From an uncultured Alphaproteobacteria bacterium (lineage in GTDB: Bacteria > Pseudomonadota > Alphaproteobacteria > CAVTAV01): a DNA stretch of 64,000 nucleotides. The notes beneath the pieces were generated by a model. The model was not told where the DNA came from. It worked only from the letters and a program-made list of their open reading frames with translations, and searched no databases. The stretch covers positions 2,825 to 66,824 of the forward strand of contig CAWGFE010000001.1 in assembly GCA_963821875.1 (NCBI GenBank). Direction: 5' to 3'. Below, piece by piece: positions 1 through 64,000 of the stretch. The stretch's first letter is position 1. The number at the start of each line of letters is the position of its first letter. A program made the position numbers and the translations under genes.

Positions 1-359
1 CGCTCGACCGTGTACTTGCCGGCGAAATGCGGCACGTCGGTATAGGCTTCGCCGCCGAACACCGAGAGATAGACGATGCCCTTGACGCCGGCCTCGCGAG
101 CGACCGTCAGCGTCAGCATCGCCTGGGTCAGTTCATCGGCGACATTCGGGGCCAGAAGGAACAGCGTGCTGACGCCTTGCAGTGCCGCGCGCACCGAATC
201 CGGGTCGGCGAGATCGCCGCGAACGGCCGTCACTCCAGCGGGAAGCTGTGCCGTCTCGGGCGAGCGCGTCAGAGCGCGGACATCGGCGTTGCGGCCTTGC
301 AGATGCGCCAGCACCTGCGCCCCGATGGTGCCCGTGCTGCCTGTAACGAGAATGGTCAT
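1..359 (-). CDS. NmrA-family / atypical SDR NAD(P)-binding protein; the C-terminal part lies outside the window
   Basis: My own translation from the ATG at 359 gives MTILVTGSTGTIGAQVLAHLQGRNADVRALTRSPE...GVKGIVYLSVFGG. It has a Rossmann TGxxGxxG N-terminus and lies divergent to a LysR gene. Confidence 0.8.
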   Translation of the reverse strand, partial: MTILVTGSTGTIGAQVLAHLQGRNADVRALTRSPETAQLPAGVTAVRGDLADPDSVRAALQGVSTLFLLAPNVADELTQAMLTLTVAREAGVKGIVYLSVFGGEAYTDVPHFAGKYTVE

Positions 360-476
360 GTCGAAATCTCCTCATGGTGGTGGAAGCCGTATGGCATGGG
401 GAGGAAGATACATGTTTCATTTTCGTTTAGTAGATGCCAAAATAGAGACTATGCGTCCCAAATACGGAACACTCAG

Positions 477-1373
477 ATGGATCTTCAGGCTTTGTCCGAC
501 TTTGACCTGGTCGCGACCCATGGCGGGTTCGGCCGCGCTGCCCGTGTTTCCGGTCGTTCCAAGGCCACGCTGTCGCGCCGGGTCGCCGAACTCGAACAGA
601 ACCTCGGCGTGCGACTGATCGAGCGCGGATCGCAGAGCCTTCGATTGACGGATGAAGGACAAACGCTTCACGAGCGCACGCGCGGGCTGTTGAGTGAAAT
701 CGTGGAGGCCGGAGAGGCGGTCGTCCTTGGCGCATCGACGCCGAAAGGCAGGCTGCGGGTCAGTGCGCCGGTCGTCTTTGCACATGTGGCGCTTCCCCGG
801 ATCGGCGCCCGCTTTGCTCTTGCCTATCCGGAAGTCCAGCTCGAAATCGTTGCCGAGGACCGCAAGGTCGATCTGGTCGAGGATGGCTACGACCTGGTCA
901 TCCGGATTGATCCGTCACCTGAGGAGCGCCTCGTCGGCCGTCGCTTCCTCAACGACGAACGCCTGATCGTGGCCCCGCGGGACATGCCGCGCCCTCTGCC
1001 GAAGACGGATAACGAAGAGTGTGTTGTGAAAGCTGTCCTGCTGGGCGCCACCCCGCCGGGCGTCGTCTGGCGGATGGGTTCGGGGGCGGGAGCGGATATT
1101 GTTCTCAAGCCCGAGCCGGTCCTTCGCCTGTCATCGCTCTTGATGGTTCGCGATACCGTCCTGGCGGGTGCGGGCGCGGCCTTGCTGCCAAGGCTGCTTG
1201 TCGCTGACGACATCGAGGCGGGCCGACTTGCTTACTGGGGAACCCACACCGGCCCGTCGGTTGGAATCTGGGCGCTCCAAAGCTCGCGCCGTCTTATCGG
1301 CGCCAAGGTTCGTGCTTTCCTGGACGTGGTCGAAAAGGCATTCCCAGAGAAGATCTTCGTCCCACCGACCTGA
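477..1373 (+). CDS. LysR-family transcriptional regulator
   Basis: The in-frame ATG at 477 gives MDLQALSDFDLVATHGGFGRAARVSGRSKATLSRRVAELEQNLGVRLIERG, a LysR winged HTH, followed by a substrate-binding domain. The longer 27..1373 ORF would overlap the divergent gene. Confidence 0.9.
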   Translation: MDLQALSDFDLVATHGGFGRAARVSGRSKATLSRRVAELEQNLGVRLIERGSQSLRLTDEGQTLHERTRGLLSEIVEAGEAVVLGASTPKGRLRVSAPVVFAHVALPRIGARFALAYPEVQLEIVAEDRKVDLVEDGYDLVIRIDPSPEERLVGRRFLNDERLIVAPRDMPRPLPKTDNEECVVKAVLLGATPPGVVWRMGSGAGADIVLKPEPVLRLSSLLMVRDTVLAGAGAALLPRLLVADDIEAGRLAYWGTHTGPSVGIWALQSSRRLIGAKVRAFLDVVEKAFPEKIFVPPT

Positions 1374-1584
1374 GCGAGGGTTTGGTCACTGCGAAAACTA
1401 TGCCGCCAACCTTGGTATGGCACTCTCGACCAATCGCAGGAATCGGGTGTTGCGAGCCCCCGCAACCAATGTTTTCAAGGGTTTAGCTGAAAGGCTAAGC
1501 CCTTTATTTTTGCGGGTTGCCAGCCCCCCGGCCATCGCCCCTATGATGGCATCGAGAAACGGTTTTCATCAGGGGGAGTTTCAG

Positions 1585-1887
1585 ATGACCGCATATGTTA
1601 TCGCCAGCTACGACGTCGTCGATCCCGAGCGCTACGAGGCCTATCCGCCGGGTGTCGGGCCGCTCGTGGCGAAACACGGGGGTGAGCTTATCGTCGGCGA
1701 TTTCGACGCAAAGCCCCTTGAGGGTGAGAAGCGCGGCGTTTACGTGGTGCTGCGGTTCGAGTCCGAGGAAGCGGCGCTCAACTGGTACAACGATCCGGAC
1801 TACGCTCCAGTGAGGCAGATTCGCCTCGATTCCACCGCCAACGGCAACGCCGTGCTCGTCAAGCAATTCGTTCCGCCGAGCGCCTGA
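1585..1887 (+). CDS. DUF1330 domain protein
   Basis: MTAYVIASYDVVDPERYEAYPP...VVLRFESEEAALNWYNDPDYAPVRQIR. An RBS (agggggag) precedes the ATG at 1585. Confidence 0.85.
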   Translation: MTAYVIASYDVVDPERYEAYPPGVGPLVAKHGGELIVGDFDAKPLEGEKRGVYVVLRFESEEAALNWYNDPDYAPVRQIRLDSTANGNAVLVKQFVPPSA

Positions 1888-1919
1888 CGGGATTTCCTCG
1901 TCCGGGCCGGATAACGCGG

Positions 1920-2699
1920 TTATGCCGGCGTCGGGGAGGTCGGGGCCGCGTCGGCTGGGCGATTCCGCGCGGGGTCGGCACCGTAAAGCATCTCCCGTGC
2001 GCGGCCGACATAAACCTCGGCCGGCCAGACAAGCGCGTGGAAGCCGAAGAAGGCCGTGCCGATCGCCACGAGCATCTCACGAATTTCGGTCGGTGCGTCT
2101 TCGGGGACGAGGTTCGGAACGGGGTGCCAGGCGAAATAGTATTTTCCGTAGAGATAGGCGCCGACCCAGATGGAGCTGTAGCACCAGGGCAGGACCGGGA
2201 AATAGGCCCGCCCCAGCAGGGTTTTGCCCCATTTCGTGCGGGCGAACAGGGGAATGCCGAATCCGCCGAGCAGCATATAGATGCTGAGGCCGCGATAGGT
2301 GGTGATCCAGGGATTGTCCACCATGAACTGGAGGTTATGGACGTTGATTTCGTCCTGGGTGTTGTCCTGCGCCAGCATTTGGGGCGTGGCGATGTGAAAG
2401 ATCCGCTGGCCCCAGCTGATTTCCTCGCCCATGCAGAAAAAGGCGACGAAAGCCCAGGCAAAGGTCATGGTCCGGACCCAGCGCCCGACGCCGCTGCGCG
2501 ACACCGGCATGCGCCACGCCGCCGCGAAGAACAGCAGAGCGCCCACACCGTAACCGATCGCCGTCAGGTTCTCGATCCAGTGATCTTCCTTGGTCTGCGG
2601 CGCCAGATGATAGGGGTCGACCTCGATCCAAACGACGAAGATCGCCAGAATGACGACTGGAAGGATATAGAGAATACGTTTGACCGTGGGGCTAGGCAT
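1920..2699 (-). CDS. Hypothetical polytopic membrane protein
   Basis: 259-aa ORF with several hydrophobic segments (ILYILPVVILAIFVVW, GYGVGALLFFAAAW, TFAWAFVAFFCMG). I recognise no family. Confidence 0.65.
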   Translation of the reverse strand: MPSPTVKRILYILPVVILAIFVVWIEVDPYHLAPQTKEDHWIENLTAIGYGVGALLFFAAAWRMPVSRSGVGRWVRTMTFAWAFVAFFCMGEEISWGQRIFHIATPQMLAQDNTQDEINVHNLQFMVDNPWITTYRGLSIYMLLGGFGIPLFARTKWGKTLLGRAYFPVLPWCYSSIWVGAYLYGKYYFAWHPVPNLVPEDAPTEIREMLVAIGTAFFGFHALVWPAEVYVGRAREMLYGADPARNRPADAAPTSPTPA

Positions 2700-2833
2700 A
2701 AAGCCCTCCTGCGATGCGTTAACGGCGATTTTCCAGCGCCGGCACCTGACCCCAAACGGCCGAGATTTATTCCGTACGGATTAAGTATTCCCTAATCGGG
2801 AGCGGACGCGGGCCATCCCGGTCTCTGCCCGCT

Positions 2834-2884
2834 ACATCAACTGTTCCATGTCGACCATCATTTCCGCGGTCTGGGCGGCGGGGA
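2834..2884. repeat. Orphan copy of the last ~16 codons plus stop region of the APC permease gene; left direct repeat of the glycosylation islet
   Basis: acatcaActgttccatgtcgaccatcatttccgcggtctgggcggcgggga matches 7413-7463 at 50 of 51 positions. The one difference is a synonymous CTG/TTG change. Confidence 0.9.
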
Positions 2885-2922
2885 CAGGCCCCGCGTCGCA
2901 AAGTGACAAGCGTTTTGCGGGG

Positions 2923-3321
2923 TCAGGTCCTAAAGACGAATATTTTGCTCAGCAGGAAGAAGATCGTCGTATAGGTAGCCATGCCAAAAAGCTGCGCAAT
3001 ACCCGGCTGAACAGCCCCCGTGCGGAGCGTGACGACCACGGTGATAGCGTTTAGACTGTAGGCCACGGCGAATGCGAATAGAAAACGGCCGACGGGTTGG
3101 CCTGAAGCCTGGTCCGAGAAAGTCCAGTTCCTGTTCAGCACGAAAGAGCAAAGAAGGCCTACGGCGTAGCCTGAAGCGTTTGCTACGATCGGCGTTATGC
3201 CGAACCAATCCATGAGAGCGAAAATAACCGCGAGCCCGACGAGGGTATTAATCACACCAACAATGCCGAAGCGTACAGCCTGCTGGGCCAGTCGCCGAAC
3301 TGCCGGGTGCCGGTATATCAT
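2923..3321 (-). CDS. GtrA-family membrane protein (putative polyprenyl-phosphate-sugar flippase)
   Basis: MIYRHPAVRRLAQQAVRFGIVGVINTLVGLAVIFALMDWFG...NRNWTF is a typical GtrA-like four-TM pattern. I chose the ATG at 3321 over the GTG at 3408. Confidence 0.8.
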   Translation of the reverse strand: MIYRHPAVRRLAQQAVRFGIVGVINTLVGLAVIFALMDWFGITPIVANASGYAVGLLCSFVLNRNWTFSDQASGQPVGRFLFAFAVAYSLNAITVVVTLRTGAVQPGIAQLFGMATYTTIFFLLSKIFVFRT

Positions 3322-3493
3322 GCCTTGTATTTCGCAAGATGATGGACAACAGAGACCGTCACCGTTGAATCCGGAATGTGGGCCCTGAAGATCAAATCGG
3401 ACAGCCACGCTGGAGCAGTGATCGCCTGTATAAAAGGCGCCAGCAGACCTGTCGTCCTATCAACTTTCCCAAGAGTCTCGATGACTTTCGGAC

Positions 3494-5071
3494 TCAAGAT
3501 CCCTCTCGTCGCTTCAGCAAAATATCGTGATTGGCAACGTATAACACCTCATAGCGGTTGCCGACGTATTTCATGAGCGTCCGGAACGTCTTGGGAGCAG
3601 TCGGCGACGCTTTGAGAGGCGTGTCGATACCGTCGAGCCAGTTGCGTCCCAGGATGACGAAGACAGGCGGCTTTTCGCGAAGGTCCGTTTCTAATTGGGT
3701 GAGCCAATTTTCGTAATACGGAAAAGAGGGGGTGATCGAACCCAACGCCGGAGTATTCGTCAGCCTGATGCTCGACCGTCTTTCCGACAAGAACGGAATC
3801 TCGAAGGCGTTCGAATAAAGCACGATATAGTCACCCGGCTGGCTGCCCGCTCGGATCAGGTTGACCATCGAGCGTAGGTCTTTGGACGATGTATCACCCC
3901 AAAAAACTTCATCTATGCGTCCGGCCAAAAGGTTCTCTGCTGACGGAGCCAGGTGGGTCAGTTTCTTTGCGCAACCAGAAACGGTGATACCCAGAGCGGC
4001 AATCACCGCCGTGCCGATCAGTAGAGTGCGGCGTTTTCGCCAAATGTTAAGAAGAAAGTCGAGACAGACTGCGACAAGTAAAGTGAGAAGTGTTAAGAAT
4101 CCTCCGATGTGGTAACCGAATCCTTTATTCTGCGCCACGAAGGATATGATGATTGTTCCTGCGGCGCCTATTACAATGAGTGGCCCATAGGCGAGACCGT
4201 CACGTTTGACCCACAGAACCAGCCCGATTGATCCGAGGATGGTGAGCCAATGCCACCAACGGATGAACGCATTGAATGCGGTTGATGCCAGGCTCTGCGC
4301 AGGCGAGCCGGAGTAAGCAGACAAGGCGAATACGATCGATTTTTCATACCAGTCGCCGAGGTTTCCTTGGATGACCCCCACGGCTACGACGATACCGACG
4401 GTTGCCGAGAAGCCGGCAACGAGAAGAATTGCCCGAGTTCGTCGATTAGCGTGGCGAGGAAGGAGCGTCTGGACTGGCAGCATCTCAAGCAACAGCAAGC
4501 CCGCAAGGAAGCTCAGAAATGTGGGGCGGACAAGAACCGCCGCGGCGATCAGGACGCCCGCTATAGATGTTTGAATTTTCTCGTGAGCATAGCCTGGTGT
4601 CGCCAATGCACCGGCTGCAAGGATGATGCCTGTCGCTATTATGTCGCGTTGGCCAACCATCCATCCGCCGCCAGATACGTAGATCATCGGGTAGAGGGCA
4701 ATAAACATGAATGGTGCAGTACGAAAGCCGCTTCTCCAGATCAGGACGGCAATGGCGCCGTTAAGCATTTCCATTAAGAGAAAATCTGTCAGGCGGAATG
4801 TCCAGAAATGGACGCCAAAGAGCCAGATGCCCGCCTCATGCAGCATCATTGCGCCGGGCCAATTCATGTCGAATGAGCCGGAGTAATATGGCATGCCATG
4901 AAGGGCGAGCCAGCCTATGTAATCGAACTCTGATTGGTCCGGCGACGGGCGTACCATCATATACAACAAGCCGAGAATTGGAGCGGATACCAACCAGAAA
5001 GTCGTCAACCCGGTCTGAAGGAATTTCGCCCCGCGCCGGGACGCAATGAACGAGCCAGCCTTCGTTGTCAT
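3494..5071 (-). CDS. GT-C-fold integral membrane glycosyltransferase (ArnT/PMT/GT39-83-like)
   Basis: About 525 aa with more than 10 TM segments, an acidic first-loop motif (PSPDQSEFDYIGW) and a soluble C-terminal domain. The ATG at 5071 (MTTKAGSF) is preferred over the TTG at 5110. Confidence 0.75.
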   Translation of the reverse strand: MTTKAGSFIASRRGAKFLQTGLTTFWLVSAPILGLLYMMVRPSPDQSEFDYIGWLALHGMPYYSGSFDMNWPGAMMLHEAGIWLFGVHFWTFRLTDFLLMEMLNGAIAVLIWRSGFRTAPFMFIALYPMIYVSGGGWMVGQRDIIATGIILAAGALATPGYAHEKIQTSIAGVLIAAAVLVRPTFLSFLAGLLLLEMLPVQTLLPRHANRRTRAILLVAGFSATVGIVVAVGVIQGNLGDWYEKSIVFALSAYSGSPAQSLASTAFNAFIRWWHWLTILGSIGLVLWVKRDGLAYGPLIVIGAAGTIIISFVAQNKGFGYHIGGFLTLLTLLVAVCLDFLLNIWRKRRTLLIGTAVIAALGITVSGCAKKLTHLAPSAENLLAGRIDEVFWGDTSSKDLRSMVNLIRAGSQPGDYIVLYSNAFEIPFLSERRSSIRLTNTPALGSITPSFPYYENWLTQLETDLREKPPVFVILGRNWLDGIDTPLKASPTAPKTFRTLMKYVGNRYEVLYVANHDILLKRREGS

Positions 5072-5147
5072 GGTTGCGTCAGGCTCCCAGTGTGGGGCAG
5101 TTTGCCGCAATGCCCTTAGCCGCTCGATCGATCGGATCGTCGTTCCG

Positions 5148-6119
5148 TCATGCCAAACCTTTTGATCGCCGGTTTTCGCGCGTCAGAAAGACTGTCTGCA
5201 TCGATTGCATAGTTCGCCGGACGCCCAGCTCGAGGGACATCGGGCGCCAGTCGCGAGGCATTGATGAGGATCGAAAACTCATATCGCGGGCGTTGTGCGG
5301 GCGAGGGTCGAATTCGAGGAATAGTTTCTGCCGCAAGGTCTTTTCGACATATTGGATGAGTTCGAAAGTCGTCGTCGGACGTCCACTGGCAAGAAGCAAG
5401 ACTTGTGATATCTTTACGGGCTTCAGGACCTGCTGCGCCACGAAGCGACCGATGTCGTCCGCATGTACGTAGTCCCTGATCGTATGCATGGTGCCGAAAA
5501 TCCGGCTAACCTTGTGTCGTAAACCATTGCCGATCAACGTTGTTATGAGGCCTGCCCGCCCTGTCGGTCTGAAACCATAGACGGAGGCCGGGCGATAGAT
5601 CCGATAGACTGTCTCCTCAAGCGTCCCGCGCAGAGCGTCTTCTTGCTGAAGCTTACCCTCACCATAGGGACGCAGGGGAGCAGGAGAACTCTGGTCATCG
5701 CAATGGACGCGACCTTCGAACAAGCCACCAGCTGAACTCATCATATGGAAGCTGTGTTGCGCGGCCGGGAACCGGAGGAACAGTCGGTGGCTGATGTCGA
5801 GAATTTCTAGAAACAGTTTCGTCTCGACAGCCATTTGGTCTTGGCTACTGGAGAAACCGCTGCGCCCGGCTGCCCAGATAACATCAATAAATCGATTCGC
5901 ATCGCGGTTCGGGCCAAGCATATAGCCCGCTTCGATCTCGATTGTCTCACGCTGTACCGCACGTTCGGACGATGACGACCAATTGTAGGGAAGCCAGATC
6001 CTGCGTGCGTTCGTAAGCGATAGGAGTACTTCGCTTACTGCTCCTCCAATTAGGCCCGCGCCGAAAATCAGGGCGACGTGACCCGTTTTACCTGAGTTTT
6101 CATGCCAGCCCAGCAGCAT
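5148..6119 (-). CDS. NAD-dependent epimerase/dehydratase-family protein
   Basis: From the ATG at 6119: MLLGWHENSGKTGHVALIFGAGLIGGAV (Rossmann motif) and a YxxxK motif (PYGEGK). The start overlaps the upstream stop by 1 nt (TGATG). The 431-aa ORF-track extension overlaps the GT2 gene. Confidence 0.8.
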   Translation of the reverse strand: MLLGWHENSGKTGHVALIFGAGLIGGAVSEVLLSLTNARRIWLPYNWSSSSERAVQRETIEIEAGYMLGPNRDANRFIDVIWAAGRSGFSSSQDQMAVETKLFLEILDISHRLFLRFPAAQHSFHMMSSAGGLFEGRVHCDDQSSPAPLRPYGEGKLQQEDALRGTLEETVYRIYRPASVYGFRPTGRAGLITTLIGNGLRHKVSRIFGTMHTIRDYVHADDIGRFVAQQVLKPVKISQVLLLASGRPTTTFELIQYVEKTLRQKLFLEFDPRPHNARDMSFRSSSMPRDWRPMSLELGVRRTMQSMQTVFLTRENRRSKGLA

Positions 6120-7150
6120 CACTGTAGCTTCTCCGATAGCCAGCGCGCGGCATTCGCGTCGAGTGCGCGATCGACGGGAAAGAATGTTGGCTTGCCGTGC
6201 GCCTGGAGAACGAGTGTAGAAAGATATTGGAGGCAGATGCCCAGCATGAAGATGGACAAGCCACCAAAGAACGAAATGATCAGAACGAGGGAAGCCCATC
6301 CTTGGACGGCGATCTTCGACGGATAAAGAAGCTTCACCGCAATGAGATATGCGGATCCGAGTACGGACAAGAGCAGGACGGCGCCGCCGACCACAGCGCC
6401 GAGCCGGAGAATTTTGATGTGACTCGAAAATAGCATTCGCCATGCATGTGATAGCAATGACCTCAGTGTGTAACCACTCCGGCCAGTTCGGGTGTAGCGT
6501 TCGTCTTTAAGGTCCATCCGCACATTATCGATGCGTTGCGTGAACCATGCGAGATTGACATCGAAGTAGGTGTCGTGCGTGCAGACGCTTGATGCCGCGC
6601 GAGCGATGGTACCGCGCATGAGACGAAAGCTGTTGATATATTCGAGCTTGGGGTTGCCGGTCAGCCAGCGCATGAAGCGTTTAAAAGTCCGCGAAGTGAG
6701 ATCGCGGGTGAACGCCTTGTGAACGCCCCTCGTTGGCTGCGCATACACAACGTCGCTGCTGTTAGACAAAGCCTTGATAAGTAGGTCCGGGATCCGGGCT
6801 GGCGGGTGCTGCAGGTCTTCGTCCATGGTAACGACCCAATCACCGGAACTATGTAGGACGCCAGCGACCGTAGCCCCGTGCTGGCCAAAATTCCGCGACA
6901 GATGGAGTGCCGTCAACCAGGGCATATTGGCCGCCATCCCATCGATCACCGACGGCGATTCGTCGATCGCCGCGTCGTCGACGAGTATAAGCTCGTCCAG
7001 AGATACGGGGGCATTCTCACGCCGCCACATCTCGCGCAGTTTGGCCACGTCGTCACACAAGCGCGTAAGGTACTCCGCCCCGGAGTAGACAGGCACCACT
7101 ACGCTCACGGAGATCATCGCTGATTGGTCAGGCTCTGACGCAGCGTCCAT
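6119..7150 (-). CDS. GT2 polyprenyl-phosphate glycosyltransferase (GtrB/ArnC/DPM1-like)
   Basis: ISVSVVVPVYSGAEYL...LILVDDAAIDESP...SRNFGQHGA...TMDEDLQHPP plus two C-terminal TM helices. The start is uncertain (ATG 7150, ATG 7117 or TTG 7183). Confidence 0.85.
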   Translation of the reverse strand: MDAASEPDQSAMISVSVVVPVYSGAEYLTRLCDDVAKLREMWRRENAPVSLDELILVDDAAIDESPSVIDGMAANMPWLTALHLSRNFGQHGATVAGVLHSSGDWVVTMDEDLQHPPARIPDLLIKALSNSSDVVYAQPTRGVHKAFTRDLTSRTFKRFMRWLTGNPKLEYINSFRLMRGTIARAASSVCTHDTYFDVNLAWFTQRIDNVRMDLKDERYTRTGRSGYTLRSLLSHAWRMLFSSHIKILRLGAVVGGAVLLLSVLGSAYLIAVKLLYPSKIAVQGWASLVLIISFFGGLSIFMLGICLQYLSTLVLQAHGKPTFFPVDRALDANAARWLSEKLQ

Positions 7151-7410
7151 TTTATGCTCGGTTCCCGCCAACTCAGCCGTCAACCCGCGTCATTGCCGAC
7201 TGGCCCTAAGGTGTAATCCCGTGGATCAACAAAATGACCGCAAGACGCAACAACATTTTCGAAAGTCACTATGCCAATCTGTTCATCAGGAATGCCTATA
7301 ATACATCTTATGACTGATTGAAGTTCATTAGAAATCATGACTCTGACTTCCTCTTACTCCCATTGTCTGTGCCTTCGACAAGGTGAGCCCTGTTTCACCC
7401 TTGAGAAGGT

Positions 7411-9000
7411 TCACATCAGCTGTTCCATGTCGACCATCATTTCCGCGGTCTGGGCGGCGGGGATGGCGGAGCGGAGGGCGAGGAAGATGACGACGAGGCT
7501 CCAGAAGGCTACCGCGACGACGCCGGACCAGAAACCGAGCTCGCCATAGCCGCCGCCGATATCGCCGAGGGCGGAGAGAACCCACATGCCGCCGAACCAG
7601 GCGAACAGCCAGTCGATATTGCGCCAGCCGAAATCCTCGACAGGGTTTTTGGCGACGAAATGATAATAGACCGCGTAAAGCACGAAGCCGCCCGCGACCA
7701 GCGCGAACAGGAACGTATTCGTCGTATAGCCGGTCCAGTAGATGATCCAGTTGCTGCTGACAAAGGCGAGCGGGGCGAGGAACTCCGCGCCCTTCAGGCG
7801 GAACGGCCGGTCCAGGTCCGGCCGGTTGCGGCGCAGGACCAGCAACACGATCGGCCCCAGGCCATAGGTGAGCACCGTGATGGAAGTGATGTAGTTCACC
7901 ATCAGCTGCCAGGCCGGGAACGGCAGCAGGAACAGGACGCCCACGCCCCACATGACGAGCACCGCGAGCCAGGGCGCGCGCGCCTTGTTCAGCGAGGTGA
8001 GCCAGCGCGGGCCGGAATTCGTGTCGCCGACCGCGAAGAGGATGCGAGCCCCGCCGGTCATATACATGAGCCCGGTGCCGCCCGGCGAGATATAGGCGTC
8101 GACATAGAGCAGCGTCGCCAACCAGCCGATGCCGAGAGTCGCGGCCAGTCCGGCGAACGGGCCCGCCGCGCCGGTGAAGGTCATATGCGTCCAACCGTGC
8201 GCGAGGTCTTCGGGGCGCAGCGCCATCAGGAACGCGACCTGCAGCAGGACATAGACGAGCGCGGAAATCAGCACAGATCCGATCACGGCGATTGGAATGT
8301 GCCGTCCGGGATTGGAGCTTTCGCCGCCGAGATCGATCGCCGTGCGAAAGCCGAGAAAGCTGAACACGATGCCGGCGGCGGGCAGCGCCGTGAAGATGCC
8401 GGAGAATTTGTAGCTGTTGGGGTCCGCGTCCCAGACGTCCCAATGGGAACTCGCCGTGATCAGGACGACGATCGCCAGCAACGGCACGGCGATCTTCCAC
8501 CAGGTGACCGTCGAATTGACATGAAGCAGCTTGCGCACGGCGAGCAGATTCAAGAGCGCCAGCACGCCGAGCAGCAAGGCGCAGGTGATGAAACCCGTGG
8601 TCGTCAAAAGGTCGTTGGTGTTGGGCTGGAGGAAATAGGGCAGGTAGTTGTTGGCGTAGGTGACTATAGCCTCGGCCTCCACGGCGGGCACCGCGACATA
8701 GGCGAGAAACAGCATCCAGCCCCAGATGCGCCCCAGGCCCTGGCCATGGCTCGCATGGCTCATATGCACCAATGCGCCGCTATGCGGGAAAAGGGCGGCC
8801 AGCTCGGCGAAGCACAGGGCGATGACCATGATGATGGCGGCGCCGATGATCCAGCTCCAGACGCTCAAGGGTCCGGCGATCCGGGAAGCGTGATAGGCGC
8901 CGAACAGCCAGCCCGAGCCGATCATGCTCGTGGTGCTGGCGAATAACAGACCAATGATGCGAGCGTCACGGCTCAGCTTGCTCGGCGCGGAACCTGCCAT
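7411..9000 (-). CDS. APC-superfamily amino acid permease
   Basis: 529 aa with 12 or more TM segments: LLFASTTSMIGSGWLFGAYHA...CFAELAALFPHSGALVHM. An RBS (aggag) lies upstream of the ATG at 9000. Confidence 0.9.
   Translation of the reverse strand: MAGSAPSKLSRDARIIGLLFASTTSMIGSGWLFGAYHASRIAGPLSVWSWIIGAAIIMVIALCFAELAALFPHSGALVHMSHASHGQGLGRIWGWMLFLAYVAVPAVEAEAIVTYANNYLPYFLQPNTNDLLTTTGFITCALLLGVLALLNLLAVRKLLHVNSTVTWWKIAVPLLAIVVLITASSHWDVWDADPNSYKFSGIFTALPAAGIVFSFLGFRTAIDLGGESSNPGRHIPIAVIGSVLISALVYVLLQVAFLMALRPEDLAHGWTHMTFTGAAGPFAGLAATLGIGWLATLLYVDAYISPGGTGLMYMTGGARILFAVGDTNSGPRWLTSLNKARAPWLAVLVMWGVGVLFLLPFPAWQLMVNYITSITVLTYGLGPIVLLVLRRNRPDLDRPFRLKGAEFLAPLAFVSSNWIIYWTGYTTNTFLFALVAGGFVLYAVYYHFVAKNPVEDFGWRNIDWLFAWFGGMWVLSALGDIGGGYGELGFWSGVVAVAFWSLVVIFLALRSAIPAAQTAEMMVDMEQLM
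7413..7463. repeat. Right direct repeat, which is the authentic 3' end of the APC permease gene
   Basis: Matches 2834-2884 at 50 of 51 positions and encodes ...AAQTAEMMVDMEQLM*. Confidence 0.9.
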
Positions 9001-9276
9001 CGGTTACTCCTGTGTTTTGGTTGACCGACCCCCCGATCGGTCTCGCGGATGCGGGATTGCGACGACCCGCATCTCCCCTTGCGTCGGTGAACAGACTAAC
9101 GTCTCGCGGTCCGGCCTGCATCGAAAATGTCGTGGCTTTGGCGGGCCATGTCTCTTGTTTCATCTATTCAGCGCTGAAAAGGTCATTATTGCATCTCAAA
9201 CACCATTAATGATGCTTGAAATATCATTATGGCCGATCTAGATATGTGCTCAGATAGCTGAGGCGAGAGGTCTTGC

Positions 9277-9543
9277 ATGATTACGGCGGCGCAGATGCGG
9301 GCGGCACGGGCCCTTTTGGGGATCGAACAGAAAAAGCTGGCCGAGCTCGCTGGCGTTTCCGTGCCCACCATTCAGCGTATGGAAGCCCGCCCGGGCACTG
9401 TCCGCGGCGTGGTCGACACCCTGACCAAGGTCGTCGAGGCCCTCGATCGCGCCGGAATAGAGCTGATCGGCGACAACGCGCAGAGCCTTGCCGGCGGGCG
9501 GGGCGTTCGCCTGAAAGAGCCCCCCGCCACATCACGGAACTAG
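9277..9543 (+). CDS. Small XRE-type helix-turn-helix protein
   Basis: MITAAQMRAARALLGIEQKKLAELAGVSVPTIQRMEA is an HTH_3-like motif. An AT-rich promoter region lies upstream. Confidence 0.75.
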   Translation: MITAAQMRAARALLGIEQKKLAELAGVSVPTIQRMEARPGTVRGVVDTLTKVVEALDRAGIELIGDNAQSLAGGRGVRLKEPPATSRN

Positions 9544-9617
9544 AACAAGAGTCCAGACGCGACGGACGCCGACATTTGCCGACGATCCCGCCGCCTTAGC
9601 CAAGGCCGCCGGATATT

Positions 9618-11354
9618 ATGAACACGCACGCTGAAACGACCGCTCAAACCGCTCGCCCGAGTTTCGCCGAGCTTTTCACGCCGAAGCTCGTCACCGTTCT
9701 CAAGGAAGGCTACCACCTTACGAATTTCCGCGCCGATCTCGTCGCCGGGCTGACGGTGGCGATCGTCGCGCTGCCGCTGTCGATGGCGATCGCGATCGCA
9801 TCGGGGGCGAACCCGGCGCAAGGACTCTATACCGCAATCTTTGGCGGTTTTCTGGTTTCCGCTCTTGGCGGCAGCCGGTTTCAGATCGGCGGTCCGGCCG
9901 GAGCATTCATCGTGCTCGTAGCGGCGACCGTCCAGAAATACGGCATGGATGGGCTGATCCTCGCGACGATCATGTCCGGCTTCATTCTGGCGGCCATCGG
10001 GTTTCTGCGGCTTGGCACCTATATCAAGTTCATTCCCTATCCGGTGACCGTCGGCTTCACGGCCGGCATCGCCGTCATCATCTTCGCAAGCCAGATCAAG
10101 GATCTTCTCGGCCTGACGCTGGACAAGGCGGAACCGGGACCGTTCCTGCAGAAGCTTCCCGTGTTCTGGCACAGCCTGCCGACGATCAGCCTGTCGGCCG
10201 TCGCGCTTTCGGCGGCGACGATCATCGTCATTTCCGGCGTCAAGAGACTGCGGCCGAACTGGCCGGGCCTGCTGATCGCGGTCGCTCTGGCCGCTGGAGC
10301 GACGGCTCTGTTTCATCTGCCGGTCGCCACCATCGGCACGAAATTCGGTGGCATCCCGAGCAGTCTGCCTCTGCCGTCGCTTCCGGCGATCAGTGTCGCC
10401 AGGATAATGACGTTACTGCCGAGTGCGATATCCTTTGCGCTTCTGGGCTCGATCGAGTCCCTGCTTTCGGCGGTGGTGGCGGATGGCATGACCGGGCGGC
10501 GGCATCGCTCGAATTGCGAACTGGTGGGCCAGGGCGCGGCCAATGTCGTCTCCGGGCTGTTCGGCGGGATCTGCGTTACCGGCACGATCGCACGCACCGC
10601 CACGAATGTGCGCTCCGGCGCGCATGGGCCGATCTCCGGTATCCTGCATTCCCTGTTCGTCATGCTGTTCATTCTGGTCGCCGCGCCGCTCGCGAGTTTC
10701 ATTCCGCTGGCGAGCCTCGCCGGCGTTCTCGCCTTCGTCGCCTGGAATATGGTCGAGAAGCATGCCTTCGTCACGCTGATGCGCGCCTCGCGCGGCGATG
10801 CGCTGGTGCTGATGGCGACCTTCCTCTTGACCGTGTTCCGCGATCTGACCGAGGCCATCGTGGTCGGATTTGCGCTCGGCTCGGTGATGTTCATCCATCG
10901 TATGTCCAAAGTGACCGCAATCGAGCTTGGACCGTTGGTCGCGGAGGACAAGGCCGACGACGCCAATGGCGGCCGCACGCCCTATAACGAAGCGGTCGCG
11001 GCCGACCCCAACGTCGTCGTCTATCGGATTTCGGGGGCGTTCTTCTTCGGCGCGGCGGCCTCGATCGGCTCCGTGCTGGACCGCATTCCCGACACTCATC
11101 ACGCCCTCGTCATCGACTTCGCCGCGGTGCCGTTCCTCGACTCCACCGCCGCCAACACGATCGAGGGGCTGGCCAGAAAGGCGGCGCGCCGAAACGTAGA
11201 GGTCATCCTGACCGCGACATCGCCGGATGTGCGCAAGCAGCTCTCGGCCCACGGCGTCAGGCCGCCGCTGGCGCGGTATGAAGGGTCGATCAGGGAGGCG
11301 CGGAGAAGCGTCGAGGCGGCGCTCGCGGAAAAGTCCGGCCGTGCCGGGACTTAA
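9618..11354 (+). CDS. SulP-family anion transporter with a C-terminal STAS domain
   Basis: ADLVAGLTVAIVALPLSMAIAIASG...GGSRFQIGGPAGAF, with a C-terminal VVYRISGAFFFGAA...FLDSTAANTIEGL (STAS). Confidence 0.92.
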   Translation: MNTHAETTAQTARPSFAELFTPKLVTVLKEGYHLTNFRADLVAGLTVAIVALPLSMAIAIASGANPAQGLYTAIFGGFLVSALGGSRFQIGGPAGAFIVLVAATVQKYGMDGLILATIMSGFILAAIGFLRLGTYIKFIPYPVTVGFTAGIAVIIFASQIKDLLGLTLDKAEPGPFLQKLPVFWHSLPTISLSAVALSAATIIVISGVKRLRPNWPGLLIAVALAAGATALFHLPVATIGTKFGGIPSSLPLPSLPAISVARIMTLLPSAISFALLGSIESLLSAVVADGMTGRRHRSNCELVGQGAANVVSGLFGGICVTGTIARTATNVRSGAHGPISGILHSLFVMLFILVAAPLASFIPLASLAGVLAFVAWNMVEKHAFVTLMRASRGDALVLMATFLLTVFRDLTEAIVVGFALGSVMFIHRMSKVTAIELGPLVAEDKADDANGGRTPYNEAVAADPNVVVYRISGAFFFGAAASIGSVLDRIPDTHHALVIDFAAVPFLDSTAANTIEGLARKAARRNVEVILTATSPDVRKQLSAHGVRPPLARYEGSIREARRSVEAALAEKSGRAGT

Positions 11355-11360
11355 GGTCCG

Positions 11361-13160
11361 TCAGGCTGTTTCCGCGTAGGTGGCGATAACGGCGAGGAAG
11401 TCGTCGCCATAGCGCTCGAGTTTGGCGTCGCCGACGCCGGAGATCCGCGACAGGGCATTGAGATCGTCCGGCCGCGCGGCGGCCATTTCGGCGAGTGTCC
11501 GGTCATGGAAGATCACATAGGGCGGCACATTGTGATCCCGCGCGAGTTCGAGCCGTTTCTCGCGCAGGGCGTCGAACAGGCCGCGAATTTCGGGCGGCAG
11601 GTCCGCCCCCGAGCGGCGTCCGGCGGTCTTCCTGGCGGCTTTCTTCGGCATCCGCAACATGAGGGGCGGCTTCTCGCGCAGGAAATCCGCGCCTTTCTGC
11701 GAGATCGACAAGCCGCCATGTCCGGCGAGATCGACCCTGATCAGCCCGTACGCGACGAGTTGGCGCAGGATGGAGCGCCAAATCCGCTTGTCATAGTCCT
11801 TGCCGATGCCCCAGGTGGAGATGCAGTCATGGCCGAAACGCTCGATGCGTTCGTCCGTCTCGCCGAGCAGCACCGAGATGATATAGGCCTGACCGAAGCG
11901 TTCTCCGGTCCGGTAGATGCAGGAAAGCGCCTTTTGCGCAGCGACCGCGCCGTCGAACAGCTCGGGCGGCGCGTCGCAATTGTCGCAGTTGCCGCAGGGC
12001 TCGTGGGTGTCCCCGAAATAGCCGAGCAGGATCTGGCGGCGGCATTGGCCGGTCTCAGCGAGGCCCAGGAGCGCGTCCAGCTTCTGGCGCTCCATACGCT
12101 TGCGGTCCTCTCCGGCTTCCGATTCCTCAATGAAACGGCGGCGCAGCGCGATGTCGTCGAAGCCGAAAAGCATCAGCGCATCCGCCGGCAGGCCGTCGCG
12201 GCCGGCGCGGCCGGTTTCCTGGTAATAGGCTTCGATACTGCCCGGCAGATCGAGATGGACCACGAAGCGCACATCCGGCTTGTCGATCCCCATGCCGAAG
12301 GCGATGGTGGCGACCATGATGATCGCGTCTTCCTGCTGAAACCGCTGCTGGTTGGCTTCGCGCATCCGCTTGTCCATGCCGGCGTGATAGGCGAGGGCCG
12401 TATAACCATGTGCGTTGAGCGCCGCGGCGGTCTCGTCGGTCTTGCGCTTGGACAGGCAATAAACGATGCCGCTTTGGCCCTTGCGGGTGTCGAGAAAGCT
12501 CAGCAATTGTTTCTGCGGACCGGCCTTTTCCGTGATCGCATACCGGATATTGGGCCGGTCGAATCCGGCGATGAAACCGTTGTCGGGCGCGATGCCGAGA
12601 TGCGAGAGGATTTCGGCGCGGGTCGGCTCGTCGGCGGTCGCGGTCAGCGCGATGCGCGGCGTACCGGGAAAATGCTCGGCCAGACAATCGAGCTTGCGAT
12701 ATTCCGGGCGGAAGTCGTGCCCCCATTGCGACAGGCAATGCGCCTCGTCGATCGCGACGAGCGACAGCGGCACGGATTGCAGCCGGCCGAGCGTCGAGGG
12801 CCGAAGCAGCGTTTCCGGCGCGACATAGAGCAGATCGAGCTCGCCGGCGGTCGCCGCGCGCCATAGCTCGCTGCGTTCATCAGACGCCAGATCGGAATTG
12901 AGCGCCGCCGCCCTGACGCCCGCCTCGCGCAGCGCGGCCACCTGATCGGCCATCAAGGCGATCAACGGCGAAACGATCAGCCCCAGGCCGGGCCGGCACA
13001 GCGCGGGAATCTGATAACACAGCGACTTGCCGCCGCCCGTCGGCATCAGCACGAAGGCGTCGTTGCCCGCGATCACGTGATCGATGATCTCCGCCTGCCG
13101 CCCGCGAAAGGCGTCATAACCATAAACGGCCTTGAGAATGTGCAGGGGATCGGCGGTCAT
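11361..13160 (-). CDS. recQ: ATP-dependent DNA helicase RecQ
   Basis: YGYDAFRGRQAEII...VLMPTGGGKSLCYQIPAL...DEAHCLSQWGHDFRPEY, a Zn-finger CGNCDNC, and an HRDC tail. The ATG at 13160 is preferred, with 13202 as the alternative. Confidence 0.92.
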   Translation of the reverse strand: MTADPLHILKAVYGYDAFRGRQAEIIDHVIAGNDAFVLMPTGGGKSLCYQIPALCRPGLGLIVSPLIALMADQVAALREAGVRAAALNSDLASDERSELWRAATAGELDLLYVAPETLLRPSTLGRLQSVPLSLVAIDEAHCLSQWGHDFRPEYRKLDCLAEHFPGTPRIALTATADEPTRAEILSHLGIAPDNGFIAGFDRPNIRYAITEKAGPQKQLLSFLDTRKGQSGIVYCLSKRKTDETAAALNAHGYTALAYHAGMDKRMREANQQRFQQEDAIIMVATIAFGMGIDKPDVRFVVHLDLPGSIEAYYQETGRAGRDGLPADALMLFGFDDIALRRRFIEESEAGEDRKRMERQKLDALLGLAETGQCRRQILLGYFGDTHEPCGNCDNCDAPPELFDGAVAAQKALSCIYRTGERFGQAYIISVLLGETDERIERFGHDCISTWGIGKDYDKRIWRSILRQLVAYGLIRVDLAGHGGLSISQKGADFLREKPPLMLRMPKKAARKTAGRRSGADLPPEIRGLFDALREKRLELARDHNVPPYVIFHDRTLAEMAAARPDDLNALSRISGVGDAKLERYGDDFLAVIATYAETA

Positions 13161-13238
13161 AAAAGGGCAAGCGGAAAAAACGGGAACTGACCGGCCCTTC
13201 ATAGCAGCTTCTGACTTTCGATGCAGGGGTCTTTTCTT

Positions 13239-13559
13239 CTAGCCGAATCCCATGCGCATGCTGAGATCGAACATGATCCAGACCGTGCCGCCGACCATCA
13301 GGAAAACCAGCACGGCGGCGAAGACGAGGGAGAAGAGTTTACTGCGCGAGGCGGGCGCCATGTCCAGATGCAGGAAATATCTCAGATGGACGAGGATCTG
13401 TACGACTGCGAGGCCTGCGATCACGATCAGCGCCGGGGTCCGCGCCAGCGCGTGGAAATAGACGAGCGCGAACGGAATGGCCGTCAGGATCACCGCGAGG
13501 GCGAACCCGACCAGGTTCGGGGCGAGCTTTCGGGCGTGACCGTTCGAGGGCGTTTGCAT
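13239..13559 (-). CDS. cyoD: Cytochrome o ubiquinol oxidase subunit IV
   Basis: 106 aa with 3 TM segments. It is the last gene of the cyo operon and abuts the cyoC stop. Confidence 0.85.
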   Translation of the reverse strand: MQTPSNGHARKLAPNLVGFALAVILTAIPFALVYFHALARTPALIVIAGLAVVQILVHLRYFLHLDMAPASRSKLFSLVFAAVLVFLMVGGTVWIMFDLSMRMGFG

Positions 13560-14174
13560 TTACAAAATCCCCGGCAGATAGACGACGGAAAAAATCCCGA
13601 TCCAGACGATGTCCAGAAAGTGCCAGAACATCCCGAGACGGTTGAGCTGGGATCTGACCCGCGGACTCAGGCCCCGCACGGAGACTTCGAGACCGAGCAG
13701 AATGATCCAGACGAGGCCGATGCTGACATGCAGCCCGTGGGTGCCGACCAGCGTGAAGAAAGCCGACAGGAAGCCGCTGCGGTCCGGCCCCGCCGCCATG
13801 GCGACCATGCCATGGAACTCCGATATCTCCATGCCGACGAAGCCGGCGCCGAGCGCGAAAGTGACGCCGAGCCAGAGCACCGTTTGTGTCCGCCTGCCGG
13901 CATCGGTCGCCACGCTCGAGAAACCGAACGTCATGCTGCTGGTGAGCAGAAGCATGGTTTCGATCAGCGTATGCGGCAGGTCGAACAGATCATGGCCCGA
14001 AGGTCCGCCGGCGGTGTTGGGGCGCATCACGGCATAGGTAGCGAAAAGCAGTGCGAAGATGATCGCGTCGCTCATCAGATAGATCCAGAAGCCGAAGGCC
14101 TTTTCGTCCAGCGCGCGTCTGGCGTGTTCGGCCTCCTGTTCGGCGGCTTCGGGAGTGAGGGCTCGATCGGTCAT
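13560..14174 (-). CDS. cyoC: Cytochrome o ubiquinol oxidase subunit III
   Basis: From the ATG at 14174: [13 protein letters not shown]...[21 protein letters not shown]...[10 protein letters not shown]. It overlaps the cyoB stop by ATGA. Confidence 0.9.
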
Positions 14175-16156
14175 GCCGGCGCTCCCGGGCGGCCGACAAA
14201 GGGATGCGGCCGGTTCTTCTCGATCCGCTCGATCTCCTGAGCCGGGATACGGTGTTCGGAATCGTCGCCGAAGGTCCGCGCGAGGATCGGTCCGGCGATG
14301 CCGAGAAGGCCCAGAATGGCGAGCCACCAGATGTGCCAGACCATGGCGAAGCCGAAGACGAACGAGGCTGCGGCCAGCACCACCCCGGCGCCGGTGCTCT
14401 TGGGCAGGAAAATGTCTTCGAAATGGTCGGGCCGATGCCCGAGGGCGCCGTCCGTCTTCATGGCCCAGAGCGCGTCCTTTTCGCGCACCACGGGGATGAC
14501 CGGGAAATTATATTCCGCGGGCGGGGAACTCGTGGCCCATTCGAGGGTGCGGCCGTTCCAGGGATCGCCAGTCGCGTCGCGCAATTGATCGCGATTGCGG
14601 ATACTGACCCAAAGCTGGATCGCGAGGAAGGCGATGCCGAAGGCGATCACGATCGCGCCGAGTTCCGCGACGATGAGATAGGGTTGCCAGGCCGGATTGG
14701 TGTAATGCTCCAGCCGGCGCGGCATGCCCATCATGCCGAGCACATAGAGCGGCATGAAGGCGAGATAGAATCCGATCAGCCACGCCCAAAAGGCGCGCTT
14801 GCCCCATTTCGGCTCCAGCCGGAAGCCGGACATCTTCGGGAACCAGTATTGATAGCCGGCGAGATAGCCGAACAACGCGCCGGGGATCAGCATGTTGTGG
14901 AAATGGGCGACGAGGAACGTCGTGTTGTGCATCAGGTAATCCACGGGCGGCACCGCCAGCAGCACGCCGGTCATGCCGCCGATCACGAAGGTGATGATGA
15001 AGCCGAGCGTGAAGTGCATCGGCACGCTGAAACGGATGCGGCCGCGATACAGGGTGAATATCCAGTTGAAGATCTTCACGCCGGTCGGCACGGCGATGAC
15101 CATGGTGGTGATGCCGAAGAACGCGTTTACATTCGCGCTCGCGCCCATGGTGAAGAAGTGGTGTAGCCAGACGCTGAAGGAGAGGATCGTGATCACCGCG
15201 ACGGCATAGACCATCGAGCGGTAGCCGAAGAGGGGCTTGCCGGAAAAGGTCGCGACGACTTCGGAGTAAACGCCGAAAGCCGGCAGGATCAGGATATAGA
15301 CCTCCGGATGGCCCCAGATCCAGAACAGGTTGGCGTAGTTCATCAGATTGCCGCCGCCGCCATTGATGAAGAAATGCATGCCGAGATAGCGGTCGAGGCC
15401 CAGGAGCGCGGCGGCGACGGTCAGTCCCGGAAAGGCGAAGACCATCAGGATGCTGGTGCAGAGCGCCGTCCAGGTCATCAGCGGCATCACCATCAGCCGC
15501 ATGCCGGGCGCGCGCCGCTTGATGATGGTCACGAGGAAATTGATGCCGGTGAGCGTCGAGCCCACACCGCTTATCAGGATGGTCCATATCCAGTAGTCGA
15601 CTCCGACGCCGGGGCTGAAATGCAACTCGGAATAGGGCGGATAGGCGCTCCAGCCGGCGGTCGAGAATTTGCCGATCACCAGGGACACCATCACGAGGCT
15701 GGCGCCCGAGGCGGTCAGCCACAAGCTGACGGAGTTCATGAAGGGGAAGGCCACGTCGCGCGCGCCGATCTGCAGCGGTACGACGACGTTGAACAACCCG
15801 ACCAGAAACGGCATCGCCACGAAGAAAATCATGATCGTGCCATGGGAGCTGAAGATCTGGTCGAAATGGCCGGGTGGCAGATAGCCCTGTGAATCGAGCG
15901 CGACCGCCTGCTGCGTGCGCATCATGATCGCGTCGATGAAGCCGCGCACCAGCATGACGAGCGCCAGCGCGATATACATGATTCCGATCTTCTTGTGGTC
16001 GACGCTGGTCAGCCATTCGGTCCAGAGATAGCGCCATTTGCCGAGCCAGGTGATACCCGCGACGGCGGCGGCGGCGCCCAGCACCGTGATGATCGCGCCG
16101 GTGAGCGCGATCGGGCTGTAGAACGGGATGGCGTCGATGGTGAGCTTGCCGAACAT
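14171..16156 (-). CDS. cyoB: Cytochrome o ubiquinol oxidase subunit I (heme-copper oxidase)
   Basis: From the ATG at 16156: [12 protein letters not shown]...HKKIGIMYI...[17 protein letters not shown]...HHFFTMG...VAHFHN. Confidence 0.95.
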
Positions 16157-16157
16157 C

Positions 16158-17030
16158 TCAGCGCTTCCCCCGGCTGGCCGTCTGCTCGCCTTTGTATTTG
16201 GCGATGATGCGGGAGAAGAGCTTCGGCTCGACGCCGCTATAGAAGGTAATCCGCTCGTCCTTGCTGGGCTTGGCGAGCGCGGCATAGGTGCGGGCGTCCA
16301 GCGTCCTGGGGGAGCGCTTCACCACCGTCACCCAGTCCTTGAAGTCGGCCGCCGTCATGACGTGAACCTGGAAGGTCTGATCGGCGAAGCCTCGGCCGCT
16401 ATATTGCGCGTTCCGGCCGGTGAGGGTATCGGGGTGATCGGCCGTTAGATGCAGTTCGGTCCGCATGCCCGCCATGGCGTAGATCTGGCTGGCGAGGCCC
16501 GGGATATAGAAGGCGTTCATCACCGTGTCGGAGGTCAGTCTAAGACTGACGGGGCGGCCCGCCGGCAAGACAAGGTCGTTCACCACCGCGATATTCTGGT
16601 CGGGATAAATGAACAGCCATTTCCAATCCTCCGCGACGACGTCGATCTTGAGCGGTGCGGTCGCCGCACCCGTGGGGCGATAGGGATCGAGCTGATGGGA
16701 ATAGGTCCAGACGAGATAGGCCAGTGCGGCAATGATCAGAGTGGGGACCAGCCAGACCACCGCGTCCAGCTTGGCGGAATAGGCCCAATCCGGGCGGTAG
16801 TCCGCCTGTTTGTTCGAGGCGCGATACCGTCGCGCGAACCAGAGAGTCAGGACGAAAACCGGAATCACGACGATCAGCATCAGGCCGATGGCGGTGAACA
16901 TCAGGTCGCGCTCGGCCAGCGCCGTCGGGCCGTTCGGGTTGAGAACGGGCGCATCGATCAGCCCGCAACCACCGAGAACGACCGACGGGACAATCGCCAG
17001 CAAATTGCGAACCGTTCGGGTGACCGTCAT
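16158..17030 (-). CDS. cyoA: Cytochrome o ubiquinol oxidase subunit II (lipoprotein)
   Basis: Lipobox VVLGGCG, two TM segments and a cupredoxin-like domain ([23 protein letters not shown]). Confidence 0.9.
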
Positions 17031-17243
17031 TACGATCAGCTAACGTTGCGGACGGCCATTCGTTCCGGGTCGACGCGCTCTTGAATGCGATAAGTCCGGA
17101 CGGTTGGATGTCACAAGCGAGTTTCTGGGGAACAACAGACGCGTTCTTCAGTTACTATATTGCCGCGCCGAAATTCACTCGGCGGGAGCGGGTGGCTGTC
17201 ACCACCGGCGAATAACAAGAACGCATGAAGGAGAGATTGGCAC

Positions 17244-17642
17244 ATGGCGGGATCTAGCGCGGGACTTCATGAGGATCCGGAAAAACTGAAACCGGAAACG
17301 ATCGACCGGCACCGTGCCATCGTTTCGTTGATGGAAGAGTTCGAAGCGGTCGACTGGTACGCCCAGAGGGTCGACGCCACGACGGATCCGGACTTGCGCG
17401 AGATCCTCGCGCATAACCGCGACGAGGAGAAGGAACACGCAGCGATGGTCCTCGAATGGCTGCGGCGGAGCGATCCCTCGATCGACGATTACCTGAAGAC
17501 CTATCTGTTCAGCGAAGGCGCGATTACGGAACTGGAAGAGGCCGAAACGTCCGGCGGGTCCGATGGCGAATCCGGCGGCGCGCCCCGGAAGGCCGACGGG
17601 TCGCTCGGCATCGGCAGCCTTAAGGGAAGGAGCGAGGCATGA
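17244..17642 (+). CDS. Encapsulated ferritin-like cargo protein (EncFtn) with a C-terminal encapsulin targeting peptide
   Basis: EEFEAVDWYAQR...HNRDEEKEHAAMVLEWL is the EncFtn di-iron ExxH region. A Gly/Ser/Glu linker follows, then the targeting motif DGSLGIGSLKG. An RBS (aaggagag) is present, and the gene overlaps the shell gene by ATGA. Confidence 0.85.
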   Translation: MAGSSAGLHEDPEKLKPETIDRHRAIVSLMEEFEAVDWYAQRVDATTDPDLREILAHNRDEEKEHAAMVLEWLRRSDPSIDDYLKTYLFSEGAITELEEAETSGGSDGESGGAPRKADGSLGIGSLKGRSEA

Positions 17643-18469
17643 ACGATCTTTGGCGTGATTTGGCCCCGGTACCGGCTCAGGCCTGGACGGAAATCGACGA
17701 AGAAGCCACGCGGACGCTTAAGGTCTCGCTGGCGGGGCGCAAAATCGCGGATTTCACCGGCCCCTTGGGCTGGGAAGCATCGTCCGTCGGTCTCGGCCGC
17801 GCCGAGGAGCTGAAGCAGGGCCCGGGCCAGGGGGTGCGCGCGTCTCTGCGGCAGGTCCAGCCCCTGGTCGAGTTGCGCGTGCCGTTCACGCTGTCCCGGC
17901 GCGAGCTGGATGCCGTGGCGCGCGGGGCGAAGGACGCCGATCTCGCGCCGGTCACGACGGCCGCCCAGGCCATCGCCACAGCCGAGGACAACGCGATCTT
18001 TCATGGCTATGCGGCGGCCGGCATTGAAGGTATTTGCGAGGCCGCCGGCGGCAGCGCCCTGTCGATTTCGGCGAATTATGAGAACTATCCCGCTTCGGTC
18101 GCCGAAGCGCTCTCGAAGCTTCGGGCGGCCGGTGTGGACGGCCCTTATGCGATCGCGCTCGGCCCGCGATGCTTTGTCGGATTGACCGAGACCACCAAGG
18201 AAGGCTTTCCGATCATGCAGCATGTCCAGCGCCTACTGGACGGCCCGGTGATCTGGGCGCCGGCGGTGGACGGCGCGGCCGTCGTGAGTCTGCGCGGCGG
18301 CGACTTCGAGCTCATCGTCGGTCGGGATTTCTCGATCGGTTATCTGGATCACTCCGCGACGGAGATCGAGCTCTATATCGAGGAAAGCTTCACCTCCCGC
18401 GTGCTCGCCCCCGAAGCCGCCGTGCCGTTGGTCTATGGTCAGAAGAAGAAAGGCACCCGCGGCAAGTGA
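17639..18469 (+). CDS. Family-1 encapsulin shell protein (HK97 fold, linocin-M18-like)
   Basis: MNDLWRDLAPVPAQAWTEIDEEATRTLKVSLAGRKIADF...VELRVPFTLSRRELDAV...GGDFELIVGRDFSIGY. 276 aa. Confidence 0.9.
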   Translation: MNDLWRDLAPVPAQAWTEIDEEATRTLKVSLAGRKIADFTGPLGWEASSVGLGRAEELKQGPGQGVRASLRQVQPLVELRVPFTLSRRELDAVARGAKDADLAPVTTAAQAIATAEDNAIFHGYAAAGIEGICEAAGGSALSISANYENYPASVAEALSKLRAAGVDGPYAIALGPRCFVGLTETTKEGFPIMQHVQRLLDGPVIWAPAVDGAAVVSLRGGDFELIVGRDFSIGYLDHSATEIELYIEESFTSRVLAPEAAVPLVYGQKKKGTRGK

Positions 18470-18593
18470 ACGGCTTGTCCGTCGAGACGGCGCCGGGTCT
18501 CCGCGATCATGGTCGTTGACGTCACGGCCATCGTCTGTTCAGACTATGAGTGGATGGGGAGAGGACGCGTACGCGTCGGAATGGGAGGGGGCC

Positions 18594-20270
18594 ATGATAC
18601 CATCGATTCACCAAGACGGAACGCAGCGTGCCGCCGTCGACAGGCGGTCGGCTTTGCGAACGATCGCGGGTAGCGCCGCCCTGATGGCGAGCGTGTCCGC
18701 CGCGAGCTTCTCGCGGGCGGCGACCGCGTCGATCGCCGATACGGCTTACGGCAAGGTGCGAGGCGCGTCGTCGAACGGGATCCACATTTTCAAGGGCATC
18801 CGCTATGGCGCGCCCACTGGTGGCGCCAATCGGTTCATGCCGCCCAGGGAGCCGGAGCCCTGGGCCGGTGTTCGCGACGCGCTGCACTACGGTAATAGCG
18901 CACCCCAAACCAATCCAACCGCCAAAGACACTGGTGGCGGCGAGTTGTTCGCGCCGGTCGGCGGCGAGGAAAAGACCGGCGAGAGCGAAGACTGTCTGTT
19001 CCTGAATGTCTGGACGCCCGGTCTGAACGACGGCGGCAAGCGCCCCGTGATGGTATGGCTCCATGGCGGCGGCTTCCTGTCCGGATCGGGCTCGTCGAAG
19101 ATGATCGCGGGTGAAAATCTCTCACGCCGCGGAAATGTCGTTGTGATCACGCTGAACCACCGCCTGAATGCTTTCGGCTTCAGCCATTTCGGTGATATCG
19201 GCGGGCCCGAATATGCGATGTCGGGCAATGCGGGCATGCTCGATATAATTCAGGCCCTGAAGTGGGTTCGGGCCAATATCGACCGCTTCGGCGGCGATGC
19301 CTCGCGTGTCATGATCTTCGGCGAATCCGGTGGCGGCCAGAAAGTGTCCATGCTGATGGGCTGCCCGCTCGCCAAGGGACTGTTCCACCGCGCGGCGATC
19401 GAAAGCGGCCCGGGGATCAAGATGCTCGACCGCTCGAAGGCAACCCATGTCTCGGACGTCTATCTGAAGGAGCTCGGCCTCACGCCGGATCGGTTGCCGG
19501 AAATCCAGAAAATGCCGACGGAGAAACTCCTGGCGGCCTTTTTCCCGGCGATGGCGAAGACCGGCGGCATCACTGCCGGTTTCATAGACAATTTCTCGCC
19601 AGTGATCGATCCCGTCGTTCTGCCGCAGCATCCCTTCTCGCCCAACGCGTCGCCCTACGCAGCCGACGTGCCGCTTATCATGGGCTGGAATCGCACGGAG
19701 ATGACCCTGTTCGCCGACCCGGCGGCGTTCACGCTCGATGACGCGGGGATGAAGAAACGCGTCGCCGCTATCCACGGGGACGCCGCCGACGAGATCATCG
19801 CGACATACAAAGAGAAATATCCCGGTCTGTCGCCAGCGGACCTTCATTTTCTCATTTGGTCGGATTATCCGACCATGCTGTTCGAGAACCTGATCGCGGA
19901 ACGGCGGGCTGCGCAAAATCAGGCGCCGACATATCTCTATCGCTTCGATTGGCGATCGCCGGTGCAGGGCGGCAAATATCACACGCCCCACACCATGGAG
20001 ATCCCGTTCGTGTTCGACAACACGAATGTCATGGCCAGCATGACAGGCGGTACGGCGGCGGCCGCCGCGCTTGCCGCGACGGTGAGCGATGCCTGGATCG
20101 CTCTCGCCACGAACGGCGATCCGAATACCGCGAAGGCCGGCCTTCCCGAGTGGAAGCCGTATTCGCCAAGCGAGCGCTCGACCATGATCATCAATACCGA
20201 AAGCCGGCTCGTCGCCGATCCCGAAAAGGCGGAGCGCGAGCTCTTCTACAAGCTCTATCCGAACGTCTGA
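18594..20270 (+). CDS. Type-B carboxylesterase/lipase, probably Tat-exported
   Basis: Twin-arginine signal DRRSALRTIAGSAALMA. Also EDCLFLNVWTP, VWLHGGGF and the nucleophile elbow FGESGGG. The ATG at 18594 follows gggaggggg. Confidence 0.88.
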   Translation: MIPSIHQDGTQRAAVDRRSALRTIAGSAALMASVSAASFSRAATASIADTAYGKVRGASSNGIHIFKGIRYGAPTGGANRFMPPREPEPWAGVRDALHYGNSAPQTNPTAKDTGGGELFAPVGGEEKTGESEDCLFLNVWTPGLNDGGKRPVMVWLHGGGFLSGSGSSKMIAGENLSRRGNVVVITLNHRLNAFGFSHFGDIGGPEYAMSGNAGMLDIIQALKWVRANIDRFGGDASRVMIFGESGGGQKVSMLMGCPLAKGLFHRAAIESGPGIKMLDRSKATHVSDVYLKELGLTPDRLPEIQKMPTEKLLAAFFPAMAKTGGITAGFIDNFSPVIDPVVLPQHPFSPNASPYAADVPLIMGWNRTEMTLFADPAAFTLDDAGMKKRVAAIHGDAADEIIATYKEKYPGLSPADLHFLIWSDYPTMLFENLIAERRAAQNQAPTYLYRFDWRSPVQGGKYHTPHTMEIPFVFDNTNVMASMTGGTAAAAALAATVSDAWIALATNGDPNTAKAGLPEWKPYSPSERSTMIINTESRLVADPEKAERELFYKLYPNV

Positions 20271-20441
20271 GTCCGTCGAAGGTCTCGGCCCGGGACCGGC
20301 GGCTTCGCTTCACTGCTGACCGACGACATGCGGCTATCGTGAGCGGTGAAACGCTCATCACCACGATGGCCGGCGCCGTGTCGCGCGAGCCGGTGAAAGT
20401 CTGACTTGGCTTGGCCAGCGTTGCATATTAGTATGAAATGT

Positions 20442-20699
20442 ATGAGTCGTAAGAAGAAGATTCCGGGGCCTCCGTTCGAGCTTGAATTCCACGGCGCGAC
20501 CGTTGTCGGCGAGCGCGGGCAGGCGGTGATTCCGGCGGAGGCGCGCAAGGCGCATGATCTGAAAAAAGGTGACAAGCTGCTGGTGTTCAGCATGGGCGGC
20601 AATATCGTGTTCACCAAGCTTTCCGGTCTTGAGCAATTCGAGGAGCACCTTTCGAAACGCCTTGGGGCGGTCCGCGAACTGATCGAGAAGAACCGGTAA
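20442..20699 (+). CDS. AbrB/MazE/SpoVT-type DNA-binding protein
   Basis: GATVVGERGQAVIPAEARKAHDLKKGDKLLVF is a SpoVT-AbrB looped-hinge motif. The start is uncertain (20406, 20433 or 20442). Confidence 0.65.
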   Translation: MSRKKKIPGPPFELEFHGATVVGERGQAVIPAEARKAHDLKKGDKLLVFSMGGNIVFTKLSGLEQFEEHLSKRLGAVRELIEKNR

Positions 20700-20716
20700 C
20701 AGAAAAGGGGGGAGCC

Positions 20717-21529
20717 GTGGAGGAATCCGGCCAGGATATTATCGAAGTGCGGGGCCTCACGAAGCGATACGGGGATTTCACCGCCGTCGACGACATTACC
20801 TTTTCGGTGAAGCCGGGCGAACGCTTCGCCTTTCTCGGGCCGAACGGCGCGGGGAAATCCACCACCATCAAGATGCTGACCACGCTGCTCAACCCGACAT
20901 CGGGAACGATCAAACTGGCCGGGCACGAGCCCGCGCGGAACGCGAACGCCGTGCGCCAGTCGATCGGCATCGTGTTTCAGGACCCCTCCCTCGACGACGA
21001 TCTGACCGCCTGGGAGAATATGGAATTCCACGGTGTGCTCTACGGCGTGCCGCGGTCCTTGCGGCGCGAGCGGATCGATCAGCTGCTCGAATTCGTCGAC
21101 CTCTATTCCCGCAAGGATTCGCTGGTGAAGGAATTCTCGGGCGGCATGAAGCGGCGGCTCGAGATCGCGCGCGGGCTGCTGCATCATCCCAAGATCATGT
21201 TTCTCGACGAGCCGACGCTCGGTCTCGATCCCCAGACCCGCAATCACATGTGGCAGTATCTGGAGAACCTCAACAAGGAGGAGTCCGTTACGGTCTTCTT
21301 CACCACGCACTATATGGAGGAGGCCGACAAGGTCGCCGAGCGCATCGCCGTGATCGATCACGGCAAGATCATCGCCATCGGCTCCGGCGAGGATCTGAAG
21401 AAGCAAACGAATGCCGACTCGCTCGAAGCCGCCTTCCTGGCGCTTACGGGCAGCGATATTCGCGAGGAGGAAGCCAGCGCGGGCGACCGGTTCCGGATGA
21501 TGGGCCGCGCCATGAGATCACGGCGATAA
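20717..21529 (+). CDS. ABC transporter ATP-binding protein (ABC-2/DrrA-like)
   Basis: Walker A GPNGAGKST, signature FSGGMKRRLE and Walker B IMFLDEPT. GTG start after gggggga. Confidence 0.92.
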   Translation: MEESGQDIIEVRGLTKRYGDFTAVDDITFSVKPGERFAFLGPNGAGKSTTIKMLTTLLNPTSGTIKLAGHEPARNANAVRQSIGIVFQDPSLDDDLTAWENMEFHGVLYGVPRSLRRERIDQLLEFVDLYSRKDSLVKEFSGGMKRRLEIARGLLHHPKIMFLDEPTLGLDPQTRNHMWQYLENLNKEESVTVFFTTHYMEEADKVAERIAVIDHGKIIAIGSGEDLKKQTNADSLEAAFLALTGSDIREEEASAGDRFRMMGRAMRSRR

Positions 21530-21545
21530 AGCGGGCAGGGGGCAA

Positions 21546-22292
21546 ATGAAAACGATCTATATTATGTGGCTGCGGGAGATGAAGAAGTTCTTCCGCAACA
21601 AATCCCGCGTCGTCGGCGCGCTCGGCCAGCCGCTGCTGTTTCTGCTGGCGCTCGGCTATGGCCTCGGCTCGGTTTTCAAGGCGGCCGGTCAGGGCAATTA
21701 CATCCAGTTCCTGGCGCCCGGCATCATCGGCATGTCGATCATTTTCGGCTCCGTGTTCAACGGTATGTCCGTGATCTGGGACCGCCAGTTCGGTTTTCTC
21801 AAGGAAACGCTGGTGGCGCCCGTGCCACGCTTCAACATCATGTTCGGCCGCACGCTCGGCGGCGCGACGACGGCGGCGCTGCAAGGCGTCGTGGTGTTGG
21901 TCATCACGCTGTTCGCCGGGTTTCAGCCCCATAACTGGGCGCTGGTTCCGGCGGCGATTCTGGTGATGGTTCTGATCGGCATGCTGTTCGGGGCGATCGG
22001 CCTGATGTTCGGCTCCATGCTCGAGGATTTTCAGGGCTTTCAGCTGATCATGAACTTCCTGATCATGCCGCTGTTCTTCCTGTCCGGCGCGTTGTTCCCG
22101 CTGAAGGGCACGCCCACCGTCCTGCAATGGATCGCCCGCTTCGATCCGCTGGCCTATGGCATCGACGCCATGCGCATGCTCCTGAACAATGACAGCCATT
22201 TCGGGCTCGCCATCGATCTGGCGGTCCTGATCATCGTCGCCACCGTCTTCGTGGCGCTCAGCTCGCGCGCGTTTGCGAAGATTCAGATCTGA
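21546..22292 (+). CDS. ABC-2-type transporter permease
   Basis: 248 aa with 6 TM segments, sitting directly downstream of the ATPase gene. Confidence 0.88.
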   Translation: MKTIYIMWLREMKKFFRNKSRVVGALGQPLLFLLALGYGLGSVFKAAGQGNYIQFLAPGIIGMSIIFGSVFNGMSVIWDRQFGFLKETLVAPVPRFNIMFGRTLGGATTAALQGVVVLVITLFAGFQPHNWALVPAAILVMVLIGMLFGAIGLMFGSMLEDFQGFQLIMNFLIMPLFFLSGALFPLKGTPTVLQWIARFDPLAYGIDAMRMLLNNDSHFGLAIDLAVLIIVATVFVALSSRAFAKIQI

Positions 22293-22316
22293 CCGGTTAG
22301 CCGCGCCGAGGCGGCT

Positions 22317-23354
22317 CTATCCCAAATTCGTCTGAACGATGACAGCCGAAGCGTAGAGCGCGAGGATGATCGCACTCTCGAAGCCGATATTGCCGGGCCC
22401 CTTGCGCTCGCGTCGGAGAAGGCCGAGCAACAGGACGGCCGTCATCAGCATGGAGAGGATGATCCAGAAAGTGACGCGGCCGCCGATCGCGTTGTAGATC
22501 GATCCCTTGCGGTAGGCGATATCCGACAGGGCCAGAAACAGGACGTCGAAAGTATTGCCGCCGATAATGCCGCCGACGGCCAGCTGCAATGCCCCGCGCC
22601 GTATGGCCGCGATCGTGGTGACGAGCTCGGGAAGCGAGGTCACCGTCGCCGTCATCAGTGCGCCGATCACCAATTCCGAAATGCCCGCCTTTTCCGATAT
22701 CTGGAGGCCCGTCTGCGTGATCACCCAGCCGGCCACGCCGACCACGACGGCGAACGCGATGAGACGGGCCGCCAATATCGCGGTGCGCGGCTGATGGGCG
22801 CTCTCCTCGGACGGTACGTCGGTTCGGGTGTCGGCCGTCAACTGCGGGGTCCACATGGGCATCCGCCGGGTCGTCGAGGTCAGCCTGACGCCGGCGACAT
22901 AGATGACGACCAGCGCGAGCGTCGCGGGGTGCACGCCGCCGAAACTCACCGGCGGCATGACAGCGGCGAGCAGCGGGACGCACAGCAGGATCAGCAGCAT
23001 CGTCGCTTGGGTCATATTGGCCAGCGAGGCGGCGGCGTGCTCCAAATTGGCCCGCCGGTAGACGATATCGGCGATGCCGAGAAACGCGGTTTGCGCCGCG
23101 ATCCCGCCGATCGCATTGCTGACGGCCAGATCCGCATGGCCCTGGACGGCGGCGGATACCGACGCCACGGTTCCGGCCAGCGACGTGCTCGCGCCGAGCA
23201 TGACGCCGCCGACCATGGCCTCCCCGAGCCCGGTGCGGTCGGCCAGAACGTCGGCCAGGCCCGTCATCGCGATGCTGCCGGCAACCACGACCGACGCCGT
23301 GACCGCGAAGATGATGAGGTTCTGGGCCAGGGACAGATGGGCGAAATCGATCAT
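22317..23354 (-). CDS. Ca2+/cation antiporter (CaCA, sodium/calcium exchanger membrane region) family protein
   Basis: From the ATG at 23354: MIDFAHLSLAQNLIIF... It has two alpha-repeat-like segments (GASTSLAGTV..SNAIGG and ATVTSLPELV..GGIIGGNTFD). Confidence 0.8.
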   Translation of the reverse strand: MIDFAHLSLAQNLIIFAVTASVVVAGSIAMTGLADVLADRTGLGEAMVGGVMLGASTSLAGTVASVSAAVQGHADLAVSNAIGGIAAQTAFLGIADIVYRRANLEHAAASLANMTQATMLLILLCVPLLAAVMPPVSFGGVHPATLALVVIYVAGVRLTSTTRRMPMWTPQLTADTRTDVPSEESAHQPRTAILAARLIAFAVVVGVAGWVITQTGLQISEKAGISELVIGALMTATVTSLPELVTTIAAIRRGALQLAVGGIIGGNTFDVLFLALSDIAYRKGSIYNAIGGRVTFWIILSMLMTAVLLLGLLRRERKGPGNIGFESAIILALYASAVIVQTNLG

Positions 23355-23453
23355 CGTGGCGTGCTCGCTGTGTCGCGTATCAGGCACACAGTGCGCATTG
23401 GGACCGGAAGCCGCAAGCCATTCCGGTGCCTGGGCCTGGCGCTGTCCAAGACC

Positions 23454-23546
23454 GCACGGCTCGACTCTTTGTCCCATGGCGTCGACGCGATGCGCATACT
23501 ACCTAACAATTGGCTGCTATTCGGGGCGGCCATGGATCTTACGGGC
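23454..23546 (+). pseudogene. Decayed fragment homologous to the 3' end of the ABC-2 permease gene
   Basis: ARLDSLSHGVDAMRILPNNWLLFGAAMDLTGG aligns with ARFDPLAYGIDAMRMLLNNDSHFGLAIDLAVL (22144-22239). That is 16 of 32 identical residues, in the same orientation, with roughly 70% nucleotide identity by eye. Confidence 0.5.
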
Positions 23547-23593
23547 GGTCGGGAAGAATCACGGCCGGGCTATCGCATTGGTGTGTTGCCGAT

Positions 23594-24070
23594 ATGAACG
23601 AACGCCGCATTCATCAAATCTTCCAGATCGGCGTTCTGCTCAAAGGCGCGCATGCGGCCATCGAGGTCGTCGGAGGCGTGGTGCTGGCCGTGGTCAGCAC
23701 CAATACGATTGTAGCGGTGGTCAATGCGCTCACGCAGGAAGAGTTGATCGAAGATCCGACGGACTTCGTCGCGACGCATCTGCTCGCCTATGCGCAGCAT
23801 TTTTCGGTCAGCAAACAGCACTTCTACGCCTTCTATCTCCTCGGGCACGGCGTCGTGAAACTGCTGCTCGTGATCGGACTGCTGAACAGAAAATACTGGT
23901 CTTATCCGGCATCGCTGGTCGCGCTGGCGCTTTTCGTGATCTACCAGCTCTACAGGTTTTCACACACGCACAGTCTCGGGCTGATCGTGCTTTCCGCGTT
24001 CGATCTCGTCGTGATGGTCCTGATCTGGCACGAGTATCGGCTCATGCGGAAACATCGGCGCCTTCTCTGA
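23594..24070 (+). CDS. DUF2127-like membrane protein
   Basis: From the ATG at 23594: MNERRIHQIFQIGVLLKGAHAAIEVVGG..., with 4 TM segments. Confidence 0.75.
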   Translation: MNERRIHQIFQIGVLLKGAHAAIEVVGGVVLAVVSTNTIVAVVNALTQEELIEDPTDFVATHLLAYAQHFSVSKQHFYAFYLLGHGVVKLLLVIGLLNRKYWSYPASLVALALFVIYQLYRFSHTHSLGLIVLSAFDLVVMVLIWHEYRLMRKHRRLL

Positions 24071-24105
24071 CGCCTGACGCCTTAGGAACGATCGCGCAAG
24101 GAAGA

Positions 24106-26097
<1,992 letters not shown>

Positions 26098-26491
26098 ACC
26101 TGCCTTCTCCGGGCACTTTTGCCAGCCTGCCCGTTTCTAGAGGTGTGGCCCCCTCCGTCCGCGCCCGTCAGGCGTGGTCCCAGCCAGAATTCGAAGAGGA
26201 AGATTAGGCCATGGAATTCCCAGCGAGACCTGCGTATCGGCGCGGCGCCTCGAAGCCAGTGGGGACCATCTGTCTGATTTCGGTGGCCATTATACATACT
26301 GAGCCACTCATTTGGACCCCTAATCCCCGACCGGAGTGAGGCGCCATGACAGAGGGGCGACCATCACAGGTGATAACGTGGCGATTGCGGGCGAGCGGGG
26401 GAGTTGTCAGAATGGCGACCGCAGCATTCGTATATGACAGATAACGGCCGGCCGTCTTCGCCGTACCGGCCGACGGGAGTTCATCGGCGCT

Positions 26492-28075
26492 ATGACGTCC
26501 AATTTCGATATCGTAACCGTGGGGTCCGGGCATAACGGGCTCACCGCCGCGGCCTATCTCGCCGCCGCGGGCAAGTCCGTGCTGGTTCTCGAGCGCAATG
26601 CGTGGTTCGGCGGCGGGGTCGTCACCCGGGAATTGACGGTTCCGGGCTTCCTGCACGACCAGCACAGCATGGCGCATATCTTCATTCAGGGGAATCCGCT
26701 GCTGAAGGACGACGAACTCGGACTCAAATCGAAATACGGGCTGAAATACGTTTTCCCCGACATGCCGTTCGTTTCTGTCTTCGAGGATGGCGACACGCTG
26801 GGCATCTACCGCGATCCAGAGCGCACCCGCGCCGATATCGCGCGCCATTCCCAGAAGGACGCCGACGCCTTCATGCGGCTCTCGCAAACCGCGGCGAAAT
26901 GGGTACCGATGCTGGCCTCGACCTTCTACGCGCCGCCCGCCCCGATGGGGGCGAGCTTCGCCATGATGGACCAGAGCCTGGAAGGCCAGGAGATCATGGC
27001 CGCCATGTTCAAGAGCTGCTACGACGTGATCGTCGAGACCTTCGAGAACGAGCGCGTCCGGCTCCATTTCACCCGGCTGATCGGCGAAAATCTCACCGGC
27101 CCGGAAGAAAAAGGCTCCGGGCTCGGCGTTTATGTCTTCCTCGGCTTCACGGAGGCTTACGGCTTCGGCTGCCCGATCGGCGGCAGCGGCGCGCTGACCT
27201 CGGCGCTGATCAAGCTGATCGAGGATCACGGCGGCGAGGTCCGCGCCAACGCGGATGTCACCAAGGTGTTCGTGAAGAATGGCCGGGCCGCCGGCGTACG
27301 AACGGCTGATGGCGAGGAATTCATGGCCGGTCAGGGGATGATCGGCGCGATCCACCCGCATCTTCTGGGCCAGATGGTCGAGAGCATCGATGAAGGCGTG
27401 GCGAAGCGCGCCGCCAATACCCAGATCTCGGAGAATTGCTGCATCACGATCCATGCCGCCTTGAACGAGCCGCTCAAATTCAAGGCCGGTGACCACGTGA
27501 ATAACGGCTATATGATCGAGCTGTTGCCGCCCCGGCTGGACGACATCCGACATTTCTTCGATCAGCTTCGCTACGGCCGGCTCCCCGATCGCTCCATGAT
27601 CGGCATCGGCTCGCTCACGCAGTTCGACCCGAGCCGCGCGCCGGCAGGCAAGGCGACCATGCAGGTCTGGGACTATGTGCCCTATGAACACCCGGATGGC
27701 GGCCACGAGCACTGGGAAACGGCGAAGCACCGCCACGTCGAGAAGATGATCGAGCGGATGCAGCCCTATATCTCCAATCTGACGCCCGACAACATCATCG
27801 CCTATCACTCGGACAGCCCGGTCGATATGGAGCGCACCTCGCCGAGCTTCCGGCGCGGCGACATTCACGGGATTGCGCCCTATCTCCATCAGTCCGGCGC
27901 GCACCGCCCGACGCCGGAACTCGGCCAGGGCACCGTTCCCGGCGTGGACGGGCTCTATCTCGTCGGGCCGTTTCAGGCGCCCGGCGGCGGCGTGTTCGGT
28001 GCGGGTCGCGCGACCGCCATCAGGATGTTCGAGGACCTGCAACTCGATTTCGACAAGGTCGGCCAGAAAGCATGA
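26492..28075 (+). CDS. FAD-dependent oxidoreductase, phytoene-desaturase (CrtI)-like family
   Basis: FDIVTVGSGHNGLTAAAYLAAAGKSVLVLERNAWFGGG is a dinucleotide-binding motif. 527 aa. Confidence 0.88.
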   Translation: MTSNFDIVTVGSGHNGLTAAAYLAAAGKSVLVLERNAWFGGGVVTRELTVPGFLHDQHSMAHIFIQGNPLLKDDELGLKSKYGLKYVFPDMPFVSVFEDGDTLGIYRDPERTRADIARHSQKDADAFMRLSQTAAKWVPMLASTFYAPPAPMGASFAMMDQSLEGQEIMAAMFKSCYDVIVETFENERVRLHFTRLIGENLTGPEEKGSGLGVYVFLGFTEAYGFGCPIGGSGALTSALIKLIEDHGGEVRANADVTKVFVKNGRAAGVRTADGEEFMAGQGMIGAIHPHLLGQMVESIDEGVAKRAANTQISENCCITIHAALNEPLKFKAGDHVNNGYMIELLPPRLDDIRHFFDQLRYGRLPDRSMIGIGSLTQFDPSRAPAGKATMQVWDYVPYEHPDGGHEHWETAKHRHVEKMIERMQPYISNLTPDNIIAYHSDSPVDMERTSPSFRRGDIHGIAPYLHQSGAHRPTPELGQGTVPGVDGLYLVGPFQAPGGGVFGAGRATAIRMFEDLQLDFDKVGQKA

Positions 28076-28281
28076 AGATTTTCTCCAAGGACAAAAGCGA
28101 GCTGATGGATGTGAGCGCGCTGGAGCGCGACGGCAATGCCCTCGTCATCAAGGGCAAGGTATTCGGCACCATGCCCATGCAGGCCCGTCTCACCCCGGAA
28201 GAGGCGCGCAAGGGGCTGAAGCTCTTGAGCGTCAACTTGTTCTTCTTCCTGATCACGTTTCCCTTCCGCCGCTCGAAATAA
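28072..28281 (+). CDS. Small hypothetical protein with a hydrophobic C-terminal tail
   Basis: 69 aa, overlapping the upstream stop by ATGA. The tail is LLSVNLFFFLITFPF. I recognise no family. Confidence 0.5.
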   Translation: MKIFSKDKSELMDVSALERDGNALVIKGKVFGTMPMQARLTPEEARKGLKLLSVNLFFFLITFPFRRSK

Positions 28282-28306
28282 CAGAAGCACAAAAAGGATT
28301 TTCGGA

Positions 28307-29062
28307 ATGCTACCCGACTTGAAGGATATGAGAGTGTTCATCACGGGCGCGGGCCGCGGGCTCGGCCGCTCGGTGGCGGTCCATCTCGCGAAATGCGGCG
28401 CGGTTCTCGGCGTTATCGATGTCGACGGCTCGGCCGCCCAAGAGACGGTCGATGAGATCAGCAAGGCCGGCGGCACGGCCTATGCCTATTCCGGCGATGT
28501 ATCGGACAAGAGCGTGATGGAGATGGCGGCGGCGGAATTCGCCGATCAGGCGGGCCGGATCGACACGGTGATCAACAACGCGATGCTGCTGCGCTACGAG
28601 CCGATCGAGAATGTCGAGGACGATACGCTCGACAAGATGCTCGGTGTTGGCATAAAGGGCCCGATCTGGGGCGCCCAGGCGCTGCTGAAGCATATGGATC
28701 CCGAGCGCGGCGGCCATATCATCAACATGGCTTCGCCGGTGGCTTATCGCGGATTTCCCGGCACGGCGGTCTACAGCCTCGTCAAAGGCGCGACCGTGAC
28801 GCTGACCAAGACTCTGGCGGCGGAGTTGGGCCCGCGCAATATACGCGTGAACGCGGTTGCACCCGGCTCGGTGCCGACGCCCGGCGCTATCGGCCTCAAT
28901 ACCAAGGAAGAATATGAGCGGCGGTCGCGCACCATCCCGCTGCGCCGTCTGGGCCATGAGCAGGACAACGCCAACGCGATCGCCTTCCTGCTCAGCCCCG
29001 AGGCCGATTTCATCAATGGCGATATTCTGAATGTGGACGGCGGGATTGCCGCATCGGTGTGA
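28307..29062 (+). CDS. SDR-family oxidoreductase
   Basis: TGAGRGLGR, NNAM, and YSLVKGA (YxxxK). Confidence 0.9.
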   Translation: MLPDLKDMRVFITGAGRGLGRSVAVHLAKCGAVLGVIDVDGSAAQETVDEISKAGGTAYAYSGDVSDKSVMEMAAAEFADQAGRIDTVINNAMLLRYEPIENVEDDTLDKMLGVGIKGPIWGAQALLKHMDPERGGHIINMASPVAYRGFPGTAVYSLVKGATVTLTKTLAAELGPRNIRVNAVAPGSVPTPGAIGLNTKEEYERRSRTIPLRRLGHEQDNANAIAFLLSPEADFINGDILNVDGGIAASV

Positions 29063-29074
29063 CGCCCGACCGGA

Positions 29075-29377
29075 TTAGTCCGTCTTCACGTCGATTGCGT
29101 CCATGATCTTGACTTCGATCGGTTTGGCGAGCAGGTCGGGGATCGCGGCACGGTATTGTCTGTAATAGTCCATGCTGCGGTGGAACTCGACGTCCGACTG
29201 GGCGTCGTAGACCTCGTAGATATGGAATGAGATGCCGCCTTCGCTCCAGCGATGGAGGTTGTAGGTGCGGCAGCCGGGTTCGTTACGGGTCGGCCCGACC
29301 ATGCCTTTCAGGATGGTCTCGACCTCGTCCACCTTGTCGGGTTTGGGATAGAAGCTCGCCAGAACGACGATGGTCAT
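29075..29377 (-). CDS. ABM-domain (antibiotic biosynthesis monooxygenase-like) protein
   Basis: 100 aa: MTIVVLASFYPKPDKVDEVETILKGMVGPTRNEPGCRTYNLH... A strong RBS (taaggagg) is present. Confidence 0.8.
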   Translation of the reverse strand: MTIVVLASFYPKPDKVDEVETILKGMVGPTRNEPGCRTYNLHRWSEGGISFHIYEVYDAQSDVEFHRSMDYYRQYRAAIPDLLAKPIEVKIMDAIDVKTD

Positions 29378-29411
29378 CGCGGCTCTCCTCCTTATATCGT
29401 TTTGCCGGCCT

Positions 29412-30296
29412 TCAGCCGCGTGGCATCATCTTGCGAAGATTGTCGGTCATGGTCCGGCGGCGCTCCTCGAAATCGAGCCGCTTCTGATCCGCTTCCTGAT
29501 CCACCGGGAAGGCGTTCAGGATATCATCGAACAGCTCGCGGACCTCTTCCCTGAACTCGCCATGCGGCAGGATATAGGGCTCGTTGCGTCTGATGCTCTC
29601 GAGCACCACCTCGCCGACCTCCAAGGGGTCCATCGCGCCTTCCATGGTGTTGAACATGGCGTCCGGATCGCCTTCGCGGGCCAAGGGCTTTTTGTTCTCG
29701 GGCGTGGGATCCTCAAGGATGCGCGTGGCGGTGAGGCCGGGGCACAGGAGCGAGACGCCGATATTATGCGGCGCCATCGACAGCCGAAGAGACTCGGTCA
29801 GCCCGCGCACCGCGAATTTCGAGGTCGTATAGGCGCCGCCTTCCTGAGGCAGGGGCACGATGCCGGCCATGGACGAGGTGTTGACGATATGACCGCCCTC
29901 GCCATGCGCGATCATGCGTTCGGCAAAGACCTTCACGCCGTTCACCACACCGCCGAAATTGATCCCGATGACCCGGTCCCAGTCGTCGAAATCGCCGTCG
30001 TCGACCGAGCCGCCGCCGCTGACACCGGCATTGTTGCACAGGACGTGGACCTTGCCGAAGACGCGCTCGGCCTCGTCGGCCGCGTGCTTGACGTCGTCCC
30101 GGTTACTCACATCCACTTTGATGAAATGGACCGCGTTCGAGCCCTGGAGCTCCTCGCGGACCTCATCCAGATGGGCCTGGTTGACGTCGGCGATCACGAC
30201 TTTCATGCCGGCCTTGAGGAATGTCCTCGCCATGCCGTAGCCGATGCCGCTTGCGCCGCCCGTGACGAAGGCGACTTTTCCCTCGAGGTCTTTCAT
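29412..30296 (-). CDS. SDR-family oxidoreductase
   Basis: VTGGASGIGYG, NNAG, and YTTSKFAV (YxxxK). Confidence 0.9.
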   Translation of the reverse strand: MKDLEGKVAFVTGGASGIGYGMARTFLKAGMKVVIADVNQAHLDEVREELQGSNAVHFIKVDVSNRDDVKHAADEAERVFGKVHVLCNNAGVSGGGSVDDGDFDDWDRVIGINFGGVVNGVKVFAERMIAHGEGGHIVNTSSMAGIVPLPQEGGAYTTSKFAVRGLTESLRLSMAPHNIGVSLLCPGLTATRILEDPTPENKKPLAREGDPDAMFNTMEGAMDPLEVGEVVLESIRRNEPYILPHGEFREEVRELFDDILNAFPVDQEADQKRLDFEERRRTMTDNLRKMMPRG

Positions 30297-30322
30297 GCGC
30301 GTTCTTCCTTACGCTCGAACTC

Positions 30323-31504
30323 CTACGCGGCCTTGAAGCGGATCGGCAGCTTGGCCGGACCGTGGCCGATCGTGGTCATCCACCACTCCAGATCGCCCGC
30401 GGATTCGAAGCTCTCGATATTCCGGATGATCGCCCCGAGCAGGGCGACCGCTTCCATCTGCGCCAGATTCCGGCCGACGCAGGAGTGAATGCCGTAGCCC
30501 CAGCCGACATGGCCTTGCAGGTTGCGCTTGATATCGAACCGGTCCGGTTCGGGCCATTTCCGGGGATCGCGGTTGGCGGCCGAGAAAAGCAGCCCGCAAC
30601 GCGTGCCTTCGGGAATGACGAACCCGTCGATCTCGACATCCTTCTTGGTGATGCGCCCCGCCAGCCGCGAAGGCGAGTCCCATCGCAGGCTCTCATCGAA
30701 CGCCGCTTTGAGCAGAGACGGCTCCTGCCGCAGGAGCTGATACTGATCCGGGAACTCGCAGAAGGCCCGAATTGCGGTCGACATGGTCATGACCGTGGTG
30801 TCGGCTCCGGCGGAGAGCATCGTCATGGTCAGAAGCTTCGCTTCGTCCTGCGTGATCTCGCCGCGATCCGCCGCTTCGAACATCGCGTAGCCGAGACCTT
30901 CGGGATCGAGATTTTCCCGTTCGCAGGCCCAGCTGGCCCAGTCGATCACACCGTCGGAGCCTTCGACGGCTTCCTTGAACAGATCGTTCATGGGGCCCAT
31001 GGTCGCCCAGACCGCGTGACCGAAAGCCGTCATGTTATCGCGGCCTTCCTCGGGCAGGCCGAGCAGATCCGGCAGCACCTCGTGCACGAAGGGCGCACAG
31101 ATCTCGGCATGGGCGTCGATGACCTCGCCCTCGCGTTCCATCAGCTTCGCGACCTGCTCGTTGGCGGTCTTGTGAAACTGCTCTTCCATGCGCTTGAGAG
31201 TCTTCGGCATCAGCGCCTTGCCGATGATCATGCGCACCTTGGTGTGGCGCGGTGGATCATCCGTCAGCAAGATTTCGGGCCGGACGGAATTCGGGTCGTG
31301 CCAGGGCCGGGATGTGTTCGAAAACGACTGCCAGTCCTGCAATCCCTTGGAAACATGCTCCCAACGGCCGAGCACGGCGATGTTTTCGCGCGACAGCCAG
31401 ACGACCGGGGACATCTCGCGCAGACTGTCGTCCACCTCCCGCGAATTTATGACCGAATCGCGGTCGAAGACGTCGTCGCCGCAAACAGGGATCTCAACTG
31501 CCAT
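30323..31504 (-). CDS. Cytochrome P450
   Basis: I-helix SAGADTT, ExxR (ESLRW) and Cys-ligand loop WGYGIHSCVGRNLA. The ATG at 31504 follows aggagag. Confidence 0.92.
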   Translation of the reverse strand: MAVEIPVCGDDVFDRDSVINSREVDDSLREMSPVVWLSRENIAVLGRWEHVSKGLQDWQSFSNTSRPWHDPNSVRPEILLTDDPPRHTKVRMIIGKALMPKTLKRMEEQFHKTANEQVAKLMEREGEVIDAHAEICAPFVHEVLPDLLGLPEEGRDNMTAFGHAVWATMGPMNDLFKEAVEGSDGVIDWASWACERENLDPEGLGYAMFEAADRGEITQDEAKLLTMTMLSAGADTTVMTMSTAIRAFCEFPDQYQLLRQEPSLLKAAFDESLRWDSPSRLAGRITKKDVEIDGFVIPEGTRCGLLFSAANRDPRKWPEPDRFDIKRNLQGHVGWGYGIHSCVGRNLAQMEAVALLGAIIRNIESFESAGDLEWWMTTIGHGPAKLPIRFKAA

Positions 31505-31567
31505 GCACTCTCTCCTGTGCTCCGCCCTCAACGCTATCGCGAGCGGCGCGTGTTGCGCGCTTCCGCG

Positions 31568-33214
31568 TCATTCGGCTGCGGCCGACAAGTCGGCCGGCTG
31601 AAGCGCGGTGCGTCCGAGAACAAGGTCGGCGGCCTTCTCGCCCACCATGATGACCGGCGCATTCGTGTTGCCGCGCGTGATCTTCGGGAAGATCGAGGCG
31701 TCCGCCACGCGCAATCCCTCGATGCCGCGCACTTTCAATTCGTTGTCGACGACATCGTCCGGCCCCGGGCCCATGCGGCAGGAGCCGACGGGATGGAACA
31801 CGGTGACGGCGGTATCGCGGATATAGGCTTCGATGTCCTCGCGGTTCTGAACCTGTGGCCCTGGCGCGATCTCCACGCCTTTCAGCTTGTCGAAGGACGA
31901 GCAGGCGAGAATCCGGCGCGACATCTTGAAGCCCTCGACCAACGGGTCGATGTCCTCCGGAGCGCTGAGGAAATTCGGATCGATGTGGGGCGCGGCGCGC
32001 GGATCGGCGCTCTCGAGCGTGACGGCGCCGCGGCTCTGCGGGTTGAGCGTGACGATGTTCATGCCATAGCCATGCCCCAGCGGGAGCGGGAATTTGACCG
32101 TGTTGCGGTGCGCCGGGATGAAAACGATCTGCAGGTCCGGCCGGTCCAAATTCGGATCGGACCGCACCAGGCCGTGCGCCTCGTAGACATTGCTTGCGAA
32201 CGGCCCGCTCCGCGCGAACGCATATTGCAGGACGTTCCAAACGCCACGCGGAAAGGCCTTCACGGAAATCCCGTATGACTCCGAATTGTCGGTCTTCATC
32301 TTGATCGTGGTGGCGAGATGGTCGTGCAGATTGCGCCCGACGCCGGGAAGCTCGTGGACCACCGCAATGCCGTGTTTCTTGAGTTGTTCGGGATCGCCCA
32401 CGCCCGAGAGCAGCAGGATTTGGGGCGAGCCGTAAGCGCCGCCCGACAGCACGATCTCGCGCTTCGCGGCCACGGTGCGGACCTGGCCGTCCTGCTCGAT
32501 CTCGACGCCCGTCGCACGCCCGTTCTCGATCACGACGCGGCGCACCAGCGCTTCCGTGACGATTGTCAGGTTTTCGCGATTCCTCGCGGGCTTCAGGAAA
32601 GCCGTCGCGGTCGATTCGCGGTAGCCGTCCCGCATCGTTCCCTGACGCTTGCCGAAGCCTTCCGGTTTCGGCCCGTTATAGTCGTCGCAGCGCGGATATT
32701 GCAGGGAATCCGTGGCATCCAGGAAGCGCTTGATCAGCGGATTGGGCTTGGGGCGCGGGAACATCACGTTCAGCGGTCCGCCCTTGGCGTGATACGGCCC
32801 GGCCGGATAGTCCTCGTTGTTCTCCGAGCGCAGGAAATAGGGCATGACCTCCCGGTAGCTCCACCCGGGATTGCCCATGGCCGCCCATTCGTCGAAATCC
32901 CTCGGCTGGCCCCGGAAATAGACCATGCCGTTGATCGAGCTGGTGCCGCCCAGCACCTTGCCGCGCGGCGAGGGGATCTCGCGATTGGAAAGGTTCTTCT
33001 GCGGCGAGATCATGAAGTTCCAGTTCACGACCGGATGGCTCAGAAGCGCCGCGACAAGCGCCGGAATGTGAATGAGCGGCGTCTTGTCCCTGGGGCCGGC
33101 CTCGATCAGACAGACGCGGTTGCCGGGGTCCTCGGACAGCCGGTTGGCAACAACGCAGCCGGCCGATCCGGCGCCGACGACGATGAAATCGAATGTGTTT
33201 TCGGAATCCGCCAT
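31568..33214 (-). CDS. GMC-family oxidoreductase (choline dehydrogenase-like)
   Basis: FDFIVVGAGSAGCVVANRLSED...GKVLGGTSSINGMVY...HPVGSCRMG. Confidence 0.92.
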   Translation of the reverse strand: MADSENTFDFIVVGAGSAGCVVANRLSEDPGNRVCLIEAGPRDKTPLIHIPALVAALLSHPVVNWNFMISPQKNLSNREIPSPRGKVLGGTSSINGMVYFRGQPRDFDEWAAMGNPGWSYREVMPYFLRSENNEDYPAGPYHAKGGPLNVMFPRPKPNPLIKRFLDATDSLQYPRCDDYNGPKPEGFGKRQGTMRDGYRESTATAFLKPARNRENLTIVTEALVRRVVIENGRATGVEIEQDGQVRTVAAKREIVLSGGAYGSPQILLLSGVGDPEQLKKHGIAVVHELPGVGRNLHDHLATTIKMKTDNSESYGISVKAFPRGVWNVLQYAFARSGPFASNVYEAHGLVRSDPNLDRPDLQIVFIPAHRNTVKFPLPLGHGYGMNIVTLNPQSRGAVTLESADPRAAPHIDPNFLSAPEDIDPLVEGFKMSRRILACSSFDKLKGVEIAPGPQVQNREDIEAYIRDTAVTVFHPVGSCRMGPGPDDVVDNELKVRGIEGLRVADASIFPKITRGNTNAPVIMVGEKAADLVLGRTALQPADLSAAAE

Positions 33215-33246
33215 GATCTGCCCCCGGCCAGTCTGTTCCGCTTCGC

Positions 33247-34125
33247 CTATTCCTCGACCTCGAAGCGCCAGTTTTCGTCGTCCTTAACGATCCAGCCGGC
33301 GGTCGGATCGCAGAAATGGCTGGCAATGATAAAGGCCTTGCGGTCCTGGAAGCGTTGGAGGAACGCGACACGCGTTTTCTTGCCCGCCTCCTTGTCCATG
33401 TCGAAATTGACCGTGTGCTCTGGTAACGCCATCTGGATCGGATGATGCATCAGATCGCCGGTGAGCACGGCTTCCTTGCCCTTCGACGTGATAAGGGCGC
33501 TGACATGGCCCGGCGTGTGGCCCGGTGTCGGAAACAGCGCGAGTTCATCGGTGACCTGGTATTCCGTGCCGATGAACTGGGCAAGCCCGGCGTCGATGAT
33601 CGGCTCGATCGAATCGGAGAGGTGCTCCATATGCGGCTCGCCGCGGCGCCGTTTCTCCTGCCAGAGATCCCATTCCTTCTGGCCGAACAGGTAGCGCGCA
33701 TTCGGGAAAGTGGGCACCCACTTGCCGTTCTCAAGCATGGTGTTCCAGCCGACGTGGTCGAAGTGCAAATGCGTGCAGAGCACCGTCGTGACGTCTTCGC
33801 GCTTGTAACCGGCGGCTTCCAGATCTTCGAGGAAGGAGCCCTGCATGTTGCAGAAGATGTCGTATTCGCGCTGGCGGTCATTCCCGATACAGGTGTCGAA
33901 CATGATGAGTTCGTTGGGCGTTTCAACGATGAAGCATTGGAACGAGATCAGCATATCGCCGTCTTCGGTGGCGAAATGCGGCCGCAGCCAGTCATATTTC
34001 TTCATCAGCTCGGGCGAGCCGTCTTCCAGCAGCACCGCAAGCGGATCCTGATGATTGTTCACTTCGACGATGCGCGTTACCCGAACGTCGCCGACGGTCC
34101 AATGCCGTAAATGTTCCTTAGCCAT
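33247..34125 (-). CDS. MBL-fold metallo-hydrolase
   Basis: The LCTHLHFDHVGW motif (HxHxDH), with TPGHTPGH further on. Confidence 0.85.
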   Translation of the reverse strand: MAKEHLRHWTVGDVRVTRIVEVNNHQDPLAVLLEDGSPELMKKYDWLRPHFATEDGDMLISFQCFIVETPNELIMFDTCIGNDRQREYDIFCNMQGSFLEDLEAAGYKREDVTTVLCTHLHFDHVGWNTMLENGKWVPTFPNARYLFGQKEWDLWQEKRRRGEPHMEHLSDSIEPIIDAGLAQFIGTEYQVTDELALFPTPGHTPGHVSALITSKGKEAVLTGDLMHHPIQMALPEHTVNFDMDKEAGKKTRVAFLQRFQDRKAFIIASHFCDPTAGWIVKDDENWRFEVEE

Positions 34126-34316
34126 GGTGCTGCTGTCTCTTCCCCCTTGCTCACGCTGCTCTCAAGCTTCCCGGACACGGCGAGACGGTAAACCGGCCGG
34201 GCCTCCCGGGCCTGTCGGTATCATCCGTTAAAATCTCACCGGCTTCTAAACTCGTATAACATTCGCGCGGGAGGGGAAAGACCTTCGCGCCGCCGCTGGC
34301 CTAACGAAGGCCGTTC

Positions 34317-34658
34317 CTACGCCGAATTCGCGTCGCCGTAGCGCAGCACCCGGACTTTTTCGAGTGTGACCAGACCACTGCCCATCATATTTTCGAGTTC
34401 GGGCAGGAAGGATTCGATCTTTTCCTGGCTGTCGACGATCTCGATAACGATCGGGAGATCTTCCGAGAGCCGGAGAATCTTCGCGGTGTGCAGATGGCTG
34501 GAATGGCCGAAGCCGAGCGGGCCGCGCAGAACCGTGGCGCCGGCGAGGCCGGCCGCGCGGGCTTTCAGCACGATCGCTTCATAGGCCGGCTTGCCGTCGG
34601 CCTTGTCGTCCTCGCCAACGAAGATGCGGAGAAGGACTGCGTTTTCGGGCAGTGTCAT
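34317..34658 (-). CDS. DUF190 (PII-like) protein, fluoride-associated
   Basis: LLRIFVGEDDK...GATVLRGPLGFG. It lies 12 nt downstream of crcB. Confidence 0.8.
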   Translation of the reverse strand: MTLPENAVLLRIFVGEDDKADGKPAYEAIVLKARAAGLAGATVLRGPLGFGHSSHLHTAKILRLSEDLPIVIEIVDSQEKIESFLPELENMMGSGLVTLEKVRVLRYGDANSA

Positions 34659-34670
34659 TGCTGGAGCCCC

Positions 34671-35066
34671 CTATCGATTGATCGTTACGGCGAGGCTGTG
34701 TCCCAGCCAGGCGCCGAAGATGCACAGAAGCACCGAGAGCACGACATTCGCCGCGCCCCAGAGCCATTCGCCGTCCTGCATCAGCGTCAGTGTCTGGAGG
34801 CTGAAGGACGAAAAGGTCGTGAAGCCGCCGAACACGCCGACCAGCATGAACTGGCGTGGGCCGGTGCCGAGCAGCATGCGGCCGTCGGGGCCGGTGACGG
34901 TGAAGACCACCGCGATGAGAAACGATCCGACGACGTTCACGAACATCGTGCCGAAGGGAAAGGTCTCGCCGACCCAGCGCGCCACAAGGCCCGAGCACCA
35001 ATATCGCCCAAGGCTGCCGATGGCGCCGCCGAGCGCCACCCAGAGCGGGATCACGATGCTAGACAT
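34671..35066 (-). CDS. crcB: Fluoride channel CrcB/FluC
   Basis: From the ATG at 35066: MSSIVIPLWVALGGAIGSLGRYW...FPFGTMFVNVVGSF...GFTTFSSF. Confidence 0.9.
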   Translation of the reverse strand: MSSIVIPLWVALGGAIGSLGRYWCSGLVARWVGETFPFGTMFVNVVGSFLIAVVFTVTGPDGRMLLGTGPRQFMLVGVFGGFTTFSSFSLQTLTLMQDGEWLWGAANVVLSVLLCIFGAWLGHSLAVTINR

Positions 35067-35167
35067 GACCGCGGGTTCCCGCGCGACAGCCGCGCGCACA
35101 GAGGTTTCGTCTCGAAAATGTCGGTGTCACATGCGCCTCCTGGGCCGCTTCCTCAAGCTTGTGGTTG

Positions 35168-35238
35168 TGAGGCAGGAGTCATCAGCCTGGACAAGACCTT
35201 GTCCGCGGAGGCGGTTAATGGGGGACTCCATCCCCAGT
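35168..35238 (-). promoter_or_regulatory. Fluoride riboswitch (crcB RNA motif)
   Basis: The minus strand reads GGGGAUGGAGUCCCCCAUUAACCGCC-(GGACAAG-GUC-CUUGUCC hairpin)-AGGCUGAUGACUCCUGCC. This shows the P1 stem, the conserved AAC.GCC and CUGAUG elements, and a GGAGU/ACUCC pseudoknot. It lies about 100 nt upstream of crcB. Confidence 0.8.
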
Positions 35239-35298
35239 CATTTAGAACTGCCCCGATTTTGGAGGCCAGTCAATCCTCGCGGTAGCGCACGCGCGAGG

Positions 35299-35508
35299 TC
35301 AGCGGTTGATCAGCCACAGGATAAGGCTCAGCACGACGCTGATGATCACCGAGGTCATGATCGGGATATAGAGCTTGAAGGTGCCGCGCTCGATCAGGAT
35401 GTCGCCCGGCAAGCGCCCGAGGCCGAATCGCTCGCCGGCGAGCCAGACAAGCCCGATCGCGATCAGAACGGCGCCGGCGATGATCAGAAGCTTCGGCATG
35501 ACGTTCAT
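35299..35508 (-). CDS. DUF2905 small membrane protein
   Basis: MNVMPKLLIIAGAVLIAIGLVWL...LGRLPGDILIERGTFKLYIPIMTSVIISVVLSL. Confidence 0.75.
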   Translation of the reverse strand: MNVMPKLLIIAGAVLIAIGLVWLAGERFGLGRLPGDILIERGTFKLYIPIMTSVIISVVLSLILWLINR

Positions 35509-35624
35509 TTAGGCGCTTTTCGGCGCTTTGCCAAATGGCTGTTCGCCCGCCCCGACGGCGCATCTCGCGCAATGAGGAATTCTGATGCTAAAGTCCGATC
35601 TCGCCGGGACAGGGGGACACACAG

Positions 35625-37046
35625 ATGGCTTCTGGAGAAACGACGCAACACTACGATCTTGTCGTGATCGGCTGCGGGGCCGCCGGACTTTCGGCGGCGG
35701 TCGGCCATGCAGCGGCGGCCGGAGCAGAGGGCCGACAGGCCCGTGTCGCCGTGCTGGAGCGGGCAACCCGCGAGAATCGCGGCGGGGCGACCCGCTGGAC
35801 CAGCTCGTGGTTCCGCATCGGCGAGGACCGAAGCCTCGATCCGAATTTCATCCCGCAGATGAAGGCGGTGTCGAACGGCATGGCCGATCTCGATTATTGC
35901 GAGACCCTGTCGCGCGAGGCCGCCGAAACGCTCGGCTTTCTCGAGCGGAACGGGGTCGATCTCATCTATTTCAAGCAGCCCTTCGCGAACCGGAACGCCG
36001 GCGGCGGTCTCGGTATGCCGGCGCGAGGCGGCGTCGGCATCGTCGACGGGTTGGCCGCGGTCGTCGACCGCACGCCCGGCGTCGAGATTCTCTACGAGAC
36101 GGAGGCATTGTGGCTCGGCGTGTCGGATGACGGGCGCATCAATGGTGTCGTGACGCGCGGGCGCGACGGTCTGATGAAGCGTCTGGACGCGTCGGCCGTC
36201 GTCATCGCCTGCGGTGGTTTCGAGGGCAACAAGGAGATGCTGACGCAATATCTCGGCGCCCGGGCCTGTGACCTGCCGCTGGTCGCGCCGACGCTCACGA
36301 ACAATCGCGGTGAGGGCCTGCGCATGGCGCTCGACGTAGGCGCGGATACCGCCGGCCAGTTCGATATGTTCCACGGCGAGCCGAAGGACGTGCGCTCGGA
36401 CAAGCCCGATGCCGTCGTCTATGGCTACCCCTTCGGGATTCTGGTCAACGAGCGCGCCGAGCGCTTCTTTGACGAAGGCAAGGACAGTTTCGATTCCACC
36501 TTCGAGGAACTGTCTTTCGAGATCTGGCGAAACCAGAATCAGACGGCATTCTTCATCGGCGATCAAACGACGCTGGGGATCGAGAACTGGGTCGATATCA
36601 ATCTGACCGACCAGCCGCCCATCGAGGCCGCCACGATTCCCGACCTTGCGGGAAAGTTGGGGCTCGATGCCGCCGCGCTCGAGCGCACGATTGCCGAGTA
36701 CAACGCCGCGATCGGGCCCGGAGAGATCAATCCGAAGGTTTTCGACGGGCGCGCGGCCCAAGGGTTGGCGGTGCCGAAATCGAACTGGGCGTTCCCGCTG
36801 GATCAGCCGCCCTACATCGCCTATCCGCTGACCTGCGCGATCACCTTCACCTTTGGCGGCATTCGCACCAACAGTCTCGGTCAGGTCGTCAGCCCGGTCG
36901 GCACGCCCATTCCCGGCCTCTATGCGGCGGGCGAAGCGACCGGGCTTTATTATCATCACTATCCGGCGGGCACGTCCGTCCTGCGCGCGGCGACCTTCGG
37001 CCGGATCGCCGGGGCGCATGCCGCAACCCACGGTAGAGCGGCTTAG
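35625..37046 (+). CDS. FAD-binding dehydrogenase, fumarate-reductase/succinate-dehydrogenase flavoprotein family (TcuA-like)
   Basis: YDLVVIGCGAAGLSAAV...RGGATRWTSS...GLYAAGEATG. Confidence 0.85.
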   Translation: MASGETTQHYDLVVIGCGAAGLSAAVGHAAAAGAEGRQARVAVLERATRENRGGATRWTSSWFRIGEDRSLDPNFIPQMKAVSNGMADLDYCETLSREAAETLGFLERNGVDLIYFKQPFANRNAGGGLGMPARGGVGIVDGLAAVVDRTPGVEILYETEALWLGVSDDGRINGVVTRGRDGLMKRLDASAVVIACGGFEGNKEMLTQYLGARACDLPLVAPTLTNNRGEGLRMALDVGADTAGQFDMFHGEPKDVRSDKPDAVVYGYPFGILVNERAERFFDEGKDSFDSTFEELSFEIWRNQNQTAFFIGDQTTLGIENWVDINLTDQPPIEAATIPDLAGKLGLDAAALERTIAEYNAAIGPGEINPKVFDGRAAQGLAVPKSNWAFPLDQPPYIAYPLTCAITFTFGGIRTNSLGQVVSPVGTPIPGLYAAGEATGLYYHHYPAGTSVLRAATFGRIAGAHAATHGRAA

Positions 37047-37095
37047 TCCGATCGGCCGGACATGGTATAGTATTGCGTCGAAAGGAGGGCCGGTC

Positions 37096-37971
37096 ATGGA
37101 AATCGTTCACGCGGACACGCTCAGAAGTGATGAAGATCCGCTGCCGCACCGCCACGGCGGCATCGCGCTGACCTACCTCTTCAGGGGCGAGGAGAACACG
37201 CCGGACAACTTCTCCTGGACGATCGGCGACGAGAGCGCGTCCTATTATGCGCCCCGCCACCGGCACAATTTCGATCAGATCCGCTATTGCATCGAGGGAA
37301 GCATCCCGATCGGGCGGAACCTGATGGTCGACACCCGTGAGGTCGGCTATTTCCCGGAAGGCGTCCACTATGGCCCGCAGGAAGGCGGGCCGGACCGCAA
37401 GACCCTCGTTCTGCAGTTCGGCGGCGCCAGCGGACAGGGTTATATGAGCACGCGTCAGCTCAAGGCCGGTTACGAAGCGCTGCTCGCTGAGGGCGATTTC
37501 GAAAAAGGCGTGTTCCGCCGCAAGGCGGGCGAGGGGAAGAAGAACCAGGATAGCTACGATGCCATCTGGCAAAAGGTATTCGGGCGCCCGCTCGACTATC
37601 CCAAACCGCGTTATAAGGCGCCGATCGTCATGCGGCCCGAGAATTTCTCCTGGGCGCCCGTCGAGCGGTCGGCCGGCGTGTGTCGGCGACGGCTCGGCGC
37701 GTTCGGTGAGCGCGGCGTCGGCCTCGATTTCTATGCCGTGACGCCGGGCTCCACATTCGATATGGGCGAGTCGTCCGCGCGCCGGCTGATCTTCGTGTGC
37801 AGCGGCATGGGGCGCTGCGCCGGCGACTCCTATTCAGCTCTTTCGGCGGTCCGGCTCGAACCGGGCGAGTCGATCGCTTTCGCCGCGGATGACGATACCG
37901 AACTCTTCGTCATCACCCTGCCGATGCTGGGCGAGGCGCGATCCGTCGAGTCGTCCGTCGCGGCGGAATAA
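37096..37971 (+). CDS. Conserved hypothetical protein, possibly cupin-fold
   Basis: The ATG at 37096 follows aaaggaggg. MEIVHADTLRSDED...APRHRHNFDQIRYCIEGS...GYFPEGVHYGPQ. The functional call is weak. Confidence 0.6.
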   Translation: MEIVHADTLRSDEDPLPHRHGGIALTYLFRGEENTPDNFSWTIGDESASYYAPRHRHNFDQIRYCIEGSIPIGRNLMVDTREVGYFPEGVHYGPQEGGPDRKTLVLQFGGASGQGYMSTRQLKAGYEALLAEGDFEKGVFRRKAGEGKKNQDSYDAIWQKVFGRPLDYPKPRYKAPIVMRPENFSWAPVERSAGVCRRRLGAFGERGVGLDFYAVTPGSTFDMGESSARRLIFVCSGMGRCAGDSYSALSAVRLEPGESIAFAADDDTELFVITLPMLGEARSVESSVAAE

Positions 37972-38125
37972 ACGTCGCACCGTATAACGGGTTTTTGCTA
38001 TTGCGTTGACGCGCGCGAAGGGGGGAGTATGCCCCGCCGCTAGCGGCGGGCGAATCGGCCCCGTCGGGAGGCTCCCGATTCATTGGTCGCGGCGCGTTCT
38101 GCGTATGTCTTCAGGAGAGGCAATC

Positions 38126-38884
38126 ATGCTGAAACTTTATCATTGGGAACCGAATGCGAATTCGGGCAAGCCGATGCTCGCGCTCGCTGAAAAAGGCGTG
38201 GAGTATGAGAGCCATTATCTGGACCTGCTGAAGATGGATCAGCATCAGCCGGAATATCTCGCGATCAATCCCGACGGAACGATTCCCGCGATGGTTCATG
38301 ACGGCCGGGTCCTCACCGAATCGACCCCGATGATGGAATATGTCGACGCGATGTTCGACGGTCCGCCGCTGCGTTCGAGCAATCCCAAGGAGCGCTGGCG
38401 GATGCGCTGGTGGATGCGCTATTTCGACGCATATTTCGGGCCGTCGGTCAGCATGATCGGCTGGAACATGTTCGTCGGGCCCCAGGCCCGCGAGCGCGAT
38501 CCCGAGGAGATGAAAGCGGCAATCGAGAAGATCCCGCTGGAGTCCCGCCGGATCGCCTGGCGCAAGGCGTTGTTCAACGAATTCACCGACGAAGAGCTGG
38601 CGGAATCGCGCCGCCGCGTGATCTTCTCGATCGACGTCCTCGAGAAGCATCTCACCAGGCACAAATTCATCGCCGGCGACAGCTACACGCTCGGCGATAT
38701 CAATGGCTTCAACCTGGCCTATGCCCTGCCGTTCTCCCAGCCCGATCACTGCAACGACGAAAAGACGCCGAAGATCATGGCCTGGCTGCGGTGGATCTAT
38801 GCCCGGCCCGCGACCAAGGCGACCTGGGCCAAGGGACGGACCGAACTGGCCTCGCGCTTGCAGCTGCTCGAGACGAAGAATTAG
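38126..38884 (+). CDS. Glutathione S-transferase family protein
   Basis: MLKLYHWEPNANSGKPMLALAEKGVEY...INPDGTIPAMVHDGRVLTEST is the thioredoxin-like GST N-domain. An RBS (caggagagg) is present. Confidence 0.85.
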   Translation: MLKLYHWEPNANSGKPMLALAEKGVEYESHYLDLLKMDQHQPEYLAINPDGTIPAMVHDGRVLTESTPMMEYVDAMFDGPPLRSSNPKERWRMRWWMRYFDAYFGPSVSMIGWNMFVGPQARERDPEEMKAAIEKIPLESRRIAWRKALFNEFTDEELAESRRRVIFSIDVLEKHLTRHKFIAGDSYTLGDINGFNLAYALPFSQPDHCNDEKTPKIMAWLRWIYARPATKATWAKGRTELASRLQLLETKN

Positions 38885-38904
38885 GCACGGGGAGGATTGA
38901 GAAG

Positions 38905-39690
38905 ATGATTGAACTGTACCATTCCGAGCCGAACAGCTTTTATCTCAAGCCGCTTGTCGCGCTCAAAGAAAAGAACGCCGAGTTCAAAAGCCACTATTTC
39001 GATCCGACGAAGTTCGAGCAGTTAGCGCCGGATTTTCCGCATAATGTGGAATCCGACCTGCAGCTCGAGCGCGAAGGGCCGTTACTGATCGACGGCGGCG
39101 AGATCATTTCCAGCTCTTTCTTCATGCTGGAATATATCGCCGAGGCGCTGCCCGGCACGGATCTCTATCCCGGTGACGGCTACACCAAATACCGCGCTCA
39201 GGCCTGGGGGCAGTTCCTGGGGCTGGCGCTCGGGCCGGCTGTCGCCGCGCTGGGCTGTGCAAAATATCTCGGGCCCGTTCTCAAGACTCGCGGTCAAACG
39301 GAGCTGAAGGCGGCGATCGACAAGATAGAGCCGATCGAACGGCGTAACGCCTGGCTGGCGGTAATCGACGGCAGCTATACGGATGCGGCGCTCAAGGGCG
39401 CGGCCGAAAAGGTCAAGTTTCCGGTCAAGCGCGTCGAGGACTGGCTCGCCGACAATACCTGGCTGACGGGCGACGCCTATTCCATCGCGGATATCGACGC
39501 CTTCGCGATTCTGTCGGTTCTGCCGGATCTCACGCCGGAAATCGTCAATGCCACGGCAACGCCCAAAGTCATGGACTTCCTGAAGCGGATGCGGGACCGC
39601 GAAGCGGTGCAGGCGGCTCTGGCCATGAGCAAGACCGGCAAGCCGCAGGAATTTTTCGTGCCGGGCGCCGAGCCCTCGCGCTGGGGCTAA
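38905..39690 (+). CDS. Glutathione S-transferase-like protein (second copy)
   Basis: MIELYHSEPNSFYLKPLVALKEKNAEF...LLIDGGEIISSSFFMLEY...YSIADIDAF. An RBS (ggggagga) is present. Confidence 0.8.
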   Translation: MIELYHSEPNSFYLKPLVALKEKNAEFKSHYFDPTKFEQLAPDFPHNVESDLQLEREGPLLIDGGEIISSSFFMLEYIAEALPGTDLYPGDGYTKYRAQAWGQFLGLALGPAVAALGCAKYLGPVLKTRGQTELKAAIDKIEPIERRNAWLAVIDGSYTDAALKGAAEKVKFPVKRVEDWLADNTWLTGDAYSIADIDAFAILSVLPDLTPEIVNATATPKVMDFLKRMRDREAVQAALAMSKTGKPQEFFVPGAEPSRWG

Positions 39691-39763
39691 GGAGCCGCTG
39701 ACATCGACGCTCGCCCCGTTAGCCCTGAGCTTGTCGAAGGGTGTTCGGCGGCGGGTTGGCAGG

Positions 39764-40738
39764 CTACGCCGCCCGGTCGTCCGCGTCCTCGGAGCAGCGC
39801 TGAACCTCAATGGTCGCGTGGACGATGCCCAGGGTGTCGGGAAGTCGCCGGCGATAGTCGTCCGGCGCGGCCGGCGCATGGCTCACGATGCTGATCGACG
39901 CGGCGTAGATACCCGGCCCGATCGACCAGACATGCAAGTCGGCGATCTTGTCCCCGTTCGTCTCGATGGCGTCAAGGATCGGCTGGCGCATCGCGCGTGG
40001 GGCCTGCCAGTCGAGCAGTACCTGGCCGGTATCCCGCAGCAGGCCGAAGGACCAACGGAAAATCAGGATCGCGCCGACGATACCCATCAGGGGATCGAGC
40101 CAGACCGCGCCAAAATATTTCCCTGTCACCAGCGCCCCGATCGCCAACACGGACGTCAGCGCGTCCGCCAATACATGAAAATAGGCCGACCGTAGATTGT
40201 GGTCGTGATGATGATGGTCATGCGTATCGGCGTGATCCTGCTGGGCGGGTGCATGGGCATGGCCGTGGCCGTGATCATGCCCGCCGCCCATCAGGACGAC
40301 GGCGCTGACGACATTGACGACAAGCCCGACGACGGCGACGAAGATCGCGTCGTTGAACTCGATGGTGGTCGGCGTCATCAGACGCAGCACGCTTTCCCAC
40401 GTCATGCCCGCGGCGAAAATCAGCAGGAGAAGCGCGCCGGTGAAGCCGCCCAGCGAATTGATTTTGCCGGTGCCGAAAGAAAGCCGCGCGTCGCCCGCCA
40501 TCCGTCGCGCGAAGACATAGGCCATCATGGCGATGCCTAGCGCCAGCGCGTGGGACGCCATATGCAGGCCGTCGGCGAGCAGCGCCATTGAGCCGAATGA
40601 GAGGCCCGCGATGATCTCCGCGACCATCATGACGGCCGTCAGGCCCACGACGATCAGCGTACGCTTTTCGCCGGGTTTCTGCTTGTCCTGGCCGAACACG
40701 TGATCGTGTTGCCAGTCGTCCAGCGACTGTGTATGCAT
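39764..40738 (-). CDS. Cation diffusion facilitator (CzcD/ZitB-like) metal efflux protein with a His-rich loop
   Basis: SMALLADGLHMASHA...GGHDHGHGHAHAPAQQDHADTHDHHHHDHNLRSAYFHVLADALTSV. The start is either ATG 40738 or ATG 40771. Confidence 0.88.
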   Translation of the reverse strand: MHTQSLDDWQHDHVFGQDKQKPGEKRTLIVVGLTAVMMVAEIIAGLSFGSMALLADGLHMASHALALGIAMMAYVFARRMAGDARLSFGTGKINSLGGFTGALLLLIFAAGMTWESVLRLMTPTTIEFNDAIFVAVVGLVVNVVSAVVLMGGGHDHGHGHAHAPAQQDHADTHDHHHHDHNLRSAYFHVLADALTSVLAIGALVTGKYFGAVWLDPLMGIVGAILIFRWSFGLLRDTGQVLLDWQAPRAMRQPILDAIETNGDKIADLHVWSIGPGIYAASISIVSHAPAAPDDYRRRLPDTLGIVHATIEVQRCSEDADDRAA

Positions 40739-40813
40739 TTTTTGCTGCCAGCTCCCTAATGCAATCAGCATTGTGATGGCAACAGGAGGGCCGTTTTGTC
40801 AATAACGGGATGA

Positions 40814-41720
40814 TCAGACGGCGATACGGCCTTCCAGCACTTTCACCGCGGCGCCCCCGACCCGCACGACCAGTCCGTCGTCGGGCCCGGAGTTCTACTT
40901 CGACCGCGACGCGGCCGTCGCGACCAAGCTCGGTGCCCTGTTCGGCGGTGTAGCGGATGGGTGGATCGCCGAGCAGACGGTGGCGCGCGACATAGCCGCC
41001 GATGCCGCCATTGGCCGAGCCGGTAACGGGGTCTTCCGGAATGCCGTGATGGGGCGCGAAGACCCGGACTTTCACGCTGCAATCCGCCGTCAGCGCGCCG
41101 ATGCTGAAGGCGGCGACGCCGTTCAAATCGAGCGGTGCGCAGGTCGCCGCGATGAGACTCGAATTGGGAGAAAGCGCCGCGACTATCTCGGCCGAACGGA
41201 CAGGGACCGCGAGCATCCAGTTGCCGGTCGAAACCGCCTGGATCGGCGTGGACCCGATCTCGTCGACCTTGCAGCCAAGCATTTCGGCGGCCAGTTCCGG
41301 CTTGATGCCGGCGTCGCGGAAGCGCGGCGGCAGTTGCGTCATGACGAATTCGCGCTCCAGCCCGCTTTCCGTGATGGTCACGGGGATGAGACCGGCCGTG
41401 CATTCCTGGCTGATGATCGCGGGTTCCTGTTCGGGCGCGAAGCGGCCGGTTTCCACCATCGCAAAGGCGGCGGCGATCGTCGGATGGCCCGCAAAGGGAA
41501 GCTCCGCGCGCGGCGTGAAGATGCGCGCGCGATAATCCGCCTCGACGACCGAGGGAGAGAGCAGAAAGACCGTTTCCGAGAGATTCATCTCGGCGGCGAT
41601 CATCTGCATCTGCTGTTGCGAAAGATCGTCTGCGTCGAATACGACGGCGCAGGGATTGCCCTGGTAGCGCCGGGCGGAGAACGCGTCGATTGTCCAGATG
41701 TCCTTGGTAACCACCGTCAC
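40814..41720 (-). pseudogene. PhzF-family isomerase gene with an apparent +1 frameshift about 25 codons before its natural end
   Basis: The N-terminal 275 aa is PhzF-like (AFSARRYQGNPCAVVF...NLSETVF...HPT...DPVTGSANG). The canonical C-terminus GPDDGLVVRVGGAAVKVLEGRIAV* is in another frame starting after 40895. The span is 907 nt, which is 3n+1. Confidence 0.6.
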
Positions 41721-41796
41721 ACCTGTCCACGTGATGTTTCGTCAGATACCAACGCACGGGACGCGCGCTGGTTCACCGGCCTCTGCGGGTGCGCAT

Positions 41797-41822
41797 ACAA
41801 ACCGGCCGCCCGAGGGCGGCCG
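41797..41822 (-). terminator. Possible intrinsic terminator downstream of the GT2 gene
   Basis: GC-rich hairpin ggccgcc(c)-gag-(g)ggcggcc, followed on the minus strand by GGUUUGU. The U-tract is short. Confidence 0.3.
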
Positions 41823-41856
41823 ATCGTCGTCAGATTAGTCCAGCGGCCGCGGCGTG

Positions 41857-42609
41857 TCAGCCACGCTGACCGATCGGCCAATATCCGGACAGGATCCGTT
41901 CGCCGCGCTGTCCGCGCTCGATCTCGCCGATCACGCGCTTGCCGATGCCCGAGAGATTGCCCCGGTGCATGCGGTAGTAGAACAGCGGCTCGGCGATGTG
42001 CAGGCCGTTCCAGCCATTGTCGACGATACGCTGCCACTTGTGGTGCTTGGTGCCCTTGCGGATCGTCTCGTCGAAGACGCCGGCCTCGACCATCGCGCGG
42101 GTCAGCACGACGGCGGGTTCCGGAATGAAGCTGTATTGCGCGAGCAGGCGTGGATCGAACGCCACCGAGCGGCCCCGGTCGAGCCAGTTTCCGTCCTCGC
42201 TGATGAGATTGCAGTCGGTATAAACGAAGCCGATGCTCGGATCTTCCGAATGAGCCCGCGACAATTCGCCGATGCAGCGCCGGGCGTAACCGGAAGAGAG
42301 ATAATCGTCGGCATCCAGAATGATGCAGTATTCGCCGTGAATGTGATGCATGGCGCGGTTGATCGCGGCCAGCTTGCCCTGATTTTTCTGAGCCGGCAGC
42401 ACTTCCACGCGGGCCAGATCCTTGGTCGTCGGCAGGCATCCCTGTACAACCTCGAGGGAGTTGTCGGTGCTGCCGTCATCGACGATCACGAGTTCGATGG
42501 ATTCATAATCCTGTCGAACAACGCTCTCGATCGCCTTGGCGATATAGGTCCCGTAATTGTAATTCGGGATCATGATGGACAGCAGGCCGGTCTCGTTCTG
42601 GCTTGTCAT
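41857..42609 (-). CDS. Family-2 glycosyltransferase
   Basis: LSIMIPNYNYGTYIAKAIESVVRQDY...ELVIVDDGSTDNS...ILDADD. An RBS (ggagag) is present. Confidence 0.88.
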   Translation of the reverse strand: MTSQNETGLLSIMIPNYNYGTYIAKAIESVVRQDYESIELVIVDDGSTDNSLEVVQGCLPTTKDLARVEVLPAQKNQGKLAAINRAMHHIHGEYCIILDADDYLSSGYARRCIGELSRAHSEDPSIGFVYTDCNLISEDGNWLDRGRSVAFDPRLLAQYSFIPEPAVVLTRAMVEAGVFDETIRKGTKHHKWQRIVDNGWNGLHIAEPLFYYRMHRGNLSGIGKRVIGEIERGQRGERILSGYWPIGQRG

Positions 42610-42645
42610 TCTTTCTTTCTCTCCAAGGCGTTACCTGAAAAACGC

Positions 42646-43818
42646 TCAGGCCCGCCCGTAGGCGCTCACGAACAAATTTCCGGACGACTCATCAAGCTCC
42701 CGGAGCAATTTTTCGCACAATTTATTAATCATGCGCGTATCGTCCTCGGAAATCGAGGCAATTTTACGGTCGACATCCGGCTGGAATTCGGTGGCGTCCT
42801 CGTCATCCTTCGAATGGAACCGGAACTGTTCGAGCATGATCGACATCTCGTCCTCGGGAATTTTGGCCGCGAGGCCGCGTCCGAGGATCGCCGGGAAGGT
42901 CGACGGCGTGATATCGGTATAATTCACCAGATGGATGCCGTGATGGACCGCGCTCAGCGCCGTCTTGAAATAGTTGGCATAGCACCGGGCGAGATATTCG
43001 ATATCGGTCATGGTGGCGGTATTCGCCGCCCGGTCGCCGACCAGGAAGGCGGCCTGACGTCCACCCTTGGACACGAGCGCCGCCGTCGTCTCCTTCATCA
43101 CCGAGGCGATGACCTCAACTGGATCGCGGTAGAGGAAGACGCTCGGCACGTTCGGGAACGCCTTGCTGATGAAATCGAGATACAGGACGTTCCAGCTGAT
43201 GAATTTGACGAAGCTCGTGGTCTGATCGTCGCGGCGCTTGCGGCACATGGCGAGAACGAGGCGGCGGAATCGCGCCAGATTCTCCGGTGTCGCTTCCAGA
43301 TCGTGACGCCAGTCGTCCGTCAGCTGCGACCAGAACCCGCGCTGTAGCGGGCCTCCCTGGTTGATGACGATATTATGCTCGGAGCGCGCCACGGCTTTGG
43401 CGACCAGCGTCGAGCCGCAGCGTGAGACGTGAAAGATGAAGCCGGTGGGATAAATGCCATCCGATCCGATGGCGTCGTCGTCGAGAATGTCGAAATCGCT
43501 GGTGAAGGTCATGCCGATCGCATCGGCTTCGGCCAGATGCTTGATCGTGTAGATGAATTGCCATTCGCGCAGCGGATAATCGCCGAGATCGGCCCACAGG
43601 ATCCGGCCCTTGCCGTATGGATCGATCGCAACCGGCACGACGCCCGGATTGTCCTGGATCGCCCGAAGCGCCTCGGCACGGTCGAGATGCCTGTCTTCGA
43701 TGCCCGGCAGTAGGGCTCCGACCACCTCATGATCGGGTAAAGCAAACAATGCTGTCACGGACCTACGCGCTCCTTGGATTTTCTGCGCCAAATCGCCGCA
43801 AAGCGGCATGGCGTCCAT
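42646..43818 (-). CDS. Sulfotransferase-like protein (PAPS-binding-loop-like motif)
   Basis: GFIFHVSRCGSTLVAK resembles the sulfotransferase 5'-PSB loop (PRSGST-like). 390 aa. The functional call is moderate only. Confidence 0.6.
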   Translation of the reverse strand: MDAMPLCGDLAQKIQGARRSVTALFALPDHEVVGALLPGIEDRHLDRAEALRAIQDNPGVVPVAIDPYGKGRILWADLGDYPLREWQFIYTIKHLAEADAIGMTFTSDFDILDDDAIGSDGIYPTGFIFHVSRCGSTLVAKAVARSEHNIVINQGGPLQRGFWSQLTDDWRHDLEATPENLARFRRLVLAMCRKRRDDQTTSFVKFISWNVLYLDFISKAFPNVPSVFLYRDPVEVIASVMKETTAALVSKGGRQAAFLVGDRAANTATMTDIEYLARCYANYFKTALSAVHHGIHLVNYTDITPSTFPAILGRGLAAKIPEDEMSIMLEQFRFHSKDDEDATEFQPDVDRKIASISEDDTRMINKLCEKLLRELDESSGNLFVSAYGRA

Positions 43819-44024
43819 CGTTCATGCTGTGACAGCGTGACGTGCCTTGACGGCAACCCGTAGATCCTGTCCAGCCAAAACCGGGATCCTTATCGGTACG
43901 CGCGGAGATTAGGTCCGCGATATCAAGCGGTAAAGGTCTTTTTAACCTTGCGGCTCAGCGATAGGATCCGGCACAATATCTTGATAATCCCGCTGTCACC
44001 GAATGCGTAAATATAGATAATAGA

Positions 44025-45446
44025 ATGACATCGCAATACAAGAACCCGGTAAAGGCCTTCGGGTCTTGGCTGGCAAGCGTTTCGTGCGACTGGCCAGAAC
44101 CGGCCGTTATTTCGGCTCATCGCGAGTTTATCGACGTTGTTGCGGTGATGGTTCCGGGCGCTGTCGAGCCCGTGACGCGCAATGTCTTCGAGACCATCAA
44201 GCTGTGGGGCGCCAATTCCGGTTCCTGCACGGCGGTCGGCCATTCCTCGACGATGGCCGCGCCCTGGGCCGCGCTGGTGAACGGCACGGCGGGCCACGCG
44301 CTCGATTTCGACGACAATTTCGATCCGCCCAAGGCCCACGCCACGACCGTCCTGGCGCCGGCGATCCTGGCGCTCGGCGAGCAGGAAGGCGCCTCGGGCA
44401 TGGATTGCCTGGATGCCTATATCGTCGGCTTGCAGATTCTGGGACGCGTGGGGCAGGGCGTAAACCCGACCCACCGCAATCGCGGCTGGCACGCGACCGC
44501 CACGGTGGGCGCGATCGGCGCGGCGGCGGCTTGCGCCCGGCTGCTCAAGCTCGATCCCGAAAAGGCTGCTTACGCGGTCTCCATCGCGACCAGCATGGCG
44601 GCGGGCTTTATGTCGCAGTTCGGCACCATGACCAAGCCGCTCCATGCCGGCCTCGCCGCGAAATCCGGCATCATGGCCGCGAGCTTCGCTCAACACGGCA
44701 TCGATGCCGGTATGGGGGTACTCGACTCCGGGACCGGCATGAACCGGCTGATGGTCGGCCCGGATTACGAGCAGCTCCGAGACGCCATCACCAATCCCGA
44801 GCACGGTCAGGTGCTGCGGTTCGAGACCGACCATGTCGGCGAACCGCTTCTGATCACGGAGCATGGCTTCCGGGTCAAGCGGTTTCCCAATTGCGGCAGC
44901 GCGCACCGGGCCATGGACGGCGTGCTGGCGATCCGGCAAGAGCAAAATCTGACGGTTGATGATGTCGCACGTGTGGACATTCATGCGCCGAGCGTCCATC
45001 TCAATAATCTGATGTATCACGACCCCAAGACGGGCCTTCAGGGCAAATTCTCGATGGAATACGCGCTTGCGCTGGCGCTTCTCTATGGCGATGCGCGGCT
45101 TTCCGACTTTACGGACGGACAGGTGAATCGCGCGGAGATCCGGGCGGTCTATCCGATCCTGCATCTCCATCCGGTGGACAAGCTCGAAGGTGAGTTCCCG
45201 ACCGAGGTGAAAGTGACGTTGAAGGACGGCCGCAGCTTCGAGAAAGTCATCGCCATGCCCCTGGGCAGCGGCCCGGCCCCATTCCCGACCAGCCAGTATT
45301 GGACGAAGTTCGAGGGCTGCGTCGACGGGATTCTGCCGGGTGATACGACGGCGGCCCTGCGCTCGAGGCTCGAAGATCTGCCGGCGCTGAAGAATATCTC
45401 CGATCTGATGCGTCATATGGTCTGGCCGCTCTCGGCGGCCGCTTAA
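44025..45446 (+). CDS. MmgE/PrpD-family protein
   Basis: NGTAGHALDFDD...GWHATATVGAIGAAAA...GTMTKPLHAGLAA. Confidence 0.9.
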   Translation: MTSQYKNPVKAFGSWLASVSCDWPEPAVISAHREFIDVVAVMVPGAVEPVTRNVFETIKLWGANSGSCTAVGHSSTMAAPWAALVNGTAGHALDFDDNFDPPKAHATTVLAPAILALGEQEGASGMDCLDAYIVGLQILGRVGQGVNPTHRNRGWHATATVGAIGAAAACARLLKLDPEKAAYAVSIATSMAAGFMSQFGTMTKPLHAGLAAKSGIMAASFAQHGIDAGMGVLDSGTGMNRLMVGPDYEQLRDAITNPEHGQVLRFETDHVGEPLLITEHGFRVKRFPNCGSAHRAMDGVLAIRQEQNLTVDDVARVDIHAPSVHLNNLMYHDPKTGLQGKFSMEYALALALLYGDARLSDFTDGQVNRAEIRAVYPILHLHPVDKLEGEFPTEVKVTLKDGRSFEKVIAMPLGSGPAPFPTSQYWTKFEGCVDGILPGDTTAALRSRLEDLPALKNISDLMRHMVWPLSAAA

Positions 45447-45457
45447 GGGCACGCTCC

Positions 45458-46264
45458 ATGGTTCAAGCCAACGCACTCGTGATGGCGGCAAGCCGCCAAG
45501 GACCGCGCGATTCCGTCGCGATGCTGCAGGACAAGTCGCACAAATGCCTTGTCGAAATCGATGGCGAGGTGATGCTTGTCCGCGTGATCGACGCATTGTT
45601 CGACAGCGGTCATATCTCCACGGTCTATGTTTCGATCGAGAGCGAGGAGCCGTTGCGCACGGTGCCCCAGATTGCCGCCTGGATGGATCAGGGCCGGGTT
45701 CGCCTGGCGCGCAGCGAAGGCAATCTCGCCGATAGCGTGCTGGCCGCCGCGAAGCAGATGGATGGTCCGTTTCCCTTCCTGATCACCACTGGCGACAACG
45801 CGCTGCACACCGCCGAGCTCATTCGCGATTTCATGGAGCAGTTCTGGAAACTCGATGGCGATGTCGCCCTCGGATTCACCAGCGAGGACGTGGTCGAGCG
45901 CGAGATTCAGGGGTCGGGCCTTGCCTATCACCAGTTGAAGGATGGCGGTTACTCCTCGTGCAATCTGTATGGCATGCGGCGCGAGAAAGCGCTGAACGGC
46001 GTGCGCGTTTTCGCGAGCGGCGGGCAGTTCGGCAAGCGCCACTGGCGGATCCTGAAGGCTTTCGGTGTCATGCCGTTCATCCTTTACAAGCTGCGCGCCG
46101 TCGGGATTAACAAGATGGCGAACTCGCTTGGCCGTGGGGTCGGCGTCAGCGTCGATATTGTTGATCTGCCCTATGCCTACGGGCCGATCGATGTCGACAA
46201 TCCGCGTTCCTTCGCGTTGTCGGAGAAGCTTCTCCGGGCGCGGCGGGAAAGCGCGGCGGCCTGA
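45458..46264 (+). CDS. MobA-like nucleotidyltransferase-family protein (NTP_transf_3-like)
   Basis: ALVMAASRQGPRD...KCLVEIDGEVML...FLITTGDNALHT...GPIDVDNPRSF. It lies 12 nt downstream of the PrpD-family gene. Confidence 0.7.
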   Translation: MVQANALVMAASRQGPRDSVAMLQDKSHKCLVEIDGEVMLVRVIDALFDSGHISTVYVSIESEEPLRTVPQIAAWMDQGRVRLARSEGNLADSVLAAAKQMDGPFPFLITTGDNALHTAELIRDFMEQFWKLDGDVALGFTSEDVVEREIQGSGLAYHQLKDGGYSSCNLYGMRREKALNGVRVFASGGQFGKRHWRILKAFGVMPFILYKLRAVGINKMANSLGRGVGVSVDIVDLPYAYGPIDVDNPRSFALSEKLLRARRESAAA

Positions 46265-46269
46265 CCGGG

Positions 46270-46986
46270 ATGCCCACTGGCCGCATAGGACGTCTCATCG
46301 CGCTGCTTGCCCTGGCCGCCATCGCCACCGGCTGTCGTAGCTCCATCCCGCTCAATAAGCCCAAGACGGACAACAGAGCCGCGGCCGCCACGGCGGCGCC
46401 GGAAGAAGCGCCGGTTTCCACGCCGATCGCGCTTTATGTCTGCCCGACCTACGGCGATATCATCGTTCATTACAGTTTCGGCGAAGTCAGTCTGGTGCTG
46501 AAGGACAAGACGGTCGTGCTGCCCCAGACACCGGCCGCGGACGGTTCGCGCTATGCCAATAAGGGCAACATGTTCTGGGAAAAGACGCCGACGGCTCAGG
46601 TCTCGCTGGATGGCCGGAAGACCGAGATGTGCAAACGCAATTCCGAGCACGCGGCCTGGGTCGATGCCTGGCGCCGCGGGGTAAGCTTCCGTGCCCAGGG
46701 CACGAAACCCGCCTGGTGGGTCGATATTCTCGACGGCGATCACATCACGCTGACGCTCGCGGAGATCAACGACATCGTGCGCGCGCCGGCAAATCCGCCG
46801 AGCCTGAAGGACGGCAGCCGCGTCTATGAAAGCGACTCCGACGAGGGCAAGCTCACCATCGCGATCGCGCCGAAGTCCTGCAAGATCCCCGGCAACTCGA
46901 TGGACTTCCCGAATACGGTGACCGTCAAGCTCCACGACAAGACATACAAAGGCTGCGGGGAGTCTGCGCAACTCGACGAGCGCTAA
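46270..46986 (+). CDS. Lipoprotein with an MliC-like (C-type lysozyme inhibitor) N-domain and a COG3650-like C-domain
   Basis: Lipobox LAAIATGC. MliC pattern ALYVCPTYGDIIV...ADGSRYANKG...MCKR. Second domain FRAQGTKPAWWVDI. Confidence 0.75.
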   Translation: MPTGRIGRLIALLALAAIATGCRSSIPLNKPKTDNRAAAATAAPEEAPVSTPIALYVCPTYGDIIVHYSFGEVSLVLKDKTVVLPQTPAADGSRYANKGNMFWEKTPTAQVSLDGRKTEMCKRNSEHAAWVDAWRRGVSFRAQGTKPAWWVDILDGDHITLTLAEINDIVRAPANPPSLKDGSRVYESDSDEGKLTIAIAPKSCKIPGNSMDFPNTVTVKLHDKTYKGCGESAQLDER

Positions 46987-47672
46987 ACGATCTCCACCCC
47001 GAGTGTCGCGATATTCTCGAGTGAGGCTTCGATCCTGTCACCGCGCTCTAAGGGCCCGACGCCGGCGGGCGTGCCCGTGAAGATCACGTCGCCGGGCATC
47101 AGGCGGTAGCCGAGCGAAAGCTGCGCAACGACCTCGTCGGCATTCCAGATCATCTGACCGAGATCGCCGTTCTGCTTCACCGCGCCGTTGACCGCGAGTT
47201 TGATCGCACCGGATTTGGGAACGGGAGCGCCGTTCAACGGTTTGATCGCCGAGCACGGGCCCGCTTTGTCGAAGGCCTTGCCGACTTCCCAGGGGTGTCC
47301 TTTGTCGCGGGCCTCGAATTGCAGGTCGCGGCGGGTGAGATCGATGCCGAGCGCTACGCCGAAAACGTGGCTGCCCGCGTCGCTCACCGGAATCTCGAAA
47401 CCTTCCTTGCCGATCGCCAGCACATATTCCACTTCGTGGTGGAAATTCTTCGTCAGCGGCGGATAGGGAATCTTGCCGCCCAGTGGAACCACGGCATCGC
47501 TCGGTTTCTGGAAGAAGAATGGTTTGTCGCGATCGGGGTTGTTGCCCATTTCGACGACGTGGTCGGCATAGTTGCGGCCGACGCAATAGACGCGGCGGAT
47601 CGGGAAAAGCCGATCCGATCCCTGGATCGGAAGTGCGGGCCGGGGTCCGGGATCAAAGGCGTATTCAGGCAC
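46983..47672 (-). CDS. Fumarylacetoacetate hydrolase-family protein
   Basis: The GTG at 47672 follows ggagggagg. VPEYAFDPG...RRVYCVGRNYADH...HHEVEYVLAIGK...GDVIFTGTPAGVGPL. The start overlaps the upstream stop by 8 nt. Confidence 0.85.
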   Translation of the reverse strand: MPEYAFDPGPRPALPIQGSDRLFPIRRVYCVGRNYADHVVEMGNNPDRDKPFFFQKPSDAVVPLGGKIPYPPLTKNFHHEVEYVLAIGKEGFEIPVSDAGSHVFGVALGIDLTRRDLQFEARDKGHPWEVGKAFDKAGPCSAIKPLNGAPVPKSGAIKLAVNGAVKQNGDLGQMIWNADEVVAQLSLGYRLMPGDVIFTGTPAGVGPLERGDRIEASLENIATLGVEIV

Positions 47673-48765
47673 TGTGTTTTTCCTCCCTCCAGAGATCGAG
47701 TTTTTCCTGCGCCACGCGGTCGGAATAAAGGAAGATGACCGCGTCTTCCGAGGCCGTGTGCTCATGGAGCGTCCAGCTCGGCGCGACAAAGATGTCCTTG
47801 GGACCCCATTCGAAGATCTCGTCGCCGATTTTCGACGTGCCGCGGCCCTCGACGATCGAGAACACCAGGCTGTCGGTCGAGCGGTAGCCCCGTGTCTTGA
47901 AGCCCTTCGGGACAAGCTGCATCCAGGTCGAGATCGTCGGCATGGCCCAGTCGCCGCTGACCGGGTTGATATATTTCATCTTGTAGGCATGGGTCGGATC
48001 GGGATCGCGCAGCTTGGTCAGCGCGTCCAGAGACTCGCGGGTCCTGCTATAGGGATAGTTGAAGATCGGCGAGGTCCTGGAGTCGTGGGTCCGGTCAACC
48101 GGCATCAGATTGTGGCCGAACTCAGCTTCCGCGCTGCCCTCCGGCCGGTCGTTGGGATGCACCTTGCCGGGGTAGAAATCGCGGAAGCTCGCCGCGAACA
48201 GATTGACAATATGCATGTCCAGCCCGTCCAGCCAGACCATAGGCTGGTCGCTTTCATTGCCGTGGTCATGCCAGGTCATGGACGGCGTGATGACGAAGTC
48301 GCCCGGCTCCATCATGGTCCGCTCGCCGGAGACCGAGGTGAAGGCGTTCTTGCCCTCGATGATGAAGCGCAACGCGGAGGCTACATGCCGGTGCGCCGGG
48401 GCGATCTCGCCCGGCAGGATCACCTGATAGCCGCCGAACAGGCTCTGGGTGATGCGAGATTGGCCGGACAGCCCGGGATTTTCCAGCACCAGGACGCGGC
48501 GTTCGGCCTCTTCCGCGCCGATGATCTCGCAGGCCTCCATGAGATAGGGCCGCACGTCCTTGTAGTGCCAGATCGCGGGCACGCAACGCGGCACCGGCGT
48601 TTCGGTGACGAGGCCGGCCAGCACGCGCCACAGCGGGGCAAGATGTTCGCCGCTTGCGCGGTCGTAAAATTCCTGACGGCCTTCCTCGGCGGCGAGATCG
48701 ACGGTCTCGACGATGCCACCGCGGTCCGGCTTCGGTGATACGGGTGCGTTTTGCGAGGATGTCAT
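47665..48765 (-). CDS. Gentisate 1,2-dioxygenase (bicupin)
   Basis: From the ATG at 48765 (RBS gggggaggagg): ...LAPLWRVL...PGEIAPAHRHVASALRFIIEG...TWHDHGN. Confidence 0.88.
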   Translation of the reverse strand: MTSSQNAPVSPKPDRGGIVETVDLAAEEGRQEFYDRASGEHLAPLWRVLAGLVTETPVPRCVPAIWHYKDVRPYLMEACEIIGAEEAERRVLVLENPGLSGQSRITQSLFGGYQVILPGEIAPAHRHVASALRFIIEGKNAFTSVSGERTMMEPGDFVITPSMTWHDHGNESDQPMVWLDGLDMHIVNLFAASFRDFYPGKVHPNDRPEGSAEAEFGHNLMPVDRTHDSRTSPIFNYPYSRTRESLDALTKLRDPDPTHAYKMKYINPVSGDWAMPTISTWMQLVPKGFKTRGYRSTDSLVFSIVEGRGTSKIGDEIFEWGPKDIFVAPSWTLHEHTASEDAVIFLYSDRVAQEKLDLWREEKHSA

Positions 48766-48836
48766 GATCCTCCTCCCCCTTGGGTTATTCCAAGCGAGTC
48801 TCTTCTCTCCGGGCCAGCGATGCAAGGCCCGATAGG

Positions 48837-49448
48837 TCAGGGAGTAGCGCTGCCTTCGAAAAGATACGCCATCGGCTTCGGTCCGCGCGCATAGCCGGTT
48901 TCGAGATGATCGACATGAAAGCCGGCCCCTTCGATGAGGGCCGGGATTTCGCGGTTCAAATGGCAGCCGCCCGCGAGGCATTTCCAGGCCGGGTTTAGCC
49001 GGTTCTGCCAGGCCCGGACCCGAGCGTCGGGCGAGAGGCCGTGCTCGACGAACAGCAACCGTCCATCCGGCTTCAGCACCCGATGCATTTCGCTGAGCGC
49101 AGCGCCGATATCGGGGATGGAGCACATCGTCCAGGTCGAGACGACGGTGTCGAAGCTGCGATCCTCGAAGGGCAGATTTTCCGCCGAACCTTCGATCAGC
49201 TCGACGAGAAAGTGGAGCTGTCCCGCCTTTCGTCGTGTCATGTGAAGGAGTTTGCCGGACGGCTCGATGCCCACGACCTCGGTGACTTGCGGTGGATAGA
49301 GCGTGAGATTGAGGCCGGAGCCGATGCCGATCTCGAGCACGCGGCCTTCTGCCGTCGCCACCGCGGTCTGGCGGTAGGGCAGGAAGAGCCGCTGCCGCAT
49401 CGTGACATTGATCAGCCAGGGCAGGACGCGGTCCTGGTAAAGACCCAT
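48837..49448 (-). CDS. Class I SAM-dependent methyltransferase
   Basis: VLEIGIGSGLNL (motif I)...FDTVVSTWTMCSI...LKPDGRLLFVEH. Confidence 0.85.
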   Translation of the reverse strand: MGLYQDRVLPWLINVTMRQRLFLPYRQTAVATAEGRVLEIGIGSGLNLTLYPPQVTEVVGIEPSGKLLHMTRRKAGQLHFLVELIEGSAENLPFEDRSFDTVVSTWTMCSIPDIGAALSEMHRVLKPDGRLLFVEHGLSPDARVRAWQNRLNPAWKCLAGGCHLNREIPALIEGAGFHVDHLETGYARGPKPMAYLFEGSATP

Positions 49449-49452
49449 TGGG

Positions 49453-49947
49453 TCACCGTTTGGCGGTTAATGCCGAGAGCGCAACCGCACAGAAGCCGAA
49501 AAAGGTCACGATCGCGCTGATGGCATGAGCATACTCCCATTGCTCGCGCAATGCCCGCCAGTTCGACACCATGACGGTCCAGTTATGGGTCGCCTGGTTG
49601 GCCGGGTAGGTCCAGGTGAAGAAGATCACCAGAGTCGCTGCGATCAGGACGAAGCCGGCGACGGCAAACCAGAAAGACGCGTGCTGGCGGCGCGACGCGA
49701 GAACCAGCGCGAAATTCGTCAGGATTGCGCCGATCAGCGCGATGCCGAAATAGGCCCAGCCCTGATAGATCGCCTGAACCGTGAAGTAATCGGATTCATC
49801 GAGGGAGATCTTGTGCGGCAGCTCGAAAAAGTGGGCGCCCGCCGGCATCAGGCACAGGGCGGTAAAGGTCAGCGCGAGAAATCGAACGGTCGTGCGCGTC
49901 GCGTGTCCCGAATTCGATAGAGTCTTGTCATTCAACATGTCGTCCAT
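49453..49947 (-). CDS. DUF1772-like membrane protein
   Basis: 4 TM segments: FLALTFTALCLMPAGAHFFELPHK... The start is uncertain (49947 or 49938; the ORF track gives 50154). Confidence 0.6.
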   Translation of the reverse strand: MDDMLNDKTLSNSGHATRTTVRFLALTFTALCLMPAGAHFFELPHKISLDESDYFTVQAIYQGWAYFGIALIGAILTNFALVLASRRQHASFWFAVAGFVLIAATLVIFFTWTYPANQATHNWTVMVSNWRALREQWEYAHAISAIVTFFGFCAVALSALTAKR

Positions 49948-50186
49948 CCGGCCCCCCGCATCAAGCATGCCCAACCGCGAATCGATTTCAAGGCTGGTTT
50001 CCGCGCAAATTTTTTCCGTCAATCCGGCCCGGGCCGGAACGAGAGCTCGCGCGCCGTCGTCGTTGACAGCACGCAAAACCGGTTTGTTAAATGATCGGCC
50101 CGCCAGTCCTGGAAGCGTCACGTTCGCGGGGAATACTGCGGCGCCTCTGATCACGATCCAACATTGCTTCGTCCGGAAGGCTTCCT

Positions 50187-52277
50187 GTGTCCGTCGTTAG
50201 CTATTCGAGTGAAGACCGCGTTGCAGTTCTCACGGTGGACAGCCCGCCGGTGAATGCCCTGAGCCACGTGGTGCGTGCCGGACTGGCCGAAGGACTGCGC
50301 CGTGCGGCGGATGATGAGGTCGACGCCGTCGTCCTCACTTGCGCCGGACAGACATTCATCGCCGGGGCCGATATCGGCGAATTTCATAACGGTATGTTTT
50401 TCGCCGAGCCGACTCTGCTCGGCGTGATCGCCCTGATTGAGAACAGCCGCAAGCCGGTCGTTGCGGCGATCCATGGTACGGCGCTCGGTGGCGGCTTCGA
50501 GGTTGCGCTTGCCTGCCATTGGCGGGTGGCGGTGCGCGATGCGCGGTTTGGGTTTCCCGAGGTTCATCTGGGCGCGCTGCCGGGTGGGGGCGGCACGCAG
50601 CGCTTCACGCGGCTCGTCGGACCAGAGCTGGCGCTCGATTGCATCCTCTCCGGCAAACAATTCGCCGCGCCTGACGCCCTCGAATGGGGTGCGATCGACG
50701 AGATCGTCGACGACTTGCGCACCGAGGCGATCGATTTCGCCAAGACGGTCGTGGCCGAGCGGCGGCCATTGCGGCTCGTCAGCACGAGGGCCGGGAAGGT
50801 GGCGGGGGTCGATCCGCAGCTCTTTACCGACGCCCGGGCGATGGTGGCGAGGAGATATCGCGGGCTCGATGCGCCGCCCGCCATTATCGATTGCATCGAA
50901 GCCGCGTGTACACTGCCCCCCGAGGCCGGCTTCAACGTCGAGAATGAGCGCTTCAATGCACTGCGAGACGGCGTGCAGAATCGCGCATTGGTCTATCAGT
51001 TCTTCGCCGAGCGGGACGTACGCAAGATTCCGGACATGCCGAAAGGTGTGAAGCCGCTCCCCATCCGTTCGGTTGGCATCATCGGCGCGGGCGCCATGGG
51101 CGGCGGCATCGCGATGTGTTTCGCCAATGCGGGGATTCCGGTCACACTGGTCGACGCGAATGGCGACGCGCTCGAATATGGCTGCGGCGTGATCGAGAAG
51201 AACTACGCCCGGTCCGTGGCCCGCGGCAGCCGGACGCGGGGACAGATGGACAAGGCGCTCGGCCTGATCGCGAGATCGCTCGACTACGAATCGCTCGGCG
51301 GCGCCGATCTCGTTGTCGAAGCCGTGTTCGAGGACATGGCGGTCAAGAAGGATGTGTTCGCCCGGCTCGATAAGATCGCCGCTCCGCACATGATCCTCGC
51401 GACCAACACCTCGACGCTCGATATCGACGAGATCGCCAGCGTGACGTCGCGGCCAGGGAAAGTCGTCGGCACGCATTTCTTCAGCCCGGCGAATGTCATG
51501 CGGCTGTTGGAAAACGTGCGCGGCGCGAAGACGTCATACGAGACGATCGCGACTGTGATGGCGCTGGCGAAGCCTCTGCGCAAGATCGCCGTGCTCGCCG
51601 GCAATTGCGATGGCTTCATCGGCAACCGCATGGTCGCCTTCTATGTCGCCGAGGCGAATTACCTGCTGGAGGACGGCGCCACGCCGGACGAGATCGATCG
51701 CGCCATGGAAGACTTCGGTATGGCAATGGGGCCGCTCGCCATGATCGATCTCGCCGGGCTCGATGTGCTGCATCTCATGGACAAGGCCCATGCCGCCAAA
51801 CGGCCGGCGGGCGAACGCGCCTCACCAATTCTTGATCGCTTGTATGAGCGCGGCCGTTTGGGACAGAAAAGCGGCGCCGGCTATTATCGCTACGATGGCC
51901 GCGAGCGGTCGGGCGATCCCGATGTCATTGCGCTGATCGAGGAGACGTCGGAAGAGCTCGGGATCACCCGGCGCCATGTGCCGCCGGAAGATATCGTCGC
52001 GCGATTGCTGCATCCGCTGATCAATGAAGGCCTGCGAATTCTGGAAGAAGGCGTCGCACTTCGCCCGGGCGATATCGATGTCGTTTATGTCGCGGGCTAC
52101 GGCTTCCCCAAATATCGGGGTGGCCCGATGTTCTGGGGCCAGACCATCGGTTTCGACGCGGTATTCGAGACGGTGCGCGAGCGCGCGGCGGTGCATGGGC
52201 GGCGTTGGTCGCCGACGCGTCTGCTCGAGCGTCTCGCTCAATCGGGCGACGATCTGATCCCGCCGCGTCGCGACTGA
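50187..52277 (+). CDS. Fused enoyl-CoA hydratase / 3-hydroxyacyl-CoA dehydrogenase (FadJ/FadB-like)
   Basis: Crotonase N-domain (VAVLTVDSPPVNAL...AGADIGEF...GGGFEVALACH), then VGIIGAGAMGGGIA (3HCDH). GTG start. Confidence 0.92.
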   Translation: MSVVSYSSEDRVAVLTVDSPPVNALSHVVRAGLAEGLRRAADDEVDAVVLTCAGQTFIAGADIGEFHNGMFFAEPTLLGVIALIENSRKPVVAAIHGTALGGGFEVALACHWRVAVRDARFGFPEVHLGALPGGGGTQRFTRLVGPELALDCILSGKQFAAPDALEWGAIDEIVDDLRTEAIDFAKTVVAERRPLRLVSTRAGKVAGVDPQLFTDARAMVARRYRGLDAPPAIIDCIEAACTLPPEAGFNVENERFNALRDGVQNRALVYQFFAERDVRKIPDMPKGVKPLPIRSVGIIGAGAMGGGIAMCFANAGIPVTLVDANGDALEYGCGVIEKNYARSVARGSRTRGQMDKALGLIARSLDYESLGGADLVVEAVFEDMAVKKDVFARLDKIAAPHMILATNTSTLDIDEIASVTSRPGKVVGTHFFSPANVMRLLENVRGAKTSYETIATVMALAKPLRKIAVLAGNCDGFIGNRMVAFYVAEANYLLEDGATPDEIDRAMEDFGMAMGPLAMIDLAGLDVLHLMDKAHAAKRPAGERASPILDRLYERGRLGQKSGAGYYRYDGRERSGDPDVIALIEETSEELGITRRHVPPEDIVARLLHPLINEGLRILEEGVALRPGDIDVVYVAGYGFPKYRGGPMFWGQTIGFDAVFETVRERAAVHGRRWSPTRLLERLAQSGDDLIPPRRD

Positions 52278-52407
52278 CGATAGTGTGAAACCGTCCGTCT
52301 CATTCTTGCGTTAGAATGGCATCCGTGACGCGCGCCAGGTCAGTCGATTTTTTTCATCGTACAAGTTCGCCGTGCAGGTAAGAGAAATTTTACCATAGGA
52401 GTGAAAC

Positions 52408-52905
52408 ATGGCGCCCGTCATTCACGGACGGAAGACCGCCGTTGTAGAAGGGGAGTTCGCGGTCTTCCTCATCGGAATAAGGATCAACGCACTTTGGAAG
52501 ATCTGGAAGTGGTGGCCCGCCTTTACGGCAATGCCGCGCATGTTGAGGGAACTGACGGCGCAACCGGAACTCGGGCTTCTGCACGCAAGAACACATTTCG
52601 GATTTCGGAGTGCGATGCTGGTTCAGTACTGGCGGTCGTTCGAACAACTGCACGACTACGCCACGAACCGGTCTCACGAACATCTTCCCGCATGGACTGC
52701 GTTCAATCGTGCCGCCGGCGCTCATCCGGATGTCGGCATCTGGCACGAAACGTATCTGGTTCGCGGAGGGGAGTACGAAAGTATCTACCGCGACATGCCC
52801 CCATGGGGGCTCGGCAATGCCGGAACGATTGTCGATGCGGTAGGACAAGCGCGGTCAGCGAAAGGCCGCCTCGGATTGTCTCAGGGAGACGATCAGTCAT
52901 CGTGA
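52408..52905 (+). CDS. DUF4188 domain protein
   Basis: FAVFLIGIRINALWKIWKWWPAFTAMPRMLREL...LVQYWRSFEQLHDYA...HLPAWTAFN. An RBS (aggag) is present. Confidence 0.75.
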   Translation: MAPVIHGRKTAVVEGEFAVFLIGIRINALWKIWKWWPAFTAMPRMLRELTAQPELGLLHARTHFGFRSAMLVQYWRSFEQLHDYATNRSHEHLPAWTAFNRAAGAHPDVGIWHETYLVRGGEYESIYRDMPPWGLGNAGTIVDAVGQARSAKGRLGLSQGDDQSS

Positions 52906-52985
52906 CCATAGCCTCTTATGCGTCAGTTGAGTATCATCCGCACATCAATATCTGGTAGAAGTCTGTTTGCGTGCCCCAAAATGTG

Positions 52986-53014
52986 TTGACAGGACTCACG
53001 TGAACAAGTAATGG
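52986..53014 (+). promoter_or_regulatory. Candidate sigma70-type promoter of the histone-like gene
   Basis: TTGACA (52986-52991), a 17-nt spacer, then TAATGG (53009-53014). It lies about 40 nt upstream of the ATG at 53055. Confidence 0.35.
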
Positions 53015-53054
53015 GCAATGTTGGTCAGCTAATTCACCGAAGGGGAGTGAACCC

Positions 53055-53573
53055 ATGTCACCCAGTGCTAGTGTGAAGAAGACGACGAAGCGTACGACCA
53101 CCAAGACGGCAGCGAAGAAGACCGCTGCGAAGAAGGCTCCGGCCAGACGCGCGAAGACGGCTGCGGCCGCGGCGAAGCCCGCGACCAAGAAAGCGCCCGC
53201 CAAGAAGACCGCTGCGAAGAAGACCGTAGCGAAGAAGGCGCCTGCCAAGAAGACGGTCGCGAAGAAGACCACGGCGCGGAAGACGGTCGCCAAGAAGCCT
53301 GCCGCCAAGAAGACGGTCGCGAAAAAGGCTCCTGCGAAAAAGACCGCTGCGAAGAAGGCACCCGCCCGTAAGACCGCCGCGAAGAAGACCACGGCGCGGA
53401 AGACGGTCGCCAAGAAGCCTGCTGCGCGTCGGACCGCTGCGAAGAAGCCTGCGGCTCGCCGGACGGCTACCGCAAAGAAGCCTGCCGTCAAGAAGGCCGC
53501 TGCGCGGAAGCCCGCTGTCCGGACCGCCGCGAAGAAAGTCACCGTCCGAAAGACCGTCGCGAAGAAGAAGTAA
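53055..53573 (+). CDS. Histone-H1-like / AlgP-like Ala-Lys-Pro-Thr repeat DNA-binding protein
   Basis: 172 aa, almost entirely KKTAAKKAPAKK-type repeats. An RBS (aaggggag) is present. Internal 44-bp perfect duplication at 53259-53302 and 53379-53422. Confidence 0.8.
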   Translation: MSPSASVKKTTKRTTTKTAAKKTAAKKAPARRAKTAAAAAKPATKKAPAKKTAAKKTVAKKAPAKKTVAKKTTARKTVAKKPAAKKTVAKKAPAKKTAAKKAPARKTAAKKTTARKTVAKKPAARRTAAKKPAARRTATAKKPAVKKAAARKPAVRTAAKKVTVRKTVAKKK

Positions 53574-53877
53574 TTTCGCGTCCGGTTGCTTATCCCTCCA
53601 TCGTCGCCTTTGGACCTTGGAGGGAGAGATGGTCAGGTTGTGAGAGGAGGGCAGGGCTGGCTGCTCTCGGAACGCGGCGCGATGCCGTGTGACGGGTGGC
53701 GTCATTATCGCCCTGGCCGACTGTCACCTCCCAAGTTCTGGTCCGCCTTCCCGACGCCGTTCACACGGGGCCGTCCCCGTTGACACTTTCGATGGCCACG
53801 GCCAATTTTATGGGCCCGCCGTCGCGGGGAGGAGATGCGTGTGAGCGCGTTTCCGCGTTTGGGGAACCAGGACCGTC

Positions 53878-55506
53878 ATGAGCGCACCACCTCTCTTGTC
53901 GCGCGAGCGCATTGTCGCGAAGCAGGGATTCAATCGCTGGACGGTACCGCCCGCCGCGGTGGCGATTCATCTCTGTATCGGCATGGCCTATGGGTTCAGC
54001 GTGTTCTGGCTGCCCTTGTCCCGTGCCGTGGGGATCGACAAGGCGGTCGCCTGCCCGGCCGATACGGGCTTCATCGATCGCCTGTTCGTCACCAGTTGTG
54101 ATTGGCTGGTGAGCGATCTGGGGTGGATGTACACCCTGTTCTTCGTCTTTCTCGGCTCCGCCGCCGCGATCTGGGGCGGATGGCTGGAACAGGCCGGCCC
54201 GCGCCGCGCCGGCGTGGTGGCGGCGTTCTGCTGGTGTGGCGGTTTCGTGATCTCCGCGATCGGCATTCTGTTTCACCAGCTCTGGCTGATGTGGCTCGGC
54301 TCCGGCGTGATCGGCGGCATCGGTCTGGGCCTCGGCTATATCTCGCCGGTCTCGACGCTCATCAAATGGTTTCCCGATCGCCGTGGCATGGCGACCGGCA
54401 TGGCGATCATGGGTTTCGGCGGCGGCGCGATGATCGGCGCGCCGCTCGCCAATGCGCTGATCGATGTCTTCGCCAGCAAGACGGATGTCGGCGTGTGGCA
54501 GACCTTCCTCGTTCTCGGCGCGATCTATTTCGTGTTCATGCTGGCCGGCGCGTTCGGCTACCGCATCCCGCCGCCGGGCTGGCGTCCCGAGGGATGGGAG
54601 CCGCCGAGCGGCAATGCGCGGGCGATGATCACCAACCGTCACGTCCATCTGAAGCATGCGCACAAGACCGGCCAGTTCTGGCTGATCTGGGCCGTTCTGA
54701 CGCTGAATGTCAGTGCGGGGATCGGCGTGATCGGCATGGCCTCTCCGATGCTGCAGGAGATCTTCGCCGGGTCTCTGGTCGGTGCGCCCGGCGTGACATT
54801 CGGTGCGCTCAGCGACGCTCAGCGTATCGAGATAGCGACGATCGCGGCGGGCTTCACCGGGCTCTTGTCGCTGTTCAATATCGGCGGCCGCTTTTTCTGG
54901 GCGACCCTGTCGGACAGGATCGGCCGCAAGACCACCTATTACACCTTCTTCGTTCTCGGAATCGCGCTTTATGCCGCGGCGCCCTGGGCGGCGCATATCG
55001 GATCGAAGGCCCTGTTTGTCGGGTTTTTCTGCATCATCCTGTCGATGTATGGCGGCAGCTTCGCGACCGTTCCGGCCTATCTCGCCGATGTGTTCGGCAC
55101 GCAATTCGTCGGCGCGATTCACGGGCGGCTGCTGACCGCCTGGTCGACGGCGGGCATCATCGGGCCGGTCGTGGTGAACTATATCCGCGAGGCGCAGATC
55201 TCGGCGGGCGTGCCGAACAATCTCGTCTACGACTTCACGATGTATATCCTCGCCGGCATGCTGGTCCTCGGCTTCTTCTGCAATATGGGGATAAAACCGA
55301 TCCGCGAGCACCTCTATATGTCCGATAAGGAGGTTGCCGGTTATCAGGCCCGGACCCATGCCGTCGTCGCGGGTGCGACGAGTTCCTTCGGGATCGGCCG
55401 TGGCGGGCTGGACGTAAAAGCCTTTCTCGCCTGGAGCGCGATAGGCATCCCGATCGGCTGGGGCGTCTGGGTAACGGTGAAGAACGCGCTGGTGCTTTTC
55501 GGCTAG
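53878..55506 (+). CDS. MFS transporter, oxalate/formate antiporter (OFA)-like
   Basis: 542 aa with about 12 TM segments: NRWTVPPAAVAIHLCIGMAYGFSVF...KWFPDRRGMATGMAIMGFGGGAMIG. Confidence 0.88.
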   Translation: MSAPPLLSRERIVAKQGFNRWTVPPAAVAIHLCIGMAYGFSVFWLPLSRAVGIDKAVACPADTGFIDRLFVTSCDWLVSDLGWMYTLFFVFLGSAAAIWGGWLEQAGPRRAGVVAAFCWCGGFVISAIGILFHQLWLMWLGSGVIGGIGLGLGYISPVSTLIKWFPDRRGMATGMAIMGFGGGAMIGAPLANALIDVFASKTDVGVWQTFLVLGAIYFVFMLAGAFGYRIPPPGWRPEGWEPPSGNARAMITNRHVHLKHAHKTGQFWLIWAVLTLNVSAGIGVIGMASPMLQEIFAGSLVGAPGVTFGALSDAQRIEIATIAAGFTGLLSLFNIGGRFFWATLSDRIGRKTTYYTFFVLGIALYAAAPWAAHIGSKALFVGFFCIILSMYGGSFATVPAYLADVFGTQFVGAIHGRLLTAWSTAGIIGPVVVNYIREAQISAGVPNNLVYDFTMYILAGMLVLGFFCNMGIKPIREHLYMSDKEVAGYQARTHAVVAGATSSFGIGRGGLDVKAFLAWSAIGIPIGWGVWVTVKNALVLFG

Positions 55507-55515
55507 ACAGCGCCG

Positions 55516-55896
55516 CTATTTGATCCTGGGCATGTTCTGGATCTCGCTGCCGACAATGCCGAGCAGCTTGGGATCCTTCGCGACGATGCGCTGGACCGAC
55601 TGACTGATGCGTCTTTCCAACTTGGACATTTCGGCCGCGTGCTTCTGGAACAGCGTCATCTGGTGGGCCTGGTCCATGGCATCAATGTCGTTCACCATCT
55701 TCTGGATTTTGGTATTGGCTTTCGCGATCTCATGCGCCGCTTCCCTGGCGCTCGCTTCATCCTTGACGGAATCAAGCGCGTCGGCCACGTGGCTCAACTG
55801 GTCGACATAAGCCTGCCCCACATCGCTGCTCGATCCGCCGCATCCCGCGAACGTGACTGCCACCACGACGCCGACTATCGCTGCCAGCCGTTTCAT
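55516..55896 (-). CDS. Hypothetical lipoprotein
   Basis: Signal peptide plus lipobox VTFAGCG, with a helical soluble part. It lies 30 nt downstream of the decarboxylase gene. Confidence 0.65.
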   Translation of the reverse strand: MKRLAAIVGVVVAVTFAGCGGSSSDVGQAYVDQLSHVADALDSVKDEASAREAAHEIAKANTKIQKMVNDIDAMDQAHQMTLFQKHAAEMSKLERRISQSVQRIVAKDPKLLGIVGSEIQNMPRIK

Positions 55897-55926
55897 AATG
55901 CCTCCGATCTGTGAACCCCAAAGCGA

Positions 55927-57120
55927 TCATTCTGCGCTCGCGATCGTCCTTTTGTCGATGGCGGCGTCCGAAGTACGGGCGAGGTCATTGGAGAAACGCT
56001 CGGCAATCGCCTCCGCCGGGAGCGCGATGCGCGGCGGTTTGGCCGCGATCAGCGGCGCTGTGAACAGCCGGACGAAGTGCGGGCCAGGCGGCCCGGCAAA
56101 AGCCTTGGCGATCGCGCTCTCCATGCCGTCGAGAGACCCTGCCTCACGGCTGCTGCGATAGCCGCAGGCCGCCGCCACGGCGCAGAGATCGACCCCGCTG
56201 GACAGGGTCGCCTGCCCACCGGTCGATTCATGAACACCGTTGTCGACCACGACGTGCAGCATGTTGGCGGGCGCCATCGCGCCGGCGAAGGCGAGCGTGC
56301 CGAGCCGCATCAGGATCGACCCGTCGCCGTCCAGCACCACGACGGGACGGTCGGTCGTTTGGGCAACGCCGAGACCGATCGCGGCGGCGTGCCCCATAGA
56401 GCCCATCATGTAAAAATGAGCGGGAGAATCCTTCAGGTCGTAAATCTCCCGGCTCGCCAGACCCGTTGGGGCAATAATGACAGCGTCGACGGGCAAGCAT
56501 TCGAGCAGGCTCGCGAGCGCCGCGTGCCGAGCCGGCGGTGTCGCCTTGGTATCGCGCTCGATAGCGCCGACGGCGTGAACTAGCGGCGTTGGGGCCGCGG
56601 TGTCCGGGATCTGACGAAACAGCCGGGTCGGAACGAGGATCGCCTGCGATTGTCTGCCTGCTGTCACTTTCGTTGCGCATGTTTCAGCCAAGTCGTCGGC
56701 ATTTCGGGCGGCGGCGATGTGGACGCCAAAACCGCAAGCCTCGAGAAACGGACGGGTCATTCGGCCGACGAGGCGATGCTGCGGCTCGTCATGAACGCCC
56801 GGCTGACCGCGCCAGCCGACGATCAGAAGGATCGGGATCCGATAGGGCACGATCAGCGATGTCAGCGCATTGGCGAGATTGCCGAGTCCCGAATTCTGGC
56901 ACAGCACCGCCGTCGTATGGCCGCCGAGCCGGGCGCCGGCTGCAAAGCCGAGGGCCTCGCCTTCATTCGGCGCATTGGCGAACAGAAAGTCCGGATCGGC
57001 GATCGCGGCGTCGATCAAACCGGTCATCGACGAACAGGGAACGCAGGTCAGCCTGTCGGCGCCGCCGCGCTTCAGTCCGGCGAGAAAGGCGAGCGGATCG
57101 GCTCTGCCGTCGTCGCTCAC
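55927..57120 (-). CDS. ThDP-dependent phosphonopyruvate decarboxylase-family enzyme (Ppd/Fom2-like; sulfopyruvate decarboxylase is the alternative)
   Basis: CVPCSS...NEGEALGFAAGA (PYR domain) and VVVLDGDGSILMRLGTL...VVVDNGVHESTGGQ (ThDP/Mg motif). The GTG start overlaps the upstream stop (GTGA). Confidence 0.85.
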   Translation of the reverse strand: MSDDGRADPLAFLAGLKRGGADRLTCVPCSSMTGLIDAAIADPDFLFANAPNEGEALGFAAGARLGGHTTAVLCQNSGLGNLANALTSLIVPYRIPILLIVGWRGQPGVHDEPQHRLVGRMTRPFLEACGFGVHIAAARNADDLAETCATKVTAGRQSQAILVPTRLFRQIPDTAAPTPLVHAVGAIERDTKATPPARHAALASLLECLPVDAVIIAPTGLASREIYDLKDSPAHFYMMGSMGHAAAIGLGVAQTTDRPVVVLDGDGSILMRLGTLAFAGAMAPANMLHVVVDNGVHESTGGQATLSSGVDLCAVAAACGYRSSREAGSLDGMESAIAKAFAGPPGPHFVRLFTAPLIAAKPPRIALPAEAIAERFSNDLARTSDAAIDKRTIASAE

Positions 57121-58232
57121 GAGGTCACCGTTCCGGCGACGAGATCGGCTGCCCGGCGCTGGAGTTCCACGACGACCTCGCGTTTCGGCGCAATGACCGA
57201 CAAATTCGCCCGGTCGGGATTGAGCGTCATGTCCGAACAGGTCTTGAGCATGTCGGGCGTTAGATACCGCAAGACGAAATCGGCCGCGCCGCTTTCGCGC
57301 CAGAAGGCGCGAAGCACCGCGTCCGGCGGGGCATGGAAGATCCGGGTCAGATAGGCGCTGCGTCGGGGCGATATTTCCGGCAGTAGGCCGGCAACCGCCA
57401 AACCGTATAACCCCGCTGCGAAGCCATGGCGCAGGCCGAACCGGCCGGTGAGGGGGTAGGACAAGGCGTGGGCGATGCCGGTCCGGGTGATCGTGATGGC
57501 GGCGCCGGCGGCGGCGGACGCGACGGACAGGTCCGGGAGAACGGCATCTGTGACACCGCGCTCCCGGCGCAAGGCCCCGGAGATCGAGTTGAGGGCGAAG
57601 CTTGCATAGCGGTCGGACGCCTCTGTGGCGCTACGGCTCCAGATGGCTTCGAGCGCATGGGTGATGGCGTCCCACAGTGCGGCGGCGCGTATTTCGGCGC
57701 TTGCCGTGGTAAGGAGAGCCGGGTCGTAGACGGCATCGCTCGGGAACAGCGCCGGGCCGTCGAGGGAGGATTTGATCCCGCCGTTCCACAGGCTCGCGGT
57801 TGATGTGAGTTCCGATCCCGATCCGGCGGTGGTCGGGAGAAGGATCAGGGGAGCCGGGATATCGGCGCTGGTGTCCCGGTCCTCGACGTCCTCGGGGAAG
57901 GTCTTCCAAGTATTTGCGAGCCGCACCAATTTCGCGGCATCCAGCACGGACCCGGACCCGATTCCGACCGTAGGCGCGGGGCCGGGCATCCACGCATCAT
58001 CGAGCGTCGGAAGTCTGACGAGGCCGTTCGGCACGATGGTGATCGCGGTCGGCGGGGGGATATCGTCCAGGACTCCGGCCCGCGTGATGCGGTGCAGGCC
58101 GCCGGCGCTGACGACCAGGCTCCACGGGCTGGTGACGAGGCTGGCGAGGGCTTTGGCTGCGGGCCGATGGAAGTGGAGGCGGGTCTTGAGATCGCCGCCG
58201 GGGAAGAACGGAGCGTTCGGCTGGGCGGTCAT
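57117..58232 (-). CDS. Group-III iron-containing alcohol dehydrogenase (PhpC/FomC-type phosphonoacetaldehyde reductase-like)
   Basis: VGIGSGSVLDAAKL, TTAGSGSE, WDAITHALEA and GIAHALSYPL...GLRHG. Overlaps the upstream gene by ATGA. Confidence 0.85.
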   Translation of the reverse strand: MTAQPNAPFFPGGDLKTRLHFHRPAAKALASLVTSPWSLVVSAGGLHRITRAGVLDDIPPPTAITIVPNGLVRLPTLDDAWMPGPAPTVGIGSGSVLDAAKLVRLANTWKTFPEDVEDRDTSADIPAPLILLPTTAGSGSELTSTASLWNGGIKSSLDGPALFPSDAVYDPALLTTASAEIRAAALWDAITHALEAIWSRSATEASDRYASFALNSISGALRRERGVTDAVLPDLSVASAAAGAAITITRTGIAHALSYPLTGRFGLRHGFAAGLYGLAVAGLLPEISPRRSAYLTRIFHAPPDAVLRAFWRESGAADFVLRYLTPDMLKTCSDMTLNPDRANLSVIAPKREVVVELQRRAADLVAGTVTS

Positions 58233-58867
58233 CCCACTTGTCCGGAATCCCGTAGCACGATTCCCGCGATCTCGGCGGCGATCGAATCCGGATCACGCCT
58301 TGAATCGATGGTGGTCCAGTCATCGCGGGCGGCCCATTCCGTGAGGATCGTGCGGATCGCGATCTGATGGCGTATGAAACCGTCCTGTTTCATTTCCGGG
58401 TCGCAGCCGCACTCGTAGGGCGTCACGTCGCCCGGGCCCTTTCGGTCATAGGCGATCGCCGGATCGAGGTCGAAATAGAGCGTGATATCGGCCTTGGGCA
58501 GCGCCTCGATATAGCCTTCGATCATGGCGCGCGGACAACCCATGGCGAGTTCCGCCGCGGCGTGCTTCATCCAGTATCCGTCGGAGATGAAATAGTCGTG
58601 GCTTTCCTTCATGCAGCGTGTGGTGGTGAGCGCAATGCACCAGAACAGAAACAGCGCGCGTCCCGGCCCTTCCATTTCCGAGATACATATCCGCACTTCC
58701 TCGAGCCTCGAATGGATGAAGCGGCATTCTGGATGGATGGCCGGGTCGAGGATGTCCCATTTGTCGATCACCTTGACCGACTTGCCCTGTTCGCGCAGCA
58801 AATGGGCGAGCGCTTTGGCCTGGGTCGATTTTCCCGCCCCGTCTATGCCGGCAAACGCGATCAGCAT
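58229..58867 (-). CDS. dTMP-kinase-like P-loop kinase
   Basis: From the ATG at 58867: MLIAFAGIDGAGKSTQAKALAHLLREQGKSV. It overlaps the upstream gene by 7 nt (ATGCTGA). Confidence 0.8.
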   Translation of the reverse strand: MLIAFAGIDGAGKSTQAKALAHLLREQGKSVKVIDKWDILDPAIHPECRFIHSRLEEVRICISEMEGPGRALFLFWCIALTTTRCMKESHDYFISDGYWMKHAAAELAMGCPRAMIEGYIEALPKADITLYFDLDPAIAYDRKGPGDVTPYECGCDPEMKQDGFIRHQIAIRTILTEWAARDDWTTIDSRRDPDSIAAEIAGIVLRDSGQVG

Positions 58868-59685
58868 TGCGCCGCCGCCGTTTGGCCGTGGTGGCCATGG
58901 CCGGGCAGGATCCAGGTGCCGGGAGGCGGGGATGCCGTCAGCGCGCTTTCCAGAAATTCCGGGCGCCCCGCGCAGATGACCCCGTCGATCCCTTGCGCGG
59001 CGAGCCGCAGCATGACCCGCAATTTGCGCCGCATGCCGCCGGTGACGTCGGGCTTGTCGGACGGTGTCGCCGCGTCGAGCGCCCGGCGCCTGTCTCGGGC
59101 CGGAATGGCCGCGATCGTCTCCGCGCCGATCCTCACTCCCGCAACGTCGGAGAGAGCGGCGTAGCGCGACACACACAGTGTGCGGGCGACGAACAGCGGC
59201 AGCAGGTCGCTGGAGACCAGATTGGCGCGGCCATGATGAAATACGATCGCCGGCATCAACACGGGCGTAACCTCCTGTTCTAAAACGTCGAGCAGCGCCG
59301 CCGGGTCGAACCGAATACCCTTGCCCGTATCGCGGAACAACGCATCGGCGTTGAGAACCTTGCAGGGCGGGCCGGCCGTGTGCCAGATCGCCTCGAACAG
59401 CGCGGCCCATTCATGAAACACCGGAGCCGCCGCCGCCAGGCGGTCCGGCGCATCCGGCATAAATTCCGGGTGAGCCGGCGCATGACCGAAACTTCCGCCG
59501 CCGGCTTCCAGGATGACGCGCGACCTCAGGGATGGATGCAGTTCCCCAAAGGCCCGTGCGAATTTTCGGATGGCGTCTTCGTTTGGTGTCTTGAGACGGG
59601 TCTTGTCGGTGATGATCGAGCCGCCGAGCTTGGCGATGAGATAGTCGGTCTCTCGTTTGTCTGTCGCTGGCGGCGGAACTGTCAT
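58861..59685 (-). CDS. Amino-acid-kinase-fold kinase (FomA / isopentenyl-phosphate-kinase-like)
   Basis: DYLIAKLGGSIITDK...AIRKFARAFGEL...VILEAGGGSFGH...DVTGGMRRKL. Overlaps the upstream gene by ATGA. Confidence 0.8.
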   Translation of the reverse strand: MTVPPPATDKRETDYLIAKLGGSIITDKTRLKTPNEDAIRKFARAFGELHPSLRSRVILEAGGGSFGHAPAHPEFMPDAPDRLAAAAPVFHEWAALFEAIWHTAGPPCKVLNADALFRDTGKGIRFDPAALLDVLEQEVTPVLMPAIVFHHGRANLVSSDLLPLFVARTLCVSRYAALSDVAGVRIGAETIAAIPARDRRRALDAATPSDKPDVTGGMRRKLRVMLRLAAQGIDGVICAGRPEFLESALTASPPPGTWILPGHGHHGQTAAAQC

Positions 59686-60248
59686 TGCATCCGGTAGTTG
59701 ATCGAAATTACCTCGGCGGTCGGTCCGATCGACGAGAAGCTGTGCGGCACGCCCGCATCGACGTAAAAGGATCCGCCTTGCTTGATCGTGCTGGAACGCC
59801 GCTGGCCGTCCGGATCGATCCAGTCGAGGCGAACATCGCCGTCGAGAACATAGACTACTTCCTTGGCATCGTGACCCTCGTTAAGAACAATCCCTTCCTC
59901 CCGGTTGCAGTGCAAGGTCAATTTGAGCGCCATGAGTTCCGGCGCCGCCTTGGTCGTCGCGAGATGCTGGAAGGTGTAATAGGGAGCGCCCGCGCGGTCG
60001 GCCGTAATCCGGTAGCCTTCGCCCGGCGCGGCGATCTTGACGCCGCCGTCGAGATCGCGGCGGTCGGCCGCCTCCTCGCTCAGAAGCGAGCCCGGAACGA
60101 TCAGCGTGTCGGCGAGTTTTTCCAGCGCGTCCGATCCCTCGGGCAGAATGACGTTGCCGTTTTCGACCCGAAAGTCGCCGATAAGATCGCCGACCGGCAT
60201 TTTGCGCGACGTGGCGACTGTTTCCAGCAGGTTGAGATCGATCTTCAT
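59682..60248 (-). CDS. Two-domain cupin resembling (S)-2-hydroxypropylphosphonate epoxidase HppE/Fom4 (an XRE-cupin regulator is the alternative)
   Basis: The ATG at 60248 follows aggag. It has a one-His cupin motif LNEGHDAKEVVYVLDGD plus GVPHSF, and APYYTFQ and SRKMP motifs. 188 aa. It is the first gene of the coupled operon. Confidence 0.6.
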   Translation of the reverse strand: MKIDLNLLETVATSRKMPVGDLIGDFRVENGNVILPEGSDALEKLADTLIVPGSLLSEEAADRRDLDGGVKIAAPGEGYRITADRAGAPYYTFQHLATTKAAPELMALKLTLHCNREEGIVLNEGHDAKEVVYVLDGDVRLDWIDPDGQRRSSTIKQGGSFYVDAGVPHSFSSIGPTAEVISINYRMQ

Positions 60249-60285
60249 GTCTGGCTCCTGTGTTTTGCGGGACTCTATCTCATTA

Positions 60286-60311
60286 GTGTATTTGTAAAAG
60301 AAGAAATACAC
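60286..60311. promoter_or_regulatory. Perfect 8-bp inverted repeat (candidate operator) in the AT-rich region upstream of the operon
   Basis: GTGTATTT-gtaaaagaag-AAATACAC, followed by a gtata-acga-gtata direct repeat. It lies 38-63 nt upstream of the ATG at 60248. Confidence 0.3.
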
Positions 60312-60400
60312 GTATAACGAGTATATTCGCGCATGGGGAGTGTGACAAGGAGAGTCGGCTGGTCGGGGCCGCCGAAAGATCGCTGAGGTGAAAGTCTGGG

Positions 60401-61483
60401 CTAAAGCCGGCCGAAAAGGCGGGGCCAGAAATCGCCGATATCGTTATAGGAGGCCGGCGTTTCGCTGCCCGGTGGCGTGGACCATTGTTCGAGAACGTCT
60501 TTCATGGCGTCGGAAAAGTCGATGCCTATGCAGGCCGGCATGCGGCGCATGACGTAGTAGCCGCCAGCCTTCAGGTTGTGGCCTTCGACGAGCCCGATGA
60601 AGCCGTCGAGCTCTTCCTCGGTCATGAGAGGCAGGATCCGCGCGAAATCGGCGAGATACTGAAAACCCTTGCGATAGCCTTGTCCGCCTTCCCAATACAG
60701 CTTCAGAAGGGCGTGAAACGCCATCCACTCGCAGGGCGGAAGATAGATTTCCGAACTGTTCCAGACATGGGGCTTGAAACGGTCCATGATGTCCTCGGCG
60801 GAAACGCCGGCCCCGACCGAGTGGTGGATGTCGATGAGAACGGGCGTCTTGACGTGCCGGCCGCTGACCTCGGACGCGAAGGGAAGGAGTTCGCCGGCCA
60901 CTGCGAAACCATTGGCGGTATCGCCGTCGACCTCGCCCAAATCGATCATCTTGACCCAGAAGCCCAAGGCATAATGCCCGTCTTCCCGTCTCTCCCTTTC
61001 TTTGGGATCGGAGGGTACGAAGACTTGCGACTCCGCGTCGTAGTCGCCGGCCCAAAAGCCCGCCGCACGCATGGCGTCCTTGGCGCCGTCCAGGTCTTCG
61101 GGGCGAACGCAGAAATCGAGATCCGCCCCGGTCCGGTGCGCCGGATCGGCATAGGCCAGAAATCCATTTGCCGTGCCCTTGAGTGCTACGAGATCGATAT
61201 CGCGATTGGCGAAGACGTCGGCGACGTCGGCCGCAACCTCGCGGCAAAGCTGCCCCTGAATCGTCGCCGCCTTGGAAATCGCCGACAGTCGCCGGTGCGT
61301 AGGGGTCGACACCTGGTCGCCGAAACGCTCCACGAAAGTCGGGATCGTGGTCGGCGCGACATGCCAGATCGAGCCGATGTCATCGGCGACGGCCTCCGTC
61401 TGCCAGTCGGTCAGCTCGGATTCGAAGATATGCCCCGCGAGGAGTTCGCGCCACGGCAAACTCCGCCAGCAGGCCTTCGGCAT
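60401..61483 (-). CDS. Uncharacterised nucleotidyltransferase-family protein (NTP_transf_5-like, pol-beta fold)
   Basis: DLVALKGTANGFLAYADPAHRTGADLDFCVRPEDLDGAKDAMRAAGF fits the LKG...R..DlDllV...a...L...Gf pattern. Confidence 0.65.
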   Translation of the reverse strand: MPKACWRSLPWRELLAGHIFESELTDWQTEAVADDIGSIWHVAPTTIPTFVERFGDQVSTPTHRRLSAISKAATIQGQLCREVAADVADVFANRDIDLVALKGTANGFLAYADPAHRTGADLDFCVRPEDLDGAKDAMRAAGFWAGDYDAESQVFVPSDPKERERREDGHYALGFWVKMIDLGEVDGDTANGFAVAGELLPFASEVSGRHVKTPVLIDIHHSVGAGVSAEDIMDRFKPHVWNSSEIYLPPCEWMAFHALLKLYWEGGQGYRKGFQYLADFARILPLMTEEELDGFIGLVEGHNLKAGGYYVMRRMPACIGIDFSDAMKDVLEQWSTPPGSETPASYNDIGDFWPRLFGRL

Positions 61484-61698
61484 CTGCGCCGAACGCGAAA
61501 TTACGTTCCGTAACGCCCATTTGCTTCGCGATTATCTGCAATCGATATCTGCACTACAGTATTAACCTAGTTCAAAATCGAGCCCTGTAAACAGATAGCG
61601 ATCATAAGTGCTAACAAGTCTTAACAGGATGTTGGTTGACAGAAACGGGTTTCGATCGAATTTTGACAGGTCAGGCGTTTCTTTATGCGGATTTAGCG

Positions 61699-62736
61699 AT
61701 GCATTTCGGTAGTGACAATACAAGCGGGGTCGCCCCGGAGATCCTTGAGGCGCTCGCGCGGGCCAACGCGGGATACGTGCCGAGTTACGGCGCGGATGCG
61801 CTGACCGAACGGGTTGAGGAAAGGCTGGCCGATCTTTTCGAGACCACCCTGTCGGCCTTTCTGGTCGGGACCGGAACCGCGGCCAATTCGCTCGGTCTCG
61901 CCGCAATCGTGAGGTCGCATGAGGCGATCTTCTGCCATGAGGCGAGCCATATTTATTGGGACGAATGCGGCGCGCCGGAATTCTTTTGCGGCGGCGCGAA
62001 GCTCATGCCCGTGGCGGGCGAACTCGGTAAATTGCAGCCTGACGCGCTTCGTCACGCGCTCTCTTTCATCCGCCCCGGTTTTCATCATCAGGCCCAGCCG
62101 GCGGCGCTCAGCCTGTCGCAGCTCACGGAATTCGGAACGGCGTACCGTCCCGACGAAATCGCGACGCTGAGCGCGGTTGCGCGAGAGCGGGGCATGGCGG
62201 TTCATATGGATGGCGCGCGGTTCTCGAACGCGGTGGTTTCGACCGGGGCGAGTCCGGCGGAACTGACGTGGAAGAGCGGTGTCGATGTGCTCTCTTTCGG
62301 GGCCAGCAAGAACGGCGCGATGGGCGTCGAGGCGGTGATCGTCTTCGATCCGGATCTTGTCGGCGACCTGCCGTCGCTGCGGAAAAGATCGGGTCAACTG
62401 TTCTCGAAAGGACGCTTTCTGGCGGCTCAGATGGACGCCTATCTCGAAGGCGATCTGTGGCGGCGGCACGCCATTCACGCCAACGCCATGGCCGGCCAAC
62501 TGGAGGAGGGGTTACGCGATATCCCCGGTGTCGAGATCAGCTATCCGGTTGAGGGAAACGAGGTTTTCTGCGTTCTGCCGGACGAACTCGACCAGCGCTT
62601 CAAAGAAGCGGGCGCCGTCTATCACCCGTGGCATGCGCCGGGTGACACACTGCCGGGCGACAAGGTCCGTTTCGTGACGTCCTTCGCCACGCGGCCCGAG
62701 GATGTCGATATGCTTCTGGAAATCGCCGGGAACTAA
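61699..62736 (+). CDS. ltaE: Low-specificity L-threonine aldolase (PLP, beta-eliminating lyase family)
   Basis: MHFGSDNTSGVAPEILEAL...GTGTAANSL...HMDGARFSNA...SFGASKNG (PLP lysine). Confidence 0.88.
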   Translation: MHFGSDNTSGVAPEILEALARANAGYVPSYGADALTERVEERLADLFETTLSAFLVGTGTAANSLGLAAIVRSHEAIFCHEASHIYWDECGAPEFFCGGAKLMPVAGELGKLQPDALRHALSFIRPGFHHQAQPAALSLSQLTEFGTAYRPDEIATLSAVARERGMAVHMDGARFSNAVVSTGASPAELTWKSGVDVLSFGASKNGAMGVEAVIVFDPDLVGDLPSLRKRSGQLFSKGRFLAAQMDAYLEGDLWRRHAIHANAMAGQLEEGLRDIPGVEISYPVEGNEVFCVLPDELDQRFKEAGAVYHPWHAPGDTLPGDKVRFVTSFATRPEDVDMLLEIAGN

Positions 62737-63434
62737 AGGCGCCTGATCTTGTAGACGCCGGCCGGCGGGACATTGCGGTAGACGCGCCCGAGAAACTCCT
62801 CCTTGAGCCCCACGCTTCTCAGCATCGATTTCGGAATCGGTGCGCTCAGCCCGTAGGTGAACTGATAGAGCGCGGCGCCGGGGCGAAGCTTCTCGAAAAT
62901 CAGATGCAACAGGCGTTGGCGCACGGACCAAGGGAAATTGAGCAGAGGCAAGCCGCTGACTGCCGCTCCGAAGTGGGCCGCTCCGTCGGCGCAGAGCGCC
63001 TCCTCGGCGGCCGCGTTGACCACCGTGATGCCGGGAAACCGCCGGGCCAAGCGGCTTGCGAATGACGGCTCCAACTCCACCGCCACGATGTCGTGCGGCG
63101 CGACGCCCCGGTCGAGAATGGCGCTGGTGAAAATCCCGTTTCCGGCGCCGAGTTCCAGAACGGGGCCCATATCGGGTGAGATTTCGGAGGTAATCAGCGC
63201 GGCGAGATTCTGGCCGCTCGGGAAAAGCGCGCCGACCGTCGTCGGATTCTTCAGATATTTGAGGAAAAATTTCAGCGTCGAGACGGGCTCCGGAGTCTCC
63301 CCGCTGTAATCGTCCCAATTCCGATCTTTGTGCTGCGTCCCCGGTCTGGGGTGGGGCAGGGAGATTACTTCGGGCCGCGATTCAGCAAACGGCAGTGCGA
63401 CCTGCAGCCGTATATCCTCGTCGTGAATGCTCAT
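62733..63434 (-). CDS. Class I SAM-dependent methyltransferase (phospholipid N-methyltransferase PmtA / COG3963-like)
   Basis: FLKNPTTVGALFPSGQNLAALI...VLELGAGNGIFT. It overlaps ltaE convergently by 4 nt. Confidence 0.8.
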   Translation of the reverse strand: MSIHDEDIRLQVALPFAESRPEVISLPHPRPGTQHKDRNWDDYSGETPEPVSTLKFFLKYLKNPTTVGALFPSGQNLAALITSEISPDMGPVLELGAGNGIFTSAILDRGVAPHDIVAVELEPSFASRLARRFPGITVVNAAAEEALCADGAAHFGAAVSGLPLLNFPWSVRQRLLHLIFEKLRPGAALYQFTYGLSAPIPKSMLRSVGLKEEFLGRVYRNVPPAGVYKIRRL

Positions 63435-63886
63435 TAATTCCGTCTAAAACCCGCTGTTCTTAATGGTGCCGCCTCCGGATCACTTATACGTGACCATACA
63501 CGGAGATCCATCCTAAACAAAACCTAGATTTGTGGCGGTGTGATGGCGTGGTCGTGTCATTGTCTTGTCAATGCCGGTTCGAATCGAAGATGCGGCGACG
63601 ATGACCTGCACCGAAATCTCCCGCCAAAACCGCCGTCGCGCGGCTCTATAAAAATAAGAATAGCCGTTCGCTTTTTGGGGCCGTTCATTTATAATTGTCT
63701 CAATTGGGGACGCGGCTGACGGCAAGCCCGCGTGGGCGGAGTTGCCGTTTTTGGGGATATAGGGCCAGTGGACTTCAGGGCGCACGAGAGCGGCGATCGC
63801 CTCCTTGAGCAATCGGCGGCCGGGACCACCCGGCAGGCCAGGCTGCGCCGCAGCACGGCATGGGCGGCTTGATCGTGGCCGGGAGC

Positions 63887-64000
63887 CTAGCGGAGATCCT
63901 CGTATCGCGACACCAGCCGGAAGGCGTCCGCGAGGCGCTTTTGAAAGTCGCGGTGTTCCATGGTCAGCGGGCCGGGCCGGTTGGTCATCGCGTTATTGAT
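63887..64000 (-). CDS. 3' end of an unidentified gene whose start lies outside the window
   Basis: My own translation gives ...INNAMTNRPGPLTMEHRDFQKRLADAFRLVSRYEDLR*, with a TAG stop at 63887-63889 and high-G+C codon bias. I recognise no family. Confidence 0.4.
   Translation of the reverse strand: MNNAMTNRPGPLTMEHRDFQKRLADAFRLVSRYEDLR

Follow-up and report, generated by a model that had tools for sequence, protein, structure and literature searches.

A putative glycosylation islet bounded by a duplicated permease gene end and precisely present or absent in near-identical strains of an uncultured alphaproteobacterium

Four genes between two copies of a permease gene end

The stretch of DNA analysed here (64,000 nucleotides, hereafter the window) contains an islet of 4,528 bp (2885-7412) lying between two copies of a 51-nt direct repeat, one of which forms the 3' end of an amino-acid permease gene. 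The features of the locus are:

1920..2699, minus strand: chromosomal flank, gene for a 259-aa membrane protein of no Pfam family, starting 132 nt past the permease stop in strains with an empty site
2834..2884, minus strand: attR-like orphan repeat copy, the displaced ancestral permease 3' end
2885..3000, minus strand: islet arm beside attR (38 nt of intergenic DNA plus the GtrA 3' end), almost invariant between divergent islet alleles
2923..3321, minus strand: GtrA-family four-TM protein, 132 aa, putative polyprenyl-phosphate-sugar flippase (Pfam PF04138, GtrA_DPMS_TM, E=8e-25)
3494..5071, minus strand: membrane glycosyltransferase of predicted GT-C fold, 525 aa, uncharacterised family (AF2 model and Foldseek)
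5148..6119, minus strand: GalE-like extended SDR epimerase, 323 aa (Pfam PF01370, Epimerase, E=2e-10)
6119..7150, minus strand: GT2 polyprenyl-phosphate glycosyltransferase of the ArnC/GtrB/PgfS class, 343 aa (Pfam PF00535, Glycos_transf_2, E=1e-21)
7184..7410, minus strand: A/T-rich islet arm from the permease stop to the GT2 gene, holding an unsupported 52-aa ORF (7180-7338)
7413..7463, minus strand: attL-like repeat copy, the present permease 3' end (last 16 2/3 codons and the T of the stop codon)
7411..9000, minus strand: target gene, APC-family amino-acid permease, 529 aa (Pfam AA_permease_2, E=9e-40), with host-type codon usage (GC3 0.86)

A reading of the locus made from its letters only (the sequence-only reading) had already proposed four co-oriented genes for a GT2 enzyme, an epimerase, a GT-C transferase and a GtrA-like protein, and gene calls, Pfam and structure bear this out. 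All four lie on the minus strand, the epimerase start overlaps the GT2 stop by 1 nt, and the intergenic gaps around the genes measure 227, 76, 172 and 38 nt. The GT2, which has an alternative TTG start at 7183, contains a DxD motif (DED, residue 110) and two C-terminal TM helices. It matches the NCBIfam models of ArnC (E=3e-32) and PgfS (E=7e-29) over its full length, in both cases under the equivalog cut-off, and also aligns full length with the solved structures of ArnC (9hwj) and GtrB sll0501 (5ekp; E~1e-24). The GxGxxG (residue 20) and YxxxK (residue 152) motifs of the epimerase are intact, and its nearest solved structure is a UDP-glucose 4-epimerase (4zrm), a weak match (E=1.4e-10). The 525-aa membrane protein has neither a Pfam match nor a sequence-level match in PDB, but its AF2 model (pLDDT 91.9, pTM 0.91) retrieved GT-C enzymes as all of its top 32 Foldseek matches in PDB. 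The best of them was ArnT (5f15, TM 0.59/0.58), to which sequence identity is ~12-14%, and AftA and AftB were also among the structural matches. The predicted structure thus shows a GT-C fold, as had been guessed. The protein has invariant columns at Asp45 and the R142-D143 pair, and a C-terminal soluble alpha/beta domain at about residues 395-525. The islet presumably has its own promoter or leader in the arm at 7184-7410, where sigma-70-like matches did not rise above chance.

The permease end is duplicated and the present stop codon comes from the islet

A repeat search of the window reported a single 51-nt direct-repeat family (2834-2884 and 7413-7463, spacing 4579), whose two copies share 50 of 51 positions (98%). 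They differ once (plus strand, A2840 vs G7419), by a synonymous Leu codon (CTG/TTG), and are followed by TAG and TGA stops, respectively, all of which agrees with the sequence-only reading. Searched with a tolerance of up to 3 mismatches, a 31-nt core of the repeat has exactly two matches in the window and none in 100 dinucleotide-preserving shuffles.

Which copy is the original can be decided from related strains with a single copy. The genic copy, which carries C at repeat positions 12 (window 7452) and 45 (window 7419), had been taken for the true permease end; instead, it is the orphan copy, TAG included, that matches the flank of the empty sites. These sites end in ATG TAG CGGGCAGAG, exactly as the orphan copy does, where the repeat is followed by AG (giving TAG) and then by the same flank. 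In fact, TAG CGG(G)CAGAG directly follows the repeat in all empty sites and all attR copies. The genic copy is followed by GA (giving TGA) and then by islet DNA, and TGA ACCTTCTC occurs only after the genic copy of islet-bearing strains. Repeat identity therefore ends inside the stop codon and the islet provides the stop: the orphan copy represents the ancestral end of the permease, now displaced, and today's TGA, like everything downstream of it, is islet-derived.

Two positions of the repeat vary, and all 4 allele combinations occur among 11 copies, which points to recombination between repeat copies or to recurrent mutation. No duplicated permease tail was found at any of 78 other permease loci from other species, so nothing indicates that a known integrase family repeatedly targets the end of this gene.

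Near-identical strains with and without the islet

All the evidence on related strains comes from metagenome assemblies at the contig level. Three metagenome contigs with a permease 99.3% identical to that of the window have an empty site, with one repeat copy and then the flank. L088 (ENA ERZ27257072) stops 59 nt past the stop codon, whereas L089 (JGI Ga0102962_1018323) and L095 (ENA ERZ27257104) reach 392 nt further, across the flank into the membrane-protein gene, and thus have this gene directly beside the permease 3' end, the arrangement that had been predicted for near relatives. The occupied junction is present in six independent assemblies (the window, L081, L087, L096, L097 and L098). 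L081 is a 505-kb contig that contains the whole islet with 4 mismatches in 18 kb relative to the window. The islet is thus precisely present or absent at the repeats, and near-identical strains differ in carrying it. L088 (empty) and L097 (occupied) even come from the same sample, ERZ27257072. The 341-nt flank of the empty L089 and L095 is identical to that of the occupied L096, L097 and L098, so the gain or loss of the islet was recent. Its absence from sister strains of the same environmental samples shows that the islet is real and recently mobile. A single metagenome scan with the repeat core retrieved only one attB contig and one attR contig, and no attP (circular junction) contig.

An assembly artefact, that is, DNA of another organism threaded into a metagenomic chimera through the shared 51-mer, could be suspected because the window is a metagenome contig and the islet differs in composition from its flanks. 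We consider its chances negligible. The whole islet is found on two long contigs from different assemblies, attR is crossed by 4 further contigs from 4 other assemblies, and the empty site is crossed by 3. Moreover, all short-read contigs were assembled (MEGAHIT) at k=141, which exceeds the 51-nt repeat, so that the junctions are spanned by real k-mers, and the one-base difference between the copies shows that they are not a collapsed k-mer node.

One occupied strain carries a divergent islet allele. Between L097 and the window, 31 of 497 positions of islet DNA differ (6.2%), in contrast with 4 of 780 in the adjacent chromosomal gene and 0 of 134 in the intergenic flank; the GtrA ORF is nevertheless intact in L097. 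The 116 nt beside the repeat (2885..3000) contain just one of these differences, against 30 in the 381 nt that follow (post hoc binomial P about 0.003). This pattern suggests that islet alleles have had a history apart from the chromosome, yet have a conserved att-proximal arm in common. As L097 was assembled with MEGAHIT, it may be chimeric, with sequences of two strains fused within this arm.

Composition and age of the islet

As the visibly A/T-rich sequence had suggested, the islet has a lower G+C content (54.9%) than the window (61.9%) and the left (62.0%) and right (63.6%) flanks. Among all segments of equal length in the 64 kb (mean 62.0, s.d. 1.8), the minimum (54.7%) falls at 2901. 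GC3 is 0.60-0.68 in the islet genes, compared with 0.80-0.86 in the permease, the 259-aa membrane protein, SulP and RecQ, and a filter at GC3>=0.72, which 44 other ORFs of the window pass, retains none of the four islet genes. By its composition, 2885-7412 is foreign DNA.

It might be argued instead that the islet is old and resident, that the recent events were deletions only, and that its low G+C content derives from membrane and glycan gene function. Occupied junctions outnumber empty ones (6 vs 3), the product of excision or deletion looks the same as a naive attB, and two empty sites combine C at position 45, as in attL, with TAG, as in attR, as would be expected if the repeats had crossed over within their last 6 nt. 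We nonetheless give this idea little credence. The GC3 gap separates the islet genes from neighbouring membrane proteins too (permease, SulP and the 259-aa protein), so membrane function does not account for the composition. Furthermore, the closest GT-C homologue anywhere is only 48% identical and belongs to a family centred on Rhodobacterales, neither the islet nor synteny with it was found in any species-level relative, and the repeat itself would still need an insertion event. The proposal concerns timing only and is compatible with the explanation that we prefer below.

Search for mobility functions

The sequence-only reading had noted the lack of an integrase, excisionase or transposase inside or next to the islet. 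Indeed, gene calls and Pfam revealed no integrase or transposase within 10 kb of it, nor did a Pfam scan of 30 host-type ORFs from the 18-60 kb part of the window, which covered ORFs of at least 120 aa up to 59.7 kb; no recombinase family turned up in these Pfam scans. No tyrosine-recombinase signature was found in real reading frames of the window, where the positive control was recovered, and the islet contained neither an attC-like fold nor relics of genes for integration or transfer. The claim holds in and beside the islet but carries a caveat: positions 1-1455 of the window form the edge of another strain-specific insertion, which lies at the 3' end of a tRNA-Met and extends beyond the window.

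These searches also bear on whether the repeat could be a target-site duplication left by a transposase-like, staggered-cut or illegitimate insertion, the preserved coding of the orphan copy being coincidental. The two copies were probably identical at insertion, their single difference being polymorphic in empty sites too, and a stop would follow the genic copy by chance in 3/16 of cases. Even so, this origin seems very improbable, as there is neither a transposase nor terminal inverted repeats at the islet ends, and a divergent islet allele occupies exactly the same junction. Known transposition systems make duplications of about 2-15 bp, far shorter than 51 bp.

How the islet may have arrived

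With a probability of roughly 0.6, we interpret 2885-7412 as a horizontally acquired, non-autonomous integrative islet with glycosylation cargo. A circular form of the islet would have carried an att site copying the last ~51 nt of the permease gene, and reciprocal, Campbell-type recombination of this site with the permease 3' end would have produced the order permease body, repeat, islet, repeat and old downstream flank. With a stop codon supplied by the islet, the permease would have remained intact. No recombinase for the islet was identified, in cis or in trans, and since the islet has none, its integration was possibly catalysed in trans by a site-specific recombinase of another element, most likely a tyrosine recombinase, a step for which we would put the odds at slightly under even. 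Afterwards, the islet may have been lost through recombination between the two repeats and may have spread within the species through homologous recombination in the flanks.

Alternatively, no site-specific recombinase may have been involved. A cassette with ~51 nt of permease tail, circular or linear, could have entered by a RecA-mediated single crossover (Campbell), the empty sites being RecA-dependent deletions between the repeats and the conserved flanks serving for homologous recombination once transformation, transduction or conjugation had brought the islet into another strain. In E. coli, the minimal efficient processing segment is about 25-30 bp. The 44-51 nt of identity here are long enough for RecA, which could therefore account for integration, loss and the shuffling of alleles alike, and our scans found no recombinase in or near the islet. 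The four repeat allele combinations and the same flank haplotype in empty and occupied strains are also what homologous exchange predicts, and the divergence of L097 starts within the islet and not at the repeat, resembling a homologous-recombination breakpoint between islet alleles. On balance, though, we find this course a serious possibility but an unlikely one. It leaves unexplained why DNA of foreign composition carries precisely the final 51 nt of the permease gene of its recipient, ending in the stop codon, together with its own stop; a tail copy ending in this way is the signature of an att site that has evolved so as to restore its target gene. In addition, recombination over 51 bp is inefficient, and the repeat edges are sharp, with no gradually decaying homology beyond them.

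The cassette in other genomes and its predicted function

The gene order GT2-epimerase-GT-C-GtrA is also found in at least 8 further genomes or plasmids (Rhodobacterales-type genomes and megaplasmids) among unrelated neighbours. In Yoonia, the cassette is flanked by direct repeats of 81 nt, in which part of a tRNA-Gln gene is duplicated, with an integrase 3 kb away; in Primorskyibacter, it lies within a nest of IS elements. Judging from these gene neighbourhoods, the same four genes appear to form a portable cassette.

Homology, fold and gene order suggest that the cargo is a self-contained periplasmic glycosylation module. The GalE-like epimerase would supply the required nucleotide sugar or epimerise the lipid-linked sugar, the GT2 would move the sugar onto undecaprenyl phosphate at the cytoplasmic membrane face, GtrA would flip the lipid-linked sugar, and the GT-C enzyme would attach the sugar to its acceptor in the periplasm, for example LPS, some other glycan of the envelope or a protein.

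Comparison with known systems

Cis-mobilizable elements (CIMEs) were first described beside ICESt1 and ICESt3 in Streptococcus thermophilus. The architecture of the islet, att-flanked and recombinase-less, appears CIME-like as defined in PMC5704250: it is bounded by direct repeats that include a target-gene 3' end, contains cargo only (no integrase, excisionase, relaxase or transfer genes), and is present or absent precisely at the repeats. Unlike CIMEs, it has no visible decayed recombination or transfer genes, so an origin by ICE or IME decay is putative, and it has no tandem partner ICE or IME. Its target, an APC permease gene in an uncultured alphaproteobacterium, also differs, and it is very compact (4.5 kb, four genes), with a putative mobilisation in cis.

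The sequence-only reading, largely supported overall, had likened the cargo to phage gtrABC, one of the three-component glycosylation systems, encoded by temperate phages of Shigella and Salmonella for O-antigen glucosylation (PMC8035078; PMC11127046). The three-component logic stands, with a GtrB-type GT2 predicted to make Und-P-sugar, a GtrA-family protein to flip it and a polytopic GT-C enzyme to transfer the sugar in the periplasm, and the islet is likewise accessory, horizontally moved DNA beside an att site. The phage vehicle does not: the islet has no phage or integrase, and no relatives of its GT-C were found among 50,697 phage records or in IMG/VR. The islet also adds an SDR epimerase, its genes follow the order GT2-epimerase-GT-C-GtrA, and its GT-C is ArnT/PMT_2-like by predicted fold and not a GtrC-type serotype-specific protein.

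A built-in epimerase is shared with the protein-O-glycosylation operon Pgf of Streptococcus mutans (PgfS GT-A, PgfE epimerase, PgfM1/PgfM2 GT-C; PMC12041528), the only well-studied GtrB-type system that we found with one. The islet GT2 matches the PgfS model over its full length but scores far under its equivalog cut-off (101 vs 500 bits). Unlike the islet, the Pgf GT-Cs are YfhO-type, and Pgf is a Gram-positive operon without GtrA that has not been described as a mobile islet. In the Arn system for lipid A L-Ara4N modification, ArnC is the best match of the GT2 in both NCBIfam and PDB, and ArnT gives the best mutual TM-score of the GT-C model, whereas the islet lacks ArnA, ArnB, ArnD, ArnE and ArnF and has GtrA in place of ArnE/F. 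We rejected Arn orthology because of these missing genes, the sub-cut-off ArnC score (112 bits, cut-off 529 bits) and the low ArnT identity.

Finally, the three-component pentofuranose systems of Citrobacter youngae O1/O2 (GT136; PMC11127046) and the mycobacterial DPA-dependent arabinosylation (DprE1/E2, AftA and the GtrA-like Rv3789) resemble the islet in combining a lipid-linked donor, a flippase and a GT-C enzyme with an auxiliary SDR epimerase that sets sugar identity. Unlike the islet, both begin from PRPP via a UbiA-type phosphoribosyltransferase, and the Citrobacter flippase is a MATE protein. In the islet, the donor synthase is a GT2 of the GtrB/ArnC type, implying that the donor is a nucleotide sugar.

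Gene content and composition of the islet

A repeat search of the window recovered a single family of 51-nt direct repeats, at 2834-2884 and 7413-7463, which are identical at 50 of 51 positions and differ only at 2840 (A) versus 7419 (G). With up to 3 mismatches allowed, their 31-nt core was found at exactly two places in the window and in none of 100 shuffles. The 51-bp direct repeat described in the sequence-only reading was thus borne out. The genic copy (attL) is the 3' end of an APC permease gene and, as the C-termini of its relatives (…PAxETAEMMVRME…) indicate, encodes a genuine family C-terminus. The orphan copy (attR) lies at the other end of a four-gene cassette.

Features of the islet and its flanks (window coordinates, strand, feature)
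7411-9000, minus strand: APC permease (gene call and Pfam)
6119-7150, minus strand: GT2 glycosyltransferase (PF00535)
5148-6119, minus strand: SDR epimerase, its start overlapping the GT2 stop by 1 nt
3494-5071, minus strand: 525-aa membrane protein (GT-C), no Pfam match, assigned by fold
2923-3321, minus strand: GtrA, putative flippase family (PF04138)
2834-2884: orphan repeat, between GtrA and the 259-aa membrane-protein gene
1920-2699, minus strand: 259-aa membrane protein, no Pfam match

The 4,528 bp between the repeats have a G+C content of 54.9%, the minimum among equal-length windows of the 64 kb (mean 62.0%, s.d. 1.8). GC3 is 0.60-0.68 in the islet genes versus 0.80-0.86 in the neighbouring ones, three of which likewise encode membrane proteins; a GC3 filter passed by 44 other ORFs of the window excludes all four islet genes. 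The intergenic gaps of the islet measure 227, 76, 172, and 38 nt, and promoter and terminator scans of the islet gave no match above shuffled expectation. The only additional islet ORF (52 aa, 7180-7338, minus strand) lies in an A/T-rich arm; a Shine-Dalgarno-like GAGGAAG precedes it, its TGA stop overlaps a TTG codon that could serve as the GT2 start, and none of six other cassette loci has a homologous ORF ahead of GT2.

Elsewhere in the window, a fluoride riboswitch (RF01734, 55.7 bits; 35166-35244, minus strand) directly precedes crcB (34671-35099, minus strand) in the ordinary arrangement. An encapsulin operon (17244-18469, plus strand) consists of an EncFtn-like cargo gene (17244-17642) overlapping a gene for a Linocin_M18-family shell protein (17639-18469).

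Empty and occupied sites in natural populations

The empty site (attB) anticipated by the sequence-only reading exists in three contigs, all of which carry a single repeat copy. One of them, L088 (ENA ERZ27257072, k141_209726), is 99.3% identical to window 12785-7413 over 5.3 kb and passes from its only repeat directly into the sequence found 3' of the orphan copy in the window. The two others, L089 (JGI Ga0102962_1018323) and L095 (ENA ERZ27257104), have the same junction and extend for 392 nt beyond it, across the flank and into the gene of the 259-aa membrane protein (98.7% identity). In L088, the 61 nt past the permease stop (5374-5434), after which the contig ends, set it apart from each of the eight other strains by 5 mismatches and 2 indels.

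The occupied junction has the order GtrA end, repeat, flank in the window and in five other contigs. L081, a 505-kb contig from a different assembly, contains the whole islet with 4 mismatches in 18 kb; the others are L087 (JGI 3300007533), L098 (JGI 3300026184), L096 (NCBI GCA_035267625.1, 'Alphaproteobacteria bacterium'), and L097 (ENA ERZ27257072). The latter comes from the same sample as the empty L088, so both states co-occur in one sample. All the sequences compared derive from metagenome assemblies. For the MEGAHIT contigs, k was 141 and thus longer than the repeat (51 nt), which means that the repeat cannot have caused misjoins at these junctions; an assembly artefact is effectively excluded. 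Given occupied and empty contigs at the strain level, the islet is a segregating insertion/deletion polymorphism within one species-level population. The 341-nt flank of the empty L089 and L095 is identical to that of the occupied L096, L097, and L098, indicating that gain or loss was recent relative to point mutation.

Comparison at the species level was uninformative. Among 80 loci of relatives (permease amino acid identity of 65-85%), none shared a flanking gene with the window and none had the islet; since the permease occurs in such varied contexts, this comparison is useless as an empty-site test. A second copy of the permease's own tail was found in 0 of 78 other permease loci, and we rejected the idea that this tail is a recurrently used att site.

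Anatomy of the repeats and junctions

In coding orientation, all empty sites and all attR copies read …CAG (C/T)TG ATG TAG CGG(G)CAGAG…, whereas the permease-attached copy, in islet-bearing strains only, reads …CAG CTG ATG TGA ACCTTCTC…, where ACCTTCTC after the TGA is islet DNA. As both its TAG and its downstream sequence match the empty sites, the orphan is the displaced ancestral end of the permease gene. Identity between the copies ends within the stop codon, and the present stop codon of the permease is supplied by the islet. This anatomy is that of an att site that restores its target gene.

The repeat varies at positions 12 (C/G, window 2873/7452) and 45 (C/T, window 2840/7419). The alleles at these two positions are C,C in attL; C,T in the attR of the window, L081, and L098; G,T in the attR of L087, L096, and L097; G,T in the attB of L088; and G,C in the attB of L089 and L095. 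By the four-gamete criterion, these four combinations require recombination between copies or recurrent mutation. Because alleles are mixed at position 45, the CTG/TTG difference alone is not diagnostic of islet origin. The main rival to site-specific integration is that RecA produced the same topology, after which the islet was lost by recombination between the repeats and spread by means of homology in the flanks. It explains the shuffling of alleles within the repeat well but gives no account of how foreign DNA gained a gene-restoring copy of the end of its target.

The repeat and both junctions showed no attC-like or hairpin fold when compared with shuffled sequences (z = +0.84, -0.44, and +1.47), and no terminal inverted repeats connecting the two islet ends were found. 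IMEX elements, which the host's XerCD inserts at dif, have 28-bp dif-like sites on either side and lie at the chromosome terminus; in the present repeat, a XerC/XerD-arm palindrome was not seen by eye, and the repeat lies inside the permease gene.

Mobility genes and class of element

No integrase, excisionase, or transposase family was detected within 10 kb of the islet by gene calls and Pfam, nor, by Pfam, in 30 further host-type ORFs located at 18 to 60 kb. A tyrosine-recombinase motif screen of the six frames of the window yielded nothing real and recovered the Yoonia control; its lone match in the window was an Arg-rich wrong-frame artefact opposite a Na/Ca-exchanger gene. The contig with the closest permease relative (L001) does encode an integrase, but we discarded it as unrelated: it lies 4.3 kb off, behind genes of host composition, in a G+C dip of its own.

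Several classes of element could be rejected. An autonomous genomic island, IME, ICE, or prophage would carry its own integrase, and the islet has none. For a transposon or IS-bounded element there is neither a transposase nor terminal inverted repeats, and the duplication is 51 nt long; duplication of the target site by a transposase is effectively excluded. An integron gene cassette was rejected in view of the missing attC-like fold and IntI, and a phage-borne gtrABC cluster because a tblastn search with the GT-C protein against 50,697 phage records gave no match; in IMG/VR, a profile search found no GT-C relative and the repeat core was absent.

The islet contains four cargo genes only, without integration or transfer genes, and is bounded by the 51-nt repeats, one of which is the permease 3' end. 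This corresponds to the architecture defined for cis-mobilizable elements (CIMEs; PMC5704250), and we rate the islet as CIME-like. It shows no pseudogenes, nor room for them, that could be remnants of a decayed ICE or IME, and no tandem element occupies the att site within the window. No contig with a circular junction (attP) was found; one metagenome scan gave only one attB and one attR contig. In the favoured, site-specific explanation, a circular islet would insert in a Campbell-type event at the permease end, mediated by a 51-bp att sequence mimicking that end and catalysed in trans, and the product would have the CIME architecture.

A probable second insertion at a tRNA-Met gene

The sequence GCCCCCGCAACCA at window 1456-1468 (plus strand) corresponds to the last 13 nt of a tRNA-Met (CAT) gene, which is intact in L096 (1512-1588) and L097 (1914-1990). 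In the window, the body of this gene is replaced by unrelated DNA of host composition (1-1455) containing a LysR gene (469-1373), and no tRNA gene was found in the whole 64 kb. The remnant, set against the intact gene in L096 and L097, points to another insertion, again strain-specific, at the 3' end of a tRNA gene. It starts 1.4 kb from the islet and extends past the window edge, and L081 ends within it, at window position 971. Window 1-1455 would then be the distal border of this second, strain-specific island, and the part beyond the window edge may encode a recombinase.

A separate history of the islet

In L097, the islet part differs from the window at 31 of 497 positions (6.2%), against 4 of 780 in the adjacent membrane-protein gene and 0 of 134 in the intergenic flank. 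The GtrA ORF is intact in L097, with 9 synonymous and 11 non-synonymous codon changes. The 116 nt proximal to the repeat contain just one of the 31 islet differences (post hoc binomial P, about 0.003). This pattern has three readings: divergent islet alleles with a common, constrained att-proximal arm; a conversion tract that homogenised this arm; or a strain chimera in L097, joined in at least 141 nt common to two islet variants. Under all three, islet diversity exceeds chromosome diversity.

A bolder reading is that the permease tail is a dedicated exchange site for a pool of divergent, recombinase-free glycosylation islets that have a conserved att-proximal arm in common. A recombinase acting in trans, encoded perhaps by the host or by the neighbouring tRNA-Met island, would insert, excise, and swap them at the 51-bp site again and again. 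We consider this reading unlikely, at roughly one chance in eight. If true, it would provide rapid on/off and allelic variation of a surface glycan within the population of one species.

A predicted periplasmic glycosylation module

The GT2 protein matches PF00535, has a DxD motif and two C-terminal hydrophobic segments, and aligns over its full length, including both C-terminal transmembrane helices, with the solved structures of ArnC (9hwj) and GtrB sll0501 (5ekp) (E~1e-24). Its matches to the NCBIfam ArnC and PgfS models lie far under the equivalog cut-offs (111.8 bits versus 529 for ArnC). These results place it among the polyprenyl-phosphate glycosyltransferases of the ArnC/GtrB class, as an orthologue of neither ArnC nor PgfS. 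The epimerase has kept the GxGxxG and YxxxK motifs, and the nearest solved structures are UDP-glucose 4-epimerases (E=1.4e-10). GtrA matches PF04138 over 117 of 117 profile positions (E=8e-25).

The 525-aa membrane protein had no sequence-level match in Pfam or in PDB, including a GT-C profile search of PDB. The gathering score of PMT_2 (PF13231) was missed: the window protein gave no match, and seven of 50 family members gave weak ones (best E=6e-10). An AlphaFold2 model built on 50 homologues (pLDDT 91.9, pTM 0.91) confirmed, by fold, the GT-C assignment, which the sequence-only reading had guessed: the top 32 Foldseek matches in PDB were exclusively GT-C enzymes, each with a probability of 1.00 (STT3, PglB, ArnT, DPY19, AftA/AftB, AglB, Pmt, ALG3, PimE, and EmbB). 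The highest mutual TM-score was obtained with ArnT (0.59/0.58). Within the family, Asp45 and the pair R142-D143 show no variation; from the model and knowledge of the family, Asp45 would be the acidic residue of the first periplasmic loop.

With a GtrB-type GT2, a four-TM GtrA protein, and a GT-C transferase, the islet has all three components of Gtr-type systems. Sequence and model together indicate that the four genes encode a predicted three-component periplasmic glycosylation module with an added epimerase and a GT-C of an uncharacterised family. Its predicted activity comprises synthesis of an Und-P-sugar, flipping, and transfer; the sugar and the acceptor can be suggested solely by analogy.

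Within a mild G+C dip (about 57% at 42.0-43.5 kb), window 41857-43818 (minus strand) contains a second, unrelated GT2 gene (41857-42609) beside a 390-aa ORF without Pfam match (42646-43818), possibly a further small locus for envelope glycans.

The cassette in other genomes

The nearest GT-C homologue is only 48% identical, and the family, centred on Rhodobacterales, comprises about 360 clusters at 50% identity (E<=1e-30); it has no Pfam model and its RefSeq label is 'hypothetical protein'. The gene order GT2, epimerase, GT-C, GtrA is kept, mostly with 4-nt overlaps, and each record has unrelated neighbours. Carriers include Yoonia algicola, Paracoccus lutimaris, Primorskyibacter flagellatus, three MAG or metagenome-derived contigs (L084, L091, and L094), and the megaplasmids P. 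methylovorus p1 and P. aminophilus pAMI5. In Primorskyibacter flagellatus (L092, FWYD01000020, 400-12000), the cassette lies in a nest of IS66, IS110, IS21, and rve elements, among fragments that also include a DDE transposase gene, and adjoins a 2149-aa polyketide synthase; the GT2 gene is truncated in L093, a related Logan contig. In the MAG contig L084 (JBCCRC010000035, 2725-3984), the cassette is followed, in convergent orientation, by a different, shorter AA_permease gene (419 aa), an adjacency to a permease that may be coincidental.

In six other loci examined, cassette G+C was roughly host-like in most, and direct repeats around the cassette were found in Yoonia only. There (L083, CP151762), a 6.6-kb segment with the cassette and a TPR gene lies between repeats of 81-82 nt (7588-7668 and 14289-14370, 89% identity), copies of the first 52 nt of a tRNA-Gln gene together with about 30 nt ahead of it; in the acceptor stem (TGGGATG), the orphan copy agrees better with the tRNA-Gln 3' strand. 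This geometry is at odds with simple 3'-end tRNA integration. An integrase gene (17263-18468) is located 3 kb away, and a second repeat pair of ~300 nt (13653-13941 versus 16789-17120) brackets an AAA_21 ATPase gene beside it. A (CT)n microsatellite occurs at about 14440-14480. In view of its conserved order in unrelated contexts and of the Yoonia repeats, the cassette is a portable unit; its copy in the window is a recent import.

Significance and comparison with known systems

These data define a conserved, portable four-gene cassette encoding a GtrB/ArnC-type GT2, a GalE-like epimerase, a GT-C, and GtrA. The case is unusually clean: environmental populations directly yielded the occupied as well as the empty state of the site, down to the fine structure of both junctions. 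A 4.5-kb on/off polymorphism without any mobility gene segregates here, and its genes are predicted to encode a complete pathway of surface-glycan modification. Island-finders keyed to integrases miss such islets. In uncultured Alphaproteobacteria of soil and water, these islets are likely to be important for how phage receptors vary and for how cells withstand grazing or antimicrobial peptides. Since cultured Paracoccus and Yoonia strains carry the cassette, its sugar and acceptor are accessible to experiment.

Functionally, the cassette resembles gtrABC-type systems. Orthology with Arn was rejected on the ArnC score, the lack of a sequence-level PDB match for the GT-C, and the absence of other arn genes from the islet. 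The dedicated exchange site of the bolder reading would resemble an integron in using a single site, but would handle whole operons and do so without attC. In its built-in epimerase, the cassette is closest to the streptococcal Pgf operon (PMC12041528), and pentofuranose systems likewise have an auxiliary SDR epimerase that sets sugar identity; to the knowledge of Kelly et al. (PMC11127046), O-antigen side-chain systems contain no other epimerases.

Follow-up and report, generated by a model that had tools for sequence, protein, structure and literature searches.

A headless cassette of Fom-type phosphonate genes at one chromosomal site in an alphaproteobacterial lineage

The window analysed here, a 64 kb stretch of DNA from an uncultured alphaproteobacterium, holds a compact cassette whose genes resemble the later steps of fosfomycin biosynthesis, and in which no gene for a PEP mutase is found. 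We asked whether such a cassette represents a new architecture, part of a known one, or a relic.

A translationally coupled five-gene operon

Direct reading of the window bore out the initial annotation of five minus-strand genes (55927-60248) chained by four stop/start overlaps: ATGA at 59685-59682 (cupin/AAK kinase), ATGCTGA at 58867-58861 (AAK kinase/P-loop kinase), ATGA at 58232-58229 (P-loop kinase/Fe-ADH) and GTGA at 57120-57117 (Fe-ADH/decarboxylase). The features of the locus are:

60401..61520, minus strand: PF14907 (NTP_transf_5) nucleotidyltransferase, NTP5; Pol-beta-fold, PF14907 E=1e-20
60306..60348, minus strand: promoter-like site (TTGTCA-17-TATACT) and palindrome (ATACTCG-N5-CGTGTAT)
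59682..60248, minus strand: hppE, cupin of 188 aa with Psf4-type N-domain and cupin domain; (S)-2-hydroxypropylphosphonate epoxidase homologue
58861..59685, minus strand: fomA-like amino-acid-kinase-fold (AAK) kinase; start overlaps the hppE stop
58229..58867, minus strand: dTMP-kinase-fold P-loop kinase in the fomB position; ATGCTGA overlap with the AAK kinase
57117..58232, minus strand: group-III Fe-dependent alcohol dehydrogenase (Fe-ADH); likely phosphonoacetaldehyde reductase, FomC/PhpC type
55927..57120, minus strand: phosphonopyruvate decarboxylase, Fom2/Ppd type, its alpha and beta halves fused; begins with a GTG that overlaps the Fe-ADH stop
55516..55896, minus strand: lipoprotein-like ORF of 126 aa; variable accessory gene, no family match

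Although the hppE reading frame stays open as far as a GTG at 60311, an AGGAG ribosome-binding site precedes the ATG at 60248, and a start there fits the length of the homologues (187-189 aa).

An HppE homologue followed by two kinases

The cupin matched Cupin_2 in a Pfam scan, and its best solved structure was Psf4/HppE from P. syringae (5u55, E=1e-29, residues 8-185), followed by S. wedmorensis HppE (8e-15, aligned over residues 63-185 only) and MPnS (8e-11). The structural comparison called for in the initial annotation gave a similar picture, with Foldseek ranking Psf4 first, HppE second, and then HEPD/MPnS. HEPD and MPnS share the cupin superfamily with the window protein and likewise draw on Ppd and Fe-ADH upstream for their 2-hydroxyethylphosphonate (2-HEP), but at about 450 aa they are bicupins. 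Residue matches in the cupin domain that the initial annotation had proposed (R85, Y90/Y91, N123, H126, E130, H169 and F171) reappeared in the computed HppE alignment, in which K16, R85, Y90, Y91, N123 and F171 are conserved, as is the metal triad H126/E130/H169 except for an Arg at H126 in the psf-type sequence P0017. The putative N-domain Lys match to S. wedmorensis HppE (SRKMP vs QVKMD) falls outside the span aligned with that enzyme, although S14-R15-K16 is invariant among Gram-negative HppEs. HppEs from psf-type loci share 42–45% identity with the cupin. By alignment the cupin is a true HppE epoxidase homologue with an N-terminal domain of the Psf4 type. Compared with seven other HppEs, only two substitutions are lineage-specific and both are conservative (V11, V180), so there is no sign of a changed substrate.

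The AAK-fold protein (AA_kinase, PF00696, in Pfam scans) had been likened to FomA, and FomA (3d40, E=5.5e-18) was indeed its best solved structure, ahead of isopentenyl phosphate kinases (5e-10). The next protein matched Thymidylate_kin/DTMP_kinase over the P-loop only, in line with its description as a dTMP-kinase-like kinase in the fomB position.

The cassette is collinear with the end of a longer operon

The closest complete counterpart is a metagenomic operon, L022 (JGI Ga0070738_10001687), with the order B12-binding/Radical_SAM (539 aa), HD+CTP_transf_like+PEP_mutase fusion (639 aa), HppE, AAK kinase, P-loop kinase, Fe-ADH and Ppd. Its last five genes are those of the window, in the same order and 41–51% identical (HppE 46, AAK 41, P-loop kinase 51, Fe-ADH 41 and Ppd 43%); unlike the window, L022 has the two extra upstream genes, lacks a PF14907 gene, has a GC content of 56.5% (versus about 63%) and neighbours conjugation genes of the TrbI/VirB11 type. 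Its B12/radical-SAM enzyme and cytidylyltransferase-PEP-mutase fusion are as in Fom3 and Fom1 of the Streptomyces fosfomycin cluster (fom1-4, fomA-D), and by its gene content L022 is a complete operon of Streptomyces logic. With that cluster the window shares Fom2 decarboxylation, FomC reduction, Fom4/HppE epoxidation and double phosphorylation (FomA and the FomB position, the P-loop kinase being likened to S. wedmorensis FomB by gene position). The window differs in having no Fom1, Fom3 or FomD equivalent in 64 kb, a Psf4-type N-domain in its HppE, a Gram-negative alphaproteobacterial host, and the PF14907 nucleotidyltransferase upstream.

Among clusters of the P. syringae psf type (Psf1-4; metagenomic and genomic examples L007, L010, L014 and L023), whose Psf4 is closest to the window HppE, L007 has the same HppE-AAK kinase-dTMPK-fold kinase order, and the window kinases are 32% (AAK) and 39% (P-loop) identical to those of L007 in matching position. 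The window nevertheless lacks the PEP mutase, Psf2 (HMGL-like) synthase, Psf3 (NAD_binding_2) reductase and FAH-type enzyme of psf clusters, and has Ppd and Fe-ADH instead. The earlier view that the cassette fits neither of the two known fosfomycin routes was overstated: since L022 carries the same five genes after its methyltransferase and PEP-mutase fusion, what the window holds corresponds to the last five genes of an operon of this kind. The cassette accordingly reads as a 5'-truncated or split Fom-type cluster and not as a third architecture.

A phosphonopyruvate decarboxylase and a reductase nearest the phosphonate type

The decarboxylase scored 325.1 bits against the phosphonopyruvate decarboxylase model TIGR03297, over its 312.5 cut-off, and its best solved structures were the putative Ppd subunits of 9iz3, which upholds the initial assignment to the Ppd/Fom2 type. 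The Fe-ADH (PF00465 and PF25137) had been placed with PhpC/FomC; its best NCBIfam model was TIGR03405 Phn_Fe-ADH at 126.9 bits, under the 423.7 cut-off, and by sequence it is nearest the phosphonate type and likely a phosphonoacetaldehyde reductase. It had also been suggested that the genes encode a sulfonate analogue of the pathway, in which sulfopyruvate decarboxylase and sulfoacetaldehyde reductase would yield isethionate for processing by the cupin and kinases. The alpha and beta models for sulfopyruvate decarboxylase do hit the decarboxylase halves, and SarD is a weak match for the Fe-ADH; however, both sulfopyruvate models stay under their cut-offs (85.5 versus 148 bits and 145.2 versus 221.5 bits), all cassette genes have orthologues in the pepM-containing L022 operon, and HppE and FomA belong to phosphonate-specific families. 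These results contradict the suggestion, which we regard as very improbable.

The cassette is conserved and under purifying selection

The headless cassette lies at one chromosomal site in every alphaproteobacterial relative that we fetched. The same arrangement and flanking genes occur in L006, L009, L012, L013, L016, L017, L019, L021, L031 and L032, and the five of these loci that extend past the cassette (L006, L009, L012, L013 and L017) have all five genes. Between the window and L017, dN/dS was 0.15–0.28 at dS 0.9–1.4 for all five genes, with HppE lowest (0.145); a flanking methyltransferase gave a comparable 0.25 against L013. The five genes are under purifying selection.

Upstream of hppE, the TTGTCA-17-TATACT site scored 10/12 matches in a promoter scan, and the palindrome at 60324-60306 overlaps its -10 box and is likely an operator of the hppE operon. 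Across seven alphaproteobacterial loci with a coding dS of about 1 this block hardly varies, and the hppE ribosome-binding site is conserved alongside it. Together with the dN/dS values, this conservation indicates that the cassette is still functional. The missing first pathway genes and a 1-nt insertion near 61446 that shifts the frame of the window NTP5 gene could instead point to a decaying, non-functional pseudo-operon. We consider this highly unlikely, as the ORFs are intact across relatives only 56–75% identical, translational coupling is conserved, and what look like breaks lie among split flanking genes (L012 and L013) or reflect a stretch of Ns (L006).

The lipoprotein-like ORF reported to trail the operon is present in L009 (100% identical) and L012 (45%) but missing from L006 and L013, in both of which Ppd is directly followed by the MFS gene, so it is not a conserved member. 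The MFS transporter noted beside the operon is a conserved chromosomal neighbour (82–84% identity), more conserved than the cassette.

The first pathway genes are absent from the surroundings

The reported absence of pepM, fom3, fomD and psf2 from the window was confirmed. A tblastn search of the 64 kb with two PEP mutases and one B12/radical-SAM protein gave a best E of 0.07, Pfam scans covering 50 ORFs of the window turned up none of the domains PEP_mutase/ICL, Radical_SAM, B12-binding, HMGL-like and CTP_transf_like, and the 64 kb likewise yielded no homologue of Psf2; besides the PF14907 gene, the only nucleotidyltransferase in the window is a MobA-like gene ~10 kb off. The 55 kb on one side (window) and the ~10 kb past NTP5 on the other (L009) contain no gene for a PEP mutase, a B12/radical-SAM enzyme or a cytidylyltransferase. 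A search with the L022 PEP-mutase domain gave 30 matches, none on the cassette-bearing alphaproteobacterial contigs sought among them (2,416,758, 505,726, 305,763 and 32,089 bp), a weak result in that scoring covered only the 8000 candidates with the most words in common. The pepM and ppd genes are usually adjacent.

A nucleotidyltransferase accompanies the kinases

Overlooked in the initial annotation, NTP5 always lies immediately upstream of the cassette in the alphaproteobacterial lineage and co-varies with the two kinases across it. We found 12 homologues, each adjoining the cassette or its kinases wherever the contig extends far enough, and G103-T104 and D121-x-D123 are invariant. The predicted structure (pLDDT 82) weakly resembles MenT, ANT(2'')-Ia and LnuA. 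A distant relative, L029, has the order MTase-NTP5-FomA-FomB-FeADH without hppE, with NTP5 directly before the kinases, indicating that the kinases and reductase have a use independent of the epoxidase.

This order recalls the kinase-kinase-nucleotidyltransferase ligation of phosphonates demonstrated for fosfazinomycin (FzmF/FzmK/FzmU) and proposed for fosfomycin (FomA/FomB/FomU) (bioRxiv 2026, PMC13622209). The likeness is that of two kinases and a nucleotidyltransferase-superfamily enzyme beside phosphonate genes, directly adjacent in L029; FzmF is an ATP-grasp enzyme whereas the window kinase has the AAK fold, and the cassette, likened by gene grouping, has neither an RRE nor a precursor peptide. 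Such ligation is part of a possible methylation-free route, in which HppE would act directly on 2-HEP, giving for example 1,2-epoxyethylphosphonate or an oxidised product, with pepM elsewhere and the product pyrophosphorylated before the PF14907 enzyme passes it to an acceptor. No methyltransferase for an unactivated carbon is encoded in or near the operon, and HppE has relatives that use 2-HEP, namely HEPD and MPnS; the HppE pocket, however, is essentially unchanged from fosfomycin-making HppEs and L022, the nearest complete relative, encodes a methyltransferase, making this route unlikely.

L029 also resembles a stage of stepwise erosion, and pepM was not found near any member. With NTP5 homologues only beside these kinases, and given the antibiotic nucleotidyltransferases among the weak structural matches of NTP5, the cassette might be an orphan remnant that has lost pepM and fom3, with selection chiefly on the nucleotidyltransferase and kinases. 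These would serve to activate scavenged phosphonates or to confer fosfomycin resistance, the latter through FomA/FomB-like phosphorylation and perhaps then a nucleotidyl-type transfer, while Ppd, Fe-ADH and HppE would use imported or salvaged substrates or be disappearing. Yet none of the other four genes is as conserved as hppE, whose product has all its catalytic residues intact, and Ppd and Fe-ADH are constrained like the kinases, which is hard to explain without a phosphonopyruvate supply; we regard a remnant as unlikely, though the likeliest of the alternatives. The lack of pepM near the cassette, the usual adjacency of pepM and ppd, and the absence of hppE from L029 are also counted against a split Fom-type cluster.

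A split pathway, or a remnant put to another use

The explanation that we favour, at about an even chance, is that the cassette comprises the distal five genes (hppE-fomA-fomB'-fomC-fom2, where fomB' is the dTMP-kinase-fold kinase in the fomB position) of a Fom-type operon, chromosomally fixed and functional. Phosphonopyruvate would come from a putative PEP mutase encoded elsewhere in the genome, making this a split cluster. Ppd would convert it to phosphonoacetaldehyde and Fe-ADH would reduce this to 2-HEP; after C-methylation by an enzyme not encoded in the cassette, HppE would close (S)-2-hydroxypropylphosphonate to the epoxide. The two kinases may then phosphorylate the phosphonate twice, for self-protection and/or activation for transfer by the upstream PF14907 nucleotidyltransferase. 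The cassette would represent a pathway split across the genome or else a remnant turned to another purpose.

An HppE-type cupin heads a five-gene cassette

We found that the six minus-strand ORFs of the initial annotation are all present as described, and reading the sequence directly recovered the four stop/start overlaps that chain the five cassette genes (ATGA at 59685-59682, ATGCTGA at 58867-58861, ATGA at 58232-58229 and GTGA at 57120-57117). The first ORF, which encodes a cupin, is readable from a GTG at 60311; its start is likely the ATG at 60248, because this codon is preceded by AGGAG and yields the 188 aa found in all homologues. The proposal that this cupin is of the HppE type held up in a computed alignment, with a full-length match to the solved Psf4 of P. 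syringae (5u55; E=1e-29, residues 8-185 of 188) and with both the metal triad and the substrate-binding residues in place. Among other solved structures, the match to S. wedmorensis HppE (1zz6; 8e-15) was confined to the cupin domain, and MPnS gave 8e-11. Foldseek with a predicted model ranked Psf4 first, then HppE, then HEPD/MPnS, at a TM of only 0.36 because the model was of modest quality (pLDDT 69). The 2-His-1-Glu iron triad, H138/E142/H180 in S. wedmorensis numbering, corresponds to H126, E130 and H169 in the window and is kept in 15 alphaproteobacterial and seven other HppEs, save for one psf-type sequence (P0017) in which H126 is replaced by Arg. Phosphonate and substrate binding in HppE structures involves Lys23, Arg97, Tyr102/103/105, Asn135 and Phe182; K16, R85, Y90, Y91, N123 and F171 are invariant across the same HppEs, and at the Tyr105 position the subclade closest to the window has Phe, the remaining members Tyr. 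Only two lineage-specific substitutions were seen, both conservative (V11 and V180). An XRE-cupin regulator was rejected as the identity of the protein, PuuR scoring 15.7 bits against the E=1e-29 of Psf4.

Relatives of this HppE are very rare: 17 proteins in an indexed search of 5.8 billion, and 23 of 1.84 billion cluster representatives at E<=1e-30, with HEPD/MPnS-type proteins of ~450 aa only lower in the list. Two HppE loci were found in 185,579 species genomes, one in an alphaproteobacterial MAG and one in P. fluorescens PS833, using patterns that would miss Streptomyces HppE, and tblastn with HppE against 72,556 plasmids found no plasmid-borne relatives. HppE-type proteins being so rare, each new context is informative.

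The remaining cassette enzymes point to phosphonates

The second gene encodes an amino-acid-kinase-fold (AAK) protein, with a PF00696 match, that had been called FomA-like. Its best match among solved structures is FomA (5.5e-18, vs 5e-10 for isopentenyl phosphate kinases), and its counterparts also adjoin hppE in full fosfomycin gene sets, both in a psf-type cluster (L007, 32% identity) and in a fom-type metagenomic operon (L022, 41%). In NCBIfam, however, the archaeal isopentenyl phosphate kinase model (IPPK_Arch, 77.8 bits) scored slightly above fomA (61.5 bits), both below their cut-offs, and the fomA equivalog cut-off is 550 bits. At this fomA score the kinase is a distant relative and no equivalog of the Streptomyces protein. 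The neighborhood gives no support to an isopentenyl phosphate kinase in a mevalonate context, though the NCBIfam scores of the two models are close. The third gene encodes a dTMP-kinase-fold P-loop kinase by Pfam, NCBIfam and structure matches, and only its position after fomA and this fold mark it as a putative FomB counterpart. For the Fe-ADH, the top NCBIfam model was TIGR03405 (phosphonate Fe-ADH, PhpC/FomC), with 126.9 bits vs a cut-off of 423.7 and a match starting at residue 88; the L022 Fe-ADH is likewise below the cut-off (151 bits).

The fifth gene encodes a decarboxylase with fused TPP_enzyme_N and TPP_enzyme_C domains. The initial annotation had offered a sulfonate pathway as one option, in which this enzyme would act on sulfopyruvate. 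We found that it fails the cut-offs of both sulfopyruvate decarboxylase (ComDE) models, TIGR03845 (85.5 vs 147.95 bits) and TIGR03846 (145.2 vs 221.5 bits), passes that of TIGR03297 (325.1 vs 312.5 bits), and has putative phosphonopyruvate decarboxylase (Ppd) subunits as its nearest solved structures. These results contradict the sulfonate option, which we rejected.

The cassette is collinear with the distal part of a Fom-type operon

The absence of pepM, fom3, fomD and psf2 from the 64 kb, noted at the outset, was borne out by tblastn and Pfam scans. Searching the window with two PEP mutases and one B12/radical-SAM query gave chance-level matches (best E 0.07 and 0.99), and no pepM or fom3 remnants were found near the operon by tblastn. 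Queries from L007 for PEP mutase, HMGL-like Psf2, Psf3-type reductase and FAH-type enzyme gave E>1 throughout the window, and the missing families were absent in Pfam scans of 50 window ORFs. Fom1 (PEP mutase/cytidylyltransferase), Fom3 and FomD (CMP-releasing hydrolase) are absent within the 64 kb, and neither the window nor the flanking DNA of ten related loci encodes a PEP mutase that could be coupled to Ppd. With the L022 PEP-mutase domain as query, a homology search gave nothing on long alphaproteobacterial contigs among the 8000 candidates scored, a depth at which a divergent pepM could escape; its two best matches lie in unrelated clusters (L026/L027 and L028).

The contexts of HppE fell into three kinds: psf-type, a complete operon of Streptomyces logic (L022), and the alphaproteobacterial form of the window. 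Psf-type loci (L007, L010, L014 from P. fluorescens PS833, and L023) encode an HMGL-like synthase, an uncharacterized protein of 244 aa, HppE, an NAD_binding_2 reductase and an FAH-type enzyme; PEP mutase was seen in L007 and L014, and in L007 an AAK and then a dTMPK-fold kinase directly follow HppE. Unlike the Pseudomonas cluster, the window lacks the Psf1 PEP mutase, the Psf2 HMGL-like synthase and the Psf3 reductase. L022 (JGI Ga0070738_10001687) begins with a 539-aa B12-binding/radical-SAM protein and a 639-aa HD+CTP_transf_like+PEP_mutase fusion, after which come HppE, AAK kinase, P-loop kinase, Fe-ADH and Ppd in that order. The window shares the order of the last five, with identities of 46, 41, 51, 41 and 43%, respectively. 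Because of this collinearity, the window cassette corresponds to the five-gene distal part of a Fom-type operon. The earlier statement that it fits neither known fosfomycin route is at odds with its collinearity with a complete Streptomyces-logic operon. The gene calls and absences of the initial annotation were right; its interpretation is supported in part, failing on this point and on the sulfonate option. Fom1- and Fom3-like genes of the Streptomyces cluster are present in L022 but absent from the window, and L022 itself differs from that cluster in having an HD-fused Fom1 and no DUF402 FomD. As judged from gene content and similarity, the cassette is a Psf4-type HppE and kinase module joined to Streptomyces-type early steps. 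A literature search found no paper on this gene arrangement.

Both comparison loci have further features. In L022 (467-2706 and 6431-19528), the operon adjoins TrbI and VirB11-like conjugation genes, and behind it are encoded a P450, an SDR and a 618-aa protein whose match to a poly(A)-polymerase-like palm is weak; the HD domain of its PEP mutase is N-terminal and PhnZ-like. In L007 (Logan SRR31358457_28, 13890-17885), genes for a condensation-domain protein, two PP-binding proteins and a glycosyltransferase flank the psf-type cluster, a hint that this organism may conjugate fosfomycin.

The headless arrangement is conserved and under selection

Ten related alphaproteobacterial loci have the same arrangement as far as their contigs reach: methyltransferase, threonine-aldolase-like gene, PF14907 nucleotidyltransferase, hppE-kinase-kinase-FeADH-Ppd, MFS and FadB. 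Five contigs (L006, L009, L012, L013 and L017) extend beyond the cassette and have it complete with five genes, and the others (L016, L019, L021, L031 and L032) stop within it; across all ten loci, HppE identity to the window protein is 70-98%. Between the window and L017, dN/dS was 0.145 for HppE and 0.27, 0.22, 0.24 and 0.28 for the other four genes, at dS ~0.9-1.4. Decay of the Fe-ADH in L006 was rejected, the apparent gap being a run of Ns with no deletion. Upstream of hppE lies the following element:

60306-60348, minus strand: promoter-like TTGTCA-17-TATACT with an overlapping palindrome, nearly invariant in seven loci

The palindrome, ATACTCG-N5-CGTGTAT in the window and ATACTCG-N5-CG(A/T)GTAT across the seven loci, overlaps the -10 box and is probably a repressor operator, and the ribosome-binding site of hppE is kept across the same loci. 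Because relatives share the arrangement, dN/dS is low, and promoter, palindrome and ribosome-binding site are kept, the comparison indicates that the cassette is a live, regulated operon and no pseudogene array. A TetR gene lies ~2.4 kb upstream of the nucleotidyltransferase gene in L009.

A nucleotidyltransferase accompanies the two kinases

The PF14907 (NTP_transf_5) gene, here NTP5, is directly upstream of the cassette in all alphaproteobacterial loci whose contigs extend to it. The searches recovered only 12 homologues, each beside the cassette or its kinases where the contig reaches far enough, and a 99%-identical protein is labeled by NCBI as from an Alphaproteobacteria MAG. The G-T...D-x-D motif is intact in the window and invariant among aligned homologues, and a predicted model (pLDDT 82) has a Pol-beta nucleotidyltransferase fold, weakly resembling MenT toxins, ANT(2'')-Ia and LnuA. 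The 618-aa nucleotidyltransferase-like ORF of L022 was rejected as a relative (hhalign probability 0.3%). In the window, one extra A at 61445-61446 (minus strand; GCGCGAACTCC vs GCGCG-ACTCC in L009 and L001) breaks the frame 25 codons past the ancestral ATG (61520-61518), but an ORF of 360 aa remains from the in-frame ATG at 61483; the extra A could reflect either a sequencing error or a true frameshift. The most distant homologue (46% identity) is in L029 (Logan SRR22388191_1229612), where the order at 1400-4956 is methyltransferase-NTP5-FomA-like-FomB-like-FeADH, NTP5 directly abutting the kinases with no hppE between. Because L029 keeps them without hppE, the nucleotidyltransferase and two kinases are the most persistent unit.

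A PEP-mutase neighborhood with thymidylate kinase and PF14907 on its flanks was noted by Li and Horsman (PMC8942020). In fosfazinomycin biosynthesis, two kinases turn a phosphonate into a triphosphate-like diphosphate, which the nucleotidyltransferase FzmU ligates to a nucleophile; the FzmU homologue FomU is encoded beside the Streptomyces fosfomycin cluster, and the authors suggest that FomA/FomB may ready fosfomycin for conjugation (September 2026 preprint, PMC13622209). Two kinases and a nucleotidyltransferase encoded with phosphonate genes are also a feature of the window, and by analogy the locus fits this phosphonyl-transfer logic.

Other features of the window

35166-35244, minus strand: fluoride riboswitch (RF01734, 55.7 bits)
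34671-35099, minus strand: CrcB-like gene, after the riboswitch
34317-34658, minus strand: small ORF, DUF190-like by eye, after the riboswitch
17244-18469, plus strand: encapsulin shell gene (Linocin_M18, E=5e-93), with a preceding 132-aa ORF
53055-53573, plus strand: 172-aa Lys/Ala-rich repetitive ORF (AKK/TAAKK repeats), histone-H1-like

The stretch at 34317-35244 looks like the usual fluoride-response unit, and the 132-aa ORF ahead of the encapsulin gene may encode its cargo. Spurious opposite-strand ORFs mirror the Lys/Ala-rich ORF. The region 2000-8000 has a GC content of 0.55-0.58 vs ~0.62 elsewhere and contains a family-2 glycosyltransferase gene, an epimerase-like gene and ORFs without a family match, and possibly represents an acquired island for surface polysaccharides.

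Proposed pathway and implications

From the enzyme families, the collinearity with a full pathway and the selection, we infer a series of steps. Ppd would convert phosphonopyruvate to phosphonoacetaldehyde, which the Fe-ADH would reduce to 2-hydroxyethylphosphonate (2-HEP). Methylation by an enzyme that the window does not encode would give (S)-2-hydroxypropylphosphonate, the predicted substrate that HppE would turn into the epoxide. The two kinases would then form the mono- and diphosphate, and NTP5 possibly transfers the activated phosphonate. Alternatively, the lineage may be without any PEP mutase, the nucleotidyltransferase-HppE-kinase-kinase-reductase-decarboxylase unit working alone on phosphonates made elsewhere: precursors at the phosphonopyruvate or phosphonoacetaldehyde level, salvaged from phosphonoalanine or 2-AEP in the environment, would become a triphosphate-like phosphonyl donor that the PF14907 enzyme moves to an acceptor. 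We consider such a stand-alone salvage unit unlikely; if real, it would extend FomU-type phosphonyl transfer beyond actinomycetes for the first time, in a form uncoupled from C-P bond synthesis.

Genome mining for phosphonates is keyed on pepM, and a selected, conserved phosphonate operon without a nearby pepM is invisible to it. The locus also links the two fosfomycin routes: a Psf4-type HppE with two kinases appears as a portable module, joined to a Pseudomonas front end (L007) or a Streptomyces front end (L022 and the window), which bears on the origin of both pathways. That a Pol-beta-fold nucleotidyltransferase is steadily found with FomA/FomB-type kinases, even without HppE, gives independent genomic support to the proposal that double phosphorylation readies phosphonates for ligation, beyond resistance alone.
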